A model generated the notes under the pieces. The model ran no database searches and was not told the origin of the DNA. It saw nothing but the letters and a program-made list of their open reading frames with translations. This document shows, in pieces, positions 1 through 64,000 of a stretch of 64,000 nucleotides of DNA. Where the stretch lies: NCBI GenBank assembly GCA_041725915.1, contig JBGRPZ010000001.1, forward strand, positions 66,198 through 130,197, written 5' to 3'. Source of the stretch: Hyphomicrobiales bacterium. GTDB lineage: Bacteria; Bacteroidota; Bacteroidia; Bacteroidales; JBGRPZ01. Positions within the stretch are counted from its first letter, which is position 1. Each line of letters starts with the position of its first letter. Position numbers and translations under genes: made by a program.

Positions 1-891
1 GGATGGTTTACTGATGGAGCGATGGTTTATAACTTCAATGAGTTTATCCAGAATGGTAAGAAAAACGAAATAGGTGTTACTGAAACTCCATTTGGTTATC
101 ATGTTATTCAGATTGCTGATAAAAACCAAGCTAAAGAGGTTTATAGAATTGCAATGGTTGAAAGAAAATTAGAGCCTTCTGATAAAACTTTCCAGAACAC
201 TTACCAAATGGCATCTAAATTTGCTGCTGAAAACAGAAATATTGATCAATTCAACAAAACTGTTGAAGATGAAGGTCTAAATAGCAGAACTGCTAATTCT
301 GTAAAAGCAAATGCTGCTTATATCGCTGGTCTTGATTCTCCAAGAGAGATAATCAAGTGGGCTTTCAATGAAAATACTGAAACAGGTGCTGTTTCTGATG
401 TTTTTGAAATGGATAAGAAGTATGTTGTTGCTGTAGTTTCTAAGAAAAAAGCTGCTGGTATCCCTCCTTTAGCTGAAATCAAAGATGATATCAAGAAATA
501 TGTTATCGATGAGAAAAAAGGTGAATACTTAGCTGCTCAAATGAAAGGTGATAACCTAAACGAAATAGGAAGAGAAATTAATGGTGATGTTGAAGATGTA
601 AACTCTATATCTTTCACAAGCCGTAATATTCCTGGATTCGGTATGGAGAATAAAGTTATTGGAAACATCTTTGCTTCTAAAGAAGGTGCTCTTACTAAAG
701 CTATCATTGGCAATAGTGCTGCATTCAAAATTAAAGTTGAAAAGATTATTCCTGCTACTGAGAAAGAAGATCTTTCTTCAGTAAAAACGTCTCTTCAATC
801 TGACTTCTCTATGAGAGTAAATAATGGCTATTTATTCAGAGCTCTTGAAGATAAAACAGAAATAAAAGATCATAGAATCTTATTCTATTAA
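1..891 (+). CDS. Peptidyl-prolyl cis-trans isomerase, PpiD/SurA-like (C-terminal part; 5-prime end lies outside the window)
   Basis: The frame is open back to base 1 (GWFTDGAMVYNF...). ETPFGYHVIQIADK looks like the end of a parvulin-type rotamase domain and is followed by a chaperone-like tail. A strong hairpin terminator follows. Confidence 0.65.
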   Translation, partial: GWFTDGAMVYNFNEFIQNGKKNEIGVTETPFGYHVIQIADKNQAKEVYRIAMVERKLEPSDKTFQNTYQMASKFAAENRNIDQFNKTVEDEGLNSRTANSVKANAAYIAGLDSPREIIKWAFNENTETGAVSDVFEMDKKYVVAVVSKKKAAGIPPLAEIKDDIKKYVIDEKKGEYLAAQMKGDNLNEIGREINGDVEDVNSISFTSRNIPGFGMENKVIGNIFASKEGALTKAIIGNSAAFKIKVEKIIPATEKEDLSSVKTSLQSDFSMRVNNGYLFRALEDKTEIKDHRILFY

Positions 892-916
892 TAATCTTTT
901 TAAGATCATATAGAAA

Positions 917-954
917 AAGAGAGAAGCAAGATCATTGCTTCTCTCTTTTTGTTT
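917..954 (+). terminator. Rho-independent terminator after the PPIase gene
   Basis: 12-bp perfect stem (aagagagaagca / tgcttctctctt), 7-nt loop, then TTTGTTT. Confidence 0.8.
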
Positions 955-1249
955 ATAGCCATTTCTAATAAAATTACTGTCTTCTTCTCTGTTCTCTTTA
1001 ATCCTGATATTCATCTTCACTTTATTTCATATAAATAAGTTTCAACTCTTAACGTTGGTTTACTATACATAAATTCTGGGTTTCTTTTTGACTTTCGTTT
1101 AATATATGCATATTGACGAATTTTATTTAAGACTGTATAATTCAGTTATTTTTGTAATTTTGCGAGCAATTTTTATTTTGCTTGAACAATACCTGTATAG
1201 TAGAAAAATTAGGAGTAAAATCAACAGAACTATTTAAAAGACTTTTTAA

Positions 1250-4200
1250 ATGGACAAGAAATATTCAGAATACAAATTGAATCTCTCCAAAATTGGAGAT
1301 GAAATACGCAAAAGGTGGGAAGATAACAATACCTTTACCAAGGGTCTCGAAATGACTAAAGACAATAAACCTTTTGTATTTTATGAAGGACCTCCTTCAG
1401 CTAATGGAACACCTGGTATTCACCATGTGATGGCACGTACTATTAAAGATATATTTTGTCGTTTCCAATCACTTAAAGGCCGTCATGTAAAAAGAAAAGC
1501 AGGCTGGGATACTCATGGATTACCTGTAGAAATAGGTGTTGAGAAAAGTCTTGGTATTACTAAAGAAGATATTGGTAGTAAGATTTCTGTTGAGGACTAT
1601 AATAAGGCCTGCCGTAAGGAAGTTATGAAGTATAAAGATATGTGGGATGATCTAACCAAAGAAATGGGCTATTGGGTAGATCTTGACAATCCATATATCA
1701 CTTTTGATAATAAATATATCGAATCAGTATGGTGGCTATTGAGTCAATTGTATAACAAAGGGGTTTTATATAAAGGTTATACTATCCAACCATTCTCTCC
1801 TGCAGCAGGTACAGGATTAAGTACTCATGAACTGAATCAGCCTGGTTGCTATCGTGATGTAAAAGATAATACTCTTGTTGCTCAATTTAAGGTAGTGAAG
1901 AATGAGAAATCTGACTTCCTATTTGATGATCTTCATGGAGATCTTTTCTTCTTAGCATGGACAACTACTCCTTGGACACTTCCTTCAAATACAGCTCTTG
2001 CTGTAGGTAAAAAGATTGACTATATAAAAGTAAAGACATTCAACTCTTATACAGGCAAACCTATTACTGTTGTATTAGGAAAAGATCTTAAAGAAAAATA
2101 TTTCCCAGAAAAGAATGCAGAACTTAAGCTTGAAGACTTTGAATTAGGTCAAAAGCAATTACCATATGAAGTGGTTGCTGAGTTTAAAGGTGCAGATCTA
2201 GACGGTGTAAGATATGAGCAATTACTTCCATATGACCAACCTGAAGAAGGCGATGCTTTTAGGGTAATTCTTGGTGACTTTGTTACTACAGAAGACGGAA
2301 CTGGTATTGTACATATTGCTCCTAGCTTTGGTGCTGATGACTTCCGTGTTGCTCAACAGAATGGCATTGGTACTTTGACTATGGTTGAAAAAACTGGTCG
2401 TTTCAATGAAAAGATGGGTGAGTTTGCAAATCGTTTTGTAAAACCAGAGTATGAGCCTGACTTTGATCCAAAGAAAACTGTCCCTATTGATGTAGATATC
2501 ATCATCAAATTAAAAAAGGAAAACAGAGCTTTTAAATCAGAAAAGTATTCTCACTCCTACCCTCATTGCTGGAGAACTGATAAGCCTATCTTATATTATC
2601 CTTTGGATTCATGGTTTGTAAAAACTACTGACTATAAGGAAAGAATGATTGAGCTAAACAAAACTATCAACTGGAAGCCTGAGGCTACAGGTATTGGTCG
2701 TTTTGGTAATTGGTTGGAAAACCTTGTTGATTGGAACTTATCAAGATCTCGTTTCTGGGGCATCCCTTTGCCTATATGGACTTCTGAAGATAGAGAAGAA
2801 CAGATATGCATTGGTTCTGCTGAAGAATTAAAAGCTGAAATAGATAAGTCTATTGCTGCTGGCTTTATGGATGCTAATCCTTTGGCTAACTTCAAGCCAG
2901 GAGATATGTCAAAAGAAAACTATGATACTTTCGACTTACATCGTCCTTATGCTGACAGAATCATTCTTGTTTCTCCTTCAGGAAAGCCAATGACTCGTGA
3001 AGCTGATCTTATTGATGTTTGGTTTGATAGTGGCTCAATGCCTTATGCTCAGCTGCATTATCCATTCGAAAATAAAGATTTCTTCGAGAAGAATTTCCCT
3101 GCAGATTTTATTGCTGAAGGTGTTGACCAAACTCGTGGTTGGTTCTTTACTCTTCATGCTATAGCTACAATGGTATTTGATAGTGTAGCTTTTAAAACTG
3201 TAGTTTCTAATGGTCTTGTTCTTGATAAAAAAGGAAACAAGATGTCTAAACGCCTTGGTAATGGTGTTGATCCTTTTGAAACTATCAACAAGTTTGGACC
3301 TGATGCTACAAGATGGTATATGATTACCAATGCTCAACCTTGGGATAACCTTAAGTTTGATGTAAGTGGTATAGCAGAAGTTCAAAGGAAGTTCTTTGGT
3401 ACTTTATTCAATACTTATTCTTTCTTCTCTTTATATGCAAATATTGATGGATTTAAATATCAAGAAGATGATATTGCTATTGAAAAAAGACCTGAGATTG
3501 ACAGATGGATACTTTCGCAGCTAAATACTCTTATCAAGCAAGTTGAAGCTGCTTATAAAGATTTTGAACCTACTCGTGCTGGTCGTTTCATTCAAGAGTT
3601 CCTTGATGAACATCTTAGTAATTGGTATGTAAGATTATGTAGAAGAAGATTCTGGAAAGGTGATTATAGTGAAGATAAGATTTCTGCTTATCAAACATTA
3701 TACAGATGCCTTGAGGTTATCGCTCAACTAGGGTCTCCTATAGCTCCTTTCTTCATGGATAAGCTATTTATGGATCTGAATGAGGTAAGTGGTCGCTTTG
3801 ATGTTGAATCTATTCACCATAGCACATTCCCTGTTGCTGATGACACTCTTATTGATAAAGATCTGGAAGAAAGAATGCAGCTTGCTCAAAAGATCTCTTC
3901 TATGGTTTTATCATTAAGAAAGAAAGATCGATTAAAAGTAAGACAACCACTGAACAAAATAATGATTCCTGTGTTGGATGAGAGATTCAAACAACAAGTT
4001 CAAGCTGTTGAATCTCTGATACTTTCTGAAGTAAATATCAAAGAAATTGAGTATCTTACAGACGCTTCCGGAGTCCTTGTTAAGAAAATCAAACCTGACT
4101 TTAAGGTCTTGGGACCTAAGTATGGTAAATTGATGAAACAAATATCAGGAAGCATCAATCAGATGACACAAGACGATATTAAAGTTCTTGAACAGACTGG

Positions 4201-4612
4201 TCAGTTTGAAATTCAAGCGGGAGATCAAGCTATAACTATAAGCCCTTCTGATGTTGAAATCCTTACTGAAGATATCCCTGGATGGAGTGTCGCAAATCAA
4301 GATTCTATAACTGTTGCTCTTGATATCACTCTTACTCCTGAACTTATCGATGAAGGTATGGCTAGAGAGCTTATTAACAAGATTCAGAATATCAGAAAAG
4401 AACAAGGTTTTGAAGTTACTGACAGAATACATCTATGGATCAAGAAACATCCTGAATGTGTAGAAGCTATCGAAAAATTTAAGGATAGAATCAGTAATGA
4501 AACTTTATCTGTTCTAGAAGTTTGCGAAGATCTTCATGATGAGAATTTCCATAATATTCCTTTAAATGAGACACTGGAAATACAAGCTAAAGTTGAAAAA
4601 ATAGCTGAGTAA
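1250..4612 (+). CDS. ileS: Isoleucine--tRNA ligase (long, type-2-like form)
   Basis: 1120 aa. HIGH-region PGIHHVMART, KMSKS motif KMSKRLGN, and DWNLSRSRFWG (equivalent to the DWCISRQRYWG box of IleRS). Confidence 0.95.
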   Translation: MDKKYSEYKLNLSKIGDEIRKRWEDNNTFTKGLEMTKDNKPFVFYEGPPSANGTPGIHHVMARTIKDIFCRFQSLKGRHVKRKAGWDTHGLPVEIGVEKSLGITKEDIGSKISVEDYNKACRKEVMKYKDMWDDLTKEMGYWVDLDNPYITFDNKYIESVWWLLSQLYNKGVLYKGYTIQPFSPAAGTGLSTHELNQPGCYRDVKDNTLVAQFKVVKNEKSDFLFDDLHGDLFFLAWTTTPWTLPSNTALAVGKKIDYIKVKTFNSYTGKPITVVLGKDLKEKYFPEKNAELKLEDFELGQKQLPYEVVAEFKGADLDGVRYEQLLPYDQPEEGDAFRVILGDFVTTEDGTGIVHIAPSFGADDFRVAQQNGIGTLTMVEKTGRFNEKMGEFANRFVKPEYEPDFDPKKTVPIDVDIIIKLKKENRAFKSEKYSHSYPHCWRTDKPILYYPLDSWFVKTTDYKERMIELNKTINWKPEATGIGRFGNWLENLVDWNLSRSRFWGIPLPIWTSEDREEQICIGSAEELKAEIDKSIAAGFMDANPLANFKPGDMSKENYDTFDLHRPYADRIILVSPSGKPMTREADLIDVWFDSGSMPYAQLHYPFENKDFFEKNFPADFIAEGVDQTRGWFFTLHAIATMVFDSVAFKTVVSNGLVLDKKGNKMSKRLGNGVDPFETINKFGPDATRWYMITNAQPWDNLKFDVSGIAEVQRKFFGTLFNTYSFFSLYANIDGFKYQEDDIAIEKRPEIDRWILSQLNTLIKQVEAAYKDFEPTRAGRFIQEFLDEHLSNWYVRLCRRRFWKGDYSEDKISAYQTLYRCLEVIAQLGSPIAPFFMDKLFMDLNEVSGRFDVESIHHSTFPVADDTLIDKDLEERMQLAQKISSMVLSLRKKDRLKVRQPLNKIMIPVLDERFKQQVQAVESLILSEVNIKEIEYLTDASGVLVKKIKPDFKVLGPKYGKLMKQISGSINQMTQDDIKVLEQTGQFEIQAGDQAITISPSDVEILTEDIPGWSVANQDSITVALDITLTPELIDEGMARELINKIQNIRKEQGFEVTDRIHLWIKKHPECVEAIEKFKDRISNETLSVLEVCEDLHDENFHNIPLNETLEIQAKVEKIAE

Positions 4613-4629
4613 TCAGTTTTACTATATAA

Positions 4630-4686
4630 AAAGATTTCCCGTGATTGTCTATTCTCTTTCAATCTATATGGGAAATCTTTTTAAAT
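4630..4686 (+). terminator. Hairpin downstream of ileS (possible terminator or attenuator)
   Basis: 11-bp perfect stem aaagatttccc / gggaaatcttt with a 29-nt loop, followed by TTAAATTT. It lies inside the N-terminal extension of the ORF-track call 4641..5135. Confidence 0.4.
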
Positions 4687-4739
4687 TTACCTCCATTGAA
4701 TCTGAATTTCCAAATTTACTAACCTTAAAATTCAAGATT

Positions 4740-5135
4740 ATGCAAAACTCAGATGATAATAAAATTCGATATTCTGATGAAGAATTGAATGAATTCAAAG
4801 AAATCATTCTTCACAAGCTTAGTAAAGCTCGTCAGGATCTGGATTTGCTTACAGAAGCTTATACTGGCACAAGTGAGCATGATATTTCTGATACTTCACC
4901 AACATTTAAAGTTCTTGAAGAAGGTCATCAAGTGCTTTCAAAAGAGGAAAACAGCCGTCTTGCTGCAAGACAACAAAAGTTTATCTCTGCTCTTGAAAAT
5001 GCACTTATAAGAATTGAAAATAAAACTTATGGAGTTTGTCGCTCTACAGGAAAATTAATCTCAAAAGAAAGACTTAGAATTGTTCCTCATGCTACATTAA
5101 GTATTGATGCTAAGCTTAAGGAAAACGATAAGTAA
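4740..5135 (+). CDS. DksA/TraR-family zinc-finger-like regulator
   Basis: C-terminal YGVCRSTGKLISKERLRIVPHATLS resembles the TraR/DksA C-terminal motif. The ileS / dksA-like / lspA order is a conserved Bacteroidota arrangement. The internal ATG at 4740 (MQNSDDNKIRYSDEEL) is preferred because the upstream extension contains a hairpin. Confidence 0.7.
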   Translation: MQNSDDNKIRYSDEELNEFKEIILHKLSKARQDLDLLTEAYTGTSEHDISDTSPTFKVLEEGHQVLSKEENSRLAARQQKFISALENALIRIENKTYGVCRSTGKLISKERLRIVPHATLSIDAKLKENDK

Positions 5136-5163
5136 GTCATAATTACTTAATACTTTATCAATA

Positions 5164-5802
5164 TTGAAGAAGTCATATCTGGTTTTTGTTATCTTTTTTC
5201 TTAGTTTGATACTTGATCAAACACTAAAACTTTTTATCAAACTGAACTATAGAATAGGACAAGAATCGAATTTTATTGGAGATTGGCTAAAGCTTTATTT
5301 TATAGAGAATAATGGGATGGCTTTGAATTATTCCTTTATTGGAATAAATGGAAAAGTATTTCTTGTTGCTCTTAGATTAATCATTGCGTTTGTATTAACC
5401 TTTTTTATCTTTCGCTTTCTCAAAAAGAATATACGACTAATTCCTGTTTTAGGTCTTGTTTTTATACTAGCTGGAACTATAGGTAACTTGATAGATAATA
5501 CTTTTTATGGTCTTTTCTTTTCCGAAAGCACCAAGTATTCTTATTCTGAATTCCTTGCGAATGGGAATGGATATGCTCCTGCCTTTGATGGAAAAGTGGT
5601 AGACATGCTACAATTAAACCTTGTTGATATAAGTAAAGAAAATGCCCCAAAATGGTTGCCTGATATGTTTTATGGATATGATGGAAGATTTAAACTATTT
5701 CGGTTTGTTTTTAATCTTGCTGATTTGTTTATCATAATAGGCGTAGTTATAGCATTATTCTTTGATTTTAAATCGAAAGAAAAACAGAGAAGCATTATAT
5801 AA
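5164..5802 (+). CDS. lspA: Lipoprotein signal peptidase II
   Basis: Multi-TM protein with GNLIDN, VVDML and FNLADLFI motifs (catalytic Asp contexts of LspA). TTG start; no nearby ATG preserves the first TM helix. Confidence 0.8.
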   Translation: MKKSYLVFVIFFLSLILDQTLKLFIKLNYRIGQESNFIGDWLKLYFIENNGMALNYSFIGINGKVFLVALRLIIAFVLTFFIFRFLKKNIRLIPVLGLVFILAGTIGNLIDNTFYGLFFSESTKYSYSEFLANGNGYAPAFDGKVVDMLQLNLVDISKENAPKWLPDMFYGYDGRFKLFRFVFNLADLFIIIGVVIALFFDFKSKEKQRSII

Positions 5803-5930
5803 GATATTCAATAGCAGCCATCCTTAAATATATAATATATGACAATTAAGGGTGGCTTCCCTCCTGAATCTCTTTCCGAGTTTATAATTTCAGATAAAAT
5901 ATTATAATAATCACCTTTTGTATAAAACAC

Positions 5931-5956
5931 AAAAAGCCGATCTAATGATCAGCTTT
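5931..5956 (-). terminator. Terminator downstream of tRNA-Arg
   Basis: On the minus strand: GCTGATC-ATTA-GATCGGC hairpin (one mismatch) followed by TTTTTGTG. Confidence 0.55.
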
Positions 5957-5962
5957 CGTATG

Positions 5963-6034
5963 TAGCCCCTAGTGGAATCGAACCACTATCTAAAGTTTAG
6001 GAAACTTCCATTCTATCCGTTGAACTAAGGGGCC
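5963..6034 (-). tRNA. tRNA-Arg (anticodon CCU)
   Basis: Hand-folded cloverleaf from GGCCCCTTAGTTCAACGGATAGAATGGAAGTTTCCTAAACTTTAGATAGTGGTTCGATTCCACTAGGGGCTA. 7-bp acceptor stem (G1:U wobble), GTTCGATTC T-loop, anticodon loop TTCCTAA. Confidence 0.85.
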
Positions 6035-6232
6035 GTAATTTTCTGCAAAAATCTACTTTTTATTTATAAAAAGCAAATTTTTTATACTCTTGTGTATACT
6101 GTATAACTAACATTCAATCTCTAATTTTCGTATAAATGGATTGTATTTCTCTTATTTCATTGTAAATAATGAAATAAGAAAGAATCACTATACATTATAA
6201 GAAGGAGTGTTCTATTATAATATTACAATTTT

Positions 6233-6240
6233 TATATTTG
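6233..6240 (+). promoter_or_regulatory. Candidate Bacteroidota -7 promoter box (TAnnTTTG) upstream of rfbA
   Basis: TATATTTG matches the TAnnTTTG consensus, 22 nt before the ATG at 6262. No clean -33 TTTG was seen. The TTG used as ORF-track start (6238) is part of this box. Confidence 0.3.
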
Positions 6241-6261
6241 CTTCAAAACAAATACAATTCC

Positions 6262-7140
6262 ATGAAAGGTATAATTTTAGCCGGAGGCTCTGGAACCAGA
6301 CTTTATCCTGTAACACAAGTTGTTTCAAAGCAGTTACTTCCTATATACGATAAACCTATGATTTTTTACCCTTTGTCAACATTGATGTTGGCTGGCATAA
6401 GGGAAATACTTATCATCTCAACACCTACAGACTTACCTCTATATGAAAAGCTTTTAGGGACAGGTGAACAATGGGGGGTTGAATTCTCTTATGTTGAGCA
6501 ACCTTCTCCTGATGGACTAGCTCAGGCCTTTATTCTAGGTGAAGAATTTATAGGTGATGATGATGTTTGTCTTGTGTTAGGAGATAACATCTTCTATGGC
6601 TACAGCTTTAGCAAGCTATTACAAGACTCTGTCAAACTAGTTGAAGAAGAAAACAAAGCTGCTATATTTGGATACTATGTAAATGAACCCCAGCGATATG
6701 GTGTCGCTGAGTTTAATAGCAATGGAGATGTTATCTCTCTGGAAGAGAAACCTTCAGATCCAAAGTCAAATTATGCTGTAGTAGGTTTATACTTCTATCC
6801 AAATTCTGTTATTGAGATAGCTAAGAATGTAAAACCTTCGGCAAGAGGAGAGCTTGAAATCACTTCAGTAAATGAAGAATATCTGAAAAGACAACAATTG
6901 AAGATGAGAAATATGGGTAGAGGCTTTGCTTGGTTGGATACAGGAACTCATGATTCTTTGGTTGCTGCTGCAAGCTTTATTGAAACAATAGAAAAACGAC
7001 AAGGACTGAAGGTCGCTTGTTTGGAAGAGATTGCCTATCGAAAAGGTTTTATAAATACAAAGCAAGTAGAAGAAGCCATAAATAAACTTGGTAATAGCTC
7101 ATATGGAGATTATCTCAAGAGGATGTTAAAAGAATTATAA
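6262..7140 (+). CDS. rfbA: Glucose-1-phosphate thymidylyltransferase
   Basis: [18 protein letters not shown] (GGxGTRLxPxT signature). Length and remaining sequence are typical of RmlA. ATG 6262 is preferred to the upstream TTG 6238. Confidence 0.92.
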
Positions 7141-7141
7141 G

Positions 7142-7711
7142 ATGGAAGTAATTAATACAGAAATTCCTGAAGTAAAGATTATTGTTCCTAAAGTATTTGG
7201 AGACTCCAGAGGTTATTTTATGGAAACCTTCAGAAGCTCTACATTCAAAGAGAAAGTCGCTAATGTTGACTTTATTCAGGAAAATGAATCTTCATCATCA
7301 TATGGAGTACTTAGAGGTTTACATTTTCAAAAGCCTCCTTATTCTCAGGGGAAACTTGTAAGAGTAATAAAAGGTAAAGTAATTGATGTTGCAGTAGATC
7401 TAAGAACTGATAGCCCTACCTATGGTAAGTATGTTGCTGTTGAGCTATCGGAGGAGAATAAGAAACAACTTTGGGTTCCTCGTGGTTTTGCCCATGGTTA
7501 TATAGTATTGAGTGAGTCTGCAATCTTTGCATATAAGTGTGATCAATATTACTGTCCAGATGCTGAAGATGGTATTATGTGGAATGATAAGACTATAAAT
7601 ATTGATTGGAAGCTTCCAAAAGAAGATATCCAAACTAGTGAGAAAGATAAAGAGTATAAAGCCTTCAAATCAAGAAGCTTCTATTCTTCTGCTGACTTTA
7701 TAAAAGAGTAA
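7142..7711 (+). CDS. rfbC: dTDP-4-dehydrorhamnose 3,5-epimerase
   Basis: Cupin protein with FGDSRGYF, RGLHFQ and GKLVRV...DVAVDLR motifs. Starts 1 nt after the rfbA stop. Confidence 0.92.
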   Translation: MEVINTEIPEVKIIVPKVFGDSRGYFMETFRSSTFKEKVANVDFIQENESSSSYGVLRGLHFQKPPYSQGKLVRVIKGKVIDVAVDLRTDSPTYGKYVAVELSEENKKQLWVPRGFAHGYIVLSESAIFAYKCDQYYCPDAEDGIMWNDKTINIDWKLPKEDIQTSEKDKEYKAFKSRSFYSSADFIKE

Positions 7712-7715
7712 TAAC

Positions 7716-7740
7716 AAAAAAAGCCCAATGGGCTTTTTTT
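7716..7740. terminator. Bidirectional terminator between convergent genes
   Basis: AAAAAAAGCCC-AAT-GGGCTTTTTTT: a short GC stem flanked by an A-run and a T-run. Confidence 0.8.
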
Positions 7741-7741
7741 G

Positions 7742-8164
7742 TTAATTATATATGGGCTTTCCCCATTCATCTTTAATTCTTTTGTGCTTTTTAGGATAAT
7801 AAGTATCTTTTGATCTACCCCATAATCTATCCCAAAAAGATCCTTTAGGATGAGTTCTCCTTGGTTTGTTTAATTTTTTTGCTCGTTTGTAGGATGCTTT
7901 CATCCTTTTACGGGTTTCTTCTGATTGAGCAGCATAATGCTCATCAAGCTTTTTACAATATGCTTTCCAATCTTCTTTGGCCTCTTTTTCTTTTCTACGA
8001 GCTTCTCTTCGTCCATCTTTTATTTCTTTCCGTATAGACTTCCTTCGAGCACGTTCTTCCTGTACTTGAAATTCATAGGTATATATTTCAGCTGAAGAAG
8101 AACATGAAGTTAATAGCTTTATACTAGTAAGTAAAAGAAAGACGACAACGAATAAACGTGTCAT
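7742..8164 (-). CDS. Hypothetical Lys/Arg-rich lipoprotein
   Basis: Signal peptide with lipobox (LLTSC), then a highly basic low-complexity region (RKEIKDGRREARRKEKEAKE). No recognisable domain. Confidence 0.5.
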   Translation of the reverse strand: MTRLFVVVFLLLTSIKLLTSCSSSAEIYTYEFQVQEERARRKSIRKEIKDGRREARRKEKEAKEDWKAYCKKLDEHYAAQSEETRKRMKASYKRAKKLNKPRRTHPKGSFWDRLWGRSKDTYYPKKHKRIKDEWGKPIYN

Positions 8165-8189
8165 ATCAATTTAGTTATGCCCTGATTAA

Positions 8190-8648
8190 TTATTTATTAT
8201 TGAATACACGCAAGGTAATACCGTCATAAACAGCCTTTAATCTATATAAAGGATATCTCCCGGGGCCTTCCTGTATTCCCCCTGTTATAATATTATATTT
8301 AGCATCCATACAAGTATCGATTACCCAAGGGAAATCAACGACAAGATGGGTATAGTTGTCTCCATTGAAGCATTCATTTGGAGAGTTTGGAGGAGTACGT
8401 TCATAAGCAAAGAATTCATCGGGAGTATTTCTATAAACAATAACTCCACGACTTGGTGCTTGAGTGGTAATATATTCCCATCCACCAACTGTATTCAACC
8501 TTATAAACTGAGTTGAGTTTGGATCAATAGCAAAGTTAATTCTACCTAATTTAATATTAGGGTTTTCTTCTTTTTTGCAACTTGACTGAGAAAAAAGTAT
8601 GGAGATAAATATTATTATACCTGATAATATCTTTACATTTCCTTTCAT
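8190..8648 (-). CDS. Hypothetical lipoprotein (possibly a degenerate Rieske-like fold)
   Basis: Signal peptide plus lipobox (SQSSC). GVIVYRNTPDEFFAYERT...GPGRYPLYRLKAVYDGITLRVFN resembles the Rieske-domain sequence pattern but lacks the Cys/His cluster ligands. The fold assignment is inference only. Confidence 0.5.
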   Translation of the reverse strand: MKGNVKILSGIIIFISILFSQSSCKKEENPNIKLGRINFAIDPNSTQFIRLNTVGGWEYITTQAPSRGVIVYRNTPDEFFAYERTPPNSPNECFNGDNYTHLVVDFPWVIDTCMDAKYNIITGGIQEGPGRYPLYRLKAVYDGITLRVFNNK

Positions 8649-8838
8649 TTCTAGGAATTAAGTTAATATTTACAGCGAATTTATTCAATTAAATTGAGAT
8701 ATATAAAGTTTTTCTTTAGCTAAATATATCATATGATATGAGTTGTCACCCTATAATCACTATTTAAGCAAACGATAAATATTTATCTAAATTACAGCTC
8801 TCTTGAAGAGAAGAATAGCTTGCAAAATTGAAGATAAA

Positions 8839-8920
8839 GTTTTGTCGGGCTTATTTTTACTTTTGTCGGGCTTAAAACAAATACCTTCGAGCTTAAAACT
8901 ACTTTTGTCGGGCTTAAAAT
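8839..8920. repeat. Four phased copies (21-bp period) of the motif TTTTGTCGGGCTTAAAA
   Basis: GTCGGGCTTA / GTCGGGCTTA / TTCGAGCTTA / GTCGGGCTTA, with the central C at 8846, 8867, 8888 and 8909. Confidence 0.85.
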
Positions 8921-8924
8921 ACAA

Positions 8925-8958
8925 TCAAAGATAAAGCTACCCCCTAATGAAGGTAGCT
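8925..8958 (-). terminator. Putative terminator of the 9028..9609 gene
   Basis: 7-bp stem agctacc / ggtagct with a 10-nt loop. On the minus strand it is followed by TTATCTTTG. Confidence 0.4.
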
Positions 8959-9027
8959 TATTGCTTTATTAACCATTAATACTTTATTATTAAGCAGTTT
9001 ATGGAATTGCGATATAGCCCCTAATGA

Positions 9028-9609
9028 CTACTCGACTTTAAAACCAAAATTAGGCTGAATACTTTTTTCATAATTAGAATTCAAGTAGAAAGTAAAAGGA
9101 GCTTTTATCTCCTTTGGAATAGGAATCTCTATATAGTTCCACCAACCTTTACCATCAGGTAAGTTAGGTGGTTGATACTTTAGTTTTCCTTTCCATATTA
9201 GTGTTTTGTCATTTTGATAAATAGAGGCATAATAATACCCTGGATTGGCTTTTCTTTCTGAGTATCTCGTCACATATAGGAATATGATTCCTCCAGGAGC
9301 ACTTTGTTGAAGGAACTCAAGAACACCATCAGCTTCTTCCTGATCAATAGATTTATCAGATTTTATCTGTTCTCTAACCTGATCAGCAGTTTTATAAGCT
9401 ATAGTTGTGATAGGGGCAAAGTTATAGTTGGCTTGATTACCTTGACCACCACCAAATATCATGGTTATAGTATGTTCATATAAATGATGAGGTTGATTGT
9501 CAAACCAAGGACCTTCTGTCATTTCATCAGGTATAGATGATTGTGCTGATATCATGCAGGGAAATGCCAGAATGAATAGGAATAAAATATATCTAAACGA
9601 TCGATTCAT
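9028..9609 (-). CDS. Hypothetical secreted protein
   Basis: N-terminal signal peptide (FLFILAFPCMISAQ). No recognised motif. Last gene of the putative metal-uptake cluster. Confidence 0.5.
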   Translation of the reverse strand: MNRSFRYILFLFILAFPCMISAQSSIPDEMTEGPWFDNQPHHLYEHTITMIFGGGQGNQANYNFAPITTIAYKTADQVREQIKSDKSIDQEEADGVLEFLQQSAPGGIIFLYVTRYSERKANPGYYYASIYQNDKTLIWKGKLKYQPPNLPDGKGWWNYIEIPIPKEIKAPFTFYLNSNYEKSIQPNFGFKVE

Positions 9610-9731
9610 GATAATAGATTTTAGTAGTAGAATATAGAAATGGCATATAATAATAAGTACAGAAAAGATATTTAAAGATAAGCAATATTAGTATTAATTG
9701 CAGGAAAACAGGTATTTAATTTATCATGAGG

Positions 9732-10388
9732 TTAATGACAGCAGCACTCTTTACCTTTAGCTTTTGCTAAAGACTCTCTACCTTCTTTAAAAGAAAAATA
9801 GATGACCCCAAGTGTACCCAATATATCAATATAAGGGATTCCAAATAATTCATATAAAACACTAGAGACTAGAAGTACAACAGACATATATACACAAACA
9901 AGATTACAATTAGCGTCTGCCAAAATGGGTTGAGAATTAAGTTTTTTACCAATTCTTTTCTTGAAATAAACAAGAAAGATCATTGAAAGTATAGAGATAG
10001 TAGAAATAATTATACCCCAGAATGTTGTAGTTGGTTGTGAATTGTTGATAACATTGATAACAGCTGAAATAAAGAGGATAACACACAGTACATAAAAGGC
10101 ATATCCAGTAAGTCGTAAAGCAGAAATCTCTTTTTGTCCTCTCTTAGAACAAGGGTTCATTCTTATTCTATAGATCATTATAAGAATGCCAAAAGCTGAA
10201 ATAGTTTCAATAAAGCTATCTGCCCCAAAGCCAAAAAGAGTAAGAGTTTCATCTTCTATACCAAAAAATATAGAGACTATGCCTTCAATAAAATTATATA
10301 TTATTGTAAACCATGAAAGCAGTAATGCATATTTAAATAGCTGCTGTTCATGTTTGCTTATAGAGAGTTCTTTATGATTTTTCATCAC
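9732..10388 (-). CDS. Putative cation transporter (CDF-like membrane domain only) with a C-terminal Cys cluster
   Basis: About six predicted TM helices. FGFGADSFIETIS resembles the CDF TM2 metal site. C-terminus KGKECCCH. The family call is moderate-confidence inference. Confidence 0.45.
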   Translation of the reverse strand: MMKNHKELSISKHEQQLFKYALLLSWFTIIYNFIEGIVSIFFGIEDETLTLFGFGADSFIETISAFGILIMIYRIRMNPCSKRGQKEISALRLTGYAFYVLCVILFISAVINVINNSQPTTTFWGIIISTISILSMIFLVYFKKRIGKKLNSQPILADANCNLVCVYMSVVLLVSSVLYELFGIPYIDILGTLGVIYFSFKEGRESLAKAKGKECCCH

Positions 10389-10449
10389 CTCATTTCTTTA
10401 TGCGAAAGATAATATAAAAAAGTCTGAAAGTTTATGCTTGTGTGTGTGA

Positions 10450-12894
10450 TTAATCTAAGGCATTACCTAATTTGATACCAAAGAAAATTGTTCTTGGTTG
10501 TTTAGGACCGTAAACATATCCTGCATCTCTTGAAGATCCTGAATCAAAATCATTCTGGAATTGGTTGAAGATATTCTTCATACCGGCACTTACTTCAAGA
10601 CAAGTACCTTTACTTATGTGGAAGTCATAAGCTAGTTTTAGCCCTACATCCATAAATTTAGGTGTCTTAACAAGTGTTTCTTCTGTAATTTCTTTTCCTT
10701 CATAAAATCCACCAGTAAGATGAGGAACATGCATTTCTCCTGTATAAGTTCCTGTAAGTGTAGTTGTAAAATGGTGAATTGGTTCGTAGTTCAATACAAA
10801 GTAACCATAGTTTGAAGGGGTTCTCAATATCTGTTTGCTAGTATTCTTAGGATCTTCACCCCATTCCTGAGAGTCAGAATATTCAGACTTCTGTACAGTA
10901 AATCCAAGCTGAAGATTAGCATCTTTACCCAAAGATGTTTTGAATTCAATATTAGAACCAGTTACAATAGCCTTTGATTCTGCATTGATTCTGGTCACTG
11001 TTGTCACCTTCGTTGCATCATCAAAATCAAAAGAAGGAGCAAAAGGATCTTGAAGAACAGTATAGAATCCTTCAATAATTAATTCAGAACTGCTTCCAAA
11101 CAATTTAAAATCATAATCAAAACCACCAGTAACATTATGAGAGGTTTCAGGTTTCAAGTCAGGAGAATTCTTATGAATTATAGTTCTTGCTGTTGAAGAT
11201 TCAATATGTAGATCTTCGTCAAAAATCTGTGGAAATCTAAATCCACCAGCATAACTAAGTCTCACTTGAAAATCCTCAGAAAGTTTGAAAAGAACATTGG
11301 CTCTTGGGCTTATATGCTCATATACATCTGTCTTATCAGAACTGCCTTCTCTCTTCTCATGGTCAGTAACAGCACCTCTATCATAACGTAGACCAGTCAA
11401 TAGTTTCCACCAACCAAGATCCCATTCATTTTGTACATAAGCACCTATACTATTGACAGACTGATCTGCTACTTGATTTGTAGGTCTGTACCCAGGAGCT
11501 ATTGCATCATTATAATCATAATATCCTAACTTCTTATCATTAAGCATATCATAAACATTTTCAACACCTGCTATCAAGATTGAAGGTGCAATAATTGCAT
11601 TATCAAGGTGTCTGGTATATTGACCACCTATAACAGTTGTGAGTCCATGAGTATACCCATAAGCAGAAGGATCTCTATCGGCTCCATAATAAGAATGTCT
11701 TTCTACATTTTGAGCAGAAGAATAGAGAGAATATCTGTTTTTAGAATTCTTGGAATATAAATCGTATGAGATACCTCCAGTAACGATTGTATGTTTTACT
11801 TCTTCAGCTACATCAGCCTGATCAGGCTTCTCATCGAACTTATTACCACCACGTCTATCATCATTGATGATGCTGAAGTCAACATTAAATCTACTTAAGT
11901 CATTAGGGCGATAATAAGAGTTAAGTCCTACAACAGTACTTTTAAGTTTTACGATTTCGGAGAAATCATCTTTCACCACCCTGTTATCACCATCAATATA
12001 TGTGTCATCAGGATTTGCATTATAAGGCTCTCTTTCTCTGTGTAATCCATAGATAAACATACCCCCTTTATAGTCATCAGTAACCATAGAAGTATTGAAT
12101 TTCACAGAAGCATCAATCGCTTTAAGATCAATCACATTCATTTCTGTACCTATCATATAAGTATTAGAAATAGGATCTCTTGTAATTACATTTACAGTAC
12201 CTCCAATAGCATTAGCACCATATAGAGCAGAACCTCCACCTCTAACAACTTCAACTCTATCTATCATATTTGAAGGGAACATCTCAAGTCCATAAACACC
12301 AGCCAAAGAACTAAAAACAGGTCTACTATTGATCAGGAATTGAGTATATGGGCCATCTAAGCCATTCAAACGTAATTGAGTGAAACCGCAATTCTGGCAA
12401 TCATTCTCCATTCTCAATCCAGGAACAAAGTTTAAGCCTTCTGCTAAACTTGGAGAACCTGTAGCAGAGAATAACTCAGGAGAAATTGTATTTACAATTA
12501 CAGGAGCTTCTTTTCTACTTTGTGCATAACGAGAAGCAGTAATAACAACTTCTTCAGTCTGTATAGCATCTTCTTTCAAAGAAAAATATACTTCCGTTGT
12601 TTTTCCATTTTTCAGATTTAATATTTTAATCTGAGGAGCATAACCAACAGCTGAAGCCTTTAGCTTTATAGTCCCTTCAGGAAGATTGACCAATTTAAAA
12701 TGTCCTGTACCATCTGCCGCTACTCCTATTGTTGTTCCTTCAACCATAATAGTAGCAAATGGAACATGGTTTCCGCTGACATCTTTGACATCCCCAAAAA
12801 TCATTGTATCAGAGTTATTCTTCTTTTGTGCATGAACGCCTAAAGCTATTATAGATAATAGAATAGTGCACAGTATTGACCTGCTTAATGACAT
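10450..12894 (-). CDS. TonB-dependent outer-membrane receptor
   Basis: Signal peptide, CarboxypepD_reg-like N-terminal domain, plug-domain motif DRVEVVRGGGSALYGANAIGGTVNVIT, and a long beta-barrel region (814 aa). Confidence 0.9.
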   Translation of the reverse strand: MSLSRSILCTILLSIIALGVHAQKKNNSDTMIFGDVKDVSGNHVPFATIMVEGTTIGVAADGTGHFKLVNLPEGTIKLKASAVGYAPQIKILNLKNGKTTEVYFSLKEDAIQTEEVVITASRYAQSRKEAPVIVNTISPELFSATGSPSLAEGLNFVPGLRMENDCQNCGFTQLRLNGLDGPYTQFLINSRPVFSSLAGVYGLEMFPSNMIDRVEVVRGGGSALYGANAIGGTVNVITRDPISNTYMIGTEMNVIDLKAIDASVKFNTSMVTDDYKGGMFIYGLHREREPYNANPDDTYIDGDNRVVKDDFSEIVKLKSTVVGLNSYYRPNDLSRFNVDFSIINDDRRGGNKFDEKPDQADVAEEVKHTIVTGGISYDLYSKNSKNRYSLYSSAQNVERHSYYGADRDPSAYGYTHGLTTVIGGQYTRHLDNAIIAPSILIAGVENVYDMLNDKKLGYYDYNDAIAPGYRPTNQVADQSVNSIGAYVQNEWDLGWWKLLTGLRYDRGAVTDHEKREGSSDKTDVYEHISPRANVLFKLSEDFQVRLSYAGGFRFPQIFDEDLHIESSTARTIIHKNSPDLKPETSHNVTGGFDYDFKLFGSSSELIIEGFYTVLQDPFAPSFDFDDATKVTTVTRINAESKAIVTGSNIEFKTSLGKDANLQLGFTVQKSEYSDSQEWGEDPKNTSKQILRTPSNYGYFVLNYEPIHHFTTTLTGTYTGEMHVPHLTGGFYEGKEITEETLVKTPKFMDVGLKLAYDFHISKGTCLEVSAGMKNIFNQFQNDFDSGSSRDAGYVYGPKQPRTIFFGIKLGNALD

Positions 12895-13032
12895 AACAAG
12901 TAAATATTAATATAATGTGTAAATTGATTTGTTTAAAATTGAAAATATAGCATCTAACATCCTATCATTAAAGTATACCTTCAATGACTGATAGAATGAA
13001 ATTTATTATTGATACTGTATCGTTTGGAATAT

Positions 13033-13407
13033 TTAAATTAAAGGAGGTGAAAGCCCACTATATGTGTAATAATGATCTTCATAATAGCTGTATGAGACAT
13101 AATCTGAATAATCAAAATCATATATCGAGAAAGCTATTAGAGGAGCTGAAAAAGAATCAACATGAATATAGGAAGAACTAAGATTAAAGACTTGACAATA
13201 CTCACAATTACTATGATGATGTCCTTCACTTGGACTTCTATCTGTAGAAGATGAAGAAGAGAAAGGATGTGAATGTTGAATAATTGTACCATCATCAAGG
13301 ATGTGATAATGCCAGTTAGCTGCTGCATTCCAAGATAGTAACAATACTATTGGAATGAGAAGTATTCTAATACCTGATCTTATTTTCTTTCCTACTTTTA
13401 ATGACAT
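13033..13407 (-). CDS. Hypothetical membrane-anchored His-rich protein
   Basis: N-terminal TM anchor followed by NWHYHILDDGTIIQHSHPF...EGHHHSNCEYC. Lies directly upstream of the TonB-dependent receptor on the same strand. Confidence 0.5.
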   Translation of the reverse strand: MSLKVGKKIRSGIRILLIPIVLLLSWNAAANWHYHILDDGTIIQHSHPFSSSSSTDRSPSEGHHHSNCEYCQVFNLSSSYIHVDSFSAPLIAFSIYDFDYSDYVSYSYYEDHYYTYSGLSPPLI

Positions 13408-13496
13408 TGGTTGCTTTTCTACTCTAATTCAGCATGCAAATTAATAAAAACTATCGCAAATAATAAATACCTATATGTTGGTATTTTCTTTTTTTA

Positions 13497-13975
13497 ATGA
13501 AGTAGTTTAAAAACCACTTATAACAAAAAATACAAAACACTAATAACCTACTTATTAGATTGCGGTTTAAAATTTAAAAAAGGTTTCGAAATAAGCTCTT
13601 CTTTTCTTAACACTTATTAAATATTGTAAGTGTGGTTTTTAAATCATTCCTATATATTTATATAGAAACCTAATTACATAGTATCTCCTGCATTATAAGC
13701 TGTAGATGTAGTTTCAATCTTTTCACCTTTAGTCCATAGACCTACGAGATTTATCCGCTTAACTTTTAATCTTGATTATTGATAAGACATGCTGTAGTGA
13801 CAAGATATATCTTGTTATAGCATACTTAAAAATACTGATTATAAGGTATTTCTGTAGATTAATGAAAATGTGCCAAAATACAGGAGAAAGCTATTTTTCA
13901 GCTCTGGATTTTTAAGTTAACGATTATACAAACTGAAGAAAAAACGAGTGTTTCATTTTGAAATAACTTAAGATA
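13497..13975. repeat. Dispersed non-coding element, copy A (inverted relative to copy B)
   Basis: The reverse complement aligns by eye with 23545-23790 and 24360-24565. Shared blocks include caagatatatcttgtcactacagcatgt, aaacactcgttttttcttca (exact 20-mer) and gaagtagtttaaaaac. Confidence 0.8.
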
Positions 13976-14118
13976 AAAATGAAGTAGCTATAATCCTATT
14001 TGCTGGTTAGTTTGATATTAAAAAAAGTTATCTTAAATTGCTATTATTCATATCATAGCCGTTATGAAAGAAAGTTTGCAATACGAATTTTAATTATTAT
14101 TATATATAACAATCAATT

Positions 14119-14787
14119 TTGAGATATTTTATACTTGCTACAATTCTTCTTATGTACTGTAACATAAGCTTTGGACAAAAAGAAACATATTCAATTAATG
14201 GGGTCATAAAAAACAAAAGAACAGGATTGCCCATACAGAATGCTCATGTTATCGGAAAAGGAATAATGAAGGGAACGACATCCAATAATTATGGTCAATT
14301 CAAGATGAAAGTCTATAATCCTGATACTTTATTCATCAGCTATATAGGCTTTAAAGAAACAACATATCCCATTTCCGATAGTGTGTTACAAAATCAAGTC
14401 AACATTAACATATTTCTTCAAGAAGATACTACTACCCTGAATGAAGTCAATATTTATCCTTTCCCTACTTATCATGAATTCAAGAAGCAACTTATCTACA
14501 TGGAAGACAGACCTACTCCAAAAATCAATTCTTCTATAATTGAACTATTCCCAAAACCAAAACCAAGAATGGAAATACCTGGAAAGTTTAAGTTAAAGAT
14601 GATAGCCTCCCCAATCCAAACAACATATGATCTATTCTTTGATAAGAAAATAAAGCTTGCAAGGAAGCTAAGAAAGAACAGAAAAAAGATGATGAAGTAT
14701 TATGATAAGATAGGAGCTGATAGTCTCAAAAATATTCTCCTGAATGAGCAACAAAGGCTAGACTCAGCTTTATATCTGAAACCTTAA
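14119..14787 (+). CDS. CarboxypepD_reg-like domain protein (secreted)
   Basis: Signal peptide (TTG start). YSINGVIKNKRTGLPIQNAHV...GQFKMKV...ISYIGFKE is the carboxypeptidase-regulatory-like beta-sandwich pattern. Basic C-terminal tail. Confidence 0.6.
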   Translation: MRYFILATILLMYCNISFGQKETYSINGVIKNKRTGLPIQNAHVIGKGIMKGTTSNNYGQFKMKVYNPDTLFISYIGFKETTYPISDSVLQNQVNINIFLQEDTTTLNEVNIYPFPTYHEFKKQLIYMEDRPTPKINSSIIELFPKPKPRMEIPGKFKLKMIASPIQTTYDLFFDKKIKLARKLRKNRKKMMKYYDKIGADSLKNILLNEQQRLDSALYLKP

Positions 14788-15469
14788 GCAAAGCGTCTAC
14801 ACAAGCATTTATTGTTGACCCTGTTGTCAGAATATCATCTATCAACAAAACATGTTTTCCTATAAGATGATTAGCTTCTACTAAACTAAATGCTTGATTG
14901 ACATTTTCCATTCTCTCATTTGCACTCTTTTGTGTTTGTGTGCTAGTATTCTTCTTTCTGATTAACGATATAGTATCTATTGGAACATTGATCATATCTG
15001 AAATGCCAAGAGCCAAAATGTAAGATTGATTATACCCTCTTTTTCTCTTCCGTTTATCGTGTAATGGGACAGGAATAATATATTCTGGCATATCTTTATC
15101 AAAATGCAATTTAATGGAATGTCCAAGAGCTCGGCCTAAATGCCTCCCTACATCTACTCTTCCATAGTATTTTAATCCATGAACTAACTTTTGTATCCGA
15201 CTATTTTTAGTGAAAGAATAAAGTATAAGTCCATTTTCAAATAGAATCTTACCATAAAAACAATCTTCTAAAATAGACAAACCGTTCGAATATGATATCA
15301 GAGGTAGTTTACTATTACAGGATAAACATATAACTCTTTCATTTTTATTCAATGTAGAAAAACAACAATAACATTTTTGAGGAAATAGAAAATGTGTCAA
15401 ATCTCTAAAAAAAGTTATTAACATTGTTAATAACTGTGTTAATAACTTTCTTACTCGTTCTGAATCCAT
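14726..15469 (-). CDS. ComF-family phosphoribosyltransferase-domain protein
   Basis: N-terminal FPQKCYCC...CLSC zinc-finger-like motif. C-terminal PRTase signature VLLIDDILTTGST. Confidence 0.8.
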   Translation of the reverse strand: MDSERVRKLLTQLLTMLITFFRDLTHFLFPQKCYCCFSTLNKNERVICLSCNSKLPLISYSNGLSILEDCFYGKILFENGLILYSFTKNSRIQKLVHGLKYYGRVDVGRHLGRALGHSIKLHFDKDMPEYIIPVPLHDKRKRKRGYNQSYILALGISDMINVPIDTISLIRKKNTSTQTQKSANERMENVNQAFSLVEANHLIGKHVLLIDDILTTGSTINACVDALLKVSDIKLSLAFVAHSGEYF

Positions 15470-15654
15470 TATATAACAAGGGTTTTGTAAGGTTGTTGAT
15501 TTTTAATATCTTAAGGCTAAACATACATTTCCTATTAGAAATCACATTTTAGATACCTCCATTTTATGGAATATCATAAGCCTCTAGCAACCACAAGTTA
15601 ATAATCTTTTTACTTAAAATCCAAATGACATAAAAATCAAGTATAAACTAGATA

Positions 15655-15685
15655 TAAAAAAAGCACACTCCTTTCCGGAATGTGC
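15655..15685 (-). terminator. Terminator of udk
   Basis: 9-bp stem (one mismatch) gcacactcc / ggaatgtgc, followed on the minus strand by a T-run of 7-8. Confidence 0.6.
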
Positions 15686-15708
15686 TCAACAATATAAATT
15701 TCTTTTCG

Positions 15709-16317
15709 TTAAGATAAATTCATCTTAATTCTTGAAGCCAGAATATCAATAGCTACTGTATTTGCTCCACCTTGAGGAACTATAATATCAGCAAAACGCT
15801 TCGTTGGGTCAATAAACTGAAGATGCATAGGCTTTACATAGGCCTCATAATGATTCAAGACTTCCTTGAAAGATCTTCCTCTTTCCTGAATATCTCTCTC
15901 TATAATACGCATCAGTCTATCATCAGAATCGGCATCTACATATGTCTTTATGTCAAAACGCTTGCGTAGTTCTTCGTTTGTAAGAACAAGTATCCCTTCA
16001 ACAATAATAACTTTTGTAGGCTTCATTGGTATTGTTTCACCTGCTCTCGCACAAGTAAGGTAAGAGTATATTGGAACTTTAATTTCTTCACCTCCTTTAA
16101 GCTGATCCAAATGTTTAATCAATAGATCAAACTCTATAGAATCAGGATGATCAAAGTTAATTTCCTTACGTTGCTCAGGAGTCAAATGCCCATTATCTTT
16201 ATAATATGAATCCTGAGATAAGATAGAAACTGCATCTTTTGGCAATAACTCAGCAATTTTCTTTACAACAGTAGTTTTTCCAGAACCGGAACCCCCGGCA
16301 ATTCCAATAACAAGCAT
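15709..16317 (-). CDS. udk: Uridine kinase
   Basis: P-loop GIAGGSGSGKTT at the N-terminus. 202 aa, with full-length resemblance to Udk. Confidence 0.9.
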   Translation of the reverse strand: MLVIGIAGGSGSGKTTVVKKIAELLPKDAVSILSQDSYYKDNGHLTPEQRKEINFDHPDSIEFDLLIKHLDQLKGGEEIKVPIYSYLTCARAGETIPMKPTKVIIVEGILVLTNEELRKRFDIKTYVDADSDDRLMRIIERDIQERGRSFKEVLNHYEAYVKPMHLQFIDPTKRFADIIVPQGGANTVAIDILASRIKMNLS

Positions 16318-16352
16318 AATCTATTTTATCTGTTTAGTTTTGTGAAGGTACT

Positions 16353-16381
16353 AAAAAACCAGCACCCAAAAAGAGTGCTGG
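16353..16381 (-). terminator. Terminator of the decarboxylase operon
   Basis: On the minus strand: CCAGCAC-loop-GTGCTGG followed by TTTTTT. Confidence 0.7.
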
Positions 16382-16402
16382 TAATATATGTAATTGTATT
16401 TC

Positions 16403-17716
16403 TTACATTAAGAAACTTAATAAGATACCTGCTGCAACAGCAGAGCCAATTACTCCAGATACATTTGGAGCCATAGCATGCATCAATAAGTGGTTGTTAG
16501 GATCTGATTTTAATCCTTGTTGCTGTACAACACGTGCACTATCAGGAACTGCAGAAACACCAGCAGCACCAACAAGTGGATTAAGCTTTTTATCTCCTTT
16601 CAAGAAAACATTCATAAGCTTAGCAAAAAGAAGTCCACACATTGTAGCGATAACAAATGAGAATGCTCCCATTATGAATATCTTCAAAGAATCGTATGTT
16701 AAGAATACATCTGCTTGAGTAGATGCACCAACAGTAACACCAAGAAGGATAGTTACAATATCAATCATAGAAGATCTTGCAGTTTCCGCTAAACGTCTTG
16801 TTACTCCACTTTCCTTAAGTAGGTTACCAAAGAATAGCATACCTAAAAGAGGAAGCGCACCAGGAGAAATCATACAAGTCAAAATAAGACCTATAATAGG
16901 AAAAACAATCTTTTCCAATTTTGACACCTGTCTTGGAGGAGCCATCTTTATAAGTCTTTCTTTCTTCGTAACTAACAGTCTCATAATAGGAGGCTGAATA
17001 ACTGGTACAAGTGCCATATATGAATATGCAGCAATAGCAATCGGACCAATTAAGTGAGGCGCTAACCTTGAAGATAAGAAGATCGCAGTAGGACCATCAG
17101 CACCACCAATAATACCTATAGAACCAGCTTCCTGAAGATCAAATCCTAAGTATATTGCTCCCAAGAAAGTAACGAAAATACCAACCTGAGCAGCAGCTCC
17201 TAAAAGCATTAGTCTAGGATTAGAAATCAAAGAAGAGAAATCTGTCATAGCACCTATACCTAAGAAAATCAAAGGAGGATAAATTCCCTTAGTCACTCCA
17301 TAGTATAAGTAATTCATAACAGAACCATCCTGATAGATACCAATCTGTAGATTCAGCCCTTCTGCTTGAAAGAAAGGAATGTTACCTATGATGATACCTG
17401 TTCCTATAGGAATAAGAAGTAAAGGTTCAAAATCATATTTAATAGCTAGGAATATAAATATTAGTCCCACTAATATCATAGCCATATGGCCTGTAGTAGC
17501 ATTGTTAAAACCAGAATAATTAAAGAACTTTCCAAGACCACCTAATGCAGTTAGTTGCTCATGTTGTTGTGTTCCTTGCCCTGGCCCTGCTACAGCCAAT
17601 TCAGTTGCCCCAGTATTATTATCAGCTCTTGCTTCAGAAGGATTAAAAACTGTAGAAGTAATTAATGTCAATATAAATACAAGACCTAAAACAGGTAATA
17701 ATTTTTTTAAATCCAT
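16403..17716 (-). CDS. Na+-translocating decarboxylase beta subunit (OadB/MmdB family)
   Basis: 437-aa polytopic membrane protein with the Gly/Ala-rich helices typical of OadB. Last gene of the operon with the carboxyltransferase, OadG-like and biotin-carrier genes. Confidence 0.85.
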   Translation of the reverse strand: MDLKKLLPVLGLVFILTLITSTVFNPSEARADNNTGATELAVAGPGQGTQQHEQLTALGGLGKFFNYSGFNNATTGHMAMILVGLIFIFLAIKYDFEPLLLIPIGTGIIIGNIPFFQAEGLNLQIGIYQDGSVMNYLYYGVTKGIYPPLIFLGIGAMTDFSSLISNPRLMLLGAAAQVGIFVTFLGAIYLGFDLQEAGSIGIIGGADGPTAIFLSSRLAPHLIGPIAIAAYSYMALVPVIQPPIMRLLVTKKERLIKMAPPRQVSKLEKIVFPIIGLILTCMISPGALPLLGMLFFGNLLKESGVTRRLAETARSSMIDIVTILLGVTVGASTQADVFLTYDSLKIFIMGAFSFVIATMCGLLFAKLMNVFLKGDKKLNPLVGAAGVSAVPDSARVVQQQGLKSDPNNHLLMHAMAPNVSGVIGSAVAAGILLSFLM

Positions 17717-17719
17717 TCT

Positions 17720-18154
17720 TTACTCGATTTCAAGTAAAACATCACCTTGTAAAACACTATCTCCTGTATTTACTTTTAGAGACTTAATAACCCCATCTCT
17801 ATCAACATTAAGAGTGTTTTCCATTTTCATTGCCTCATAAATCAATAGCTTATCACCCTTAGAAACAGAATCACCTTCCTTGACAAATACTGTCATTATG
17901 TTTCCAGGTAGAGGAGCTGTAACCTTAGTTACACCACCACCGCCACCACCAGAACCTTTCTGGATTTTATGAGCGTTCTTAGGAGTTGGAACAGCAGATC
18001 TTACAAGAATAGGTGTTTTCTGTTTTTTCTCAGATTTCTCTACCTCTACTTGATAAGGAGTTCCATTTACCTCAAGTTCAGCGGTACCATTATCGAAGTT
18101 TTTGATCTCTACTTCGTAATCGTTACCTCTAATTTTGAATTTGAAAGTTTTCAT
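17720..18154 (-). CDS. Biotin carboxyl carrier subunit of the decarboxylase
   Basis: Biotinylation motif EAMKMEN in a C-terminal biotinyl/lipoyl domain, preceded by a Gly-rich linker. Confidence 0.85.
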   Translation of the reverse strand: MKTFKFKIRGNDYEVEIKNFDNGTAELEVNGTPYQVEVEKSEKKQKTPILVRSAVPTPKNAHKIQKGSGGGGGGVTKVTAPLPGNIMTVFVKEGDSVSKGDKLLIYEAMKMENTLNVDRDGVIKSLKVNTGDSVLQGDVLLEIE

Positions 18155-18168
18155 TGCTTATGCTACTT

Positions 18169-18510
18169 TTATCTAGGAGATTTTCTTAAACCATATATCT
18201 TAGAACTCCAAGGAGAATAACTCTTAGGTTCCCTTTTAATAGTGATAATACCACTTTCTTCGTCATGAACTTCATCATTTAAATATAAAGCCATTCCTAT
18301 AGCAGCAGCCACATCACCAGGGATCATAAGTTCGTCCTCGGTTGCTTGATCTAGTTTTCCCTCTTTCACTAAACGCTTTCTGGTTTCTTTGTTAAGAACC
18401 TTTGAAAGGTTTGAAAAGACAAGAAACAAAAACACTAAGGCTACGAATACAATAACAATACCTACTAAGGAAATTGTCAATGCTTGATCTATATATGCGC
18501 CTGATTCCAT
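18169..18510 (-). CDS. OadG-like small membrane subunit of the decarboxylase
   Basis: 113 aa with a single N-terminal TM helix (LVGIVIVFVALVFLFLVF). The position between the carboxyltransferase and biotin carrier matches the OadG/MmdD slot. Confidence 0.65.
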   Translation of the reverse strand: MESGAYIDQALTISLVGIVIVFVALVFLFLVFSNLSKVLNKETRKRLVKEGKLDQATEDELMIPGDVAAAIGMALYLNDEVHDEESGIITIKREPKSYSPWSSKIYGLRKSPR

Positions 18511-18537
18511 AATTTTTTTTGTTTAAAGTATGAACAA

Positions 18538-20097
18538 TTATAATGGAATGTTAGAGTGTTTTTTAGGAGGATTAGTATCCTTCTTAGTCGCTAAAGCCTG
18601 AAGAGCTCTGATGATTCTGAAACGAGTATTACGCGGTTCAATAACATCATCAATATATCCGAACTTAGCAGCTTGATAAGGATTCGCAAATTTCTCACGA
18701 TAATCATCCTCTTTTTCTTTGACATACTTAGCTTTTTCTGCGTCGTCCTCGATACTTGCTACCTTACGGCCTTCAAGAACTTCGATAGCACCAGCAGGGC
18801 CCATAACTGCAATTTCTGCACCTGGCCAAGCATAGTTAATATCTCCTCTAAGCTGTTTTGAACTCATTACATCATGAGCACCACCATAAGATTTACGTAA
18901 AGTGATTGTAATCTTTGGCACAGTAGCTTCACCATAAGCAAACATTAATTTAGCTCCGTGAATGATAATTCCACCATATTCTTGTGCACTTCCAGGAAGG
19001 AAACCAGGAACATCAACAAGAGTCACGATAGGAATATTGAATGCATCACAGAATCTAACAAAACGTGCTCCCTTACGAGAAGCATTTATATCAAGTACTC
19101 CAGCTAAATACCCTGGCTGATTAGCCACAATACCTACTGACATACCATTAAATCTTGCGAAACCAACAACAATGTTTTGTGCATAATGACGGTGAACTTC
19201 AAGAAACTCGCCATTATCAACAATACCATGAATGATATCTTTTACATCATATGGTTTGTTTGGATTATCAGGGATAATCTCATTTAGACCGTCTTCAAGT
19301 CTGTCAATTGGATCATTACACTCTTCATATGGAGGATCTTCAAGGTTGTTTGCAGGAAGATAAGAAAGCAGCTTTCTGATAAGCATTAATCCTTCTTCTT
19401 CTGTCTCAGCAACAAAATGAGTTACCCCACTTTTTTGAGCATGAACCATTGGTCCACCTAAATCTTCTGTAGTGATATCCTCACCAGTTACTGTTTTAGC
19501 AACTTTAGGACCTGTAACGAACATGTAACTATTCTTCTCAGACATGATAATGAAATCTGTAAGAGCAGGAGAGTATACAGCACCGCCGGCGCAAGGACCA
19601 AAAATAGCAGAAATTTGAGGTATCACCCCTGAAGCTTCAATGTTACGTTGAAAGATCTCTGCATAACCAGCTAGTGATCTAACTCCTTCTTGGATACGAG
19701 CTCCACCAGAGTCATTAACACCTATTACAGGTGCTCCAACTTTCATTGCTTGATCCATAACTTTACAGATCTTTTGGGCGAAAGTTTCTGACAGGCTACC
19801 TCCGAAAACAGTAAAGTCTTGAGAGAAGACATATACCACACGACCGTCAATAGTACCATGACCAGTAACAACACCATCCCCCATAAAACTCTGCTTATCT
19901 AAGCCAAAGTCCGTAGTTCTGTGCGTTACAAACATGTCAAATTCTTCGAAGCTACCTTCATCAAGAAGACCTTCAACTCTTTCGCGGGCAGTAAGCTTTC
20001 CTTTCTTATGCTGTGAATCAATTCTCTTTTGACCACCACCCAAACGGGCTTCTTCCCTCTTATTTAATAAATCCTGGATCTTGTTTTCGATGGACAT
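18538..20097 (-). CDS. Methylmalonyl-CoA decarboxylase alpha subunit / acyl-CoA carboxyltransferase
   Basis: 519-aa carboxyltransferase resembling the propionyl-CoA carboxylase beta chain along its full length ([24 protein letters not shown]). Confidence 0.9.
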
Positions 20098-20120
20098 TTT
20101 TTTGTGGATTTTACGGTCTG

Positions 20121-20531
20121 CTATTTATTTTTATCTTCACAAAGTTCTGTAAGCACTCCAAAAGTAGACTTTGGATGCAAGAAAGCGATATCTAATCCTT
20201 CAGCTCCTTTTCTTGGGGCTTTATCAATTAGTCTTATTCCCTGCTCGTCAGCATCCTTAAGAGCACCTTCGATATTATCTACTGCAAAAGCTAGATGATG
20301 AATACCTTCACCTTTCTTTTCAATAAATTTACCAATTGGTCCTTCAGGATCTGTAGACTCCAAAAGTTCAATCTTTGTTTGTCCAACCATGAAGAAGGCA
20401 GTTTTTACTTTCTGATCTTTTACTTCTTCAATATTGTAGCACTTAAGGCCAAGAACTTTTTCGTAATAGGCAATGCTATCTTCCAGATTTTTGACAGCAA
20501 TACCAATGTGTTCAATATGAGTTGGTTTCAT
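20121..20531 (-). CDS. mce: Methylmalonyl-CoA epimerase (VOC/glyoxalase fold)
   Basis: 136 aa. [23 protein letters not shown] and GEGIHHLAF motifs. First gene of the mmd operon. Confidence 0.8.
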
Positions 20532-21343
20532 TTGTCTTTTATTTGTACCCTTGTGAAAACTTTCACAAAAGTACAGTAATTTTTTTGTTTAATTAGTTGT
20601 CAATCTATTAAAAAATAAGCCAATAAGCAAAATACTATTTAGTCTGATTAAAAGCTATATGCAAAATTAATTTGTTCTAAATAAGATATTTATAGCCGTA
20701 AATAACATCCTCATGCTATAATATACCTTAATAACTTAAATTCAATACAAAATTTTTTTTGCTTCTAAATGAATTATTTTTTAAGTATCCCTTTACTGAA
20801 ATAGGGAGAAGCTTCCGCTATATAAAAAATAACTAAAAGAAAGTAAATATAGTCTATAAGCTAACTCTATTATTTAATAATATGATTGATTCATGCAAAT
20901 CAACCAACTTATACAAATGACTATTTCTAAAACTCTTATTTATAATCATATATTATTGTATGTTAAAAGCTATAACAAGAAGCTTACTATTAAAATATGA
21001 GGATTAAACTAAATCAATATCCATTTATTATAGACATTAATAAGTTATAAATAATTAATACTCAAATTAATTACATCTTTATTATGGCCTAACATACCAC
21101 AATATTTCTACTATGTATATTTCTCTTCTTTTCATATCAAATTAAGTCCTATTCTACCAGCAAAATACGGGAACTCTATATTTTATATCAAAATGCAATG
21201 TCACTATTTCATTAAATAATTATCTATAATTAAAAGCTATAAACCTATCATTTTACAAACACATAGCTTATCACTTCTATATTAGAAGATAAATACCTTA
21301 TCTAAAATATTTTTTATTAACAAACTAAACATTAAGACTAGAA

Positions 21344-21844
21344 ATGAAAACAATAAAATTTTTGATGATAATCATTGGACTTTGTTTATTGATGCCTTCC
21401 TGTAAGGAAAAAGACAGAACAAGAATATATATAGTGTTTACAGGTAGAGAAATGGATAAAAAAGCTGATTGGGACTGGAATAGATGGCTTTTTTATATGG
21501 AAGATCCTGATACTGATGAAATAATTACTTGCACTTGTGAGGATGGTGAAGGTAATTGCTATGAAGATGTCATTATAAATGGCAGTAGCAGATCAAACAT
21601 CAATAGCATATTTATTTCTAATACAGAGAAAAACAGATATCGTTCTAATGAAAATATAATTGAACAATTATTGACCTACATTCCGAAAGATCAACAACAG
21701 GCACTATCAGAACATAAAGCTATATATAAGCTATCATCTGAAATCAAAAACAGATCTGAAAATATCTATACTCAGATATTGAGTGCTTATGATCCTAACA
21801 CTAATGAATTATTATTTGCACAACCTTTTACATTAAAAAGATAA
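21344..21844 (+). CDS. Hypothetical lipoprotein
   Basis: Signal peptide with lipobox LLMPSC. No recognisable domain. Lies in a very AT-rich region. Confidence 0.5.
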   Translation: MKTIKFLMIIIGLCLLMPSCKEKDRTRIYIVFTGREMDKKADWDWNRWLFYMEDPDTDEIITCTCEDGEGNCYEDVIINGSSRSNINSIFISNTEKNRYRSNENIIEQLLTYIPKDQQQALSEHKAIYKLSSEIKNRSENIYTQILSAYDPNTNELLFAQPFTLKR

Positions 21845-21929
21845 ATTATTGAAAGAGCTAAGGATAACCCTTGGCTCTTTTCTAAAACATATTATAATGA
21901 TTAAATACTTTCACTCACAAAAGCTTTTC

Positions 21930-23054
21930 ATGAAAGCTTTTTTTATTTTTATAGCTTTCTTGGTGTTTTCATGTGAAAATCAAGTTAATAAATGTAACCT
22001 CAAAGTTCTTTCTGAAAAAGAACATTATATCCAAAATAATTTAGACCCAAATGTCATCAATTATCTGAAGAAAGGAGAGCAATTTTTAAAAGATCAACTT
22101 CCCACTATTGCTAATTTCTGCCCTAATATAAATACTGTAATCTATCTTTCTATTCAAGATGATAGCCTGATAATAAAGCATATCAAAACAAATCTTAGCA
22201 AGGATATGGCTGAAGATAAAGCAAATCTTAATTTTGGTTATATTAATGAGAAGAAATTTTATTTATTTAATCCTAAAGATCAAGTTATAGCAATATATAA
22301 TGATAAGGGAAATGAAGTACATAGATATAGCACTACAATAAAGGATCAAAATAATACAATAAAAACACTCTTGTATGATGAAAAAGCTTTTATAAAGAAT
22401 GACAAAATAATATTACCTACTATATATAATGGTATTCCTGCTACATCAGCAAAGTTAAAAGATTATTATAACAGAAATTTCGGCCTGATTATTAACAAAG
22501 ACTCTACTTATTCTATTCCTGAAATTAAGTTTCCTTATAACTACAGAAAAGGAAAGGGTTATCATGATATATCTATGTACTTGTCAACAAATAAAGAAAA
22601 TGACTTGTATGCCTCTTTTTCAAAAAATGACAGCTTATTCATATATAATAAAGATGGTCAATTTAAATCAAAACATTTCTTTGGCATTAATTTTACTCAT
22701 CATTTTAATTATTTCGAGAATAAAGCCTCATTAAAACAACTTAAAACCTATTTAAAGGAAGAACCTAGATACTTTCAATTGAGGTACGATCCTTATAATA
22801 AAATGTTAATCCGCTCTTATAAGAAAAGAACTGTTCACAACAAAAATTCTATTAAGAAGACAAAACCAGAAACTGTATGGATATTTATGGATACTCAAAA
22901 ACATATTTACTATGATCCTAATGTGAAGAAATTACATTCGATATCACTCAGGAACATAGGTTTTTCACCTAAAGGTATGTGGGACATAGAATTTAATATA
23001 AAGAATGGAAAACATAAACTAGTTTATAAGCTATTTCAACTCGATTACTTATAA
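21930..23054 (+). CDS. Hypothetical lipoprotein
   Basis: The ATG at 21930 gives MKAFFIFIAFLVFSC (good lipobox). The ORF-track start 21849 is a TTG adding 27 non-signal residues. Asn/Lys/Tyr-rich with no recognised motif. Confidence 0.5.
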   Translation: MKAFFIFIAFLVFSCENQVNKCNLKVLSEKEHYIQNNLDPNVINYLKKGEQFLKDQLPTIANFCPNINTVIYLSIQDDSLIIKHIKTNLSKDMAEDKANLNFGYINEKKFYLFNPKDQVIAIYNDKGNEVHRYSTTIKDQNNTIKTLLYDEKAFIKNDKIILPTIYNGIPATSAKLKDYYNRNFGLIINKDSTYSIPEIKFPYNYRKGKGYHDISMYLSTNKENDLYASFSKNDSLFIYNKDGQFKSKHFFGINFTHHFNYFENKASLKQLKTYLKEEPRYFQLRYDPYNKMLIRSYKKRTVHNKNSIKKTKPETVWIFMDTQKHIYYDPNVKKLHSISLRNIGFSPKGMWDIEFNIKNGKHKLVYKLFQLDYL

Positions 23055-23166
23055 TACAAAAATTGGAAGAGTTTTCTCTGGAAAAGGCATAGTTCTCAAA
23101 TGAGATAACTACCTCACCTATTAGCGCATTATAATATTCATGGTCTTTACAGAGATATTCTTATTA

Positions 23167-23460
23167 TCAATAGCTACTTATTTGACAACTCCCCCTATTA
23201 AGGGGGTTTTTTAGCCTACGCACGAACTGTGTTCCACGTTGACAACTACTAGCAATTGTCCTTACCAGAATATTTCTTGCACCATTGATATCAACATTTA
23301 ACTCAGAGCCACATTTGCAACATTTGAATCTAGCTTGAGTTTTTCTATTTTCCTTAGCTTTATAACCACACTCAGAACAGCTTTACAATGTATATTTTGC
23401 ATCTATCTTCACTATTATTATCGAAATATAGTAACCCGAACTTTCTCTTATGATTGTTGC
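23167..23460 (-). pseudogene. Relic of an IS200/IS605-family TnpB (OrfB) gene, C-terminal zinc-ribbon / RuvC-III part only
   Basis: Minus-strand translation: IIIVKIDAKYTL*SCSECGYKAKENRKTQARFKCCKCGSELNVDINGARNILVRTIA. This matches the TnpB pattern (V)DPxYTSQxCSxCG...FxCxxCG...DxNAAxNI, with an in-frame stop. No N-terminal part lies upstream. Confidence 0.7.
23191..23212 (+). terminator. Rho-independent terminator (plus strand)
   Basis: CCCCCT-ATTA-AGGGGG followed by TTTTTT, about 135 nt after the stop of the 21930..23054 gene. It overlaps the 3-prime end of the TnpB relic on the other strand. Confidence 0.55.
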
Positions 23461-23544
23461 TCTTTTGAGACTCTACTTTTTAAAAGTCTTTTAAAAATTC
23501 GACCATAATCAAAATATAAAATCATACTTCACCTTTTCATATCA

Positions 23545-24565
23545 AATTACTTTAAAATAAAAACACTCGTTTTTTCTTCATTTCATGCAATCATTAACCT
23601 AAAGATCAAAAGCCTAAAATCTACTTTCCCCTGTATTTTTGCACATTTTCACAAATCTACATAAACACCTTGTAGTCAATGCTTTTTAGGTGTATAGCAA
23701 CAAGATATATCTTGTCACTACAGCATGTTTTATCAATAATCAAGCTCAAAAGTTAAGCGAATAAATCTCGTAGGTTTACTAATTAAAAGTAAAAGTCTAG
23801 GAGCTAAATCTCGTAGGTCTACTTACTGAAGGTAAAAGTCTAGGAACTAAATCTCGTAGGTCTACTTACTGAAGGTAAAAGTCTAGGAACTAAATCTCGT
23901 AGGTCTACTTACTGAAGGTAAAAGTCTAGGAACTAAATCTCGTAGGTCTACTTACTAAAGGTAAAAGTCTAGGAACTAAATTTCGTAGGTCTACTAACCT
24001 AATTCAAAAAGCTCCTAGGTAAATTTCGTAGGCTTTAAGGTAAATCTTATAGTTTAGTTAGTTGTGTATTGTAAATCAATTAGTTAATTCTTTTAGATCA
24101 ATTAACTTTTTCATTTTCTCAGGAAATGGATCTTTTTAGAGTCATATATAATCGAAATCTGAAGCTTTTGCTATTTAACATAACATTGGGCTTATATGTG
24201 CGATAATCTACAATTTTAAAATTGAAAGCCGAATTATCGCACTATACAGCAATTAAAAATAAGTGATAAAGCTTATAAATAAGGAAATGTAAGGATCTGG
24301 AATAAAAGTATTCCCGCTCTAAATCTTCAATAACAAATAGATTATTAAGATGAATTAATTGTAAAAGTATATTATGAACTGATTTAAAAACTCCATTTAC
24401 AATCTTTAATAAGTAGTAAGCTAAGAATAAGTTATCCCAAAAAGTACTTTAGTGCTTTTCGGAACCTTTTTAAAAGCTTAAACCGTAACATAAAAAACAG
24501 ATTATAAGCTCTTTAACTTTTTTATTATAAGTAGTTTTTAAACTACTTCATCATGATAAGTGAAG
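23545..24565. repeat. Dispersed non-coding element, copy B (expanded)
   Basis: 23545-23790 and 24360-24565 align with the reverse complement of copy A. The interior carries a 43-bp tandem array plus about 300 nt with no counterpart in A. Confidence 0.8.
23763..24050. repeat. 43-bp tandem repeat, about 6-7 copies
   Basis: Unit aaatctcgtaggtctacttactgaaggtaaaagtctaggaact starts at 23763, 23806, 23849, 23892 and 23935, with decaying copies at 23978 and 24021. The central copies are near-identical. Confidence 0.95.
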
Positions 24566-25013
24566 TGATTTTGAAATTACTTTATATAAATCATGACTTA
24601 AATCTTAATTTTTGTATATTCTGATGCAGACGGCGAATAAAAACAATATATTTTTTTTGAAGCTTGATTTAATGTAAAATACTGTGTTTTGTCTCGATTT
24701 TTAGCCTGCATTAATATAAAAATGACATGATCAGATGATGAATCTATTTGCCGGGTTTATTATATCAATACTTTATCAAGCTTCATATATAGACGGATTA
24801 TAAAATATATTGCCAAGGCAAAGAGCATTTTATAAAAGATATAATGATCATGAATGTACAGGAGAATTACAAACTTTAAAACAAAAGAGGTTTTGTTTCT
24901 GTTCTTCTAAATATGACTCTTTAATTTAAAAGCTTTTAATCTTATTATTATAATATATCCTTTCATATATGGAGCATTCTCCTCCATATAAAATTAAATT
25001 AGAACATTCTGCT

Positions 25014-26192
25014 ATGATGAAGAAAATCTTGTTATTGGGTTCTGGTGAACTTGGAAAAGAGTTTGTTATTTCGGCAAAGAGATTGGGTCAATATGTTGTT
25101 GCTGTTGATAACTATATAGGTGCTCCAGCTATGCATGTTGCTGATGATTTTGAGGTGATAAATATGCTTGATGGAAACGCTTTAGATGAAATTGTTGCTA
25201 AACACCAACCAGATTTGATAGTTCCGGAGATAGAAGCAATAAGAACAGAGCGGTTTTATGATTATGAAAGTCAGGGAATCAAAATTGTCCCTAGTGCGAG
25301 AGCTGCGAACTATACAATGAATAGAAAAGCTATCCGTGACTTAGCTGCTCGTGAACTGGATATAAGAACAACTCATTATACATACGCTAGTTCAATTGAA
25401 GATATGTATAGTGCTGTTCAGGAAGTGGGAATTCCATCTGTGGTCAAGCCATTAATGTCATCTTCTGGTAAAGGACAATCTGTAATTAAACATGAAAGTG
25501 ATATACAAGAAGCCTGGAATGCAGCAGCTGCTAATGCCAGGGGAGATTCTCATCAAGTGATAGTCGAGGCTTTTGTGAAATTCACAGCAGAGATAACACT
25601 ATTGACAGTAACGCAGAATAATGGGAAAACGCTTTTCTGTCCGCCTATAGGACATATACAGGAAAGGGGAGACTATCAAAGAAGTTGGCAGCCTGCATTG
25701 ATTTCGGAAGAAGCATTAATGCAAGCTCAGCAAATTGCCGATAGGATTACTAAGGCTTTGGGCGGTGCCGGAATATGGGGAGTAGAGTTTTTTGTCTGTG
25801 AAGATAATGTGTTGTTCTCAGAATTATCTCCAAGGCCTCATGATACAGGAATGGTGACTCTTGCCGGAACTCAGAATTTTTCAGAGTTTGAGCTGCATTG
25901 TCGTGCTGTGTTAGGACTTCCAATACCAGATATTACATTAGAGAGAAAAGGTGCAAGTGCTGTTATTCTTGCAGCTAAGAAGGGAGTGCGTCCCTATTTT
26001 GAAGGTCTGGATATAGCAATGGCTATTCCTAAGTCAGATGTACGATTATTTGGAAAGCCTACTACTCGTAAGCATAGACGTATGGGCGTGGCTTTAGCTT
26101 ATGACTCTTTAGATGCAAATATTAACACTGTCATTAATAAGGCCAGAGAAGTTGCTTCGTATATTATTGTGAAGACAAAAGATATGGAATAG
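25014..26192 (+). CDS. purT: Formate-dependent phosphoribosylglycinamide formyltransferase (GAR transformylase 2)
   Basis: [18 protein letters not shown]-terminus and an ATP-grasp body. Starting at 25014 gives 392 aa, as in characterised PurT. The ORF-track start 24969 would add 15 aa. Confidence 0.9.
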
Positions 26193-26236
26193 CTTGTCAG
26201 CTTTCTTATTGAAGTAATTTAAAAACTTCTTATAGT

Positions 26237-28186
26237 TTAATAAGGTGCAATAAAATCAGGTTTCTTAGGTAGAAATATAGGGAATCTTAATGGTGCTTTT
26301 GTGGCTATGGAAAAACCAAATGGCTTAGTGCCATCAGGAGAATTCAACAGATAAGATAACCTGAACTCTACTGTTTCGAATACCAAGTTTTCATTTTTTA
26401 TTCGCATTCCTGCTCCTAGAAAGGTTCTGGCTTTGTTTTCGAAGATAGACTTCTTTTGAAAGCCTATCCAACCCATATCTATAAAGCCAAAGTAAGCAAA
26501 TCTAAACCCATAGAAATACCATGGAGTAAAGACATTTACTTCAGGAGAAAAGGAGAAACGTTTTGTTCCTTTAAACTCATCGCTGTATTCTCCGGGGAAG
26601 CCATGTGTACCTTGAAGTAACAGAGTATCTCCGGGCATAGCGTTTAATGCTTGTGTAAATCTTATGGTGTTGTATAGACGTACCCTGTGGCGTTTGATTC
26701 TTATCATATTAGTGGAATGAATGGCACTGATGTCCAAGACTCCTTGCTCGAATCTTTTGTTATGAAAGAAGCCTCCTATATTACATGATAAATATACATA
26801 GCCCAATTTTTTTATAAACTGCCCTACACTGGATTCCATACCAAGGTAAGTACGATCAAAATACTCTCCGAACTGATAACCTCCAAGTACAGCAAATCTA
26901 TAACCATAAGGGATATCCTCATTTCTTCCAAAGGTATAAAAGTATGATGTTGTCAGGTAATCCTGTTTGGATATACAAGTTGCAAAGAGAACATTGATTC
27001 TCTTCTGAAAGAAAAAGTTGGAATCAGCAGACACATATGGTCTGTTGCTGTGGTGTATCCGTTGAATCCTTGATCCTATAGTCCCCGTGATAGGAGCACC
27101 TAGGTAGTTCTTTCTTTCTTTATCAAGAAAACTTCTGCCAAAGAAAGCATCATACACATTGAAGTTAACATCTCTGAAGATTGTAGTTGTATCGATCTTT
27201 GTTCCAAACTTTCGATAGCCATCTTTGAATGAGAATCCTCCAAAGTATTTAAATCGTAATGGGATTATCTGGCGGAATACGGAGACATTATACTGAAGAG
27301 AATCGTCATTATGGAGATAACCAATACTTGCATTTACAAAACTTCCGTTGATGTTATTTGTCGACACACTACCAAGGTCATACCTGAACTCTGGCCGGCG
27401 TTCTGTATCAAAGGTCATTGCATTATCGAGCTTATAGCCAAGTCCCAGAAGATTCACATTGTATCCTCTAAGGTAGAACTTATGGTTGTTCTTTAATTCG
27501 GGCATTATTACTATCGGGAAAACATCTTTTGTTAAAACCAGAATATCGACAGAGTCCCCTTCTATCTTTGATATATGGATGAGAGCATCATCTATGTAGG
27601 TTAGATTCCTTAGGATACTTGTATTCTCAGCGATTATAAATGGATTTAAAGTGTCTCCTTTTTTGAAGAGAAGGTTTTGTTTGATGACCCATGCTCTGGT
27701 GTTTAGATGTAGATTATTTGCAAACCTTCCCACCCAAGTAGATGCTTTCTTTGCTGTATCTACCATGCTAGGGCCAAATATGTCTAGCTTTCTTATATTT
27801 ATATTCCTTATGATTCTTCCTGTATAGGGTAGGTAAGGGGATTCGGCTTTAACTGCTTGAACAGAATCAGGGATGATACTATACATTGGAGGCTCAAAGG
27901 CTAGATCATATAGTCTTTTGGTAATTTTGTTTTTATAAGCAAGTTCTTTCAGTTTATTATAGAATTGTTTCCCTGATCTTCCTGTTAATATCTCAACTGT
28001 ATCTGGTACTATGATGATGGTATCTTTTAGGATGCGAAAGCTAGTATCATTCATAATGATATTAGTCCCTGCTTTTAATAAGACAGTATCATTAGAAATT
28101 GTGGTTTGAGAGAATAGAGTTGATATATTTAAAAGAAACATTATAATCAGAAGAAACCTTACTGAGGGAATAACAAAGTTTCTCAT
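26237..28186 (-). CDS. Outer-membrane beta-barrel protein (Omp85/BamA-like family; function unknown)
   Basis: Signal peptide, 649 aa, alternating aromatic/Gly-rich beta-strand pattern through the C-terminal two-thirds, aromatic C-terminal residue. The family call is inference. Confidence 0.5.
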   Translation of the reverse strand: MRNFVIPSVRFLLIIMFLLNISTLFSQTTISNDTVLLKAGTNIIMNDTSFRILKDTIIIVPDTVEILTGRSGKQFYNKLKELAYKNKITKRLYDLAFEPPMYSIIPDSVQAVKAESPYLPYTGRIIRNINIRKLDIFGPSMVDTAKKASTWVGRFANNLHLNTRAWVIKQNLLFKKGDTLNPFIIAENTSILRNLTYIDDALIHISKIEGDSVDILVLTKDVFPIVIMPELKNNHKFYLRGYNVNLLGLGYKLDNAMTFDTERRPEFRYDLGSVSTNNINGSFVNASIGYLHNDDSLQYNVSVFRQIIPLRFKYFGGFSFKDGYRKFGTKIDTTTIFRDVNFNVYDAFFGRSFLDKERKNYLGAPITGTIGSRIQRIHHSNRPYVSADSNFFFQKRINVLFATCISKQDYLTTSYFYTFGRNEDIPYGYRFAVLGGYQFGEYFDRTYLGMESSVGQFIKKLGYVYLSCNIGGFFHNKRFEQGVLDISAIHSTNMIRIKRHRVRLYNTIRFTQALNAMPGDTLLLQGTHGFPGEYSDEFKGTKRFSFSPEVNVFTPWYFYGFRFAYFGFIDMGWIGFQKKSIFENKARTFLGAGMRIKNENLVFETVEFRLSYLLNSPDGTKPFGFSIATKAPLRFPIFLPKKPDFIAPY

Positions 28187-28274
28187 AGATGATAATTCAA
28201 ATGGAAAGAAGCAGAATCTACCTTTAAAGTTAAAAGTAGATCCTGTTATTTATATTATCCTTAAAATTAGTAAA

Positions 28275-30005
28275 TTATTCGATTCCCAGATCAGAAATAA
28301 AACTTTGCACCTTTGCTTCAAGTAGGACAAAGATGTCTTCAATATTAACACTCTCTAAAGAGCTTAACTTTACACTTATATAGTACTTTATCTTTGGCTC
28401 TGTACCAGAAGGACGAACGCTAATTTTACTGCCATCTTCAGTGAAGAACTGTAAAACATTAGACTTAGGAAGATCAATGTCTTTCTCTTCTCCTGTTTTT
28501 ATATTAAAGCTCTTCGAGATAGAATAGTCGTTTATTTGAACAACTTTATAATCGGCGATCTTCTTAGGTGGAGCATTACGATAAGTAGCCATTATCTTCT
28601 GAATTTCTTCAGATCCTTCTTTTCCTTTTTTTACCAGAGAAACCAAAGATTCAAGATAACAAGCATGCTTTGTATAGATGTCTATAAGAATATCATATAT
28701 TGTCTTCCCTTGACTCTTTGCCCATGCTGCAATTTCAGCGAACATAGTACATGAAATAACAGCATCTTTATCCCTGATAAATTCGCCAACAAGATATCCA
28801 TAGCTTTCTTCACCACCTCCAATGAACTGCATTTTGCCTTCATTCTTGTGTATAAGATCTGCAATATATTTGAAGCCAGTGAGGACGTCAAAGCATTTTA
28901 CCTTGAAGCTATCAGCTATGTCTTTAAGCAATTCTGTAGTTACAATCGTTTTGGCTATATATTCATTTCCTGTCAGCTTGCCATCTTCAGACCATTTGCT
29001 CAATAGGTAGTAGATAAGAATAGAGGCTGCTTGATTGCCATTTAGGAGAGTAAGCTTATTTTCTTTGTTTCTTACTGCTATTCCAACTCTATCAGCGTCA
29101 GGGTCTGTTCCCATTACAAGCTCGGCATTAACTTCTTCTCCCAAGTCTAAAGCCATTTGCAATGCTGAGGTTTCTTCTGGATTTGGTGATGCGACAGTAG
29201 GGAAGTTGCCATCATATATATCTTGCTCTTTAACTGTAGATATATTTTTGAAGCCTAATTTCTTGAGTGCTCTAGGAATCATAGTGCCACCAGTACCATG
29301 AAGAGCAGTGAAAACTATAGGGATATCGTTGTCTTCATCAATAGCTTTTCTTGAAAGAGATAAACTACATACTCTTTCTAAGTACTCATTATCTATATCT
29401 TCATTTGTCTTGATGATAAGATCTTTATTTCCTTCGAACTTAATGTCTTTTAAGCTGTGTATGCTTTGCACTTCCTCAATCACATTCTTGTCATGAGGGC
29501 TTATAAGCTGTCCTCCATCTTGCCAATAGGCCTTAAATCCATTGTATTCTTTTGGATTGTGTGAAGCCGTAATAACTACTCCAGACTGACAGGATAAGTG
29601 ACGAATAGTAAAACTAAGTTCTGGGGTAGGTCTGAGTTCTGTGAATAAATAAACTTTGATGCCATTAGCAGAGAGAACCTGAGCAGTGATCTCAGCAAAG
29701 TATGGACTGTTGTTACGGCAATCATAAGCAATAGCAGCCTTGAGTTCTTCATCCGGAAAACTCTTGATTATGTAATTCGCCAGTCCTTGAGCTGCTGCTC
29801 CAACAGTATATTTATTCATTCTGTTTGATCCAGCACCCATGATGCCCCTCATGCCTCCAGTGCCAAACTCCAGATCTTTATAGAATGAATCAACAAGTTC
29901 TTTTGGGTTGTTGTCAATAAGATTTTGTACTTCTTCTTTTGTCTTTGGATCGTATGTTAACCACTCTTGTGCTTTGCTTAGTATGTCTTTATTGATTAGT
30001 GTCAT
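28275..30005 (-). CDS. Phospho-sugar mutase (phosphoglucomutase/phosphomannomutase family)
   Basis: Active-site loop TASHNPKEYNGFK and metal-binding loop GTDPDADRVG. 576 aa. Confidence 0.9.
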   Translation of the reverse strand: MTLINKDILSKAQEWLTYDPKTKEEVQNLIDNNPKELVDSFYKDLEFGTGGMRGIMGAGSNRMNKYTVGAAAQGLANYIIKSFPDEELKAAIAYDCRNNSPYFAEITAQVLSANGIKVYLFTELRPTPELSFTIRHLSCQSGVVITASHNPKEYNGFKAYWQDGGQLISPHDKNVIEEVQSIHSLKDIKFEGNKDLIIKTNEDIDNEYLERVCSLSLSRKAIDEDNDIPIVFTALHGTGGTMIPRALKKLGFKNISTVKEQDIYDGNFPTVASPNPEETSALQMALDLGEEVNAELVMGTDPDADRVGIAVRNKENKLTLLNGNQAASILIYYLLSKWSEDGKLTGNEYIAKTIVTTELLKDIADSFKVKCFDVLTGFKYIADLIHKNEGKMQFIGGGEESYGYLVGEFIRDKDAVISCTMFAEIAAWAKSQGKTIYDILIDIYTKHACYLESLVSLVKKGKEGSEEIQKIMATYRNAPPKKIADYKVVQINDYSISKSFNIKTGEEKDIDLPKSNVLQFFTEDGSKISVRPSGTEPKIKYYISVKLSSLESVNIEDIFVLLEAKVQSFISDLGIE

Positions 30006-30017
30006 CTTGATATTGTA

Positions 30018-30407
30018 TTATAGTTTTTGGTTGTAAACTTTATGAAAGCCTCCTGATATTGAGGAGACATTAAAGTTTATTAATAGACCATTTTCTTTCT
30101 TGCTAAACCTTAGTATCGAATTAAGATGTTCAAGGTGTCTATCTTTGATAGATGTGTCTGTTATAATCTCAATTGCTACTTCATCTTGAATATATAATTC
30201 ACACTTTAGATATTCCTTTAAAGGCTTTCCTTTGTATAATATATGAACAGGTTTGTTTACTTCAACCTTCAGACCTTTGTTTTCTATCTCATATGCTAAG
30301 ACAGATTTATAAACAGATGCCAATAGCCCTTTGCCTAAGTGTTGATGTACTTCTCTGGCAGATTCAAAAATTATCTTAATTAATGTATCTAGTTCCTGTT
30401 TATTCAT
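30018..30407 (-). CDS. GxxExxY-family protein (PD-(D/E)xK-like)
   Basis: 129 aa. HQHLGKGLLASVYKSVLAYEIENKGLKVE fits the GxxExxY family pattern with the E replaced by A. Such genes are commonly interspersed in Bacteroidota polysaccharide loci. Confidence 0.6.
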   Translation of the reverse strand: MNKQELDTLIKIIFESAREVHQHLGKGLLASVYKSVLAYEIENKGLKVEVNKPVHILYKGKPLKEYLKCELYIQDEVAIEIITDTSIKDRHLEHLNSILRFSKKENGLLINFNVSSISGGFHKVYNQKL

Positions 30408-31263
30408 ATAATTCCTTTAAACAATTATCTAAGCTATTAGTCCAATGTGGTATGAGTTGATGAAATCTTTCTTTGAACTTTCTTTTATTCAGGACAGAAT
30501 ATGCTGGCCTTTTGGCCTTAGTAGGATATTCTTCAGATAAAACAGGTATAACACTACAATTAGTATTCGTCTTTTTTATAATATGATATGCGAAATCATA
30601 CCAGCTGGCTACCCCTTCATTGGAATAATTGTATATCTCCGTTTGTTTGGAGAAATCTTTGCTGGATATTATTTTAACTATACTTTCAGCCAAATCATGA
30701 GCCCATGTAGGTGTTCCTGTTTGATCAAATACAACTCTCAAAGTATCTCTTTCTTTTGATAAGTTGTAAATTGTTTTTGCAAAGTTATGCCCATAAGATG
30801 AATATAACCATGATGTTCTGAAAATATAAGCGGGAATGTCTTGTGCGATAATCTCCTTTTCTCCATTCAATTTAGTTTCACCATATATAGTTGAAGGGTT
30901 CGTAGTGTCGTCTTCAGTATATGGAATATTCGAACTTCCATTGAATACATAATCAGTAGAAATGTGTATCAGAAATATGTTATGTTGTTTAGATATAGAA
31001 GCAAGATTCTTACATGCAGTTGTATTTGCTTTATAAGCTTGCTCTTTCTCATCTTCTGCCTTATCTACGTTTGTATAAGCAGCACAATTGATGATTACAT
31101 CAACCTTATTATTATCGATATAACTTGCGATATCCTTATACTCTGTAATGTCTAATGTGTCAACATCAGTAAAGGAGAAGGTGATTTCGTCTTTGGTTTT
31201 GGATATTTTATGTATTTCTTTTCCAAGTTGGCCGTTTGCTCCGGTAACTAATACTTTCATCAT
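30400..31263 (-). CDS. rfbD: dTDP-4-dehydrorhamnose reductase
   Basis: MMKVLVTGANGQLG Rossmann N-terminus and HISTDYVFNG motif. An alternative upstream ATG at 31278 would overlap the preceding gene by 8 nt. Confidence 0.88.
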   Translation of the reverse strand: MMKVLVTGANGQLGKEIHKISKTKDEITFSFTDVDTLDITEYKDIASYIDNNKVDVIINCAAYTNVDKAEDEKEQAYKANTTACKNLASISKQHNIFLIHISTDYVFNGSSNIPYTEDDTTNPSTIYGETKLNGEKEIIAQDIPAYIFRTSWLYSSYGHNFAKTIYNLSKERDTLRVVFDQTGTPTWAHDLAESIVKIISSKDFSKQTEIYNYSNEGVASWYDFAYHIIKKTNTNCSVIPVLSEEYPTKAKRPAYSVLNKRKFKERFHQLIPHWTNSLDNCLKELYE

Positions 31264-31270
31264 ATTTGTA

Positions 31271-32209
31271 TCAGTCAATTATATGTTTGAAATATTCGAT
31301 TGTTTTGTCAAGTCCTTGTTCTAACTGAATATGTGGTTCCCAGTTAAGCTTTTGTTTTGCTTTTGTGATGTCTGGTTGTCTTTGCATAGGATCATCTGTA
31401 GGTAGAGGTTTGAAAACAAGCTTTGATTTTGAACCAGTTTGCTTGATGACTTTCTCTGCAAGCTCCAGAATAGAGAACTCATTTGGGTTGCCTATGTTTA
31501 TTGGTCCGATGTAATCATCAGTAGTATTCATCATTCTTATCATTCCTTCTACAAGATCATCTACATATTGAAAGCTTCGAGTTTGATCGCCTTTTCCATA
31601 TATGGTGATATCTTTATTTTGGAGTGCTTGCATTATAAAATTGGATACTACTCTACCGTCATTAGGATGCATTCTGGGACCATAGGTGTTGAATATTCGT
31701 ATGATTTTTATCCTTACATCGTTTTGTTTGTGATAGTCGTAAAATAATGTTTCTGCACATCTCTTCCCTTCATCATAACAAGACCTTTCACCTATAGGAT
31801 TTACATGTCCCCAGTAAGCTTCATTTTGTGGATGTACTTGTGGGTCTCCATATACTTCACTTGTAGAAGCTTGAAGGATCTTTGCTTTTATACGCTTAGC
31901 AAGTCCCAACATATTAATAGCACCCATGACTGATGTCTTTATCGTTTTTATTGGGTTATATTGATAGTGTATAGGACTAGCAGGGCAAGCAAGATTATAA
32001 ATCTCATCTACTTCAATAAAGAATGGCATCGTTACATCATGCCTTATAAGCTCGAAATATGGATTTGAAAGAAGGTGAACGATGTTTTTCTTCTGACCAG
32101 TAAAATAGTTGTCTAAGCAGATGACTTCATTACCTTCATTAAGTAATCTTTCACAGAGATGAGAACCAACAAATCCAGCTCCTCCAGTTACTAGTATTTT
32201 TTTGCTCAT
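31271..32209 (-). CDS. UDP-glucuronate decarboxylase (UDP-xylose synthase)
   Basis: [35 protein letters not shown] and catalytic YDEGKR. Full-length resemblance to UXS-type SDR enzymes. Confidence 0.88.
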
Positions 32210-32305
32210 TTGGATAAGTAAATGAATATTATGATAAAGAGTTTGTACTGTTGGCAGTAAAATTAAGTAAAAATTTACTTTTAGGATGAATAGGGGTGTA
32301 GATAT

Positions 32306-32334
32306 AAAAAAAAAGCTGCATTCTTGCAGCTTTT
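32306..32334 (-). terminator. Terminator downstream of the tRNA-Lys pair
   Basis: On the minus strand: AGCTGCA-AGAA-TGCAGCT followed by a T-run of 9. Confidence 0.75.
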
Positions 32335-32336
32335 AG

Positions 32337-32409
32337 TGATTGATCGGGGGCTCGAACCCCGGACCCTCTGCTTAAAAGGCAGATGCTCTACCAGCTGAGC
32401 TAATCAATC
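32337..32409 (-). tRNA. tRNA-Lys (anticodon UUU), copy 1
   Basis: GATTGATTAGCTCAGCTGGTAGAGCATCTGCCTTTTAAGCAGAGGGTCCGGGGTTCGAGCCCCCGATCAATCA. Canonical cloverleaf with anticodon loop CTTTTAA. Confidence 0.92.
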
Positions 32410-32423
32410 AAAAAGAAAAAAAG

Positions 32424-32496
32424 TGATTGATCGGGGGCTCGAACCCCGGACCCTCTGCTTAAAAGGCAGATGCTCTACCAGCTGAGCTAATCAATC
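32424..32496 (-). tRNA. tRNA-Lys (anticodon UUU), copy 2
   Basis: Sequence identical to copy 1, 87 nt away, separated by an A-rich spacer. Confidence 0.92.
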
Positions 32497-32568
32497 AACA
32501 ATTGCGGTGCAAAAGTATTGAATTTTTTTTTCCTTGCAAGCAATTTAAGCCTTTTTTTTAGAAAAAAA

Positions 32569-33183
32569 TTAAATGTTTATTTCACCTTTTCCTTCTCGGA
32601 TAAGTTGAATTTCGTGGTTTGTGCAGTCTATTATCGTGGAAGCCAGATTGTCACCGTAACCACCATGTACGATAATGTCTGCAAAATTCTCATACTTCTC
32701 ATAGATTAATTCTGGATCGGTAATGTACTCTAAAATGTCATCTTCATTCCGGATAGAAGTAGACATTATAGGGTTTCCTAATTCCTTTATTATATTTAGT
32801 GCAATATTATTATCAGGAATTCGAATTCCTATTGTCTTTTTCTTACTTTGAAAGATTTTAGGGATGTTATTATTTGCATCTAGAATAAAAGTATAAGGCC
32901 CAGGCAGGCATTTTTTCATGAGTTTATAAACATCATTTGATATTGGACGTGTATAATCTGACAATTGACTTAGATCAGAGAACAGAAAAGAAAAGTTTGC
33001 TTTTTCTTTTTTAACACCTTTAAGTTTGGCTATTTTGTCTACAGCTTTACTTTTTTTAATATTACAAGTTGCTGCATATATAGTATCTGTAGGTAAAATG
33101 ACAACACCTCCATCTAATAAGCATTCTACGACTGTTTTTAGATGTCTTGGATCAGGTGTTTCTGGATGTATTTTTAATAGCAT
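32569..33183 (-). CDS. tsaC: L-threonylcarbamoyladenylate synthase (YrdC/TsaC family)
   Basis: 204 aa. VILPTDTIYAATC and KGR-like motifs typical of YrdC-domain proteins. Confidence 0.8.
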   Translation of the reverse strand: MLLKIHPETPDPRHLKTVVECLLDGGVVILPTDTIYAATCNIKKSKAVDKIAKLKGVKKEKANFSFLFSDLSQLSDYTRPISNDVYKLMKKCLPGPYTFILDANNNIPKIFQSKKKTIGIRIPDNNIALNIIKELGNPIMSTSIRNEDDILEYITDPELIYEKYENFADIIVHGGYGDNLASTIIDCTNHEIQLIREGKGEINI

Positions 33184-33446
33184 GTTAAATTGTATTTAAT
33201 ATTAATTACAACGAAAATAAGGAATCAGTCCTATATTAAATGGAATTTAGATTGGTAAGTTAGCAAAGGTATATCTTTTTAGGTTGCCAGATATTATTGC
33301 TTTTAAGAATATTACTGATGATTTAAGAAAGAATAAAAAGAATAATATTATATATATCTTTAACCATTAAATTTATGTTGGGTATTCAGTGATAATAATG
33401 AATTAAACTTAATTATAAAATCATTTCTGTTTAATAATTTTATATT

Positions 33447-33989
33447 ATGGAAAACTTTGAATTTAACGAAAAAAGAAAAGGAACCTTCCAATACACTTCA
33501 CTCATAGGGATAATATTAGCTGCAATTTCAATAATCATCTTTTTATTGAATTATGACATCTTTGGAGTAGAAGGGAAGTTGATAGTGCTCAATTATCTGT
33601 TTACTATTGTGGCAATGGTCTTTGGTGCTCAATTTATTCGTAAGGAGTGTTATAATGGATATATGGATTATGGAAGATCTTTATGGACGACTTTTTCTAT
33701 CTCTTTATATTCTGTAATAATATTTTCAATATTCATGGCATTGTATATTTATTTTAATAAAGGCTATGCTCAAGATCTTTTGGTAGCAAAAGAGCAAGTG
33801 TTTTTGATGATAAACCCTAATGCAAGCTCTGCAGAATTAGATAAGGTGATGTCCTTATACAAGTCTCTACAGAATCCAGTATTATTGTTTTTCACTACAT
33901 TATTTAGTGAAGCCATTTCAGGTTTTATTATTGCTTTAATTGTTTCTATATTTGTCAAGAAAAAAGAACCAATTGGAGAAATTAAATAA
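33447..33989 (+). CDS. DUF4199-like multi-TM membrane protein
   Basis: 180 aa with four predicted TM helices. Its position immediately upstream of a GT2 gene mirrors the conserved Bacteroidota DUF4199/GT2 pair. The family call is inference. Confidence 0.55.
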   Translation: MENFEFNEKRKGTFQYTSLIGIILAAISIIIFLLNYDIFGVEGKLIVLNYLFTIVAMVFGAQFIRKECYNGYMDYGRSLWTTFSISLYSVIIFSIFMALYIYFNKGYAQDLLVAKEQVFLMINPNASSAELDKVMSLYKSLQNPVLLFFTTLFSEAISGFIIALIVSIFVKKKEPIGEIK

Positions 33990-33993
33990 TAAG

Positions 33994-34947
33994 ATGGATA
34001 TTTCAGTCATAATTCCTTTGTTGGATGAAGAAGAGTCTTTACCAGAATTGAATGCTTGGATTTCAAAAGTGATGAAATCTAATAACTTTTCATATGAAGT
34101 GATATATGTTGATGATGGTAGTAAAGATAAGTCTTGGAAGATAATTTCGGATCTCTCAAATGAGATGGATGAGGTTAAAGGTATTAGATTCAAAAGGAAT
34201 TATGGAAAGTCTGCGGCATTAAATAAAGGATTTGAAATGTGTTCAGGTGATGTAGTGATTACAATGGATGCAGATTTACAAGATAGCCCTGATGAAATCC
34301 CTGAACTATATCGCTTGATTGCTAAAGAGGGATATGATTTGATTTCTGGTTGGAAGAAGAAAAGATATGATCCTTTGATGAAGACTCTACCATCAAAGTT
34401 CTTTAATTGGACAACAAGAAAGATGTCAGGAATAAAGTTGAATGATTTTAACTGTGGACTTAAGGCATATAAAAAGGATGTCGTAAAAAACATAGAGATC
34501 TATGGTGAAATGCATAGATATATTCCTGTTATTGCTAAGTTTTCAGGATTTCCTGTAATTGGGGAGAAAGTTGTTCAACACAGAGAGCGTAAGTACGGAA
34601 TTACTAAGTTTGGTCTTGATAGATTTGTTAAGGGATATTTAGATCTTATTTCCATTAACTTTATGATGAAGTTTGGAAAACGTCCAATGCACTTTTTTGG
34701 CAGTATGGGATCTGTTATCTTCTTGATTGGTTTTGTTATCGGAATCTATTTGACTATTGATAAACTCTTCTTTGATGCTTATAGAATTGCAGAAAGACCT
34801 TTGTTCTTCTTAGGTATACTTGCAATGATTCTAGGTAGTCAGTTGTTTTTAACTGGTTTTCTTGCTGAGATGATCTCTCGAAATTCCAGTGATCGAAATA
34901 AATACTTGATTAGTGAGTTTAGGAATCTAGATAAACAAGATAAGTAG
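33994..34947 (+). CDS. Family 2 glycosyltransferase (polyprenol-phosphate sugar transferase-like)
   Basis: MDISVIIPLLDEEESL, YVDDGSKD, DxD motif TMDADLQD, and two C-terminal TM helices. ATG 33994 is preferred; the ORF-track start 33940 overlaps the upstream gene. Confidence 0.88.
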   Translation: MDISVIIPLLDEEESLPELNAWISKVMKSNNFSYEVIYVDDGSKDKSWKIISDLSNEMDEVKGIRFKRNYGKSAALNKGFEMCSGDVVITMDADLQDSPDEIPELYRLIAKEGYDLISGWKKKRYDPLMKTLPSKFFNWTTRKMSGIKLNDFNCGLKAYKKDVVKNIEIYGEMHRYIPVIAKFSGFPVIGEKVVQHRERKYGITKFGLDRFVKGYLDLISINFMMKFGKRPMHFFGSMGSVIFLIGFVIGIYLTIDKLFFDAYRIAERPLFFLGILAMILGSQLFLTGFLAEMISRNSSDRNKYLISEFRNLDKQDK

Positions 34948-34970
34948 ATTATTAAGAAACTATATATATT

Positions 34971-35005
34971 AGGAGTGTTCTTTAAAAAGAATGCTCCTTT
35001 CTTAA
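34971..35005 (+). terminator. Putative terminator after the GT2 gene
   Basis: 11-bp stem aggagtgttct / agaatgctcct (two G:U pairs) followed by TTCTT. Confidence 0.5.
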
Positions 35006-35111
35006 TTATTATTTGCGATATTTGGTTTGTTGAGGTGATAAAAAAGCCGTCATTTGTGTTAATCGGGGTAATTTGATTTAACTCTTTAGCCTAAGTAACT
35101 CTATCAAATAA

Positions 35112-36386
35112 ATGTTTATGCGTAGAATTGTTTGTTTTGGACCTGGTCCAATGTTTAAGGGTGGTATTGCTAATTATAATACTTCTTTAGCTAAAACTCT
35201 GGATAAAATATCAGAATGTGAAGTATATATTGTTTCATGGACTCAACAGTATCCTGCTATTATTCCTCGTGATTTTATTGATAGAAGCAGTTATTCTGAC
35301 CAACTTGAGGGTACTAATATAAAAGTAAAGTATATAACAAATTATAACAATCCATTTTCATGGATAAAGACTTGTAAGTATATAAAGTCTTTAAATCCTG
35401 AAAAGATTATATTTCAATGGAGTTTGGCTATTCAAGGGCCTCCTATGGGTTATATAGCTTCCTGGCTTAGAAAGAATACCGCTTCAGAAATAGTTTTTGA
35501 CTTGCATTTTGTTGCTCAAAAAGAAGTATCTGCATTAGATAGAAAGCTCTTGAGGATAGGAATAAAGAATGCTGATACTTATATAGTCCATTCAAAGCAA
35601 ACTTCCAAAGAGTTAATAGAATTCTTCCCTAATAGAAAGTTTGAAGTAGTCGAAGGTTGTCAAAAGACAAATGGTACTGGTATAAAGATTATACAGCTAT
35701 ATCATCCCGTATATGATATGTTTGAGTATCATTCTGATTTTAATGTTGACGCTTTCAAGGAAAGTTTAAACCTGAAGAAACATGTCTTTTTATTCTTTGG
35801 ATTTATAAGAAAGTATAAAGGTCTTCATAATTTGATTGAATCTTTCGCAAAGCTTTCTGAGAGAAGAGATGATGTGTCTTTGTTGATTGTAGGGGAGTCC
35901 TTTTGGCATACTCTTGATAAAAAGAAGTTAAGCACAAAGATTAAGAATGGGATCTTTTCTTTTGCAAAGAGCTTGTTTCTGAAAAAAACTGATGATGAAA
36001 GGGAATATAGACCCCTTGATCTTATTAAGAAGTTTGGAATAGAAGATAAAACCGCAGTTGTAAATACTTTCGTCGCGAATGAAGATGTTCACAAGTATTT
36101 TCAGTCTAGTGATAGTTTGGTTCTGTTTTATGATAAAGCTTCTCCTTCTGGCGTTGGGTCTATAGCATATAATTTCAAAATGCCTTTGTTGGTTAGTGAG
36201 ATTGAGCATCTGGAAGAGATGGTAGAAGATGGATTTAATGGATATGTTGCAAATCCTAAAGATATTGAAGATATGGTCAATGTTCTTGAGAAATCAATAG
36301 AACAGCCTATAAATAAAGATAATGTTCAGATTGTGAAAGATCGGTTGAGTTGGGAAAATTATGCTAACTCTATACTTATTGAATAA
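35112..36386 (+). CDS. Family 4-like (GT-B fold) glycosyltransferase
   Basis: 424 aa. C-terminal half has FLFFGFIRKYKG, LLIVGE and EDGFNGYV, which is a GT-B/GT4-type pattern. Confidence 0.75.
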   Translation: MFMRRIVCFGPGPMFKGGIANYNTSLAKTLDKISECEVYIVSWTQQYPAIIPRDFIDRSSYSDQLEGTNIKVKYITNYNNPFSWIKTCKYIKSLNPEKIIFQWSLAIQGPPMGYIASWLRKNTASEIVFDLHFVAQKEVSALDRKLLRIGIKNADTYIVHSKQTSKELIEFFPNRKFEVVEGCQKTNGTGIKIIQLYHPVYDMFEYHSDFNVDAFKESLNLKKHVFLFFGFIRKYKGLHNLIESFAKLSERRDDVSLLIVGESFWHTLDKKKLSTKIKNGIFSFAKSLFLKKTDDEREYRPLDLIKKFGIEDKTAVVNTFVANEDVHKYFQSSDSLVLFYDKASPSGVGSIAYNFKMPLLVSEIEHLEEMVEDGFNGYVANPKDIEDMVNVLEKSIEQPINKDNVQIVKDRLSWENYANSILIE

Positions 36387-36410
36387 TAATCTGATCTTGA
36401 AAAGGTAATC

Positions 36411-36438
36411 TAAGCAGCTTTTATAGCTGCTTTTTTTA
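36411..36438 (+). terminator. Terminator after the GT4 gene
   Basis: GCAGCT-TTTAT-AGCTGC followed by TTTTTTTA. Confidence 0.7.
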
Positions 36439-36461
36439 TTTATCATTTTATAGAATAAATT

Positions 36462-36540
36462 CCCTCGGGCTTAAAATGAAAAACAAGCCCGACAAAAGTA
36501 ATTTTAAGCCCGTGCTTTTTAATTCTCTCGGGCTTGTTTT
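36462..36540. repeat. Four GCCCG-core motifs at exact 21-bp spacing, in orientation + - - +
   Basis: ctcgggcttaaaa (core centre 36468), aagcccgacaaaag (36489), ttaagcccgtg (36510), ctcgggcttg (36531). Same motif family as 8839-8920. Confidence 0.85.
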
Positions 36541-36686
36541 TTCTTTCATAAAAAGAGAAGTTGTTAACTAAACTTTTTATAGTACAAATGCTCTTTATTT
36601 TAATAAAGATCAATATTCTTTTATAACTTTATATATCAATACCTTCCAATACTCCCAATTTATAGAAATCCATTTAACCTTAACTC

Positions 36687-38024
36687 ATGGTAGAGCTTGA
36701 TAAAAAGTTTGTAAGACTTAGATGGCCTGTGTTAATTATGATTTGTTTGGCTTCTTTTGGTATGTTATATTTTTTATCTCTTTTATATCCATTGAAAGAG
36801 ACTTTAATAGAAGAATTTTCATTTACAAATTACGATTTTGGTTTTGTTTTTTCTGTCTATGCTATTCCTAGCATATTTCTATTGATGGGAATATTTGCAG
36901 GGATTTTGATTGATCGTTTTGGAGCAAGAATAACAGGGTTTGTCTTTTCTGTATTGTTGATTATAGGAGTGTTGATTATAGTGTATGCGACTACTGAATT
37001 CTTCAATAAAGGAGGTCCTTTTTATAGTATTTTTGATTCTTTTTGGCAGGAATGTTCACCCGCAGCAAAGCTGATGGCTGTAGGATTGTTCTTTTTTGGT
37101 ATGGGAGGAGAATCATTGTTCTTGGTGATGACACGATTGATTATTAATTGGTTTAAAGGTAGAGAGATTGCGTTAGCATTTGCTCTTAGTTATACATTTG
37201 GTAAGCTAGGTTCATCGGCAGGAATAGCATTAACTCCAATCTTAAAGAATGCTATCAATTGGCAATTTTCCTTATATGTTGGATTAGTGGTTTTCTTATT
37301 TACAATTCTAGCTTTTAATCTTTTATTTATCCTTAAGAAATTCAATCCTAAGATAGATAATGAGTCAGAAGATACTCCATTTAAGATTAAAGATTTACGA
37401 CATTTAATAAAAGCCCCAATATTTATCATATTCATATTGGTAGCTGTAGCCTTTTATGCTGCTTATGATCCGTTGATAGTTTTTGGATCAGATTTATTGA
37501 AGAATGAGTATCTATTATCACTAGAGCAAAGTACTCAGGAGATTTCATTCTTATTGATATTGACGGCCTTATTTTCTCCGGTTTTTGGATACCTTGTTGA
37601 TAAGAAAGGTTTAGGTTATCTGTTTTTGATAATTGGTAGTTTTCTTCTTTTGATAGTATTTACACTTTTATTGCTAGATGTTGCTTACCCTACAGTTTTA
37701 ATGTTTATTGCTGGCTTAGCATTATCATTGTTTGCATCTTCGATTTATCCAGTGATAGCATCTTCAGTAGATAAACGTATTTCAGGAACTGCATTTGGAG
37801 TGATTTCTTCTGCTGAGAATTTAGGTTCATGGGTAGCTACATTAAGTATAGGTTATTTAATAGAGATATTTAATCCGAAGATAGGGATGCAGATGGATCA
37901 GTTAAAGATGATGACCTATGATTATTCATCAGTAGAAATTTTGATAATAGGCTTTATGGCTTTGTGTGTATTATTTTCTATTCTCATTTATAGAAATAGG
38001 TCGAAAAAAGTAGAACTGAAATAA
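36687..38024 (+). CDS. MFS transporter (paralog 1)
   Basis: 445 aa with about 12 TM helices. Clear paralogy with the next gene (YDFGFVFSVYAIPS...DRFGARIT...FNKGGPFYSIFDSFWQECSPAAKLMAVG). Confidence 0.8.
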   Translation: MVELDKKFVRLRWPVLIMICLASFGMLYFLSLLYPLKETLIEEFSFTNYDFGFVFSVYAIPSIFLLMGIFAGILIDRFGARITGFVFSVLLIIGVLIIVYATTEFFNKGGPFYSIFDSFWQECSPAAKLMAVGLFFFGMGGESLFLVMTRLIINWFKGREIALAFALSYTFGKLGSSAGIALTPILKNAINWQFSLYVGLVVFLFTILAFNLLFILKKFNPKIDNESEDTPFKIKDLRHLIKAPIFIIFILVAVAFYAAYDPLIVFGSDLLKNEYLLSLEQSTQEISFLLILTALFSPVFGYLVDKKGLGYLFLIIGSFLLLIVFTLLLLDVAYPTVLMFIAGLALSLFASSIYPVIASSVDKRISGTAFGVISSAENLGSWVATLSIGYLIEIFNPKIGMQMDQLKMMTYDYSSVEILIIGFMALCVLFSILIYRNRSKKVELK

Positions 38025-38036
38025 GATAATATTGAT

Positions 38037-39380
38037 ATGGAAAAATCAATTATATCATCCAGAGTCCAGATACAAGCACGTTGGCTAGTGCTTATAATGA
38101 TGGGCGGAGTGATTATATTAATGTCCTATTTTGTCAACTCTATATCTCCTTTAAAAGAAGAGTTAAATGAATATTTGATGGCCAATTCATATGATTTTAG
38201 TTTTATAGTGGCTTCATATTCATTGCCTAGTTTGGTTTTTCTAATGGGTTTCTTTGGGGGTATGTTTCTTGATAGATTTGATTTGAAGATTACCATTATA
38301 TTGTTTGGTAGTATTATGCTTATAGGGGCATTTGTAGCAGCATATGCATTGACAGAGCATTTTAATGATGGAGGAGTTGTATATAATTTCTTTAATTCCT
38401 TTTGGAGTTCATGTGGGCCAGCAGTAAAGTTGATGGCATTAGGTTTCTTTATTTTTGGAATAGGAACTCAGGCGATAAGAGTTAGTGTTACAAAGATTAT
38501 TTCATTCTGGTTTGATAAGCATGAGATCTCTACAGCCTTAGCATTAAGGTCAATATTCACGAAAGTAGGAATAGCAATAGCTTTGATCATAAGTCCTATA
38601 GTGTTTGATATTGCAGAATGGCAATTACCATTATGGTTTGGTTTTGGTGTTACTTTTCTTTCAGTGCTTTTATTGATTTATTATTTGGTTTTTAAAGCCA
38701 AGAGAGACATGCCAGTTAGCTTAAAGAAGTCAAAGAAGAAGTTTAAGTTTAAAGATATTGGTAAGCTGTTTAAATCAACTTCCTTCTTATTGATTTTCTT
38801 TGGGCAGTTATTATTTAGTGCGACAGTATCTACATTTACCATATTTGGAGCGGATCTTATGCAACATCATTTTGATGTTAGTGTGATAAATAGTGGTACA
38901 TATGTTTCTATATTTCTTCTTAGCATTGCAATACTTGCTCCTTTATTGGCTTTTTATCTGGATAAAAGAAAGAGTGTAGGAAAGTTTTTAATTCATGGAT
39001 CTTTAGTGATCTTCTTTAGCTTTATTATTCTATTCTTTAAATTAGTACATCCGATATTTTCTTTATTTCTGATAGCACTAGGTTGCGCTCTTTTATCAAG
39101 TTCAATGTTGCCAATTGTACCTAAAACTGTTGATTCAGAATATCAAGGTTCGGCTTTTGGAGCATTAAATACAGGTAGAAATATAGGAGTATGGTCAATT
39201 ACTTTGTTTATAGGCTTCTTGTTGAAGTATTTTAATCCTATGTCAGAATCGAGTGCAGAAGGAGATAAAGTATCTCTTGATTATTCTATGCCTATTCTAG
39301 GTTGGATAGTGTTGACTTTTATTTTATTTGTGATATCCTTCCTATTACATAGAGTTGTTAAGAAAAGAAAATTATCATAA
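38037..39380 (+). CDS. MFS transporter (paralog 2)
   Basis: 447 aa. Matching blocks YDFSFIVASYSLPS...DRFDLKIT...FNDGGVVYNFFNSFWSSCGPAVKLMALG. Confidence 0.8.
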   Translation: MEKSIISSRVQIQARWLVLIMMGGVIILMSYFVNSISPLKEELNEYLMANSYDFSFIVASYSLPSLVFLMGFFGGMFLDRFDLKITIILFGSIMLIGAFVAAYALTEHFNDGGVVYNFFNSFWSSCGPAVKLMALGFFIFGIGTQAIRVSVTKIISFWFDKHEISTALALRSIFTKVGIAIALIISPIVFDIAEWQLPLWFGFGVTFLSVLLLIYYLVFKAKRDMPVSLKKSKKKFKFKDIGKLFKSTSFLLIFFGQLLFSATVSTFTIFGADLMQHHFDVSVINSGTYVSIFLLSIAILAPLLAFYLDKRKSVGKFLIHGSLVIFFSFIILFFKLVHPIFSLFLIALGCALLSSSMLPIVPKTVDSEYQGSAFGALNTGRNIGVWSITLFIGFLLKYFNPMSESSAEGDKVSLDYSMPILGWIVLTFILFVISFLLHRVVKKRKLS

Positions 39381-39492
39381 GAATAATTTAGAGCCCACTA
39401 TTTTAAGTGCTGATTTGCATTTTATTTTGAATTAAAATAAGATATTCGATACTCGGTTTTAACTAAAGTTGTTATAATAAATGTAAATCTCC

Positions 39493-39500
39493 TATTTTTG
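39493..39500 (+). promoter_or_regulatory. Candidate -7 promoter box (TAnnTTTG) upstream of gmhA
   Basis: TATTTTTG, 24 nt before the ATG at 39524. No clean -33 element was seen. Confidence 0.3.
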
Positions 39501-39523
39501 CTAAAACTATTTTGAAGATCAAG

Positions 39524-40099
39524 ATGAGAATTAAACAATCAATTATAGATTCAATAGAAGTAAAAAAGAGAATCCTTGAGGATGATCAACTAATGCAAAG
39601 AGTCCGGGAAGTAGCGGATATCTGTATTTTAAGCTTGCAAAATGGAGGTAAAGTCTTGTTTTGCGGAAATGGAGGAAGTGCCGCAGATGCACAGCATTTG
39701 GCAGCAGAGCTTTCAGGCCGTTTCTATTATGACAGACCTCCTTTATATTCTGAGGCATTACATGTAAATAGCTCATATGTGACAGCAGTTGCAAATGACT
39801 ATTCATATGATGAAGTATATGCAAGAATGGTAAGAGCAATGGGTAAAGAAGGAGATGTTTTGATAGGAATATCAACTTCTGGTAACTCAGGAAATATATT
39901 GAAGGCTTTTGATGCAGCAAAAGAATGTCAGATGAAATGCATTGGCTTTACTGGAGAAACAGGAGGTAAGATGAAAGATGCATCAGATGTACTGATCAAT
40001 ATACCATCAAAGGATACTCCAAGAATACAAGAGTCGCATATAATGATAGGGCATATTATATGTGAACTAATCGAAAGTAATATCTTTCCAAAGAAATAA
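39524..40099 (+). CDS. gmhA: Phosphoheptose isomerase (SIS domain)
   Basis: GNGGSAADAQHLAAEL and GISTSGNSGN motifs, 191 aa from ATG 39524. The ORF-track start 39512 is a TTG. Confidence 0.88.
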   Translation: MRIKQSIIDSIEVKKRILEDDQLMQRVREVADICILSLQNGGKVLFCGNGGSAADAQHLAAELSGRFYYDRPPLYSEALHVNSSYVTAVANDYSYDEVYARMVRAMGKEGDVLIGISTSGNSGNILKAFDAAKECQMKCIGFTGETGGKMKDASDVLINIPSKDTPRIQESHIMIGHIICELIESNIFPKK

Positions 40100-40156
40100 A
40101 AGAATACATTCATTTGATAGCTATTGACGAATATAGTGCAATAGTAACGTTTACAT

Positions 40157-40182
40157 AAAAGCCTTTTTAAAAGGCTTTTTTG
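40157..40182 (+). terminator. Terminator after gmhA
   Basis: AAAAGCCTTT-loop-AAAGGCTTTT followed by additional Ts. Confidence 0.75.
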
Positions 40183-40311
40183 CGTTAGAATGGTTTAAAA
40201 ACTCTTTGCGTTCTATGAAAATATGTGATAATGTGATTAAACTGCTATGGTGAGAATTTTCTTTCTATTTAAAAGAAAAAGGCATAATCTCCTTTGTTTT
40301 TTCAAATAAGT

Positions 40312-40361
40312 CTTGTTGTCTTGGGAGAAAAGTCCGACATCTTGAGAGAAAAGTCCGACAT
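40312..40361. repeat. Two 21-bp tandem units cttgRgagaaaagtccgacat, preceded by a partial unit
   Basis: Units at 40320-40340 and 40341-40361. The core aagtccgaca resembles aagcccgaca of the 8.8-kb and 36.5-kb arrays. Confidence 0.8.
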
Positions 40362-40390
40362 TTTTAAATGAGGCCATTCAAAGGTTGTTT

Positions 40391-40510
40391 CCAAAAAGTG
40401 CTTTAGTGCTTTTCGGAATCTTTTTTAAAAGGTTTAATTGTAGATTAATATATAGAATATATGCCTTGCAGACTTTATATCAGAAGTGGGGTTTAAACGG
40501 CTTCATTAGA
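40391..40510. repeat. Dispersed non-coding element, partial copy C
   Basis: ccaaaaagtgctttagtgcttttcggaatcttttttaaaaggtttaa matches 24436-24480 of copy B at about 40 of 45 positions by eye. Length is similar and the terminal hairpin region is related (gtttaaacggcttcat versus gtttttaaactacttcat). Confidence 0.7.
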
Positions 40511-40585
40511 ATAGTTTGAATTAGGCTTTATCTTTATCAGATTATTGGTGATGATTTTTAATAGAATAAGAACAACTTATATTAT

Positions 40586-41143
40586 ATGAATAAGAAACTT
40601 AATATAGATAGTAAGTGGACATTGTTTCTAGATCGGGATGGTGTTATAAATAGAAGGTTACCTGGTCAATATGTGAGAACGTGGGATGAGTTTGAATTTC
40701 TTCCACAAGTACTTGATGCCATAGAAATATTCACTTCAATCTTTCATAGAATATTTATTGTTACTAATCAGCAGGGGATAGGAAAAGAGCTAATGACAGA
40801 GCAGGATCTGGAAAAAGTTCATAATTCAATGTTGTCAGAGATAAGTAATAAGGGGGGGAGAATTGATAAGATTTATTTCTGTCCTGCACTAGCAAAAGAT
40901 AATCATCCAGACAGAAAACCATCTACAGGAATGATAATGAAAGCAGCAGAGGACTTTAAAGATATAGATCTTTCTAAGTCAATTATGGTTGGTGATTCTT
41001 TATCAGATATGAAGCTTGCGAAAAATGCAAATATCCATTCTGTATTTTTGACAACAGATCTGGATTATCCACAAGAAGCAATTGATATTGCAGATATGCA
41101 ATTTACAAGTTTGATAGAGCTAGCCAACTATTTGAAAGAATAG
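40586..41143 (+). CDS. gmhB: D-glycero-D-manno-heptose 1,7-bisphosphate phosphatase (HAD-IIIA)
   Basis: HAD motifs FLDRDGVIN, VTNQQGI and MVGDSLSDM. 185 aa. Confidence 0.82.
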   Translation: MNKKLNIDSKWTLFLDRDGVINRRLPGQYVRTWDEFEFLPQVLDAIEIFTSIFHRIFIVTNQQGIGKELMTEQDLEKVHNSMLSEISNKGGRIDKIYFCPALAKDNHPDRKPSTGMIMKAAEDFKDIDLSKSIMVGDSLSDMKLAKNANIHSVFLTTDLDYPQEAIDIADMQFTSLIELANYLKE

Positions 41144-41214
41144 GTTGTCTAGGCTGTTTTTCATAAGCTTGTATTTAAACCAAGACTATTCATAAAAATA
41201 AAAAAGGATTTAAA

Positions 41215-42732
41215 GTGAGTAATATCTTCGATCATACCTATTTCATTGTATTTATAGTTTATACAGCAATATTGTTTTTAGTTGCTTTTTTTACTTCACG
41301 AAAAGCAACAAATGAAACGTACTTTACAGGAAATCGTAAATCACCATGGTATTTGGTGGCTTATGGAATGATAGGGACATCCTTATCAGGAGTTACTTTT
41401 ATCTCTGTTCCTGGTTGGGTAGGCTCATCAGGCTTTTCATACATGTTGGTAGTTTTAGGTTATGTGGTAGGGTATTTAGTGATAATAGCTTTGTTATTAC
41501 CTGTATATTATAAACTAAAGCTCACATCAATATATTCATATTTAGATGAAAGGTTTGGGCGTTCAGCATACAAAACAGGCGCATCATTTTTCTTGTTAAG
41601 TCGATTTATTGGTGCTGCCTTCAGGATGTTTATAGTTGTGGAAATACTTCAGGTATTTGTGTTGAAGCAATGGAATGTTCCTTTTTATCTAGTAGTCTTA
41701 ATGTTCGTTGGTCTTATTCTTTTATATTCATTTAAAGGAGGTATTCGTACTATTGTATTTACAGACACTTTGCAAACCACCTTTATGCTATTGGCTGTAG
41801 TATTCACAATATACTTTATAAAGACTGATCTGAATGTAGACTTTAAACAAATATTCCAGATTGTAAGGGAAAGTGAGTTTTCAAAGATGGTTTATACAGA
41901 TGTATCATCAAAGCATCATTATCTTAAGCAGTTTTTTAGTGGCATCTTTATAGCTATTGTAATGACTGGTTTAGATCAGGATATGATGCAAAAGAATCTT
42001 ACTTGTAGATCTTTAAAGGATGCCCAGAAGAATGTGTTTTCTTTAAGTATTATTCTGGTATTTGTTAACTTTGTATTCCTAACATTAGGAGTTCTTTTAT
42101 TTCATTATGTAAACCATTTGGGCATTGAAATGCCTGCAAAGACAGATTATCTGTTTCCTAATATTGCTCTAAACTATCTTGGCCCTGTTGCAGCTTCTCT
42201 ATTTATTATAGGTTTAATCTCTGCTGCTTATTCTAGTGCTGATAGTGCTATAACAGCTCTTACTACTTCATTTACTGTTGATATACTGAATATAAAGAAA
42301 TGGAAAAGAAGTGATGAATATAAAAAGAAAGTAAGGATTATTTCTCATTTTTCAATTTCCTTTATTCTTGTAATTCTTATGATTGCCTTCAATTCAATCA
42401 ATGATGATGCCGTGATATCCAGTATCTTTACTATTGCAGGATATACTTATGGTCCATTGCTTGGTTTCTTCGCATTTGGTATACTTAGTAAGAAGCAAAC
42501 TATAGATAAATATCTTCCTATTGTAGGAATTTCTTCCCCAATATTATCATATATAATAAAAGAAATCAGTTATACTAGTTTCGGTTACTCATTTGGTTTT
42601 GAGCTTCTCATTCTCAATGGAGCTTTGACAGCATTTTTAATGTTATTATTAAGTTATAAACAACCCAAAAATAAAATTAATCAGGATTTAAATGAAAAAT
42701 TTCAGATTCAAAGCAATAGAGAAAGTATTTGA
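41215..42732 (+). CDS. Sodium:solute symporter family transporter
   Basis: 505 aa with about 13 TM helices and SSF-like blocks (GNRKSPWYLVAYGMIGTSLSG, FKGGIRTIVFTDTLQ). GTG start. The 3-prime end overlaps the GS-III start by 41 nt. Confidence 0.8.
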   Translation: MSNIFDHTYFIVFIVYTAILFLVAFFTSRKATNETYFTGNRKSPWYLVAYGMIGTSLSGVTFISVPGWVGSSGFSYMLVVLGYVVGYLVIIALLLPVYYKLKLTSIYSYLDERFGRSAYKTGASFFLLSRFIGAAFRMFIVVEILQVFVLKQWNVPFYLVVLMFVGLILLYSFKGGIRTIVFTDTLQTTFMLLAVVFTIYFIKTDLNVDFKQIFQIVRESEFSKMVYTDVSSKHHYLKQFFSGIFIAIVMTGLDQDMMQKNLTCRSLKDAQKNVFSLSIILVFVNFVFLTLGVLLFHYVNHLGIEMPAKTDYLFPNIALNYLGPVAASLFIIGLISAAYSSADSAITALTTSFTVDILNIKKWKRSDEYKKKVRIISHFSISFILVILMIAFNSINDDAVISSIFTIAGYTYGPLLGFFAFGILSKKQTIDKYLPIVGISSPILSYIIKEISYTSFGYSFGFELLILNGALTAFLMLLLSYKQPKNKINQDLNEKFQIQSNRESI

Positions 42733-44881
42733 TCGCAAGCCCATAGAGGTGGAATTTCCTTCTGTAAAAGCATCAGATTATTATGGTTCGATGACTTTTA
42801 ACCTTGATACAATGCAAGAGTATCTACCTAAAGAAGCTTATAAAGCAGTTTTGGAAGATATTGAAGAGGGTGTAAAGATTAAAAGAACTGTGATTGATCA
42901 AATAGCAGCAGCTATGAGATCATGGGCATTATCAAAAGGGGCTACTCATTATACACACTGGTTTCAACCACTTACCGGTGTTACAGCGGAGAAGCATGAC
43001 TCTTTTCTTAGTTTGCGTAATGATGGTAAACCTATAGTTGAGTTTTGTGGTAATTCACTAGTACAGCAAGAGCCTGATGCTTCCAGCTTTCCTAGTGGAG
43101 GTATTCGAAATACTTTTGAAGCCAGAGGTTATACAGCTTGGGATCCCACCTCCCCAGCATTTATAATTGATGGCACACTCTGTATACCAACGATTTTTGT
43201 TTCTTATACTGGAGAGTGTTTAGACTTTAAAACACCACTGATCAGATCTATAGAGGCTATTGATGTTGCAGCCGTTAAAGTTGCAAAACTTTTCAATCCA
43301 GAGATCAATAAGGTACGCCCAACATTGGGTTGGGAGCAAGAGTATTTTCTTGTTGATTCTGCTTTGTATTATGCCAGACCTGACTTGATGCTAATAGGAA
43401 AGACTGTATTTGGTCATTCTTCGGCGAAAGATCAGCAGCTTTCTGATCACTATTTTGGAGCTATTCATGAAAGAGCTGTAAACTTTATGAAGGAATTAGA
43501 GATAGAAGCCCATAAATTGGGTATTCCTCTAAAAACTCGACATAATGAGGTTGCTCCGGGACAGTTTGAATGTGCTCCAATATTTGAAGAGGCTAATGTT
43601 GCTAATGATCATAATCTATTGATTATGCATATTATTCCTAAAATAGCCAGAAAGCATAATTTTGTTGCACTACTTCATGAAAAGCCATACGCTGGAATTA
43701 ATGGCTCTGGTAAGCATAATAACTGGTCTTTGGCAGCTAATGGAACAACAAACTTACTTGTACCCGGAAAGACAGAGAATGAAAACCTAAGGTTTCTGGC
43801 TTTTATTACAGCTACATTGAAAGGGGTAAGTGATTATGAAGAGCTTCTTCGTGTAAGTATTGCCTCAGCAGGTAATGACTGTAGGCTTGGTGGTCATGAA
43901 GCACCTCCAGCGATAATGTCTGTTTTTATAGGATCACAATTGACAAGTGCATTAGAAGAAATTGAAAAGGCACATGATCGTGGAGATTTTATTTCTCAAC
44001 CTGAAGAAGATGCTAATCTTGATATTGCCATGATCCCTGAGATTCTGTTGGATAATACTGATAGAAACAGAACCTCACCTTTTGCTTTCACTGGTAATAA
44101 GTTTGAATTTAGAGCTGTTGGTTCTACGATGAACCCTGCCAGTCCAATGTTCGTACTTAATACTATTGTAGCTGAGGCCTTGGATGAGTTTTCTGATAAT
44201 GTGAATAAACTAATGCAAGATGATGTTTCTAAAGATGATGCTATCTTTGAAACTATTCGAAAGTTCAGTGTAGAATCCCGTAAGATAAGGTTTGAAGGAA
44301 ATAACTATAGCGATGAATGGGTAGAAGAAGCCAAGAAAAGAGGCCTGTCTAACCATAGTGATACTGTTGATTCAATGTATATTGTAAAAGAAGATTCTAC
44401 AATAGAAATATTCGAAAAATATAAAGTATTCACCAAGAGAGAATTGATGGCTAGATATGATATTATGGCTGAGTCTTATACGAAAAGTATTCAGATAGAA
44501 TCCCGAATAATGGGAGATTTAGCTTTGAATCATATTATTCCAACGGCGATTGAATATCAGAATACTCTTATTAAGAATGCTAAAGGACTTAAAGAAGTTC
44601 TTGATAATAAAACATTCTCTCAACTCTCAAAGAATCAAATTCAATCTATAAAAGATATTTCAGAGTATATATCTTCTATTAAAACGAATGTTGAGAGTAT
44701 GGTAGAAGAAAGGAAAAAAGCAAATCGACTTTTATCTGCAGAAGATAAGGCTAGAGCTTATGCAAAACAAGTAAAGCCATACTTTGATGCAATTAGATAT
44801 TACGTTGATAAATTAGAGCTTCAAGTAAACGATGAATTGTGGCCTTTGCCTAAGTACAGAGAATTACTATTCATGAAATAA
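42692..44881 (+). CDS. glnN: Glutamine synthetase, type III
   Basis: 729 aa, the characteristic GS-III length. The N-terminus MKNFRFKAIEKVFDRKPIEV..SDYYG and catalytic-domain blocks (NEVAPGQFE, HEKPYAGINGSGKHNNWS) fit the Bacteroides-type GS-III. Confidence 0.92.
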   Translation: MKNFRFKAIEKVFDRKPIEVEFPSVKASDYYGSMTFNLDTMQEYLPKEAYKAVLEDIEEGVKIKRTVIDQIAAAMRSWALSKGATHYTHWFQPLTGVTAEKHDSFLSLRNDGKPIVEFCGNSLVQQEPDASSFPSGGIRNTFEARGYTAWDPTSPAFIIDGTLCIPTIFVSYTGECLDFKTPLIRSIEAIDVAAVKVAKLFNPEINKVRPTLGWEQEYFLVDSALYYARPDLMLIGKTVFGHSSAKDQQLSDHYFGAIHERAVNFMKELEIEAHKLGIPLKTRHNEVAPGQFECAPIFEEANVANDHNLLIMHIIPKIARKHNFVALLHEKPYAGINGSGKHNNWSLAANGTTNLLVPGKTENENLRFLAFITATLKGVSDYEELLRVSIASAGNDCRLGGHEAPPAIMSVFIGSQLTSALEEIEKAHDRGDFISQPEEDANLDIAMIPEILLDNTDRNRTSPFAFTGNKFEFRAVGSTMNPASPMFVLNTIVAEALDEFSDNVNKLMQDDVSKDDAIFETIRKFSVESRKIRFEGNNYSDEWVEEAKKRGLSNHSDTVDSMYIVKEDSTIEIFEKYKVFTKRELMARYDIMAESYTKSIQIESRIMGDLALNHIIPTAIEYQNTLIKNAKGLKEVLDNKTFSQLSKNQIQSIKDISEYISSIKTNVESMVEERKKANRLLSAEDKARAYAKQVKPYFDAIRYYVDKLELQVNDELWPLPKYRELLFMK

Positions 44882-44888
44882 TATAATT

Positions 44889-44924
44889 AGGTGAGTGATT
44901 GTTTCGCTCACCTTTCTTTTTTTG
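44889..44924 (+). terminator. Terminator after the GS-III gene
   Basis: AGGTGAG-11 nt-CTCACCT followed by TTCTTTTTTTG. It lies inside the N-terminal extension of ORF-track call 44891. Confidence 0.7.
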
Positions 44925-44956
44925 TTTTTATTTTTGCCAAAATAAAATGTAATACA

Positions 44957-46123
44957 ATGCAAAGATTTCTATTATTTGACCTCAGAACAAGAATTGCTGG
45001 CTTAGGTTTATTATTTATGATCTTCCTAGTGTCTCCTGTATATTCTCAATATAAAGTTTATCCTATTAAATCTAAAGAAGCTAATAAACAGACATCAGGA
45101 CTGGTTTATGCTTTGCCAAAGAATCTATTGAAACTAGATGTTACTGTAAAAAAGAGTAGTTATATAAAAGGCCCTTATGCTGAATATGCCGCTGAATTGA
45201 TGGGCTTGAAAGATATTGTTAGGCGTGATTCTGATAAGTATGAGATTCTAAATGTAGAAATCAGTACTATTGCTGAACCAGATGAAAATCATTTATTCTT
45301 GGTTGTTCCGGATGATAGATATTCCAAAGAGAATAAAATTCTCTTTAATCTTACTAATAGTGGGATTCTGACTAGTTATGGTTCAAAAGCCGAGAATGAG
45401 AATAGCTCACAGTTTTTTGATAAGATTGATAGGATAAATGCTTTCTCTCAACTTCCATCGAATGGATTGACTGTAAAGAATGATTCTGTAATCAGACGAA
45501 TTGGTATTGGGAAGGATCAACAGGTTATAAGATCTTTTATGAAGACAATGACCTCAAATAACCCTGAAGCAAAGGCAAAAGAGATATCTCAGTTTATAGA
45601 TAATATCAGAGAGAGTCAGTTCAATCTTATTAGTGGATATCAAGAGGTGGGCTATGATGTAGGTACTGTAAAGTATATGAATGAAGAGTTGACAAAACTG
45701 CTTGATGATTATATCTCTTTGTTCAGAGGAAAAATAATCGAACAACAAAAGGTTTTTACTTTTTATGTAGAACCAAAAGATGGTGGAAAGACTGTTGCAT
45801 TTAAGTTTTCGGATAAACAAGGTGTTCTTGATGCCTCAACTTCAAAAGGACAAAGTGTGAATATTGATATTGATATGAGTACAGCTAATCAACTAAACTC
45901 TAATATTCCAGATAAGATAGGCTCTCAGGAAAAGAACCCTGGAGGATTTTATTATCGTGTTCCTGCTGTATGTAATGTCTCATTAAAGTTACCTTCTGGT
46001 TTATATGAGAATGAAAGAGTTATTATCTCACAATTTGGCAAGATAGTGCAAGCTCCAAATGCTTTTGGGAATGTTGAATTCCATCCAAATACAGGAAGTA
46101 TAAAGTCTATAGGCTCCAAATAG
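44957..46123 (+). CDS. Hypothetical secreted protein
   Basis: ATG 44957 gives MQRFLLFDLRTRIAGLGLLFMIFLVSPVYSQ (signal peptide). No motif recognised. Confidence 0.55.
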   Translation: MQRFLLFDLRTRIAGLGLLFMIFLVSPVYSQYKVYPIKSKEANKQTSGLVYALPKNLLKLDVTVKKSSYIKGPYAEYAAELMGLKDIVRRDSDKYEILNVEISTIAEPDENHLFLVVPDDRYSKENKILFNLTNSGILTSYGSKAENENSSQFFDKIDRINAFSQLPSNGLTVKNDSVIRRIGIGKDQQVIRSFMKTMTSNNPEAKAKEISQFIDNIRESQFNLISGYQEVGYDVGTVKYMNEELTKLLDDYISLFRGKIIEQQKVFTFYVEPKDGGKTVAFKFSDKQGVLDASTSKGQSVNIDIDMSTANQLNSNIPDKIGSQEKNPGGFYYRVPAVCNVSLKLPSGLYENERVIISQFGKIVQAPNAFGNVEFHPNTGSIKSIGSK

Positions 46124-46126
46124 AAA

Positions 46127-46167
46127 CAAAAAAAAGAGTCTGATCAAGTAATCAGACTCTTCTGTTT
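46127..46167. terminator. Terminator between convergent genes
   Basis: 10-bp perfect stem agagtctgat / atcagactct. An A-run upstream gives a T-run on the minus strand; TCTGTTT follows downstream. Confidence 0.75.
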
Positions 46168-46185
46168 AAGCTAGATGATTATACA

Positions 46186-46839
46186 TTATAAATGTATAGA
46201 GAATCCAAGTCTGATTCTAAATGCACTGTTAATATTACTTAGGTCTTCGTAATATCCGGGTTTATCTTTTATTTTATATGTGATCTTATCATGCTTATAA
46301 ATAAATCCAAGATCTAGAGCGACACAGTCAGATACAAAGTATGCAATACCTGCACCAAAACCAAAGCCGATAACATTGTCATTTAGATCATCCTTTATTA
46401 CTTCATTAAGTAATAAAGATTCTTTTTTCGACCAACCCCATCCATAGTTGAACTCACCTATAACATAAGGTTTCATCTTATCTTCAAGGAAATAATACTT
46501 TGCAAATGGAGCAAAAGCAAAGCCTGTTCTTGATTCTGGCTTATAAGTAATATCTTCAGCTATAACAGTCTCTGTAATCTTTATATGCTTATAATTAAAG
46601 TCTAGTCCCAGACCTATCGCAAGATTATCTACAAAGAAGTATCCAACAGCTGGTAAAATATTTAAATGGAATTTCTTAGGATCCATTCCTTTATGTGCGC
46701 CATATTCTACATCCATATTTTCAAATAATATGGTTGCGTTACTTCCTGAATACGCGTAAATCTTTCCTTTTTCTGTTTGTGCTACACTATATGAAGCAGA
46801 AAACAAAACAACGATAAATAAAAGTATAAACTTTTTCAT
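46186..46839 (-). CDS. Small outer-membrane beta-barrel protein, paralog 1 of 5
   Basis: Signal peptide ending SVAQTEKGKIYAY, alternating Gly/aromatic beta-strands, C-terminus RLGFSIHL. Confidence 0.7.
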   Translation of the reverse strand: MKKFILLFIVVLFSASYSVAQTEKGKIYAYSGSNATILFENMDVEYGAHKGMDPKKFHLNILPAVGYFFVDNLAIGLGLDFNYKHIKITETVIAEDITYKPESRTGFAFAPFAKYYFLEDKMKPYVIGEFNYGWGWSKKESLLLNEVIKDDLNDNVIGFGFGAGIAYFVSDCVALDLGFIYKHDKITYKIKDKPGYYEDLSNINSAFRIRLGFSIHL

Positions 46840-47084
46840 GGTAATAAATTTAGATTAGCAATGATCTTCAGTTGAAGAAATACCTGAAGATGGTTTGAAG
46901 TTTTAGTACGATAATGAATTATCGAGGGGGGATTTTTTAGGTTATCTATACAAATCTAATAAAAATGATCTAAGTATAGACATTTATATTCAAATAAAAT
47001 AATGCGTGATGGTTATATCAATAATCTCAAGAGGTGCTCTTGTATGAAAGTTTAGAGTTGCTGGAGTTTTGGTGAGAATAGACA

Positions 47085-47110
47085 AATGGCTGCCCAATAG
47101 AACAGCCATT
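47085..47110 (-). terminator. Putative terminator of paralog 2
   Basis: aatggctg / cagccatt hairpin, followed on the minus strand by TTGTC. Confidence 0.4.
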
Positions 47111-47129
47111 ATAGTTTATATGTAGAAGT

Positions 47130-47684
47130 TTAAAACTTGAATGATACACCTATATTTAGCTCAACTCCATTCATCCTTGAATAGTTATCGTTGTCCAGAT
47201 TATCGAAATGATTATACTTTATCTCGGTTTCCAGATTGATGTTCTTTGTAATTTCATATGACACTCCTAAGCCTAAATAGCCTAATATACCAGTATCATT
47301 TGTTCTGTAATATTGATTTGGTTTATACCCCCAATGTAAAGAACCTTTATGTGCAGAGATTCCTCCTGTGATATAAGGTCTGACCTTCCCTGTAGAAAGA
47401 TAATATTTGGAGAAGACTCCCAAAGAAATAGAAAGTTCATCGTTAAAAGCAGGCACTTTCATATAAGTAAGATTAGTACTTAAGCCTAATATTAGCTTAT
47501 TTGTTAGGAAATATCCTCCATCAGCCTGTAAATTGAAAACATAACTTGGTTCTGATCCTGATATGGATGTTATTGTATTTGAAAGCCCGGTTGACATTTT
47601 TGTGTAGAACTTACCTTTATCTTCTTGAGCTTGTATAAGTGTCGCCAATAATGATAATATTGCAATTATATATAATCGTTTCAT
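47130..47684 (-). CDS. Small outer-membrane beta-barrel protein, paralog 2 of 5
   Basis: Signal peptide ending IQAQEDKGKFYTK; C-terminus NIGVSFKF. Confidence 0.7.
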   Translation of the reverse strand: MKRLYIIAILSLLATLIQAQEDKGKFYTKMSTGLSNTITSISGSEPSYVFNLQADGGYFLTNKLILGLSTNLTYMKVPAFNDELSISLGVFSKYYLSTGKVRPYITGGISAHKGSLHWGYKPNQYYRTNDTGILGYLGLGVSYEITKNINLETEIKYNHFDNLDNDNYSRMNGVELNIGVSFKF

Positions 47685-47729
47685 GAAAATATTCTTTTTG
47701 ATATTAATTATAAATCCTTATTTGCCCAA

Positions 47730-48329
47730 TTAGAAAGAGATAGAAAATCCTACTGCAGTCTTAAGTTGATGAACTTTACGGGATGGATCTAAGGAAATTG
47801 TCTTAGAAGAATTAAAGGAATTATATCTGTATCCAATACTAAAATCTAAACTAATGTTCTTTGATATATAATAGGCAAGACCTAAATCTAAATCTCCATA
47901 TATTGTATTGCTTGATTGATTGGTGGTAGCTTTATTTGGTAGGACTTCTGTATAGTTATTATACATATATCCTATTCCTGCTTTCACAAACGGTTTAAGT
48001 GCTTTGGTTGAAAGATAGTGCTTTGTGAATAATCCTATTCCATAAAAGGAATTATCTATTTCTTCAGAAAAGTTTCCTGAGTATTTTATCTTATTGTAGG
48101 CTAAATTGATTTTAGCACCAACCACCAGATTATCTGAAACAAAATAACCAACTTCCGGATTTAAGTTAAGCCCATAAGTAGTGCTATTGTAACGCTTGGA
48201 TGAATAATCCTGATAGAATGCATTAATATCAGAATTTGCACCTAAATAGAATTTCCCTTTCTCTGTTTGTGCATTGCAATTTAGTACAAGAAGGAGTAGT
48301 GTTAATGTAATTAATGAAATGTGTTTCAT
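47730..48329 (-). CDS. Small outer-membrane beta-barrel protein, paralog 3 of 5
   Basis: Signal peptide ending NCNAQTEKGKFYLG; C-terminus AVGFSISF. Confidence 0.7.
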   Translation of the reverse strand: MKHISLITLTLLLLVLNCNAQTEKGKFYLGANSDINAFYQDYSSKRYNSTTYGLNLNPEVGYFVSDNLVVGAKINLAYNKIKYSGNFSEEIDNSFYGIGLFTKHYLSTKALKPFVKAGIGYMYNNYTEVLPNKATTNQSSNTIYGDLDLGLAYYISKNISLDFSIGYRYNSFNSSKTISLDPSRKVHQLKTAVGFSISF

Positions 48330-48684
48330 AAAAGTTTTGTTTTGTTTTTTATTGGCTTCTTTATGTTAGAAGCTTATCTGAATAAAAAACAAAGTCTTTT
48401 TTAGGCCTAATAAGTGCTTTGTTATTGATTACAAATATACGTTTAAAGTTCTTATATTGTTACTGTATAAAGTGTTAAAAAATGTTAAAAGACATTAATA
48501 TCTCTGATCGATTTATGTTAGGTAATATTGCTGTGTGTTTTATATGATAAGAGTTATGTTGACTTTAGTATAGTTATTTATATTAACATATAAAGCTAAT
48601 GTGGTTATGGCTTTAACTGTGCTTGATTGTAGTTAAGTGATAGCTTGTCAGGGGATGCTAAGAAAGGTAATTGTATATAAGAGA

Positions 48685-48714
48685 AAAGATGTCATACATA
48701 TGGCAGACATCTTT
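48685..48714 (-). terminator. Putative terminator of paralog 4
   Basis: 9-bp stem aaagatgtc / gacatcttt, followed on the minus strand by TTCTCTT. Confidence 0.45.
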
Positions 48715-48757
48715 CTTTTATTGTAAATCTGAGTTATAATTACTTAGGGCGTAGTAT

Positions 48758-49468
48758 TTAGAATGTTACTGCAAACCCTATGTTAAGCCCTATATTATTA
48801 TTAATGTATGTAACTCTATCTTCTTTCTCTCTTCTCTGAGAAAATAGTATTTCGGCTTCAATAGCTATGTGTTTGTTCAGGAAGTATGCTGCTCCACCTC
48901 CGATATTCCAATCAAATGGATGATTAGTACCTGCTGATCTCATTTTAGCAAGAGTTCTGTTGTTGTTATAAATAGTAGGGTTATACTCTCTAATTTTTGT
49001 TTCAGACCATCCAAAGGTAAAACCTGCAGTTACAAATGGTTTAAATTTCCCATCCATAAGATAATATTTTGCAAAAGGACCTAGATTTGCACTATAGTTT
49101 TCTTCATAAACATATTCCTTAAAATCATTTATATCCATGACTTTATGCTTAAATCTATAATAAGAGAAGTTTGCATCTAGACCTATAACAAGATTGTCTA
49201 TTACAAACATTCCTATATCTGATCTGAGATTGAAACCTTGTCTTTTTATATAAAAGTTCTTATCGTCAACATCGGAACTGTTATTGTAATATTGAAGATA
49301 ATTAAGATATCTATATTTCCCTGAGTATAAATCCCGTTCTCTGAATTTGTTGTAGTCTCCTGATAAATTGCTTGACAATCTGGTGTAAAATTTTCCTGCT
49401 TCTGTTTGAGAGAATATATCTATAGATAAAAAGCAAAGAATGATAAGTGGGAATATTAATTTTTTCAT
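48758..49468 (-). CDS. Small outer-membrane beta-barrel protein, paralog 4 of 5
   Basis: Signal peptide ending IFSQTEAGKFYTR; C-terminus NIGFAVTF. Confidence 0.7.
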   Translation of the reverse strand: MKKLIFPLIILCFLSIDIFSQTEAGKFYTRLSSNLSGDYNKFRERDLYSGKYRYLNYLQYYNNSSDVDDKNFYIKRQGFNLRSDIGMFVIDNLVIGLDANFSYYRFKHKVMDINDFKEYVYEENYSANLGPFAKYYLMDGKFKPFVTAGFTFGWSETKIREYNPTIYNNNRTLAKMRSAGTNHPFDWNIGGGAAYFLNKHIAIEAEILFSQRREKEDRVTYINNNIGLNIGFAVTF

Positions 49469-49505
49469 TATTGTTTCTTTTGGTTTAATTTAGAAATGGT
49501 GGTTA

Positions 49506-50198
49506 TTAAAAGGTGATAGAGAATCCAAGATTAAGATTAAGGTTGTTGTCTCTTTTTTCAATATACCTATTTTGAGAAGTACTAGAAGTAAAATTATAAT
49601 TGAAGCTTCCTTCTATAGCTAGATTATCATTTATAAAGTAAGCTGCACCTGCTCCAAGTCCTGTATATAAGGCATTTGCTTTACGATACGAATCATAATC
49701 TTTTATGTATTGATTACTTTCGTATTTATAGACAGGAGATTTAATAGAAGATTGTAATAAACCAATATTTGCTTTTACAAATGGCTTGAATTGCCCCTTA
49801 AGGAAGTAATATCTTAAAAAGGTTCCTACTTTAATTTGGGTTGATTTGGTTTTATATTTTACTTTATCTATTAAAAATTCATTACCATTATTGTCATGAC
49901 CTGTTTCTATATCGATTTCTTCTCTTTGTGAGTAGTTATAACCAAAATCGACTCCAACAACTAAATTGTTTGCTACAAAATACCCTAACTCAGGATTGAA
50001 ATTAAATCCAAAACTATGGTTTATAGCTCTTTCTTTAGTGTATATAGAAACATCATCTTTATACTTATGATTAGTACTGTTATAAAAGCCACCGATGTTA
50101 CTGTTTATACCTCCGAATATCTTCCCTTTTTCTGTTTGTGCGTAAGAGCTTAAAGAAAAAGCTGTAATAAATAGAATAATGAATGAAATGTGTTTCAT
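49506..50198 (-). CDS. Small outer-membrane beta-barrel protein, paralog 5 of 5
   Basis: Signal peptide ending SYAQTEKGKIFGG; C-terminus NLGFSITF. Confidence 0.7.
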   Translation of the reverse strand: MKHISFIILFITAFSLSSYAQTEKGKIFGGINSNIGGFYNSTNHKYKDDVSIYTKERAINHSFGFNFNPELGYFVANNLVVGVDFGYNYSQREEIDIETGHDNNGNEFLIDKVKYKTKSTQIKVGTFLRYYFLKGQFKPFVKANIGLLQSSIKSPVYKYESNQYIKDYDSYRKANALYTGLGAGAAYFINDNLAIEGSFNYNFTSSTSQNRYIEKRDNNLNLNLGFSITF

Positions 50199-50431
50199 AA
50201 GAATTGATTTGTTTTCTTTATTTTGTTATCAATACTATGATTCTTATCTGAATAGGAATCATTTTTTATATTCGTTTTATTGAAAAAACAAATATCAAAG
50301 ACAGATATTTGACTTTATTAATAGTTATAGTTCGAATGTTTTTATTTATTTTTTTATAAGCCTAGGAAATACAATAATAATGCCGCTTTCAGGAGGAAAT
50401 AGAATAAAAGGATAGATAATTGCTTTGACAT

Positions 50432-50465
50432 AAAAAAAACTACTTTCCTTCTTGGGAAAGTAGTT
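50432..50465 (-). terminator. Terminator of the C1 peptidase gene
   Basis: 11-bp perfect stem aactactttcc / ggaaagtagtt, followed on the minus strand by a T-run. Confidence 0.8.
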
Positions 50466-50492
50466 TCGTATTTATATATAATTATATGTTTT

Positions 50493-51734
50493 TTACTTGA
50501 ATTTCTTCATGTACTTCTTGAAAGCATCTTTATGTATAGTAATGCCCATCATCTTCAACTTTACATAATCTTCACTGAAGAAGTAGTAACCAAATTCAGG
50601 AGCTTTCTCATCGCCATTACGTGATCCGGAGCTTGAATCTTTGATAAGGTAGAAATCTTTTCCGTTTCTTGTTGTATATCCAACCAAATGCATACCATGA
50701 TCATCTGTTGTTGTATGATTCGAGAATCTGAATTGGCGTGCTTCTTCATTGATATAAGCAGATGGAATATCAAAATCAGGAATAAGAGCAACTTGTGTCC
50801 ACTTATCGAATCCTGCTTCAGAGACATCACCACCTATACTACATGTATAGCCGTCACGAATTGACTTTTTCACAACATCCATAAATACATCTAATGGTAC
50901 ATTATAATACTCTTTACTATCCCACCAGTTATCAGGGACATCATAAGATACCTGCTTCCAGTATGGTTCTTGCATGTATGAAAGAACTTCAATATAGTCA
51001 TCCATATTAAGTTTCAATACATTGTCAAGATATTCTTTTGGAGTGATCATTTTTCCTTCATATTCAAACTGTGCAGGTGGTTCCCCTATATGAAAGTTCA
51101 TGATAGACTTTATAGTAGCAACTACTTCGTCCATATTCCATGCATTGTCTCTTTTTACAGACTGAAGATAGTTGTTCATCTCCTTATACATTTTGGCATG
51201 TGTATGGTATTTTCTTTCCTTTGGAAGACCATTATATACAGACCATGGAAGGATACCATGCTTGCGGAAAGATCTTGTTACTGCATTTGCTTCAGATCCT
51301 TGTTCGAAGATTGTATTACCTCTGGACTCAACAAAACCCATTGCTTTCTCTACATATTCCCAGTATACAGTATACATTTCAGAAAGTTTCACTTCAAGCT
51401 TGTTAATTCTCTTTACTTCTGTTTCATAGAATGAAGTTGTAGAGAAAGCCCAACAGCTGCCTGTGTTTCCTTGTGAGATAGTAGGATTATGCCATTGATT
51501 CTTGTAGTCAGCAACTTTTGTAGGTACATTCTTTAAATCTTGTACCATGTTTGCTCTTTTATCCATCTTCTTGACCTCTTTTTGTTTGTCAACATGACGG
51601 ATGTCCTTAAGGATAGAGTTTTGATAGAAGCCTGGTTCGTATTCTTTAAACTTAATTTTGTCCTGCCCTTTTTGTGCATATCCTGATAAGCACATTACTG
51701 CAGAAGAAATAGTTATTAGTATCGTTTTCTTCAT
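50493..51734 (-). CDS. Papain-family (C1) cysteine peptidase, secreted
   Basis: Signal peptide, catalytic Cys context QGNTGSCWAFS, catalytic His context DDHGMHLVGY. 413 aa. Confidence 0.8.
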   Translation of the reverse strand: MKKTILITISSAVMCLSGYAQKGQDKIKFKEYEPGFYQNSILKDIRHVDKQKEVKKMDKRANMVQDLKNVPTKVADYKNQWHNPTISQGNTGSCWAFSTTSFYETEVKRINKLEVKLSEMYTVYWEYVEKAMGFVESRGNTIFEQGSEANAVTRSFRKHGILPWSVYNGLPKERKYHTHAKMYKEMNNYLQSVKRDNAWNMDEVVATIKSIMNFHIGEPPAQFEYEGKMITPKEYLDNVLKLNMDDYIEVLSYMQEPYWKQVSYDVPDNWWDSKEYYNVPLDVFMDVVKKSIRDGYTCSIGGDVSEAGFDKWTQVALIPDFDIPSAYINEEARQFRFSNHTTTDDHGMHLVGYTTRNGKDFYLIKDSSSGSRNGDEKAPEFGYYFFSEDYVKLKMMGITIHKDAFKKYMKKFK

Positions 51735-51940
51735 ATTTATATTTTTTACAAGAGCAAAAGTAACAAATATGAAGATATATAAGAAGGGGGAGGATCTGTT
51801 TATCTTTGGTATATAATACTGTATAGCTTTATTTCGGCTTTTAGGTTTCTTCTTTATATAAACAGAAAGGGACTGACAATTATGCCAGCCCCTAAAACAT
51901 GCAAATTTTTCAGTGAAGTAGTTTTTAAACTACCTCTTAT

Positions 51941-52411
51941 TTATAGAAATTCGATACTGTCACTTTTGGTGGTTTTCTCACAATAGTGGCAATGAAGTTT
52001 TAGCTCACCATCACTTGTGTCAACCTTAAATCTTGATTTTACTTCATCCTCAATATTTGTTACGCAATTAGGATTGAAGCATTTTACAAACTGTTCGACT
52101 TTTCCAGGAATCTCTACACCTTGCTTATTGACTACATCATAATCTTTGATTTCGATAAGGGTGGCAGAAGGTGCAATAAGAGCAATTTTATTTAACTCTT
52201 TAGGTTCAAAGAATCTGTCTTTAACTTTGATGATGGCCTTATTGCCATATTTTTTGCTGTCCAGATTACTACCAAAGTAGATCTGGTTCTTAGACTGATC
52301 TAATCCAAGGATTCTGATAACGGTAAATAAGCTATCAGAAGGAAGGTGGTCTATTACAGTACCATTATTCAATGCTGATACTATAAGCTCTTTTCTTTTA
52401 TTGTTTTCCAT
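51941..52411 (-). CDS. pyrI: Aspartate carbamoyltransferase regulatory subunit
   Basis: 156 aa. NGTVIDHL N-terminal domain and Zn-domain cysteines CFNPNC...CHYCEK. Confidence 0.9.
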   Translation of the reverse strand: MENNKRKELIVSALNNGTVIDHLPSDSLFTVIRILGLDQSKNQIYFGSNLDSKKYGNKAIIKVKDRFFEPKELNKIALIAPSATLIEIKDYDVVNKQGVEIPGKVEQFVKCFNPNCVTNIEDEVKSRFKVDTSDGELKLHCHYCEKTTKSDSIEFL

Positions 52412-52469
52412 TTCAGTAGTATTTCAATATAAAAAAAAAGCAGTCAACGAATAAGACTGCCTGCGATAA

Positions 52470-53378
52470 TTATTTAAGACCTAAGATAGATGCTACTAAA
52501 GCTTGACGGACATAAACGCCGTTTCTGGCTTGCTGAAAATAATAGGCCTTGGGATTGTCATCAACATCCTCTTTGATTTCATTTACTCTTGGTAGTGGAT
52601 GAAGAATACGCAGGTTATCTTTTCCTTGATCTAACATGGCGTTATGAAGGATATATGAATTCTTCACTTTTTCATAATCCAAAGGATCAGGAAAACGCTC
52701 TTGTTGAATACGGGTCATATACAATACATCAACGTGAGGAATCACATCTTTGACATCTGTATATTGATAATACTCAAGATTGGCTTCTTTGATATATCTT
52801 TTTACAGCACTTGGAAGCTTTAGTTCTACAGGAGATACCAGATGGAATGTAGCATTAAAATGACAAAGAGCCATTACCAATGAATGTACGGTACGTCCAT
52901 ACTTAAGATCTCCTACAAAAGCAACATGAAGGTTGTCAAGTGTACCTTGAGTTTTTCTAATTGAATACAAATCAAGAAGGCATTGTGTTGGGTGCTGATT
53001 TGCTCCATCGCCTGCATTAATAATAGGAACTGAGGCAACTTCAGAAGCAAAACGGGCACTACCTTCAACAGGATGGCGCATTACAATTAGATCAGAATAG
53101 TTACTAACAGTAAGTATAGTATCTTTTAGGGATTCTCCTTTCTTTACACTAGAACTTGAAGCGTCAGAAAAGCCAACGATCTTGCCTCCCAGCATTGAGA
53201 TTGCTGATTCGAAACTTAGGCGAGTTCTTGTTGATGGTTCAAAGAAAAGCGAAGCAATAACTTGATTTTCAAGTATTCTTTGTTTTGGGTTCTTCTCAAA
53301 GCCTTCTGCAATATCTAGTATTTTGATATACTCATCCTTGCTGAAGTCATTGATAGAAACAAGACTACGATTTTTCAT
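52470..53378 (-). CDS. pyrB: Aspartate carbamoyltransferase catalytic subunit
   Basis: Motifs FEPSTRTRLSFE, QHPTQCLLD and HPLPRVNEI. 302 aa. Confidence 0.95.
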   Translation of the reverse strand: MKNRSLVSINDFSKDEYIKILDIAEGFEKNPKQRILENQVIASLFFEPSTRTRLSFESAISMLGGKIVGFSDASSSSVKKGESLKDTILTVSNYSDLIVMRHPVEGSARFASEVASVPIINAGDGANQHPTQCLLDLYSIRKTQGTLDNLHVAFVGDLKYGRTVHSLVMALCHFNATFHLVSPVELKLPSAVKRYIKEANLEYYQYTDVKDVIPHVDVLYMTRIQQERFPDPLDYEKVKNSYILHNAMLDQGKDNLRILHPLPRVNEIKEDVDDNPKAYYFQQARNGVYVRQALVASILGLK

Positions 53379-53453
53379 TGATATAAATTTGAAGTGGTTT
53401 TTTTTTGGGGTGTAAAATTAAGTTTTTTATTAATAACTTGTGTCTTTAATTTA

Positions 53454-53480
53454 CAAAAAAAAAGCGACCCGGAGGCCGCA
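53454..53480 (-). terminator. Strong GC-rich terminator between the P-loop gene and pyrB
   Basis: On the minus strand: GCGGCC-TCCG-GGTCGC followed by a T-run of 9-10. Confidence 0.8.
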
Positions 53481-53501
53481 CACTATAAATTATGAACTAG
53501 T

Positions 53502-54851
53502 CTATGCATTCATAAGCTCAAGCTTGTTTTTTTTTAAAAACTCTTCCACTACTCCTTCTAGGCTTGGACATCCAATCTCTTGAAGATCATAGTAAACTCT
53601 TGTATTAGGCTTATCGATCTTTATAATTCTATTTAGATCAATAGGAGTACCAATAACTACAGCATCACACTCGCAATTGTTGATTGTAGTTTCAAGATCC
53701 TTTAATTGCTGCTCACCATAACCCATTGCAGGTAGGAGAGTACCAATATTAGGATAGATTTGGAATGTTTCAGCAAGTTTACCAACACAATAAGGGCGTG
53801 GGTCGACAAGTTCTGCTGCTCCAAACTTATGCGAAGCTACAACACCTGCGCCAATCTTCATTTCACCATGTGTAAGCGTTGGTCCATCCTCAACAACCAA
53901 TACCTTCTTGCCTTTGATAAGTTCAGGATTATCGACTTTAATTGGAGAAGCTGCATCTATAACAACTGCATTTGGGTTTACTTTGTCGATGTTTTGTCTT
54001 ACAATCTGAATAGCATCTCTATCTGCACTGTCCATCTTATTGATTACAACACAATCAGCCATTCTGAGGGTAACTTCACCTGGATAATAAGACAACTCAT
54101 GACCTGGGCGGTGAGGATCGACAACGGTAATGTTAAGATCAGGCTTGTAGAATGGGAAATCATTATTTCCACCATCCCAAAGAATTACATCACATCCATC
54201 AGGATCATTTTCTGCTGCTCTTACAATAGCTTCATAATCTACACCTGCATAAATAACATTTCCTCTTGCTACATGTGGTTCGTATTCTTCCATCTCTTCA
54301 ACTGTACACTTATGCTTGTGAAGATCGTCGATAGTAGCAAAACGTTGTACTTTCTGTTCAACGAGGTCACCATAAGGCATAGGGTGTCTAATAGCAACAA
54401 CCTTAAGTCCTCGTTCCATTAATAATTCAATAACTCTTCTTGATGTTTGACTTTTACCACAACCCGTACGGATAGCACCTACAGCGATAACTGGCTTTGT
54501 AGATTTTACCATTGTAGGTTCTGGACCTAAAAGAATAAAATTAGCTCCTGCGGAGTTGACTATCGCACTCATACCCATAACTTTTGAATAAGTTACATCT
54601 GAATATGAAAATACGCAGTCATGAACATTGTGTTCTTTTATCAAACTAACCAGGTTTTCTTCTCCAAAAATAGGAATACCATCCGGATATAAATCACCAG
54701 CTAGTTCCTTTGGATAGCATCTTCCATCAATATCAGGTATCTGAGCTGCCGTAAAAGCCACAACATTATAATCAGGGTTATTACGATAGTAAGTATTGAA
54801 ATTATGGAAGTCTCTTCCTGCTGCACCAATGATGATCACATTTTTTTTCAT
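53502..54851 (-). CDS. P-loop NTPase, cyclic 2,3-diphosphoglycerate synthetase-like family (function uncertain)
   Basis: MKKNVIIIGAAGRDFHNFN Rossmann-like N-terminus and Walker A GAIRTGCGKSQTSRRV. About 450 aa. The family assignment is from memory of the archaeal cpgS architecture and was not verified. ATG 54851 is preferred to TTG 54878. Confidence 0.4.
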   Translation of the reverse strand: MKKNVIIIGAAGRDFHNFNTYYRNNPDYNVVAFTAAQIPDIDGRCYPKELAGDLYPDGIPIFGEENLVSLIKEHNVHDCVFSYSDVTYSKVMGMSAIVNSAGANFILLGPEPTMVKSTKPVIAVGAIRTGCGKSQTSRRVIELLMERGLKVVAIRHPMPYGDLVEQKVQRFATIDDLHKHKCTVEEMEEYEPHVARGNVIYAGVDYEAIVRAAENDPDGCDVILWDGGNNDFPFYKPDLNITVVDPHRPGHELSYYPGEVTLRMADCVVINKMDSADRDAIQIVRQNIDKVNPNAVVIDAASPIKVDNPELIKGKKVLVVEDGPTLTHGEMKIGAGVVASHKFGAAELVDPRPYCVGKLAETFQIYPNIGTLLPAMGYGEQQLKDLETTINNCECDAVVIGTPIDLNRIIKIDKPNTRVYYDLQEIGCPSLEGVVEEFLKKNKLELMNA

Positions 54852-55640
54852 GCTCTTTCTGGTTAATAAGTTTAACAATTAATTTATTATAAAATGACTA
54901 TGTCTAGTACACTCAAACCAAAAAAACCGGGAAATCCTCAAGGAATCATTCAGCACAAAATTTACGAAAGGAATCGTAAATTACATCTTATATGGATGCG
55001 TCCGGAAATAATCTGTATGGTAGGTATATTGCATCTACCAAAGCGATCGCTAAGTTATAAACTTATTTTTTTCTCGCAATGCTTATTCAGACTTTTTTTA
55101 ATTAAATGTTTTTTTATTTTATAACTGAATGATGAGCAGTGTACTTATGTAAAAACGTATAATTATACATGATAAATGTATTTCCCCTTTACCTTGGTGG
55201 AGTATTTTACTATAATTGATTCATAGACCATAGGAAGATGAATAAATATAGACCTTATATGCAATTCTGATCTTCGTATTGTTGTTGTTTATATGATTAT
55301 TTCTGCTGATATTTTTCCACCTTAAATATTTATCATTACATTTGTGATCACTATAGAACTATATTGAGAAAAATTGTTCATGTAGGGTTATAAATTCAGG
55401 TTCTTCTTTTTGGTTAACATGATTTTCTTGAACGAAGAGTCTGAATTTCCCTATTGATAAGTTGATGTTTCGGGGGTAAAGAATGAAAATTCATCAACGA
55501 TTGAATATTATCTCATAACTACTGAATATAAATACTCTTTTAATTGAATATTTACATGCTGCTTATTGAATTTTTATTCATCATCTATTGATTATTACTT
55601 ATCGCCTGTAACATAGTAGATCCTTTATGTTATAATATAT

Positions 55641-55909
55641 ATTCCCCTCTTTATAAACGTGATTTTTCCGCCTTGAGAATTTTGAGTTTCCGCCTTGAAG
55701 AAGTAAATTCTTCCCGTTGATAATCTTTGTTCGCCTCCTTAAGTTGGTGTAGTCTCCTCCTTAAGATGAGAGTCTGTCCCTTGATGAATACATATTTGTC
55801 CCTTGATGAACACATATTTGCCTTTTGATGCACCAAAACAAGGTCTATTTTGAATAAAAATTCATGTTTTGATGAATGAAGATGCGCTGTATTTTGAATA
55901 AAAATTCAT
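55641..55909. repeat. Degenerate tandem array, about 12 units in a 22-bp register
   Basis: TTGA/TTAA cores at 55673, 55695, 55717, 55739, 55761, 55781, 55803, 55825, 55850, 55869 and 55894, with a weaker unit at 55651. Neighbouring units are pairwise near-identical (tttccgccttga x2, ctcctccttaag x2, tgtcccttgatgaa x2, tattttgaataaaaattcat x2). Confidence 0.85.
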
Positions 55910-55940
55910 TGTTTATAAGATTTTATTATGTGTAATGACA

Positions 55941-55974
55941 TAAAAAAGACCATGCATAATAATTGCATGGTCTA
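55941..55974 (-). terminator. Terminator of the 56004..56417 gene
   Basis: 10-bp perfect stem agaccatgca / tgcatggtct, followed on the minus strand by TTTTTTA. Confidence 0.8.
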
Positions 55975-56003
55975 TATGAAAGAGATTCCAAATGAAATCT
56001 ATT

Positions 56004-56417
56004 CTAAGCCTCTTGCTTAGCTGCCTCAGCAAAGGCTTTATCTAATTCAGCAGTTAGATTGACATGTGAATTTCTTTTCCCACTTAAAGTTTTGTCGATA
56101 AGGGTTTTGGAGACGAATAATTTTTTTGCAGTTATCTTGACATGAAAACTTAGTTCTGTATCTGTACATTTCCATTTTGATAAATTGGCTTCAACAGTAA
56201 TTCCATGAACAGTTTTCTTTTCATGCATATTCCCACTTAGGTCTATATTGATACTTCCACCTCCTTTGTTGGTTTTTACAATTGCAGTTGTAGGGAAGAC
56301 GTTGGTGCCATTATCATGAACAATTAGTTCAGCAGTTCCTGAAATAATACCTAGAACTGAAAAATTTTCTTTATGATCGATAATTATTGGCAGTCCATTA
56401 TTTTCTTTGCTCATCAT
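56004..56417 (-). CDS. Hypothetical protein (137 aa, no signal peptide)
   Basis: Clean ORF with its own terminator. No recognisable motif. Confidence 0.5.
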   Translation of the reverse strand: MMSKENNGLPIIIDHKENFSVLGIISGTAELIVHDNGTNVFPTTAIVKTNKGGGSINIDLSGNMHEKKTVHGITVEANLSKWKCTDTELSFHVKITAKKLFVSKTLIDKTLSGKRNSHVNLTAELDKAFAEAAKQEA

Positions 56418-56787
56418 TCTAAAATTTTGATATTTAATGTTAATGTTATTTTTCGGTAAAATTATAGTGATATATGATAGAGGGATAGCGTAAGAGTGCT
56501 TGTTTGATAGATGTAGGAAATCTCTGTTTATAGTATAAGCAGTATTACTATAGAGTTTGTTTTTATAAGAATAAATACCTGAATAATTATTTATACAAAG
56601 AGCTTATTTAAAAGCGATAAAAACTTTTTATAGCTTGATATTGATTTCTGTCTAATCTACTTTTTATTACCTTTGCCTCCTTTCATTAAGTAGCTTACAA
56701 TAAGATGATTTTATTCGTTTTAGATAAAGGATTTATCTTATAATAAGATGATAAGCAATATATAATAGGCTAAATAATAATCACAAA

Positions 56788-57957
56788 ATGGGCAAAATAA
56801 GAGTTAAGCTTTTAACTTTCAAGGGAGCTGGTGAATCAGTTCTCAATATGGGGAAAGAAAAGGTATACAAGATCTTTGGTAAAAGTTATGTTAAGTTTGT
56901 TGATGAGCATCCGGAAGTATTATATTTTGTTACTGGTGGTTCTGAAGAAGAAGCGTTACGTGTAGTAGAGCGCAGAGGTCGTAGATTTTATCTTCTTCTT
57001 GCAGACAGTGAGCATAATGCTTATGCTTCAGCAACAGAAGTAAAAGCATGGTTAAATCAAAATATTGTAAGAGCTAGATTGCTTCAGATTGGCGTTGATG
57101 GTAGTGATTCTCTGATTAAGAGCTACTTCAATGTAAGAAAAGCATTTTGGAAGCTTCAAAATACAAAGATTGGATTGTTTGGGAAACCTTCTGATTGGTT
57201 AGTAGCTTCTACAATTCCTTTTGGCAGATTGAAAGATTGGTTGGGAATAACTCTTCAACAAATTGATTGGAGTGATTTTAACCCTGAAGATTACCCACAG
57301 GATGAAAAATTCCTTTCTAAATTCCAACCTAAATGTAGTGGAGACCTTGGCACAACTTCCGCTGTCTCTCAATTTATGATGGATCAGATTAAGCTACATA
57401 AGCTTGATGCAATTACTGTTGAGTGCTTCCCTATGGTTCAGGAAAAAGGAATTACTGCTTGTCTTCCTCTTTCTTTATTGAATGATAATGGTGTTCCTGC
57501 AGGTTGTGAAGGTGATATTACTGCTATCACAGGTATGATGATAGGTCAGGCTCTTACTGGTAGTATTCCTTGGATGGCTAATACTGTTGAGATAGATAAG
57601 AAACGTTCTTTGTTTGCTCATTGTACTATTGGCACAAACATGTTGAATGATTATAATATCACTACTCATTTTGAAACAGGTAAAGGTACTGCTATTCAAG
57701 GTGACTTTAAACATAGAGAAGTGACTATCTTCCGTGTGAACAGAAACCTTGAAAGAGGATTTGTTACAAACGCAATGATTACTCATACTCCTAAGTTAGA
57801 TACTGCTTGTAGAACTCAGGTAAAAGTACAAATGCCTGAAAAGGCTGTTGAAACTTTAAGAGATCAGCCTTTAGGGAATCATCATCTTTTCCTTCCTGGT
57901 GATCATGTTGAAGAAATTAAAATGGCTTTTGAACTTCTTGGTATGGAGATCGTTTAA
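56788..57957 (+). CDS. L-fucose/L-arabinose isomerase-family-like protein (predicted sugar isomerase)
   Basis: 389 aa. GVPAGCEGDITAITGMMIG and FAHCTIG blocks resemble the catalytic-domain pattern of fucose-isomerase-like proteins. From memory, not verified. Confidence 0.4.
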   Translation: MGKIRVKLLTFKGAGESVLNMGKEKVYKIFGKSYVKFVDEHPEVLYFVTGGSEEEALRVVERRGRRFYLLLADSEHNAYASATEVKAWLNQNIVRARLLQIGVDGSDSLIKSYFNVRKAFWKLQNTKIGLFGKPSDWLVASTIPFGRLKDWLGITLQQIDWSDFNPEDYPQDEKFLSKFQPKCSGDLGTTSAVSQFMMDQIKLHKLDAITVECFPMVQEKGITACLPLSLLNDNGVPAGCEGDITAITGMMIGQALTGSIPWMANTVEIDKKRSLFAHCTIGTNMLNDYNITTHFETGKGTAIQGDFKHREVTIFRVNRNLERGFVTNAMITHTPKLDTACRTQVKVQMPEKAVETLRDQPLGNHHLFLPGDHVEEIKMAFELLGMEIV

Positions 57958-57969
57958 AAAAAGATATTT

Positions 57970-58006
57970 AGTATAGGTAAAAGAAACTTTACCTATACTT
58001 TTTTTC
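57970..58006 (+). terminator. Terminator after the isomerase-like gene
   Basis: 12-bp perfect stem agtataggtaaa / tttacctatact followed by TTTTTTCC. Confidence 0.85.
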
Positions 58007-58028
58007 CTTTTTCTATACTGCTATTGTT

Positions 58029-58673
58029 TTGAGTAGATATATATATAAGTTGATTGCTGAAGGTGAGCATCAACGTCAGGATTTTAAGTTTCAGATCAGT
58101 GATAGTAAAAAGATAGCAAGGACTCTTGTTGCTTTTGCAAACACTGATGGAGGTAAGTTATTGATTGGAGTTAAGGATAATGGAGTTGTGGCAGGTATAC
58201 GTTCTGCTGAAGAAATGTATATGATAGAAGCCGCAGGAGATATGTATTGCCGTCCTAAGGTTGAAACTACTATCAAAGAATGGAATATTGATGGTAAGAT
58301 GGTGCTTGAAGTGGATGTTAAAAGGAGTAATGAATTACATTCTGCACCGTCCAAGGAAGGTAAATATATGGTGTTTGTTCGTGTGAAAGATCAAAATATT
58401 ATGGCTAATGCCGTTCTTGTTGAAGCCCGTCGCAAGAAAAATAGTAAGTATGGTGTAAGTATCTCATATAACGAAACACAACAAACATTGATGTCTTACC
58501 TTAATGATCATGAAGAAATTACTTTGAATGAATTCGCTTCTCTGACTTCAATTTCTCGTTATAAGGCTAAAAGAATACTTGTCGACCTGCTGGCTACTAA
58601 TATTATTGAGATACATCTTACTGAAAATTCGGCAACATATAGTATCAACAAAGATTACTTTTCAGAAGAATAA
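58029..58673 (+). CDS. AlbA_2 / Schlafen-like divergent-AAA domain protein with a C-terminal wHTH-like region
   Basis: GEHQRQDFKFQISDSKKIARTLVAFANTDGGKLLIGVKDNGVVAGI is the typical AlbA_2-domain N-terminal pattern. TTG start; there is no nearby ATG. Confidence 0.65.
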   Translation: MSRYIYKLIAEGEHQRQDFKFQISDSKKIARTLVAFANTDGGKLLIGVKDNGVVAGIRSAEEMYMIEAAGDMYCRPKVETTIKEWNIDGKMVLEVDVKRSNELHSAPSKEGKYMVFVRVKDQNIMANAVLVEARRKKNSKYGVSISYNETQQTLMSYLNDHEEITLNEFASLTSISRYKAKRILVDLLATNIIEIHLTENSATYSINKDYFSEE

Positions 58674-58703
58674 CTTATCGGATCTCTTTTAACTTCCTTC
58701 GAA

Positions 58704-60242
58704 ATGAATAAAAAGAATAGAATGCATTATAATGATATAGGTGTTGAACAGATATTTGATGCCTTGAGTGTTGATAATGATCATTTGTTGACTGATGATC
58801 TTTGGAAGATCCTTGCTGATAATGGCATTCAAGAGAATGATCCCCGATTTCTACAGATAAGAGAGTTCCTTTGTGGTGATAACCCACGACATCAGTGCGC
58901 TTCTATAAACTTTGATGCATTCAATCAGGTGATTTCACAAAGCAACTTGCTGAGAAAAAGCCTTACGGGTCAGCTTGTTGTTCCTGATTTCAAATCATTC
59001 TCTTCGTCTTTTGCTTCAATCTATGAGCAAACAAAGAAGAATGTAGGAGGCAAAGTGGCTGATTATATTCCTCAGTTGGCACGTGTAAATCCTGATTATT
59101 ATGCTGTTTCCGTATGTACAATCGATGGACAAAGATATGCATTGGGAGATGTTTCTGTTCCATTCTGTTTTCAGTCGACATGTAAACCTATATTATATTG
59201 TATGGCTCAGGAGGATTATGGTGCTGATAATGTCCATAATCATGTTGGCTATGAGCCTAGTGGCCTTGGATTCAATGAACTGAATTTGGATAGAAACCAG
59301 AAACCCCACAATCCAATGATAAATGCAGGGGCTATCATGTGTTCTTCTCTGATTAAACGCAAACTTGATCTCCCTGATAAGTTTGATGCAGTGTTGAATA
59401 CAATTAAAGACCTTGGTGCTACAGACAATATCAACTTCAATAATGCTGTTTACCTTTCCGAGCGTCAAACTGCTGATCGTAACTTTGCTCTTGCATATTA
59501 TATGCGTGAGAATAAGGCTTTCCCCCCAAATACAGATATAATCGAAGCTCTTGATTTTTACTTTCAATGTTGCTCTATAGAAGTGAATGCCGTAGATATG
59601 TCTGTTATTGGTGCTACCTTGGCTAATGGTGGTATCAACCCATTTACAGAAAAGAAAGTGTTTGCAAATAATACTGTCCAGAATTGCATGTCTTTGATGT
59701 ACTCTTGTGGGATGTATGATTACAGCGGAGAATTTGCATTTAAGATTGGATTGCCTGCAAAGTCTGGTGTGTCGGGGGCATTGCTTGTTGTTATTCCTGA
59801 TCTTATGGGCATCTGCATTTGGTCGCCTCGTTTAGATCAGATAGGAAATAGTGTCAGAGGTATTGAATTTTGTCAGGAGCTTGCCAATAGATATAACATA
59901 CATAAATTCGATGCTCTTGCCGGTGAGACTGACCGCCGAAACCCTAAAGCCCAGAAATTTGATGACTCTAGCAAAGGTTTCCTTTCATTGATAGAAAGTG
60001 CCAGCCGTGGGGATCTTGTTGAACTCAAACGCCTGATGGCTTCAGGTGTTGATATTAATGCCAAGAACTATGATGGCCGTACTGCACTGCATCTTGCCTG
60101 TGCCGAAGGACAAACAGAAGTAGTACAATTCCTTATCGAAAACAATGTTGAGGTGGATATTAAAGACCGCTGGGGACATACTCCATTGTCAGAAGCTGAA
60201 ATAGGTGGATTCCTCGAGATTGTAAGGCTGTTGAGGGGGTAG
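58704..60242 (+). CDS. glsA: Glutaminase, metazoan GLS-like architecture (EF-hand-like N-terminal domain + glutaminase + ankyrin repeats)
   Basis: QSTCKPILYCMA, KPHNPMINAGAIM, SCGMYDYSGEFAFKIGLPAKSGVSG and IWSPRLDQIGNSVRG glutaminase blocks. The C-terminus YDGRTALHLACAEGQTEVVQFLIENNVEVDIKDRWGHTPL is ankyrin-like. Confidence 0.9.
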   Translation: MNKKNRMHYNDIGVEQIFDALSVDNDHLLTDDLWKILADNGIQENDPRFLQIREFLCGDNPRHQCASINFDAFNQVISQSNLLRKSLTGQLVVPDFKSFSSSFASIYEQTKKNVGGKVADYIPQLARVNPDYYAVSVCTIDGQRYALGDVSVPFCFQSTCKPILYCMAQEDYGADNVHNHVGYEPSGLGFNELNLDRNQKPHNPMINAGAIMCSSLIKRKLDLPDKFDAVLNTIKDLGATDNINFNNAVYLSERQTADRNFALAYYMRENKAFPPNTDIIEALDFYFQCCSIEVNAVDMSVIGATLANGGINPFTEKKVFANNTVQNCMSLMYSCGMYDYSGEFAFKIGLPAKSGVSGALLVVIPDLMGICIWSPRLDQIGNSVRGIEFCQELANRYNIHKFDALAGETDRRNPKAQKFDDSSKGFLSLIESASRGDLVELKRLMASGVDINAKNYDGRTALHLACAEGQTEVVQFLIENNVEVDIKDRWGHTPLSEAEIGGFLEIVRLLRG

Positions 60243-60332
60243 GTGTAATTAAGTGTATATTTTGTTTCCGCATTTGAATAAGATTACATCTTATCCACTA
60301 ATCAAATTAAGATAAGACCAATATAAAATAAT

Positions 60333-60340
60333 TACCTTTG
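60333..60340 (+). promoter_or_regulatory. Candidate -7 promoter box (TAnnTTTG) upstream of the ATPase gene
   Basis: TACCTTTG, 40 nt before the ATG at 60380. No properly spaced -33 TTTG was seen. Confidence 0.25.
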
Positions 60341-60379
60341 AAAAGGTGATGTCAATAAACATTATAATCCTACATAATA

Positions 60380-62215
60380 ATGAAAATAAATAAGATTCAT
60401 ATAAAGAACTTTCGAAGTATTCAAGATTTATCGTTTGAATTTTCTGATAATTTGAATGTTTTTGTTGGTGCTAATGGGGCAGGAAAAACTACTGTGTTAG
60501 AGGCTATTTCTATATCATTATCATGGATGATGAATAGAATAAGGAATATGAATTCTAATGGAGCTTCAATTACTGATTTGGATATTCGATACAATACTGA
60601 CTATTCTATGATTGAGGGTTTATATGAGGCCGATAAACAAGAATATAAATGGAAACATATCAAAGTAGCAGAAGGTAAAAGTATAAAAGAAAAATCTTCT
60701 TACACAGGTGCTACCGAATTGGCTGAAGTATTTCAATCAAAACTTAATGATAATAAGGAATTACCTGTAATAGCCTACTATCCAGTAACCCGAACAGTCG
60801 AAGACGCTGATGCAAGCATAAAAGGTAATGAAAAATTATCGCGGTTAGACCTATATGATGATGCTTTAAAGGGAAAAAGTAATTATCAAAGCTTTTTTAA
60901 GTGGTATAGACTACAAGATGATATTAATAATGAGCAATTACTTGCAGAGAGGAATTGGTTTGAGGAGAATAAGCAAGTAAGAAATAAATTTTTAGCTAAT
61001 TTGAATCTTAAAATAAACGAGTATTTAAAGAAGAAGGGCATTGCTTTAGGAAGATATGATAAATTATTACATCATTATTCTGATTATATGTTTAATGCCA
61101 TGACTTTAAGGTCTTTCTTGGATCAATTGAGCTTGTTATATCATTCGATTAGTATTGAGTTAGGTGCAAATAGAATTCATTTTATTGAAGATGCAATAAT
61201 GTCTTATTATGCTTTAAAGAATGTAGGGAATAAGATCGTATCTTACATGAAGTCTGAAGATGACATTAATTTATTCATAAATGAAATAACATCTGTTATT
61301 TTATTTAAAGATGATTTGAGTAAGCTTAATGAACTTGATAAAGATTCATGTTGCATTATTCTTGACTTTTATTATTTAATAATAGATAATGCTTTGCCTT
61401 GGATATCTAAGGATGGAAAAGAAAAGCTGTATAATTATTTGAAAGATTTGCTTAGTTTAAAAGAAAGCAATCAGCAACGACAGTTTACTATTAGATTTAT
61501 AGAATTAGTAAAAAATGAACTTGTCTCAAGGGAAAGAAGTCTTCAATCATCAAATTCAGAGGTAAATACTTTTATCAAAAAAACCATAGAATCTTTTCTT
61601 CCAAACTATAAGAATCTTCAAGTAAAGCGTATTCCATACCCTCATTTATCAATAGATAAAGGTGAGAATTCTTTTAATGTTGGGCAACTCTCTGATGGAG
61701 AGAAAAATTTGATCACCTTAATTGCAGATATTGCTAGGAGACTAATAATCGCAAATACATATAGTGAGAATCCTTTAAAAGGGAATGGAATTATCCTTAT
61801 TGATGAAGTGGAACTTCATTTACACCCTAAATGGCAAAGAAAAGTGATTCCACAATTATTAAAAACTTTCCCAAATTGCCAGTTTTTCATCACAACACAT
61901 TCCCCGCAGGTTGTAAGTCATGTTCAGCCAGATTCATTATTCCTGCTTAGTAATAATGACAATGTTTTGTCTGTATCAGAAATGGATGAATCTTATGGAA
62001 TGAATACAGATAGAGTTTTGGAAGACATCTTTGCTACTGATGCTCGCCCTAAGGAAATAAAAGGTCGCTTTAAAGAACTTTACAGGTTGATTGATGCAGG
62101 TGAATATGATAAGGCAAGGTCTGAACACGAAAGTTTATCCCGGATTATTTCCGGAGATGATGAGTTAAGTTACATTAATGTTTTAATTGACCGAAAAAGG
62201 CTTTTGGGGAAATGA
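60380..62215 (+). CDS. ptuA: ABC/AAA_15-21-type ATPase, Septu PtuA-like
   Basis: Walker A GANGAGKTT (aa 30-38), signature-like LSDGEKNLITL, Walker B ILIDEVELHLHP, H-loop TTHSPQV. A long helical insertion lies between the N- and C-terminal ATPase lobes. No TOPRIM domain follows. Confidence 0.7.
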   Translation: MKINKIHIKNFRSIQDLSFEFSDNLNVFVGANGAGKTTVLEAISISLSWMMNRIRNMNSNGASITDLDIRYNTDYSMIEGLYEADKQEYKWKHIKVAEGKSIKEKSSYTGATELAEVFQSKLNDNKELPVIAYYPVTRTVEDADASIKGNEKLSRLDLYDDALKGKSNYQSFFKWYRLQDDINNEQLLAERNWFEENKQVRNKFLANLNLKINEYLKKKGIALGRYDKLLHHYSDYMFNAMTLRSFLDQLSLLYHSISIELGANRIHFIEDAIMSYYALKNVGNKIVSYMKSEDDINLFINEITSVILFKDDLSKLNELDKDSCCIILDFYYLIIDNALPWISKDGKEKLYNYLKDLLSLKESNQQRQFTIRFIELVKNELVSRERSLQSSNSEVNTFIKKTIESFLPNYKNLQVKRIPYPHLSIDKGENSFNVGQLSDGEKNLITLIADIARRLIIANTYSENPLKGNGIILIDEVELHLHPKWQRKVIPQLLKTFPNCQFFITTHSPQVVSHVQPDSLFLLSNNDNVLSVSEMDESYGMNTDRVLEDIFATDARPKEIKGRFKELYRLIDAGEYDKARSEHESLSRIISGDDELSYINVLIDRKRLLGK

Positions 62216-62862
62216 AATATATCAAAAAAGGAGTAGAACCAGAATTCTTAAAGAACAAAAAGGAAAAACTTGATAAGAATGCTAGTTATGATGATTTAGG
62301 GAGAAAGATAAAAAAGCTCTTGCGAGAACATTTAAAGGCTGAACAAGGAGAAATATGTTGCTATTGTGAACGAAGACTGCATACAAAAGATGATAATAGC
62401 AAAGATTATCATAATGAACACATAAAACCTAAAGATAGAGAGTTGTACCCACATTTAGCAACAGACTATTACAATATTGTATGTTCTTGCCAAGGTAATT
62501 TGAAGAAGGCAGAGATAAGCCATTGTGGGAAAGCAAAGGATAATTGGTATGATGAGCAATTATTTGTTTCCCCGCTCTCAAAAGATTGTGAAAGTAAATT
62601 TAGATATAATGATGGAGGAGAAGTATTTGCTGTAGATGGTAATAAAGCTGCTAAAACCACTATTGAGAAACTAAATCTTAATTGTGATAAGTTAATCGAG
62701 ATGAGAAAAATGGTTTTGAAAGTCTTTTATGAAGAAGAATTATCTTTGGAAGAGTTGATAAGGCTTGTGAAAGATGTTCTAAAAGAGAAAGGAAATAACA
62801 AAGGTAAGTATCAAGAATTCTACACTACAATAAAGTATCTTTTCGGAAAATATATCGAATGA
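62212..62862 (+). CDS. ptuB: HNH endonuclease (TIGR02646-like), Septu PtuB-like
   Basis: CCYCERRL...DYHNEHIKPK...YYNIVCSCQG...HCGKAKDN is an HNH/His-Me finger pattern. The ATG overlaps the ATPase stop by 4 nt (ATGA), indicating translational coupling. Confidence 0.7.
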   Translation: MKYIKKGVEPEFLKNKKEKLDKNASYDDLGRKIKKLLREHLKAEQGEICCYCERRLHTKDDNSKDYHNEHIKPKDRELYPHLATDYYNIVCSCQGNLKKAEISHCGKAKDNWYDEQLFVSPLSKDCESKFRYNDGGEVFAVDGNKAAKTTIEKLNLNCDKLIEMRKMVLKVFYEEELSLEELIRLVKDVLKEKGNNKGKYQEFYTTIKYLFGKYIE

Positions 62863-63031
62863 TTTTATGTAAATCATGACTTGAATTATAGGCGATTAAA
62901 TATTCAAACTAAATACTTGTTGATTTGATATGATACCTTTTCTTAAAGATTTTGATTCTCAATAGTTATAATGGTTCTGTTTTCTATAGTGTCAGATGGA
63001 GATATGTAATGTTTAAATTTTTATATTTTAT

Positions 63032-63391
63032 ATGGAGAAAGCTTTTAACAAGTTATTAAAGGGTACAATTAAATCAGCACAAAAGACCTATAAAGCAGAG
63101 AAGAGAATCGATAGAATGTTAACCTTTGGTTTTTCTGTAGATGGGATTATCGAAATACTAAAAAAGGATGAATACACGGGGTATGATATTCTGGAATGTT
63201 TAGATTCTATTATCTTTCAGGATAAAATTACAGATAATACAACATATCATTCTCTTTGTGGTACGAAAGAAGATTGGTTAATTGAATCTTTGAAGAGGAG
63301 TTATAATAATGTTTTAGAACTTGAGTGCTCTGATAGTGAATTACGAAGTGTTTTAGCTGATTTTTCAGGAAAGGTCTTTAAATTGTTTTAA
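63032..63391 (+). CDS. Hypothetical small acidic protein (119 aa)
   Basis: Clean ORF 170 nt downstream of the HNH gene. No motif recognised. Confidence 0.4.
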   Translation: MEKAFNKLLKGTIKSAQKTYKAEKRIDRMLTFGFSVDGIIEILKKDEYTGYDILECLDSIIFQDKITDNTTYHSLCGTKEDWLIESLKRSYNNVLELECSDSELRSVLADFSGKVFKLF

Positions 63392-63656
63392 TATTATTGA
63401 TGATTATCTAAAGATTAAGATACGTTTAAAACTGTCTTTTGTTCTAGTCATAACTGAGTTTGTTCGGTGAGGACTAAGAGCAAATACTTTTTCAATTATG
63501 TAGAAGTTTATCTGCTTTTCCTATTTGAGATCTTGTCTAAGTTCACAAAATGAACTTCCCATCTGTAATTTGTTTCTTTCTATAGGAGTCTTTATGATTT
63601 ACAAAAACAATAGAGCTTTTTTTGTCGTTAAGTCCTGAAAAGTTACTAAGGCGAAT

Positions 63657-64000
63657 ATGAAATTACATTTATTGAAACAAGGAATCAACCGGGAGGTGAT
63701 GAATCTGGCGATACCTAATATCGTCAATAATATAACTGTACCTCTTGTAGGTATTGTGGACTTAGCATTGATGGGACATCTAAGTTCTGTAAAGTATCTT
63801 GATGCTGTAGCTTTAGGTGCTTTGATCTTCAATTTTATATATTCAGGGCTTTCTTTCTTACGTATGGGTACTACAGGTATGACAGCTCAGGATTATGGAG
63901 CTGGAAATAAGAAGGAAGTGATTTTACATCTTACCCGGGCTTTAGCTGTTGCTATGGGCTTGGCACTGGTGATCTTTTTATTGCAAGATCCAATTGCATG
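63657..64000 (+). CDS. MATE-family efflux transporter (N-terminal part; runs off the window)
   Basis: Not in the ORF track because no stop falls in the window. Translation MKLHLLKQGINREVMNLAIPNIVNNITVPLVGIVDLALMGHL...MGTTGMTAQDYGAGN is the typical MATE N-terminus. The 63599..63832 minus ORF is its shadow. Confidence 0.75.
   Translation, partial: MKLHLLKQGINREVMNLAIPNIVNNITVPLVGIVDLALMGHLSSVKYLDAVALGALIFNFIYSGLSFLRMGTTGMTAQDYGAGNKKEVILHLTRALAVAMGLALVIFLLQDPIA

Follow-up and report, generated by a model that had tools for sequence, protein, structure and literature searches.

A phased array between a glycosyltransferase gene and a transporter gene

The window analyzed here is a 64,000-nucleotide stretch of DNA (C1:66198-130197) in a draft Bacteroidales genome (G000) of 3.88 Mb with 33% G+C in 123 contigs. 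Between a gene encoding a GT4-type glycosyltransferase and the first of two genes encoding MFS transporters, the window contains a 300-bp spacer, in which a terminator is followed by four short GCCCG cores. The features of the locus, numbered by their positions in the window, are as follows:

35112..36386, plus strand: GT4-type glycosyltransferase gene, the upstream neighbor (Pfam Glycos_transf_1, 9e-19)
36412..36442, plus strand: intrinsic-terminator-like hairpin of the GT4 gene (36412-36432, terminator scan) and its T run
36454..36551, no strand: array element of ~95-99 bp with four 21-bp units, its extent given by homology to other copies of the family (blastn)
36458..36478, minus strand: unit 1, core CTCGGGCTT (= AAGCCCGAG), centre 36468
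36479..36499, plus strand: unit 2, core AAGCCCGAC followed by AAAAGTAATTTT, centre 36489
36500..36520, plus strand: unit 3, core AAGCCCGTG followed by CTTTTT, centre 36510
36521..36541, minus strand: unit 4, core CTCGGGCTT, centre 36531, with a possible 14-15-bp stem with unit 2
36687..38024, plus strand: MFS transporter gene, the downstream neighbor (Pfam MFS_1, 1e-46)

The central bases of the GCCCG/CGGGC motifs are located at 36468 (-), 36489 (+), 36510 (+) and 36531 (-), and the units are therefore spaced by 21/21/21 bp in the orientation - + + -. The core layout of 36462-36540 is CTCGGGCTT-N12-AAGCCCGAC-N12-AAGCCCGTG-N12-CTCGGGCTT, with the four cores at 36464-36472, 36485-36493, 36506-36514 and 36527-36535, respectively; unit 1 is of the terminal “AAGCCCGAGRGAATTTATT” type, i.e., the unit that closes most arrays. 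Across the window, AAGCCCG occurs 11 times against 1.28 expected, a count reached in none of 100 shuffles. The array begins about 26-30 bp past the GT4 terminator and ends 147 nt before the ATG of the MFS gene. Both the geometry and the setting described in the initial annotation, namely four GCCCG cores exactly 21 bp apart with outer and inner pairs in opposite orientation, past the GT4 terminator and ~150 nt before the first MFS gene, are thus confirmed. Elsewhere in the window, two minus-strand tRNA genes (32337-32409 and 32424-32496), 15 bp apart and with identical Rfam scores, are probably a tandem duplicate.

The array belongs to a family of 19 intergenic arrays

A weight matrix was built from the units, and both strands of the genome were scanned with it. 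Neighboring matches are separated by 21 bp (43 times), 42 bp (26 times), 63 bp (13 times) or 84 bp (twice), and by almost nothing else. These matches form 19 arrays, mostly of four units each, which we refer to as the AAGCCCGA family. Each 21-bp unit is composed of a 9-bp core, AAGCCCGAS, and a 12-bp A/T spacer with the consensus AAAAGTAATTTT; variants of the core are AAGCTCGA, AAGCCTGA and AAGCCCGT. Among the 12 larger arrays, five are all-direct and seven contain one or two inverted units, nearly always terminal, in the patterns - + + +, - + + - and - - - +. The GCCCG centre stays on the 21-bp lattice regardless of the orientation of its unit, and this ability of units to flip on a fixed lattice is a new observation. 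Since 21 bp is about two helical turns, the proposal in the initial annotation that all sites face the same side of the helix agrees with the spacing; however, lattice-preserving flips could also arise neutrally via recombination between the near-palindromic A/T spacers.

All 19 arrays are intergenic and occupy long spacers, of 300-2900 bp versus a genome median of 136 bp. The genome scan suggested in the initial annotation therefore yields both the 21-bp phasing and the intergenic bias. Co-directional spacers host 17 of the 19 arrays versus 55% expected by spacer length (p = 0.0014), and divergent promoter regions are avoided; the distance from an array to the next start codon ranges from 19 to 875 bp. 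The window copy matches those at C21:43503-43601 (80% over 99 bp), C4:47617-47672 (93%), C2:9036-9094 (90%) and C6:12718-12811, over 56-99 bp at 74-93% identity. In these blastn comparisons, homology ends at window positions 36454 and 36551, and the flanks are not in common. A second member of the family is present in the window itself:

8839..8920, minus strand: sister array of the same family, four direct units with centres at 8848/8869/8890/8911

This sister array, which the initial annotation had rightly placed in the same family, has its four minus-strand units 21 bp apart, the third of them degenerate (TCGAGCTT), and lies 13 bp past the terminator of gene 9028-9609(-).

Pfam assignments of the genes flanking the 19 arrays include GT4/MFS, PfkB, AraC/M49 peptidase, succinyl-CoA ligase/RelA-SpoT, 2-oxoglutarate dehydrogenase, RecQ and several T9SS cargo proteins, i.e., overall metabolic, transport or T9SS cargo functions. 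A regulon was rejected on account of these mixed functions, and iterons or a partition centromere were rejected given 19 loci with such neighbors. An element that targets terminators was likewise discarded, as only 4 of the 19 arrays lie within 100 bp of one. Several arrays (on C9, C36, C14 and C42) are found upstream of T9SS adhesin genes.

AraC/XylS- and LytTR-type proteins use 9- to 17-bp repeats that are 21 bp apart from centre to centre. A regulator of such a type, with 21-bp-spaced half-sites, would fit the geometry of a 9-bp core plus a 12-bp spacer, and the array at C2:59466 lies 263 bp behind an AraC-family gene. However, that is just one of 19 arrays beside an AraC-type gene, a common gene class, and the neighbors have no regulon-like coherence. 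Moreover, such proteins normally use two promoter-near sites, not four or five units at variable distances. We consider a regulator of this kind improbable.

Folding potential of the array

The inverted units raise the question of whether the array acts as an RNA hairpin or a cruciform, either as a back-up terminator or stabilizer of the GT4 transcript or as an attenuator in the MFS leader. The window copy does fold better than its shuffles (z -3.3 on the plus strand and -4.8 on the minus strand) owing to a 14-15-bp stem in which units 2 and 4 pair, and its position shortly past the GT4 terminator would suit such a role. However, the all-direct sister array has no such advantage over its shuffles (z +0.5 and +2.2), so a hairpin is not what defines the family, in which five of the 12 larger arrays are all-direct. 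Where units do pair, they mostly mismatch at the variable core positions without consistent compensation, as judged from unit sequences read by eye, and few arrays are close to a terminator in the first place (4 of 19, see above). Rfam has no match at the array; its sole matches in the window are three tRNAs, and a known structured RNA was rejected accordingly. The terminator scan finds the GT4 terminator at 36412-36432 alone, not the array. A hairpin or cruciform role is thus very unlikely, and the statement in the initial annotation that the array is not a hairpin terminator holds for the all-direct sister array, but has to be qualified for the window copy, which can form the stem.

REP elements with a RAYT partner were also excluded, because the direct array does not surpass its shuffles in folding and the sole PF01797 match in the genome, at 21.4 bits, is below the cut-off and lies on C31, a contig with none of the 19 arrays.

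No counterpart of the family was found in the congener or in 150 genomes of the order

In G001, the only congener examined (92% complete), the GT4 gene is 69% identical at the DNA level, and the orthologous GT4-MFS spacer, of only ~115 bp, contains no array. Conservation at orthologous loci, to which the initial annotation had tied its reading, is therefore not observed. By pattern and BLAST searches, the AAGCCCGA family was not found anywhere in G001, and in 150 other genomes of the order there were chance-level matches only. A pattern scan of viral contigs gave no matches, and a metagenome scan with AAGCYCGA-N9-TTTTAAGCYCGA gave 10 matches, all unrelated. In a scan of a genome collection for three AAGCYCG motifs at 21 bp, the matches listed were unrelated, mostly GC-rich coding heptad repeats, and hence uninformative.

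Such a narrow distribution is consistent with a lineage-specific dispersed minisatellite or MITE-like repeat that spreads neutrally or merely persists behind genes. The copy next to an HU-HIG gene (see below) would then be one more insertion, and the distal copies would have neither a dedicated binder nor a function. A precedent exists in the Bacteroidales, the BrickBuilt repeats of Porphyromonas gingivalis (Klein et al. 2015, PMC4596501), which resemble the AAGCCCGA family in having tandem units of about two helical turns without spacers (23 nt versus 21 here) and a species-restricted set of ~19 strictly intergenic copies (19 in BrickBuilt). The limitation of homology to the ~95-bp array, the absence of the array from the spacer of the congener and of the family from all the scans above, and the heterogeneity of the neighboring genes are all in line with this explanation. 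The bias toward co-directional spacers and away from divergent promoters is in line with it as well, since this bias is also expected of a tolerated selfish or neutral repeat under selection against promoter disruption.

However, BrickBuilt elements have leader and tail subunits with small inverted-repeat ends, whereas the copies compared here lose their similarity where the units end and have no evident leader, tail or terminal inverted repeats; in addition, unit orientation can flip in AAGCCCGA arrays. A BrickBuilt-type MITE in the strict sense was rejected, as the - + + - arrays have first and last units in the same orientation and the + + + + arrays lack inverted ends. Target-site duplications are not evident by eye in the A/T-rich flanks, which is a weak test. 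The neighborhood lacks a transposase, the genome encodes no Y1 transposase that reaches the Pfam cut-off, and slippage alone gives no inverted units on an exact lattice. In PMC4596501 no link to an HU-like gene is proposed, and its table has one copy beside the gene of a PF00216 DNA-binding protein (PGN_0872).

Most HU-HIG genes have phased arrays on their 3′ side

The genome encodes 18 full-length paralogues that combine an HU-like domain (PF14848) with a C-terminal Ig-like DUF4469 (PF14734), the HU-HIG proteins. An array lies within 200 bp downstream of 16 of these 18 genes versus 4.0% of 2410 genes (Fisher p = 1.6e-21; the comparison set consists of crude gene calls, and arrays with a period of 20-24 or 41-46 were counted). 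These arrays start -6 to 186 bp past the stop codon, and their unit sequence differs gene by gene; a 17th gene, C2:41214-41942, is followed by a weak two-unit repeat. A terminator hairpin is present between stop codon and array in most cases, and in 8-9 of 19 cases the gene that follows is convergent, which argues that the array belongs to the 3′ side of the HU gene. It probably lies outside the mRNA of that gene, and it is not an operator of the following promoter.

The linkage recurs in other genomes of the order, where 17 of 23 loci, from nine genomes, have a 22-23-bp or 44-46-bp array just behind the HU-HIG gene, again with unrelated units; HU-HIG genes are present in 10 of 101 sampled genomes. 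A dispersed minisatellite leaves unexplained why a different array occupies the same slot at 16 of 18 genes here and at 17 of 23 loci elsewhere. A home array accompanied by distal copies is found in 11 of 16 gene-linked families, which have 1 to 15 other loci, and in the congener the two gene-linked arrays examined have one or two distal copies each. Paralogues that are 62-74% identical carry unrelated arrays (e.g., C19 and C122 in G000, and L190 and L198 in G066), indicating that arrays turn over faster than the proteins diverge. Because gene-linked units are unrelated between genomes and between paralogues, fast turnover is expected of this HU-HIG-linked class. The loci compared for array turnover were L193, L206, L209, L211 and L215 of G001, together with loci of G030, G036, G058, G066, G068, G078, G090 and G096.

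Besides the full-length paralogues, there are 15 short ORFs (112-164 aa) that share 21-34% identity with the N-terminal HU portion of paralogue C14:3586-4314 and are missed by Pfam:

C50:6963-7373, C22:45991-46473, C47:20784-21188, C10:35106-35573, C12:13393-13731 and ten more: short HU-like ORFs

Behind ten of the 15, at -29 to 112 bp, lies a 21- or 42-44-bp array; the ORFs represent an HU-only subfamily or, alternatively, truncated copies. The presence of 18-34 HU-like gene-array pairs in one genome is new, as is the finding that gene-linked arrays, besides being private to their gene, recur at unrelated loci in up to 18 distal copies.

The home copy of the family and its candidate binding protein

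Behind paralogue C2:8140-8904, the slot is occupied by a single array, C2:9040-9123 of the AAGCCCGA family, located 136 bp past the stop codon and 71 bp past the terminator of this gene. The encoded protein, of 254 aa, is composed of an HU-like domain and a C-terminal Ig-like DUF4469; both Pfam scores are slightly below cut-off (HU-DNA_bdg, 29.6 bits against 30; DUF4469, 21.7 against 22.6), and the protein scores 255 bits against an HMM of its paralogues. A single-sequence PDB search with the protein found nothing, so a profile search was needed; the profile of the 18-protein family matches PDB 4FMR at 3e-16, and classical HU more weakly. Consistent with this, the AlphaFold2 model (pLDDT 86.7) has 4FMR as its top structural match (8e-14 over 242 columns). 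C2:8140-8904 is therefore a bona fide member of the HU-HIG clade, within its Ig subclade. Among 5.8 billion proteins, a word-based search detected no close relatives of the protein, and the best match in G001 is only 29% identical, i.e., there is no orthologue; array family and protein are co-absent from the congener.

With 13-18 loci besides the home copy, the AAGCCCGA family is among the most dispersed gene-linked families. Distal arrays as leftovers of decayed HU genes were ruled out, as tblastn and the family HMM came up empty in 18 array-bearing spacers; the arrays therefore spread as arrays. Having no HU-HIG gene or remnant nearby, the window array is one such distal member. The probability that one of 19 arrays falls in some HU-HIG 3′ slot by chance is 0.16-0.21, so the assignment to this protein rests on the general gene-array rule, not on the AAGCCCGA family alone. 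On that rule, it becomes possible to link the 21-bp AAGCCCGA family with a single paralogue, which is new.

A proposed docking array

We propose that the window array is a phased docking array for the product of C2:8140-8904, and we assign this reading a probability of about 0.5. Each unit, with its 9-bp core and 12-bp A/T spacer, would be a docking site for the protein, and four sites two helical turns apart would place the bound proteins on one face of the DNA, allowing cooperative binding. A small nucleoprotein block would thereby be formed immediately past the GT4 terminator, 147 nt upstream of the MFS gene, where it could keep the two transcription units insulated from each other or modulate the MFS promoter. 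Genetic linkage suggests that the array in an HU-HIG slot is bound by the product of that gene; distal copies may be bound too, and through them the expression of GT4 or MFS might be affected. The cooperative binding of a regulator or nucleoid protein put forward in the initial annotation is thereby partly supported, with a phased genome-wide family and, by linkage, an HU-HIG candidate; the neighbors of the arrays do not resemble a regulon.

Several observations weigh against docking. Dyad symmetry of the AAGCCCGA unit is 5 of 9 pairs versus 5.2 in shuffles, and among 35 gene-linked units only 7 have significant symmetry; the argument from a pseudo-palindrome, i.e., a dimer site, was dropped because the symmetry is no better than chance. 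The array-flanking genes are functionally mixed and their start codons lie at widely differing distances (19-875 bp). Paralogues as similar as 62-74% have unrelated arrays, and the avoidance of divergent promoters would be expected of tolerated selfish repeats as well. Based on structure 4FMR, Burroughs et al. (PMC5499826) argued that the Ig domain narrows the HU clasp, making classical DNA binding unlikely; they regarded sequence specificity as improbable for the HU-HIG family and saw no conserved linkage. In view of these caveats, the BrickBuilt-like minisatellite is kept as a substantial rival, albeit a rather unlikely one.

A broader and more tentative extension of the docking reading, somewhat doubtful as it stands, is that each of the 18-34 fast-evolving HU-like paralogues may recognize a private 21-23-bp word. 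Home array and distal arrays together would then amount to a multi-channel “address code” that organizes or insulates transcription units, or else to what an arms race has left behind, with HU-HIG proteins binding and taming proliferating minisatellites. If so, a family for which Burroughs et al. considered sequence specificity unlikely would be a set of sequence-specific array binders. Few DNA-binding-fold families of Bacteroidota are as expanded as HU-HIG, which reaches ~20 copies in a single species, or as poorly understood. As to its function, the one published proposal that we found is a conflict-related role without sequence specificity (PMC5499826), and DUF4469 has no mention in the searchable literature. 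The sole paper found to cite PF14848/PF14734 (PMC12724145) annotates a Treponema denticola gene, TDE_2259, which adjoins the BspA-type adhesin gene TDE_2258. If the arrays are docking sites, each paralogue acquires a testable target set, here 19 loci for one protein, including the GT4/MFS junction. Many puzzling 21-23-bp “iteron-like” arrays in Bacteroidales genomes would then also have a common explanation.

Comparison with known systems

In sopC, which lies behind sopB on plasmid F, and in the ~22-bp iterons of plasmids, tandem phased units are located beside the gene of the protein that binds them. The arrays described here are likewise tandem, helically phased and directly beside a gene, namely that of the HU-HIG candidate binder. 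They differ in being chromosomal and present at many loci, as 18-34 gene-array pairs, with no ParA or Rep partner noticed adjacent.

REP/BIME elements of enterobacteria are dispersed intergenic repeats, some of which contain IHF sites. Like these, the arrays are dispersed and intergenic, favor positions behind genes, contain either orientation within a cluster and are associated with the HU/IHF family. In contrast to REP/BIME, the units are not self-complementary hairpins, there is no RAYT-type Y1 transposase above cut-off, and the 21-bp lattice is strict.

By profile and fold, C2:8140-8904 and its 17 paralogues belong to the Ig-fused HU-HIG subclade (PF14848/PF18291 plus PF14734 DUF4469; PDB 4FMR; PMC5499826), and their lineage-specific expansion and fast divergence in this genome match the description by Burroughs, Kaur, Zhang and Aravind (2017, PMC5499826). 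What differs is the phased array behind the terminator of nearly every gene, many with distal copies, where PMC5499826 reports no conserved linkage.

Other array families in the same genome

Tandem Repeats Finder, run on the whole genome, shows a sharp excess of repeats at periods 21 (131 raw), 22 (93) and 23 (45), with harmonics at 42-46. Merged, these repeats amount to 269 arrays of dozens of unrelated unit families. Strong arrays (score >= 80) are intergenic in 140 of 146 cases, though ~79% of the genome is coding, and positions within 200 bp downstream of a gene hold roughly twice as many arrays as upstream ones (96 versus 44). Examples in the window are 23762-23995 (= C1:89959-90192) and 55775-55914 (= C1:121972-122111). 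A further one is the site at 40312-40361:

40319..40361, plus strand: array of two units with a 21-bp period, from a family (AAAAGTCCGACA) that is similar but distinct and has further arrays elsewhere

The initial annotation had taken this site for a diverged form of the window array. It does consist of two real units 21 bp apart, but they are of the separate AAGTCCGACA family, which has arrays on eight other contigs; the cores AAGTCCGACA and AAGCCCGACA are one base apart. The home array of the AAGTCCGACA family, C18:40969-41223, comprises nine ACTTCTCSGACTTTTTCACAG units and then three AAAAGTCCGACATTTT units, and lies 18 bp behind a short HU-HIG gene without an Ig domain (C18:41241-41666; PF18291, 90.6 bits).

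Arrays also break assemblies, and several families are found at contig ends in this genome. The most abundant 21-bp family, AAAGTCTAGGAGTTTTATTTC, sits at many of them (e.g., C24:1-76, C37:1-136, C51:1-119, C65:1-77, C88:1-94, C97:1-98, C123:1-140 and C8:69433-69551) and therefore probably breaks the assembly there; the short HU-like ORF C10:35106-35573 is followed, after 77 bp, by a AAAGTCTAGGAGTTTTATTTC copy. The CTCGAGTGTTTGG family has its home copy behind paralogue C4:16713-17459 and further arrays at C2:7764-7844 and C2:42287-42370. These two copies are located 296 and 345 bp upstream of the HU-HIG genes C2:8140-8904 and C2:41214-41942, respectively, an arrangement that hints at cross-talk between paralogues.

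Follow-up and report, generated by a model that had tools for sequence, protein, structure and literature searches.

What kind of element is a degenerate tandem array that keeps a 22-bp register inside an intergenic gap: a set of binding sites for a protein, or the residue of local duplication? The question arises from a locus in a 64-kb stretch of DNA (hereafter, the window, that is, the whole of the DNA analyzed here). The window has a GC content of ~33% and consists of chromosomal housekeeping DNA of an uncultured Bacteroidales-type organism, with genes for IleRS, LspA, RmlA/C/D, uridine kinase, PurT and GS-III, along with those for a methylmalonyl-CoA-decarboxylase-type carboxyltransferase and outer-membrane beta-barrel paralogues. 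The original prediction for this locus favored a phased, cooperative binding array produced by stepwise duplication, and mentioned iterons and a sponge RNA as further possibilities.

Genomic context of the array

The array occupies a gap of 1,152 bp between two minus-strand genes (Table 1). On the left, the first gene of the P-loop-pyrB-pyrI block encodes a protein annotated in the sources as "predicted GTPase / cyclic 2,3-diphosphoglycerate synthase"; this operon also encodes aspartate carbamoyltransferase, which consumes carbamoyl phosphate. The right-hand neighbor is an ORFan: among 5.8 billion clustered proteins, its product matches only itself and belongs to no family, a PDB sequence search returned nothing, the best PHROG match has E=0.06, and the AlphaFold model, with a pLDDT of 35, is uninformative. 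On the minus strand, the array starts 10-30 bp downstream of the ORFan terminator. The region is variable, and the PtuA/PtuB defense genes are located nearby.

The gap had been described as free of credible open reading frames, and this description holds. The longest ORFs, of 76 aa on the plus strand and 61 aa on the minus strand, have no Pfam or PHROG match and no conservation detectable with tblastn; a coding repeat can be rejected also because a 22-nt period disrupts the reading frame.

Table 1. Features of the array and its surroundings (positions within the window; a dot stands for features assigned to neither strand)
Feature	Position	Strand	Basis or remark
P-loop gene	53502-54851	-	opens the P-loop-pyrB-pyrI block; on the minus strand, the array lies upstream of it
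AT-rich non-periodic spacer (GC about 27-30%), from array to P-loop start	54852-55479	.	no conserved ORF
Sole exact Bacteroidetes-type -7 motif in the gap, TACATTTG (TAnnTTTG)	55337-55344	+	points into the array
Entire array, about 21 tandem units sharing a 22-bp lattice	55480-55938	.	lattice layout, lag-22 profile, phase test, box scan
Left cluster, six ARG-box-like sites	55480-55602	.	box scan; inverted repeat
Perfect 14-bp palindrome TGAATTTTTATTCA	55567-55580	.	motif scan
Middle units, C-rich words followed by TTGA/TTAAG, TGAAT palindrome lost	55610-55782	+	word and lattice layout
Array core as first described (12 units)	55641-55909	.	lag-22 identity 0.54
Right cluster, fresh duplications of 22 bp x2 and 44 bp x2	55781-55916	+	TRF, repeat search, box scan
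Perfect palindrome TGAATAAAAATTCA	55851-55864	.	motif scan
Perfect palindrome TGAATAAAAATTCA, 44 bp from the copy at 55851	55895-55908	.	motif scan
Intrinsic terminator of the ORFan gene (stem of 10 bp, then a T-run)	55947-55973	-	strong
ORFan gene, 137 aa	56004-56417	-	right-hand neighbor of the gap
One-mismatch palindrome copy TGAATAATTATTTA	56580-56593	.	divergent region between ORFan and isomerase-like gene

Organization of the array

The array is larger than first reported, and the most regular word of its right half is TGAAT. The twelve units of the original prediction are present, but the true extent is about 21 units from about 55480, all on a single 22-bp lattice that covers about 460 bp of non-coding DNA; a weak 22-bp periodicity extends further left, to about 55390. 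The lattice slips by one 21-bp step (from 55502 to 55523) and by a 2-bp loss between 55762 and 55781, for a net slippage of 3 bp across about 460 bp. Over positions 55641-55887, the identity is 0.54 at lag 22 and 0.49 at lag 44, against a background of about 0.26; most other lags yield 0.21-0.33, with values up to 0.37 beside the two peaks. In a Rayleigh phase test on the positions of TTGA, TTRA and TGAW, the signal exceeds the best period of 496 to 500 of the 500 dinucleotide-preserving shuffles, and for TTRA and TGAW it is above all 500. TRF detects only the freshest parts of the array (22 bp x2.1 at 55775-55820 and 44 bp x2.1 at 55823-55914). The unit anchors were picked by eye; the lag-identity, Rayleigh, lattice-phase and match-run statistics are independent of them.

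The words ending in TTGA or TTAA, from which the register was originally deduced, were all found at the positions given for them (55673, 55695, 55717, 55739, 55761, 55781, 55803, 55825, 55850, 55869 and 55894), and the intervals between them (22, 22, 22, 22, 20, 22, 22, 25, 19 and 25) stay within 2 nt of 22n, as claimed. The pyrimidine-rich words described originally are those of the middle units, which carry TTTCCGCCTTGA twice, TCKCCTCCTTAAG twice and TGTCCCTT; in the right half, the word in exact register is instead TGAAT, which forms a ladder of 22-bp steps (55785, 55807, 55829 as TGCAC, 55851, 55873 and 55895). The unit consensus can be written as TTGA-TGAAT-W4-ATTCA-YCYY.

Embedded in this consensus is a 14-bp palindrome. 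The inverted copy of the last word that had been placed at about 55575 exists, as a perfect palindrome, but its position is 55567-55580. [quoted passage not shown] By our own estimate, the chance of three independent TGAATWWWWATTCA sites falling inside about 1 kb of 64 kb is roughly 1e-3. In the left cluster, the number of mismatches is two at 55480, 55502 and 55523, four at 55545 and 55589, and zero at 55567; ATTCATCA, a word of the left cluster, is inverted with respect to TGATGAAT in the right cluster. Altogether, three units retain a perfect palindrome, about eight retain a single half-site, and drift has left the central units with C-rich words plus TTGA/TTAAG. We conclude that the ancestral unit carried the 14-bp palindrome TGAAT-W4-ATTCA.

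The array in related genomes

A search of relatives, which had been proposed together with the prediction, found no array in 80 GTDB loci around homologues of the P-loop gene, and no DNA similarity to the gap of the window; in these loci, the gap upstream of the P-loop gene is usually 50-400 bp long. The best homologues of the P-loop protein are 85-86% identical, with none closer in the protein searches, and exact-protein look-ups of the window genes gave no match. For the isomerase-like gene on the other side of the ORFan (56788-57957), there are two nearer homologues, with 71% and 67% identity, in contigs that we denote L212 and L213. L212 spans the region from the P-loop gene to the isomerase gene, and L213 that from pyrB to AlbA_2, preceded by ORF fragments that match the P-loop gene DNA at 78%. 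Jointly, the two contigs indicate that P-loop, pyrB, pyrI, isomerase and AlbA_2 follow one another in this order on a single strand, whereas in the window, the P-loop-pyrBI block has the opposite orientation to isomerase-AlbA_2. Homology with L212 and L213 ends at the ATG of the P-loop gene and about 26 bp before the ATG of the isomerase gene; therefore, novel DNA at a synteny breakpoint makes up the segment 54854-56761 (about 1.9 kb), from the spacer through the array to the ORFan and the region upstream of the latter. No second copy of the gap sequence was detected in the 64-kb window, and the gap shows no similarity to the intergenic regions in which L212 and L213 carry their arrays, or to the other arrays discussed below. 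Judging by these sequence comparisons, the array is lineage-specific.

A phased binding array or a neutral minisatellite

The reading that we favor, tentatively and with a probability of about 0.4, is that a minisatellite built by duplication acts at the DNA level as a phased protein-binding array. Under this scenario, the array would have originated by repeated local duplication, unequal exchange and short conversion, and any action would be exerted at the DNA level, with sites two helical turns apart, on nearly the same side of the double helix. The intact palindromes could be high-affinity sites for a dimeric or oligomeric DNA-binding protein, which would extend from them cooperatively over the degenerate units; the resulting nucleoprotein block might modulate nearby transcription, namely that of P-loop-pyrBI to the left, that of the ORFan and a possible plus-strand transcript from 55337. 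The two-turn lattice, the palindromes and the sharing of words between units thus fit the phased cooperative array originally proposed, as does an origin by stepwise duplication, but a neutral minisatellite is nearly as likely. In favor of the binding array are a periodicity well beyond chance, the single lattice that runs across the left, middle and right parts, and the lack of support for the coding and RNA-family alternatives. Against it, no orthologous array was found, the P-loop homologues being 85-86% identical and the adjacent gene being an ORFan; the start codons are more than 600 bp away and the window contains no regulator gene; the conservation of lattice phases is not significantly uneven (p=0.20); and, among the metagenome matches listed, the same palindrome occurs in unrelated contexts.

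The competing explanation is that slippage or unequal exchange in dispensable DNA at a rearrangement junction gave rise to a minisatellite that is now decaying and has no sequence-specific function. The palindromes would then be the least-decayed remnants of the founder unit, and the A5/T5 flip of their centers would stem from one quasi-palindrome template switch. This explanation is consistent with the restriction of the array to novel DNA at a synteny breakpoint, beside an ORFan and with no counterpart in any relative, with the high degeneracy of the units, and with the lack of conservation of the palindrome upstream of the P-loop gene in relatives.

It also draws on other arrays in the window and in related contigs. 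L212 and L213, the two contigs nearest by the identity of neighboring genes, each contain a 22-bp array, but at other sites and with unrelated units: L213 has four copies of AGTTGTCGCTGCCACAACTCTG, itself palindromic, at 2966-3052, between the P-loop gene and pyrB, and L212 has 4.6 copies of CCATAGGCGATTGCTGCAAACA at 10008-10108. Like the array of the window, both follow a terminator and precede the next gene; the three intergenic regions have no sequence in common. The window additionally contains a 43-bp array of 5.4 copies (23762-23995), the flanks of which are a dispersed repeat with more copies at 13.5-13.9 kb and 40.39 kb, and 21-bp arrays at 8840 and 40319. Across the 962 kb surveyed, all seven arrays with a period above 10 bp have periods of 21, 22 (four arrays), 24 or 43 bp, and three of the four 22-bp arrays fall within the 88 kb made up by the window, L212 and L213. 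The presence of unrelated 22-bp arrays in the two nearest contigs and elsewhere implies that the period may stem from a general mutational tendency in the clade rather than from the requirements of one protein.

A further parallel comes from Porphyromonas gingivalis, also a member of Bacteroidales, in which intergenic tandem arrays with units of 22, 23 and 41 nt have been described, the 23-nt (BrickBuilt) and 41-nt (464/PgRS) units being parts of MITE-like elements (PMC4596501). Like the array of the window, BrickBuilt and 464/PgRS consist of strictly intergenic, spacer-less units of about 22-23 nt or about double that length, the units are imperfect and present in 1 to about 23 copies, and the elements are species-restricted, with no BLAST matches outside (PMC4596501). 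The co-occurrence of a 43-bp array in a dispersed repeat and the 22-bp array in the window mirrors the 23/41-nt pairing of P. gingivalis. There are also differences. BrickBuilt is a MITE with a leader and a tail that end in terminal inverted repeats and has about 19 genomic copies; for the array, neither leader nor tail with such repeats was found, its flanks being linked only by weak inverted matches of 14-16 nt (81-86% complementary), and there is no second copy in the 64 kb. Divergence also differs, with 54% identity at lag 22 in the array compared with 0-11% mismatches between BrickBuilt units. By analogy, then, the array is best classed with the minisatellites that recur in this clade and are known from P. 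gingivalis.

The internal pattern of the array points, in part, the other way. Neighboring units have identical words of 12-20 nt in common, separated by spacers at chance-level identity: TTTCCGCCTTGA and TCKCCTCCTTAAG each occur twice, one whole unit is duplicated, and a 20-nt block centered on the palindrome recurs at lag 44. The clustering of match runs is moderately significant (p=0.014 for a 12-nt run and p=0.009 for the 20-nt run at lag 44), and in the left block, runs of matches are fewer than expected (p=0.004). Identity in contiguous words with random spacers between them differs from the uniform decay that is expected after whole-unit duplication and, accordingly, speaks against neutrality. 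So does the maintenance of the register within 3 bp over about 21 units in which most positions are randomized. Local alignment of the left and right clusters recovers only the 14-mer box, with no extended homology, which rules out a large inverted duplication linking the two clusters; that they have the palindrome alone in common looks like motif-level similarity rather than a copied block and counts against neutrality. Furthermore, we infer that 460 bp of useless DNA would be unlikely to persist for long, given the deletion bias of bacterial genomes. Given the word-wise identity and the limitation of similarity between the clusters to the 14-mer, we lean towards constraint on motif and phase, although short-tract conversion between units could mimic this pattern, and the strict test detected no significant unevenness in conservation among the phases of the lattice (p=0.20), which favors the neutral explanation.

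Candidate binding proteins

If the array is indeed bound by a protein, the closest sequence match for the putative binder is an ArgR-type hexamer. The ARG-box consensus is wnTGAATwwwwATTCAnw, with the core TGAAT-W4-ATTCA; the array contains exact 14-bp cores at 55567, 55851 and 55895 and three more boxes with two mismatches. ArgR operators are made up of 18-bp palindromes about two helical turns apart, all on the same side of the DNA, and the hexamer binds pairs of boxes; the canonical operator consists of two boxes 2-3 bp apart, that is, with a 20-21-bp period and a total length of 39 bp (PMC4381063). An ArgR operator array, in which arginine-bound hexamers on the boxes would tie arginine status to the expression of P-loop-pyrBI or would titrate ArgR, is a narrower subset of the phased-binding-array reading, and we consider it unlikely. 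The resemblance to ArgR/AhrC operators is substantial, comprising an 18-bp-class palindrome with the same core, its repetition at about two helical turns on one face (PMC4381063) and, by analogy, binding by an oligomer; in addition, the operon next door encodes aspartate carbamoyltransferase. However, ArgR/AhrC operators are two boxes that overlap the promoter of an arginine-related gene, whereas the array has about 21 positions, three of them perfect, more than 600 bp from the nearest start codon (the boxes are 630-1050 bp from that of the P-loop gene). The spacing is also at odds with ArgR: 22 bp on the lattice, which leaves 4 bp between the 18-mers, and 44 bp between the right-hand perfect boxes, against 20-21 bp. 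Neither an Arg_repressor Pfam domain nor a GDDT-type ArgR ORF was found among the window ORFs scanned, and there is no arg gene in the 64-kb window.

Comparative data do not strengthen the connection with ArgR. Conserved equivalents of the boxes, as would be expected of ArgR/AhrC operators, are lacking in relatives: ARG-like boxes with at most two mismatches are found upstream of the P-loop gene in 13 of 78 relatives, compared with 10.7% in shuffles, so that there is no enrichment, and the L212 box with one mismatch is no more than expected by chance. Among the metagenome matches listed, the distances between perfect boxes peak at 22-24 bp and 43-45 bp, and only 4 of about 130 box intervals measure 20-21 bp; the 23-24-bp pairs checked among these matches are located upstream of genes for small glycine/arginine-rich proteins (a family that we take to be DUF5320), the 43-45-bp peak comes mostly from one CGTGAATTATAATTCACG satellite family, and no homologue of the array is among the matches listed. 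The scarcity of 20-21-bp pairs and the other contexts in metagenomes suggest that the palindrome is used by other systems and is not specific to ArgR. A literature search yielded no ArgR motif for Bacteroidota.

AraC- and LytTR-type regulators, both abundant in Bacteroidota, are alternative candidates for the direct-repeat words. Their operators consist of direct repeats of about 9-17 bp with a 21-22-bp period, and are matched in the array by adjacent identical words of 12-13 nt exactly 22 bp apart (TTTCCGCCTTGA and TCKCCTCCTTAAG, two copies each); these operators are, however, single pairs just upstream of a promoter, whereas the array combines several different pairs head to tail, with no promoter identified for them. 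No candidate regulator gene, including those of the LytTR and AraC types, was identified in the 64-kb window. A bolder proposal is that tandem arrays with periods of 21-24 bp or about 43 bp are recurrent, expandable, copy-number-tunable operators in this clade, each for a different oligomeric regulator, and that the one described here is an amplified ArgR-type operator that wraps about 460 bp of DNA and ties arginine status to P-loop-pyrBI; we regard this proposal as quite improbable.

Replication, partition and RNA

The resemblance to iterons noted in the original prediction invites comparison with mobile replicons. The iterons of R6K (22 bp), the sopC repeats of F (43 bp) and parC of R1 are known phased arrays; like the array of the window, they include tandem units of 22 or 43-44 bp, some with an internal inverted repeat, and are phased for cooperative protein binding, which is putative in our case. 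The array could thus be a cis-acting site of a mobile replicon, relic or active, either iterons or a centromere of the sopC/parC kind, served by a protein of the element such as the ORFan product. Apart from the tandem 22- and 44-bp units with a palindrome, the adjoining AT-rich stretch, the neighboring gene with no known function and the variable region with PtuA/PtuB close by are compatible with this view. We nevertheless consider it very unlikely. Iterons are near-identical repeats of 17-22 bp next to rep, a DnaA box and an AT-rich element, and centromeres adjoin parA/parB-type genes, all on a replicon; the array is chromosomal, surrounded by housekeeping genes, and much more degenerate than working iterons (about 54% identity at its 22-bp period), and of the accessory elements, only the AT-rich stretch is present. 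No genes for Rep, ParA/ParB, integrase or transposase were found in the 64-kb window and no DnaA boxes in the gap; blastn against 72,556 plasmids and 50,697 phages detected no similarity, scans of viral collections with the unit words gave single chance-level matches or none, and the structure prediction for the ORFan (pLDDT 35) does not help. The gap is not a chromosomal origin either: the GC skew in the window merely tracks gene orientation, and a DnaA box is missing.

Least credible of all is an RNA element, whether the GGA-rich minus-strand sponge RNA suggested at the outset or a plus-strand transcript that would start at 55337, run through the array and enter the ORFan in antisense. The GGA words do recur every 22 nt on the minus strand, but only in seven units (55663-55802), where they are the complement of the C-rich words, and the strongest of them (AAGGAGG, units 55739/55761) are predicted to be paired in a stem rather than presented in a loop. 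At gathering thresholds, Rfam identified three tRNAs in the 64-kb window and nothing in the gap; at E<=10 over 54800-56100, the only match was a sub-threshold one to rli38, on the terminator, so that no known RNA family is represented, and no homologues for covariation analysis were found. The folding z-scores of the array, -3.1 on the plus strand and -2.5 on the minus strand, might be taken to favor an RNA, but they include the terminator hairpin and the palindromes, and by these predictions the array is not convincingly structured as RNA. Bacteroidota promoters use -33/-7 motifs, and a sigma-70-type candidate at 55608-55636 was discounted for this reason. The exact -7 motif at 55337 is compatible with a plus-strand transcript, with no -33 TTTG/TTG detected in the upstream stretch scanned; on the minus strand, the array directly follows the strong ORFan terminator, and no Bacteroidetes -7 promoter motif was found over the array after it, so that a promoter-terminator unit of its own, as a sponge RNA would have, is lacking. 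In P. gingivalis, both strands of the BrickBuilt arrays seem to be transcribed, as judged from promoter-probe assays in E. coli and published RNA-seq (PMC4596501). Also speaking against a CsrB/RsmZ-type sponge, Bacteroides are reported to be devoid of CsrA and Hfq (PMC13370968). The sponge-RNA and iteron readings are, in short, unsupported.

Implications

Should the array prove to be only a minisatellite, it marks a synteny breakpoint, would serve as a hypervariable typing locus, and would add to the evidence that tandem units of about 22 and about 43 bp arise readily in the intergenic DNA of Bacteroidales. If, instead, it is a working binding array, it would represent a phased operator of unusual size (about 20 sites) and a model for the growth of operators by duplication, and would draw attention to the regulation, as yet unstudied, of the conserved P-loop-pyrBI operon of Bacteroidales. 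The most interesting loose end is the apparent clade-wide preference for tandem units of two or four helical turns.

Genomic context of the main array

In the nearest relatives, represented by the contigs L212 and L213 that carry the closest homologues of the isomerase-like gene, the gene order is P-loop>pyrB>pyrI>isomerase>AlbA_2, whereas in the window (46186-57957) this order is disrupted and the P-loop-pyrBI(-C1 peptidase) block is inverted; the inversion junction is the site of the main array of 22-bp units together with an ORFan. The ORFan possesses a strong terminator of its own; a search of 5.8 billion protein clusters yielded no homologue, searches of Pfam, NCBIfam and PDB yielded zero matches, and the AlphaFold model has a pLDDT of 35. 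The P-loop 'predicted GTPase' (53502-54851) that heads the inverted block shows 73-86% identity among 600 GTDB loci, with a range that takes in Bacteroidales, Clostridia, Chitinispirillia and, beyond the bacteria, archaea; its neighbour is frequently pyrB or an OTCase-like gene. For a protein without a curated family, such conservation is unusually strong.

Both relatives' contigs also contain 22-bp arrays, with short inverted repeats within the units; each contig has its own array, unrelated to the other and to the main array, and one of these arrays interrupts the P-loop-pyrB operon 3' of a terminator-like hairpin. Across 962 kb of related sequence, all arrays with a period greater than 10 bp have a period of either 21-24 or 43 bp.

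Arrays and genes identified in the window and in two contigs from relatives (positions in L212 and L213 are those of the contig)
Feature	Position	Strand	Description
22-bp array	L213 2966-3052		x4
22-bp array	L212 10008-10108		x4.6
43-bp tandem array	23762-24032		within 23624-24551; 5.4-6.3 copies, 95% matches
21-bp-unit array	8840-8919		TTTTGTCGGGCTTAAAACTAC x3.8
Related copy of TTTTGTCGGGCTTAAAACTAC array	36479-36512 (36.5 kb)		
21-bp-unit array	40319-40361		TCTTGAGAGAAAAGTCCGACA x2
ORFan	56004-56417	-	137 aa
Glutaminase-ankyrin fusion	58704-60242		immediately upstream of PtuA-like/PtuB-like pair
PtuA-like ATPase and PtuB-like HNH endonuclease	60380-62862	+	611 aa and 216 aa; 4-bp overlap

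A dispersed repeat and a defence-like gene pair

The 43-bp array is housed in 1.9 kb of DNA that lacks ORFs and precedes a purT-like gene. The sequences flanking the array are present again as an inverted copy at 13497-13890 (13.5-13.9 kb), with one unit only, and as a partial copy at 40391-40425 (40.39 kb). The array, its flanks and these copies look like a MITE-like dispersed element with a minisatellite inside, analogous to the 464/PgRS and BrickBuilt elements of P. gingivalis.

The overlap of the PtuA-like and PtuB-like genes suggests that they form a defence pair, either Septu- or retron-associated; neither protein reaches the NCBIfam equivalog cut-offs, and the HNH protein clears the TIGR02646 subfamily cut-off.

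Palindromes in metagenomic loci

Among the matches listed in the metagenome scan for paired perfect palindromes, CGTGAATTATAATTCACG palindromes spaced every 43-45 bp and flanked by ACTGTTCA/TGAACAGT words form a repeat family (L087, L111, L133, L137 and at least about 30 others). This family turns up in many contigs, drawn from a few sample series, and probably represents a satellite belonging to a single organism group.

Perfect TGAATWWWWATTCA palindromes, paired at 23-24 bp, are present among the same matches in L097, L099, L108, L113, L135, L153 and others. Downstream of these pairs, small glycine/arginine-rich proteins (MPGxDxTGPxGxGPxTGRGxG...), putatively of the DUF5320 family, are encoded by genes preceded by a Shine-Dalgarno sequence. 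The TGAATWWWWATTCA pairs are a putative conserved operator, the core of which is identical to that of the ARG box.

What the first reader, a model, noticed from the sequence alone, without database searches (positions are those of the whole stretch)
60380..62862. Translationally coupled ATPase + HNH nuclease cassette with Septu (PtuA/PtuB) architecture
The 611-aa protein has a split ABC-type ATPase head: Walker A GANGAGKTT, LSDGEKN signature, Walker B LIDEVELHLHP and TTHSPQV. A roughly 270-aa helical insertion separates the lobes, and there is no TOPRIM or helicase domain. The next gene starts inside the ATPase stop codon (ATGA) and encodes a 216-aa Cys/His-rich HNH protein (CCYCE...HNEHIKPK...CSCQG). 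ATPase + TIGR02646-like HNH is the defining gene pair of the Septu anti-phage system. The same pair serves as the effector module of some retrons, but no reverse transcriptase or msr/msd-like structure is visible here. The pair sits among non-core-looking genes (AlbA_2-like, ankyrin-glutaminase, orphan ORFs), which is consistent with a small defence patch. I could not judge whether the long middle insertion of the ATPase is typical or a divergent subtype.
Basis: partly seen in the sequence, partly recalled or inferred. Interest (0 to 1): 0.7.

Follow-up and report, generated by a model that had tools for sequence, protein, structure and literature searches.

The report
Stand-alone Septu anti-phage gene pair
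These two overlapping genes are an ordinary member of the known Septu anti-phage system (PtuA ATPase plus PtuB HNH nuclease), inserted between two housekeeping genes; the only unusual feature is a large, fast-evolving helical insert in the ATPase.

Summary

Both proteins match Septu models strongly: PADLOC PtuA at E=5.5e-133 and PtuB at E=2e-57, and TIGR02646 above its cutoff. The nearest solved structures are all PtuA or PtuB.

The pair is stand-alone type I Septu, not a retron effector:
- No reverse transcriptase lies beside it.
- PtuA has no retron-type N-terminal domain.
- NCBIfam's retron Ec78 equivalog cutoffs are missed.
- A tree built on the ATPase head places it among stand-alone PtuAs.

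The long middle segment is a ~190-aa all-helical insert (aa 186-378) at the site where retron PtuAs carry a 56-aa coiled coil. It defines a single, populous, mainly Bacteroidota clade of PtuAs about 600-640 aa long. In this copy the insert is about 14% identical to its clade-mates, against 50-58% for the ATPase lobes. It has no match among 1.84 billion representative proteins or in the PDB.

Two relatives have the glutaminase gene directly followed by the MatE gene. PtuA, PtuB and an orphan 119-aa ORF therefore form a ~3.4-kb insertion here.

No other defence gene was found nearby. This is a new member of a known kind, of low to moderate interest.

The parts
60380..62215 (+). ptuA: 611-aa ABC/SMC-type ATPase of Septu, long form
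   Evidence: PADLOC PtuA PDLC00271 E=5.5e-133. Pfam AAA_15, AAA_21, AAA_23 and SMC_N. Best PDB matches are PtuA chains 9e8z, 9kjx and 8ee4. Foldseek top 50 are all PtuA.
60380..60934 (+). PtuA N-lobe (aa 1-185), with Walker A G30-T37 (K36, N32). The first methionine aligns to residue 61-62 of retron Ec83 PtuA, so there is no retron-type N-terminal domain.
   Evidence: This is the first start codon after an in-frame stop.
60935..61513 (+). About 190-aa all-helical insertion (aa 186-378) at the IS2/coiled-coil site of the ABC head. It is the hallmark of the long-PtuA clade and is hyper-divergent here.
   Evidence: Absent from 415-480-aa PtuAs. Its length is conserved at 186-203 aa, but identity to clade-mates is 14.5%. 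aa 186-358 match only the protein itself in 1.84e9 representatives. No PDB fold match below E=0.24. No PHROG hit.
61514..61999 (+). PtuA C-lobe (aa 379-540): signature LSDGEKN 437-443, Walker B D475/E476, H480/H482, H-loop H507
   Evidence: Invariant columns. 57.7% identity to clade-mates. The residues correspond to Eco7 E396, H400 and H402 (PMC12673091).
62000..62215 (+). PtuA C-terminal three-helix domain (aa 541-611), inferred to be the claw that clamps PtuB
   Evidence: Model helices H558-572, H576-589 and H594-610. The conserved terminal motif is shown. The role is inferred from the Eco7 and Septu structures (PMC12673091, PMC12819146).
62212..62215 (+). ATGA start/stop overlap (translational coupling)
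   Evidence: The same -4 nt overlap occurs in 47 of 75 PtuA-PtuB loci.
62212..62862 (+). ptuB: 216-aa HNH nuclease (TIGR02646 family). Catalytic H70 and N88; Cys cluster C49, C52, C93, C105.
   Evidence: PADLOC PtuB PDLC00332 E=2e-57. TIGR02646 90 bits against a cutoff of 52. PDB PtuB 22bv E=3e-8. Invariant residues in 71 PtuBs.
63032..63391 (+). Orphan 119-aa ORF co-inserted with ptuAB. There is no evidence that it belongs to the system.
   Evidence: No homologue in 5.8e9 proteins. No Pfam, PADLOC or PHROG hit. Absent from 83 other PtuAB loci.
60243..63656 (.). About 3.4-kb segment inserted between the glutaminase-ankyrin gene (58704-60242) and the MatE gene (from 63657)
   Evidence: L084 and L086 have glutaminase (62-63% identity) directly followed by MatE (69-74% identity), separated by 150-205 bp. 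No flanking repeats mark the edges.

Best explanation
This is a stand-alone (type I) Septu anti-phage system.

**Shown here.** A PtuA-family ABC/SMC ATPase and a PtuB-family HNH nuclease are encoded as a translationally coupled pair. All catalytic residues are intact. The pair sits on a ~3.4-kb segment inserted between two conserved chromosomal genes.

**Inferred from characterised Septu and retron-PtuAB systems.** PtuA forms head-to-head nucleotide-bound dimers. Their C-terminal three-helix claws clamp the C-terminal domain of one PtuB, and the dimers assemble into a higher-order oligomer that keeps the nuclease silent. E. coli Septu is inhibited by ATP. Infection relieves this inhibition. 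PtuB (H70, N88) then cuts nucleic acid and the infection aborts. [quoted passage not shown]

**Specific to this copy.** PtuA belongs to a monophyletic long-form clade, mainly in Bacteroidota. These proteins carry a ~190-aa helical domain at the IS2 site, where retron PtuAs have a 56-aa coiled coil that mediates dimer-dimer contacts. I infer that this domain sets the oligomeric state and/or senses the trigger. Its very fast divergence fits that reading but does not prove it.
For: **Family membership**
- PADLOC PtuA 5.5e-133 and PtuB 2e-57.
- TIGR02646 above its cutoff.
- PDB sequence matches are only PtuA/PtuB, then more distant ABC ATPases.
- The AF2 model (pLDDT 77.5) matches PtuA chains at E=1e-26 to 1e-17.
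- Catalytic residues are invariant.
- The -4 nt overlap and PtuA-then-PtuB order are shared with most of 75 loci.

**Stand-alone status**
- No RT among the neighbouring ORFs and no RT-like motif in the window.
- No Rfam hit.
- No N-terminal domain in PtuA.
- Long-form relatives L081 and L082 also have no RT within 7 kb. L082 sits beside DrmE/helicase genes and a transposase.
- In the head-only tree, all 37 long forms are monophyletic and nest inside stand-alone short PtuAs, away from retron Ec83.

**Accessory status**
- Glutaminase and MatE are adjacent in L084 and L086.
- The nearest PtuA relative is only 44% identical.

**Mechanism, from papers**
- PMC12819146, PMC12673091, PMC12640716, PMC12475279 and PMC13096335.
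Against: - No experiment exists for this locus or for any long-form PtuA, so defence activity, trigger and substrate are inferred.
- The closest solved structures by sequence and by fold are retron-associated PtuAs (Ec83 3e-62, against E. coli Septu 2e-40). This may only reflect which structures have been solved.
- The insert model has moderate confidence (pLDDT 55-80).
- The window ends 1.1 kb after PtuB's neighbour, so a partner further downstream cannot be excluded.
- The tree has no bootstrap support, and its outgroup is a fragment.
Confidence: 0.85

Rival explanations
1. This is the effector module of a type I-A retron (Septu type II). Its RT and ncRNA are either encoded elsewhere or were lost, leaving an orphaned PtuAB.
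For: - PADLOC retron models also score well: ATPase_I-A 2.5e-115 and HNH_I-A 1.2e-37.
- NCBIfam's best names are retron Ec78 PtuA and PtuB.
- The top PDB and Foldseek matches are retron Ec83 and Eco7 PtuA.
- PtuA has an insert at the site of the retron coiled coil.
- The source record itself calls PtuB a 'retron system putative HNH endonuclease'.
Against: - In Septu type II the RT gene precedes ptuA (PMC8565338). Here the preceding gene is a glutaminase, and no ORF of 110 aa or more from 50.5 kb to the window end is an RT.
- No YxDD...VTG ORF occurs in the 64-kb window.
- No Rfam match even at E<=1.
- PtuA lacks the N-terminal domain that contacts RT-msDNA (PMC12673091, PMC12819146).
- NCBIfam equivalog cutoffs are missed: 354 against 500, and 111 against 150.
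- Long-form relatives are RT-free.
- The head-only tree nests the clade in stand-alone Septu.
Confidence: 0.05
2. This is a decaying or non-functional Septu remnant. The scrambled insert would reflect relaxed constraint rather than adaptation, and the pair would no longer defend.
For: - The insert is only 14.5% identical to clade-mates, which are 33.8% identical to each other.
- Motifs nearly invariant in the clade (YEEPRFLFHE, DLEYMFHKM) are lost.
- The query sits on a long branch.
Against: - Both ORFs are intact and the coupling overlap is kept.
- All catalytic and Zn-cluster residues are conserved.
- The ATPase lobes are 50-58% identical to relatives.
- The insert keeps its length, its helical prediction and the anchoring W341/S343 motif.
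Confidence: 0.07
3. This is a housekeeping or repair-type ATPase-nuclease pair (RecF/Rad50-like ABC ATPase plus HNH) unrelated to phage defence.
For: Weaker N-terminal matches to RecF, Rad50 and RecN.
Against: - Those matches cover only the Walker A region and lie far below the cutoffs.
- The pair is absent from the syntenic site in relatives.
- The family distribution is patchy and partly island-associated.
Confidence: 0.03

Closest known systems
Septu type I (stand-alone PtuA/PtuB; E. coli Septu, PDB 8EE4/8EE7/8EEA; Septu EcB88)
   Same: - Two-gene PtuA-then-PtuB operon with no RT.
- ABC ATPase head with all nucleotide-binding motifs.
- C-terminal three-helix domain in PtuA.
- TIGR02646-type HNH in PtuB, of the same length class.
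- PADLOC Septu models give the best hits.
- The head-only tree places this PtuA inside stand-alone PtuAs.
   Different: - E. coli Septu PtuA (465 aa) 'lacks a CC domain' (PMC12673091). This PtuA has a ~190-aa helical domain at that site.
- Sequence similarity to 8EE4 is modest (E=2e-40, head only).
- The host is a low-GC Bacteroidota-like MAG, not Escherichia or Bacillus.
Type I-A retron effectors (Retron-Eco7/Ec78, Retron-Eco4/Ec83; also called Septu type II)
   Same: - Homologous PtuA and PtuB. These are the best PDB and Foldseek matches.
- Both have an insertion at the IS2 site.
- Same catalytic residues (N32, E476, H480 and H482 correspond to Eco7 N95, E396, H400 and H402).
- PtuB is the same length as Eco7 PtuB (216 aa).
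   Different: - No RT, no ncRNA and no PtuA N-terminal domain.
- The insert is about 190 aa and multi-helical, not a 56-aa two-helix coiled coil.
- NCBIfam equivalog cutoffs are not met.
Short-form stand-alone PtuAs (415-480 aa; cyanobacteria, archaea, gammaproteobacteria; PADLOC PDLC00271)
   Same: - Closest relatives of the ATPase head outside the long clade: 42-49% identity on the best segment, and sister to the long clade in the tree.
- Same PtuB partner and the same -4 nt overlap.
   Different: They have only about 10-20 residues where this protein has about 190.

Membership tests
Septu type I (PtuA + PtuB) | PtuA-family ABC/SMC ATPase | tested here: met
   PADLOC PtuA E=5.5e-133 plus more than 20 further PtuA models. 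PDB and Foldseek matches to PtuA chains.
Septu type I (PtuA + PtuB) | PtuB-family HNH nuclease (TIGR02646) | tested here: met
   PADLOC PtuB E=2e-57. TIGR02646 90 bits against a cutoff of 52.15. PDB PtuB 22bv E=3e-8.
Septu type I (PtuA + PtuB) | Adjacent, co-oriented genes with ptuA upstream of ptuB | tested here: met
   4-nt ATGA overlap, as in 47 of 75 compared loci.
Septu type I (PtuA + PtuB) | Intact Walker A/B, signature and H-loop motifs, and intact HNH catalytic His/Asn (required for defence in Septu EcB88, PMC13096335) | tested here: met
   K36, D475, E476, H507 and S438-E441 are invariant. H70, N88, C49, C52, C93 and C105 are invariant in 71 PtuBs.
Septu type I (PtuA + PtuB) | No associated reverse transcriptase | tested here: met
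   Pfam scan of all neighbours of 110 aa or more found no RVT. The motif scan of the window was negative.
Septu type I (PtuA + PtuB) | PtuA oligomer clamps PtuB through the C-terminal domains | not testable with these tools
   No multimer prediction is available. The three C-terminal helices are present in the model.
Septu type I (PtuA + PtuB) | Protects against phage | not testable with these tools
   Needs an experiment.
Type I-A retron / Septu type II | RT gene immediately preceding ptuA (PMC8565338) | tested here: not met
   The preceding gene is a glutaminase with ankyrin repeats. No RT-like ORF in the window.
Type I-A retron / Septu type II | msr/msd ncRNA | tested here: inconclusive
   No Rfam match at the gathering threshold or at E<=1. 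Rfam may not cover type I-A retron ncRNAs.
Type I-A retron / Septu type II | PtuA N-terminal domain or extension contacting RT-msDNA (Eco7 residues 1-63) | tested here: not met
   Query residue 2 aligns to Ec83 PtuA residue 62. The ORF cannot extend upstream.
Type I-A retron / Septu type II | NCBIfam equivalog score for retron Ec78 PtuA and PtuB | tested here: not met
   354 bits against a cutoff of 500, and 111 against 150.
Gabija / OLD-family and PARIS (AriA/AriB) | TOPRIM nuclease domain or partner on an ABC ATPase | tested here: not met
   No TOPRIM in Pfam. AriA and GajA match only weakly. The partner is an HNH protein.

The most novel reading that the evidence does not exclude
The ~190-aa helical IS2 domain of long-form PtuA would be a hypervariable trigger-sensing or oligomer-switching module. 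It would define a mechanistically distinct, mainly Bacteroidota Septu subtype with no solved-structure counterpart. The copy here, with an insert unrecognisable by sequence even to its clade-mates, would be a re-specified sensor produced by an arms race.
Probability: 0.3. Interest if true: 0.5.

Novelty: new member of a known kind. Interest (0 to 1): 0.25.

Why it matters
The finding adds little on its own, because it is a correctly recognisable Septu type I pair.

Two points may be useful to defence-system researchers:
- All structural work so far is on E. coli PtuAs that have either no domain or a small coiled coil at the IS2 site. A large, monophyletic clade with a ~190-aa helical domain at that site is structurally unexplored. 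That site governs dimer-dimer assembly in retron PtuA, so the clade could show how stand-alone Septu is switched on.
- The insertion between glutaminase and MatE is a clean, minimal example of Septu arriving at a site as a 3.4-kb cassette, with no recognisable mobility genes or repeats.

Tried and rejected
1. **Exact look-up of the PtuA protein and of P0030.** No contigs were on record. The source was identified through cluster look-up instead.
2. **Genome-contig scan.** It was still useful for length and overlap statistics.
3. **Insert alone (aa 186-358) against 1.84e9 representatives.** Only the protein itself matched. PHROGs gave nothing. Foldseek of an insert-only model gave nothing below E=0.24.
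4. **ORF119.** No homologue anywhere, so I rejected it as a third Septu component.
5. **Flanking direct or inverted repeats that would mark a mobile element.** Only chance-level short matches in AT-rich DNA.
6. **Sigma-70 promoter and terminator scan.** Counts equal the shuffled expectation, so it is uninformative. Bacteroidota promoters are not covered.
7. **Regex scan for retron RT.** Negative, but it had no positive control, so I treat it only as supporting evidence.
8. **The Li et al. 2024 Septu structure paper (PMC12318543).** Not held in the library. Its content is cited only second-hand, through later papers.
9. **'Defence patch' idea.** No PADLOC defence hit in AlbA_2, the 389-aa ORF, the 137-aa ORF, ORF119 or the small ORFs.
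Full report
**Observation**

The window holds two ORFs: 60380..62215 (+, 611 aa) and 62212..62862 (+, 216 aa). The second ATG lies inside the first gene's stop codon (ATGA).
- PtuA: GANGAGKTT (K36), LSDGEKN (437-443), LIDEVELHLHP (D475, E476, H480, H482) and TTHSPQV (H507).
- PtuB: CCYCE, HNEHIKPK and CSCQG.

In an alignment with 31 homologues the ATPase residues are invariant. In 71 PtuB sequences C49, Y51, C52, E69, H70, N88, C93 and C105 are invariant or nearly so. H70, not H67, aligns with the catalytic H57 of Retron-Eco7 PtuB (PMC12673091).

**Family assignment**

- PADLOC gives PtuA at E=5.5e-133 and PtuB at E=2e-57, with dozens of further PtuA and PtuB models.
- Pfam sees only generic AAA_15, AAA_21, AAA_23 and SMC_N domains, with no TOPRIM or helicase.
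- NCBIfam's TIGR02646 passes its cutoff (90 bits against 52). The retron Ec78 PtuA and PtuB equivalogs do not (354 against 500; 111 against 150).
- By sequence, the only strong solved-structure relatives are PtuA and PtuB chains: Ec83 3e-62, Eco7 about 5e-46, E. coli Septu 8EE4 2e-40, and PtuB 22bv 3e-8.
- An AlphaFold2 model (pLDDT 77.5) matches the same PtuA chains at Foldseek E=1e-26 to 1e-17.

**Stand-alone or retron-linked?**

Retron type I-A models also score well, and the source record names PtuB a 'retron system putative HNH endonuclease'. I therefore tested the defining retron features.

- *RT gene.* In Septu type II the RT gene precedes ptuA (PMC8565338). Here the preceding gene is a glutaminase with ankyrin repeats. 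No ORF of 110 aa or more between 50.5 kb and the window end has an RT domain. A YxDD...VTG motif scan of all six frames of the 64-kb window is negative, though that scan had no positive control.
- *ncRNA.* Rfam finds only three tRNAs in the window. It finds nothing at E<=1 in 60-64 kb.
- *PtuA N-terminal domain.* Retron PtuAs carry an N-terminal domain that contacts RT-msDNA (PMC12673091, PMC12819146). Query residue 2 aligns with Ec83 residue 62, and the ORF cannot be extended upstream.
- *Relatives.* Long-form relatives in other genomes (L081; L082 from Tenacibaculum maritimum) have PtuA plus a ~200-aa overlapping ORF and no RT within 7 kb. L082 lies beside DrmE/helicase genes and a transposase.

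This is type I, stand-alone Septu.

**The long middle segment**

Across 83 PtuA loci the lengths are bimodal. Most are 415-480 aa, and a minority are 597-624 aa. All of the best 120 database hits are about 570-640 aa, and they come mostly from Bacteroidota: Flavobacterium, Aquimarina, Tenacibaculum, Paludibacter and Mucilaginibacter.

Aligning long and short forms places a ~190-aa insertion (query aa 186-378) between two conserved elements: the FFxWxRxQDDxxNE motif and the helix that precedes the signature motif. This is the IS2 site of SMC-type ATPases (PMC12475279). At that site Retron-Eco7 PtuA has a 56-aa two-helix coiled coil that mediates dimer-dimer contacts, and E. coli Septu PtuA has none (PMC12673091).

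A neighbour-joining tree on 409 head-only columns makes all 37 long forms monophyletic. They nest within stand-alone short PtuAs and sit far from retron Ec83. The tree has no bootstrap support. The long middle is therefore typical of a populous subclade, not an oddity of this gene.

The state of the insert in this copy is unusual.
- Its length (193 aa) and its helical prediction are conserved.
- It is 14.5% identical to clade-mates, which are 33.8% identical among themselves. The ATPase lobes are 50-58% identical.
- Clade-wide motifs such as YEEPRFLFHE and DLEYMFHKM are gone. Only the W341/S343 anchor remains.
- aa 186-358 alone match nothing but the protein itself among 1.84 billion representatives. 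No PHROG matches.
- An insert-only model (pLDDT 69.8, ten helices) has no PDB match better than E=0.24.

**Genomic setting**

All neighbouring proteins are singletons at 90% identity, and the record is an NCBI MAG. The closest glutaminase-ankyrin homologues are 62-63% identical. In two of them, L084 (a Bacteroidales MAG) and L086, glutaminase is followed directly by a MatE gene after 150-205 bp. Those MatE proteins are 69-74% identical to the MatE fragment that starts at 63657 here.

PtuA, PtuB and an orphan 119-aa ORF (60243-63656) are therefore an insertion at this site. The ORF has no homologue anywhere and is absent from the other PtuAB loci. No flanking repeats or mobility genes mark the edges. 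None of the other neighbours matches a PADLOC defence protein, so a wider 'defence patch' is not supported.

**Mechanism**

*Shown here:* family membership, intact catalytic sites, translational coupling and accessory status.

*Inferred from characterised systems:*
- PtuA forms nucleotide-bound head-to-head dimers.
- Oligomerisation and ATP binding hold the nuclease in check.
- Infection releases the nuclease, and infection aborts.

E. coli Septu forms a 6:2 PtuA:PtuB complex whose DNA nicking or degradation is inhibited by ATP (reported in PMC12640716, PMC12673091 and PMC12819146, citing Li et al. 2024). [quoted passage not shown] Which substrate applies here is unknown.

Because the insert occupies the site that governs dimer-dimer assembly in retron PtuA, I infer that it sets the oligomeric state or senses the trigger. 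Its rapid divergence fits this reading but does not prove it.

**Rivals**

| Rival | Confidence | Main reason for rejection |
|---|---|---|
| Orphaned retron effector | 0.05 | The defining retron features tested are not met or not found |
| Decaying remnant | 0.07 | ORFs, catalytic sites and the coupling overlap are intact |
| Repair-type ATPase-nuclease pair | 0.03 | Weak partial matches only, and the pair is absent from the syntenic site |

**Verdict**

This is a new member of a known kind: Septu type I, long-PtuA subclade. Interest is low to moderate (0.25). The most novel reading still open is that the long-form IS2 domain is a hypervariable sensor or assembly module defining a distinct Septu subtype (probability about 0.3).

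Noticed in passing
whole window; e.g. 10450-12894 (-), 42692-44881 (+), 44891-46123 (+): The source record is labelled 'Hyphomicrobiales bacterium' (Alphaproteobacteria), but the window looks like Bacteroidota. GC is about 32%. It encodes a SusC-like TonB receptor with a CarboxypepD_reg domain, a type III glutamine synthetase and a DUF4831 protein. The closest homologues of PtuA, glutaminase and MatE are all from Bacteroidota. The taxonomic label or the binning of the MAG is probably wrong.
   Followed up: partly
58704-60242 (+): The glutaminase has the eukaryotic kidney-type architecture (EF-hand_14 + Glutaminase + ankyrin repeats). This architecture is widespread in Bacteroidota, Cyanobacteria and Myxococcota, and protist transcriptome proteins rank among the top hits. 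In L085 it sits next to glnA, amtB and P-II genes.
   Followed up: partly
63032-63391 (+): A 119-aa ORF was co-inserted with ptuAB. It has no homologue in 5.8 billion proteins and no family hit. It could be a spurious ORF, a lineage-specific gene or cargo of the inserted segment.
   Followed up: yes
54879-56003: A ~1.1-kb stretch of 29% GC between the 458-aa gene and the 137-aa ORF holds only 61-76-aa ORFs and has no Rfam match at the gathering threshold. It may be a decayed gene or a non-coding region. I did not examine it further.
   Followed up: no
56004-58673: Three genes upstream of the glutaminase have no counterpart in the syntenic relatives L084 and L086, which carry YceI and GSHPx genes there instead. 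The three are a 137-aa orphan, a 389-aa protein with no Pfam family, and an AlbA_2/Schlafen-like protein with a C-terminal HTH. This is a second variable segment of unknown function. AlbA_2 weakly matches a phage DNA-helicase PHROG.
   Followed up: partly
32336-32496 (-): Two tandem tRNA-Lys(UUU) genes lie 14 nt apart and score identically in Rfam (71.3 bits each).
   Followed up: no
L082: 11517-15839: In Tenacibaculum maritimum the long-form Septu pair lies next to an IS3-type transposase and DrmE_C/helicase (DISARM-like) genes. There, unlike in this window, it is part of a real defence island.
   Followed up: no
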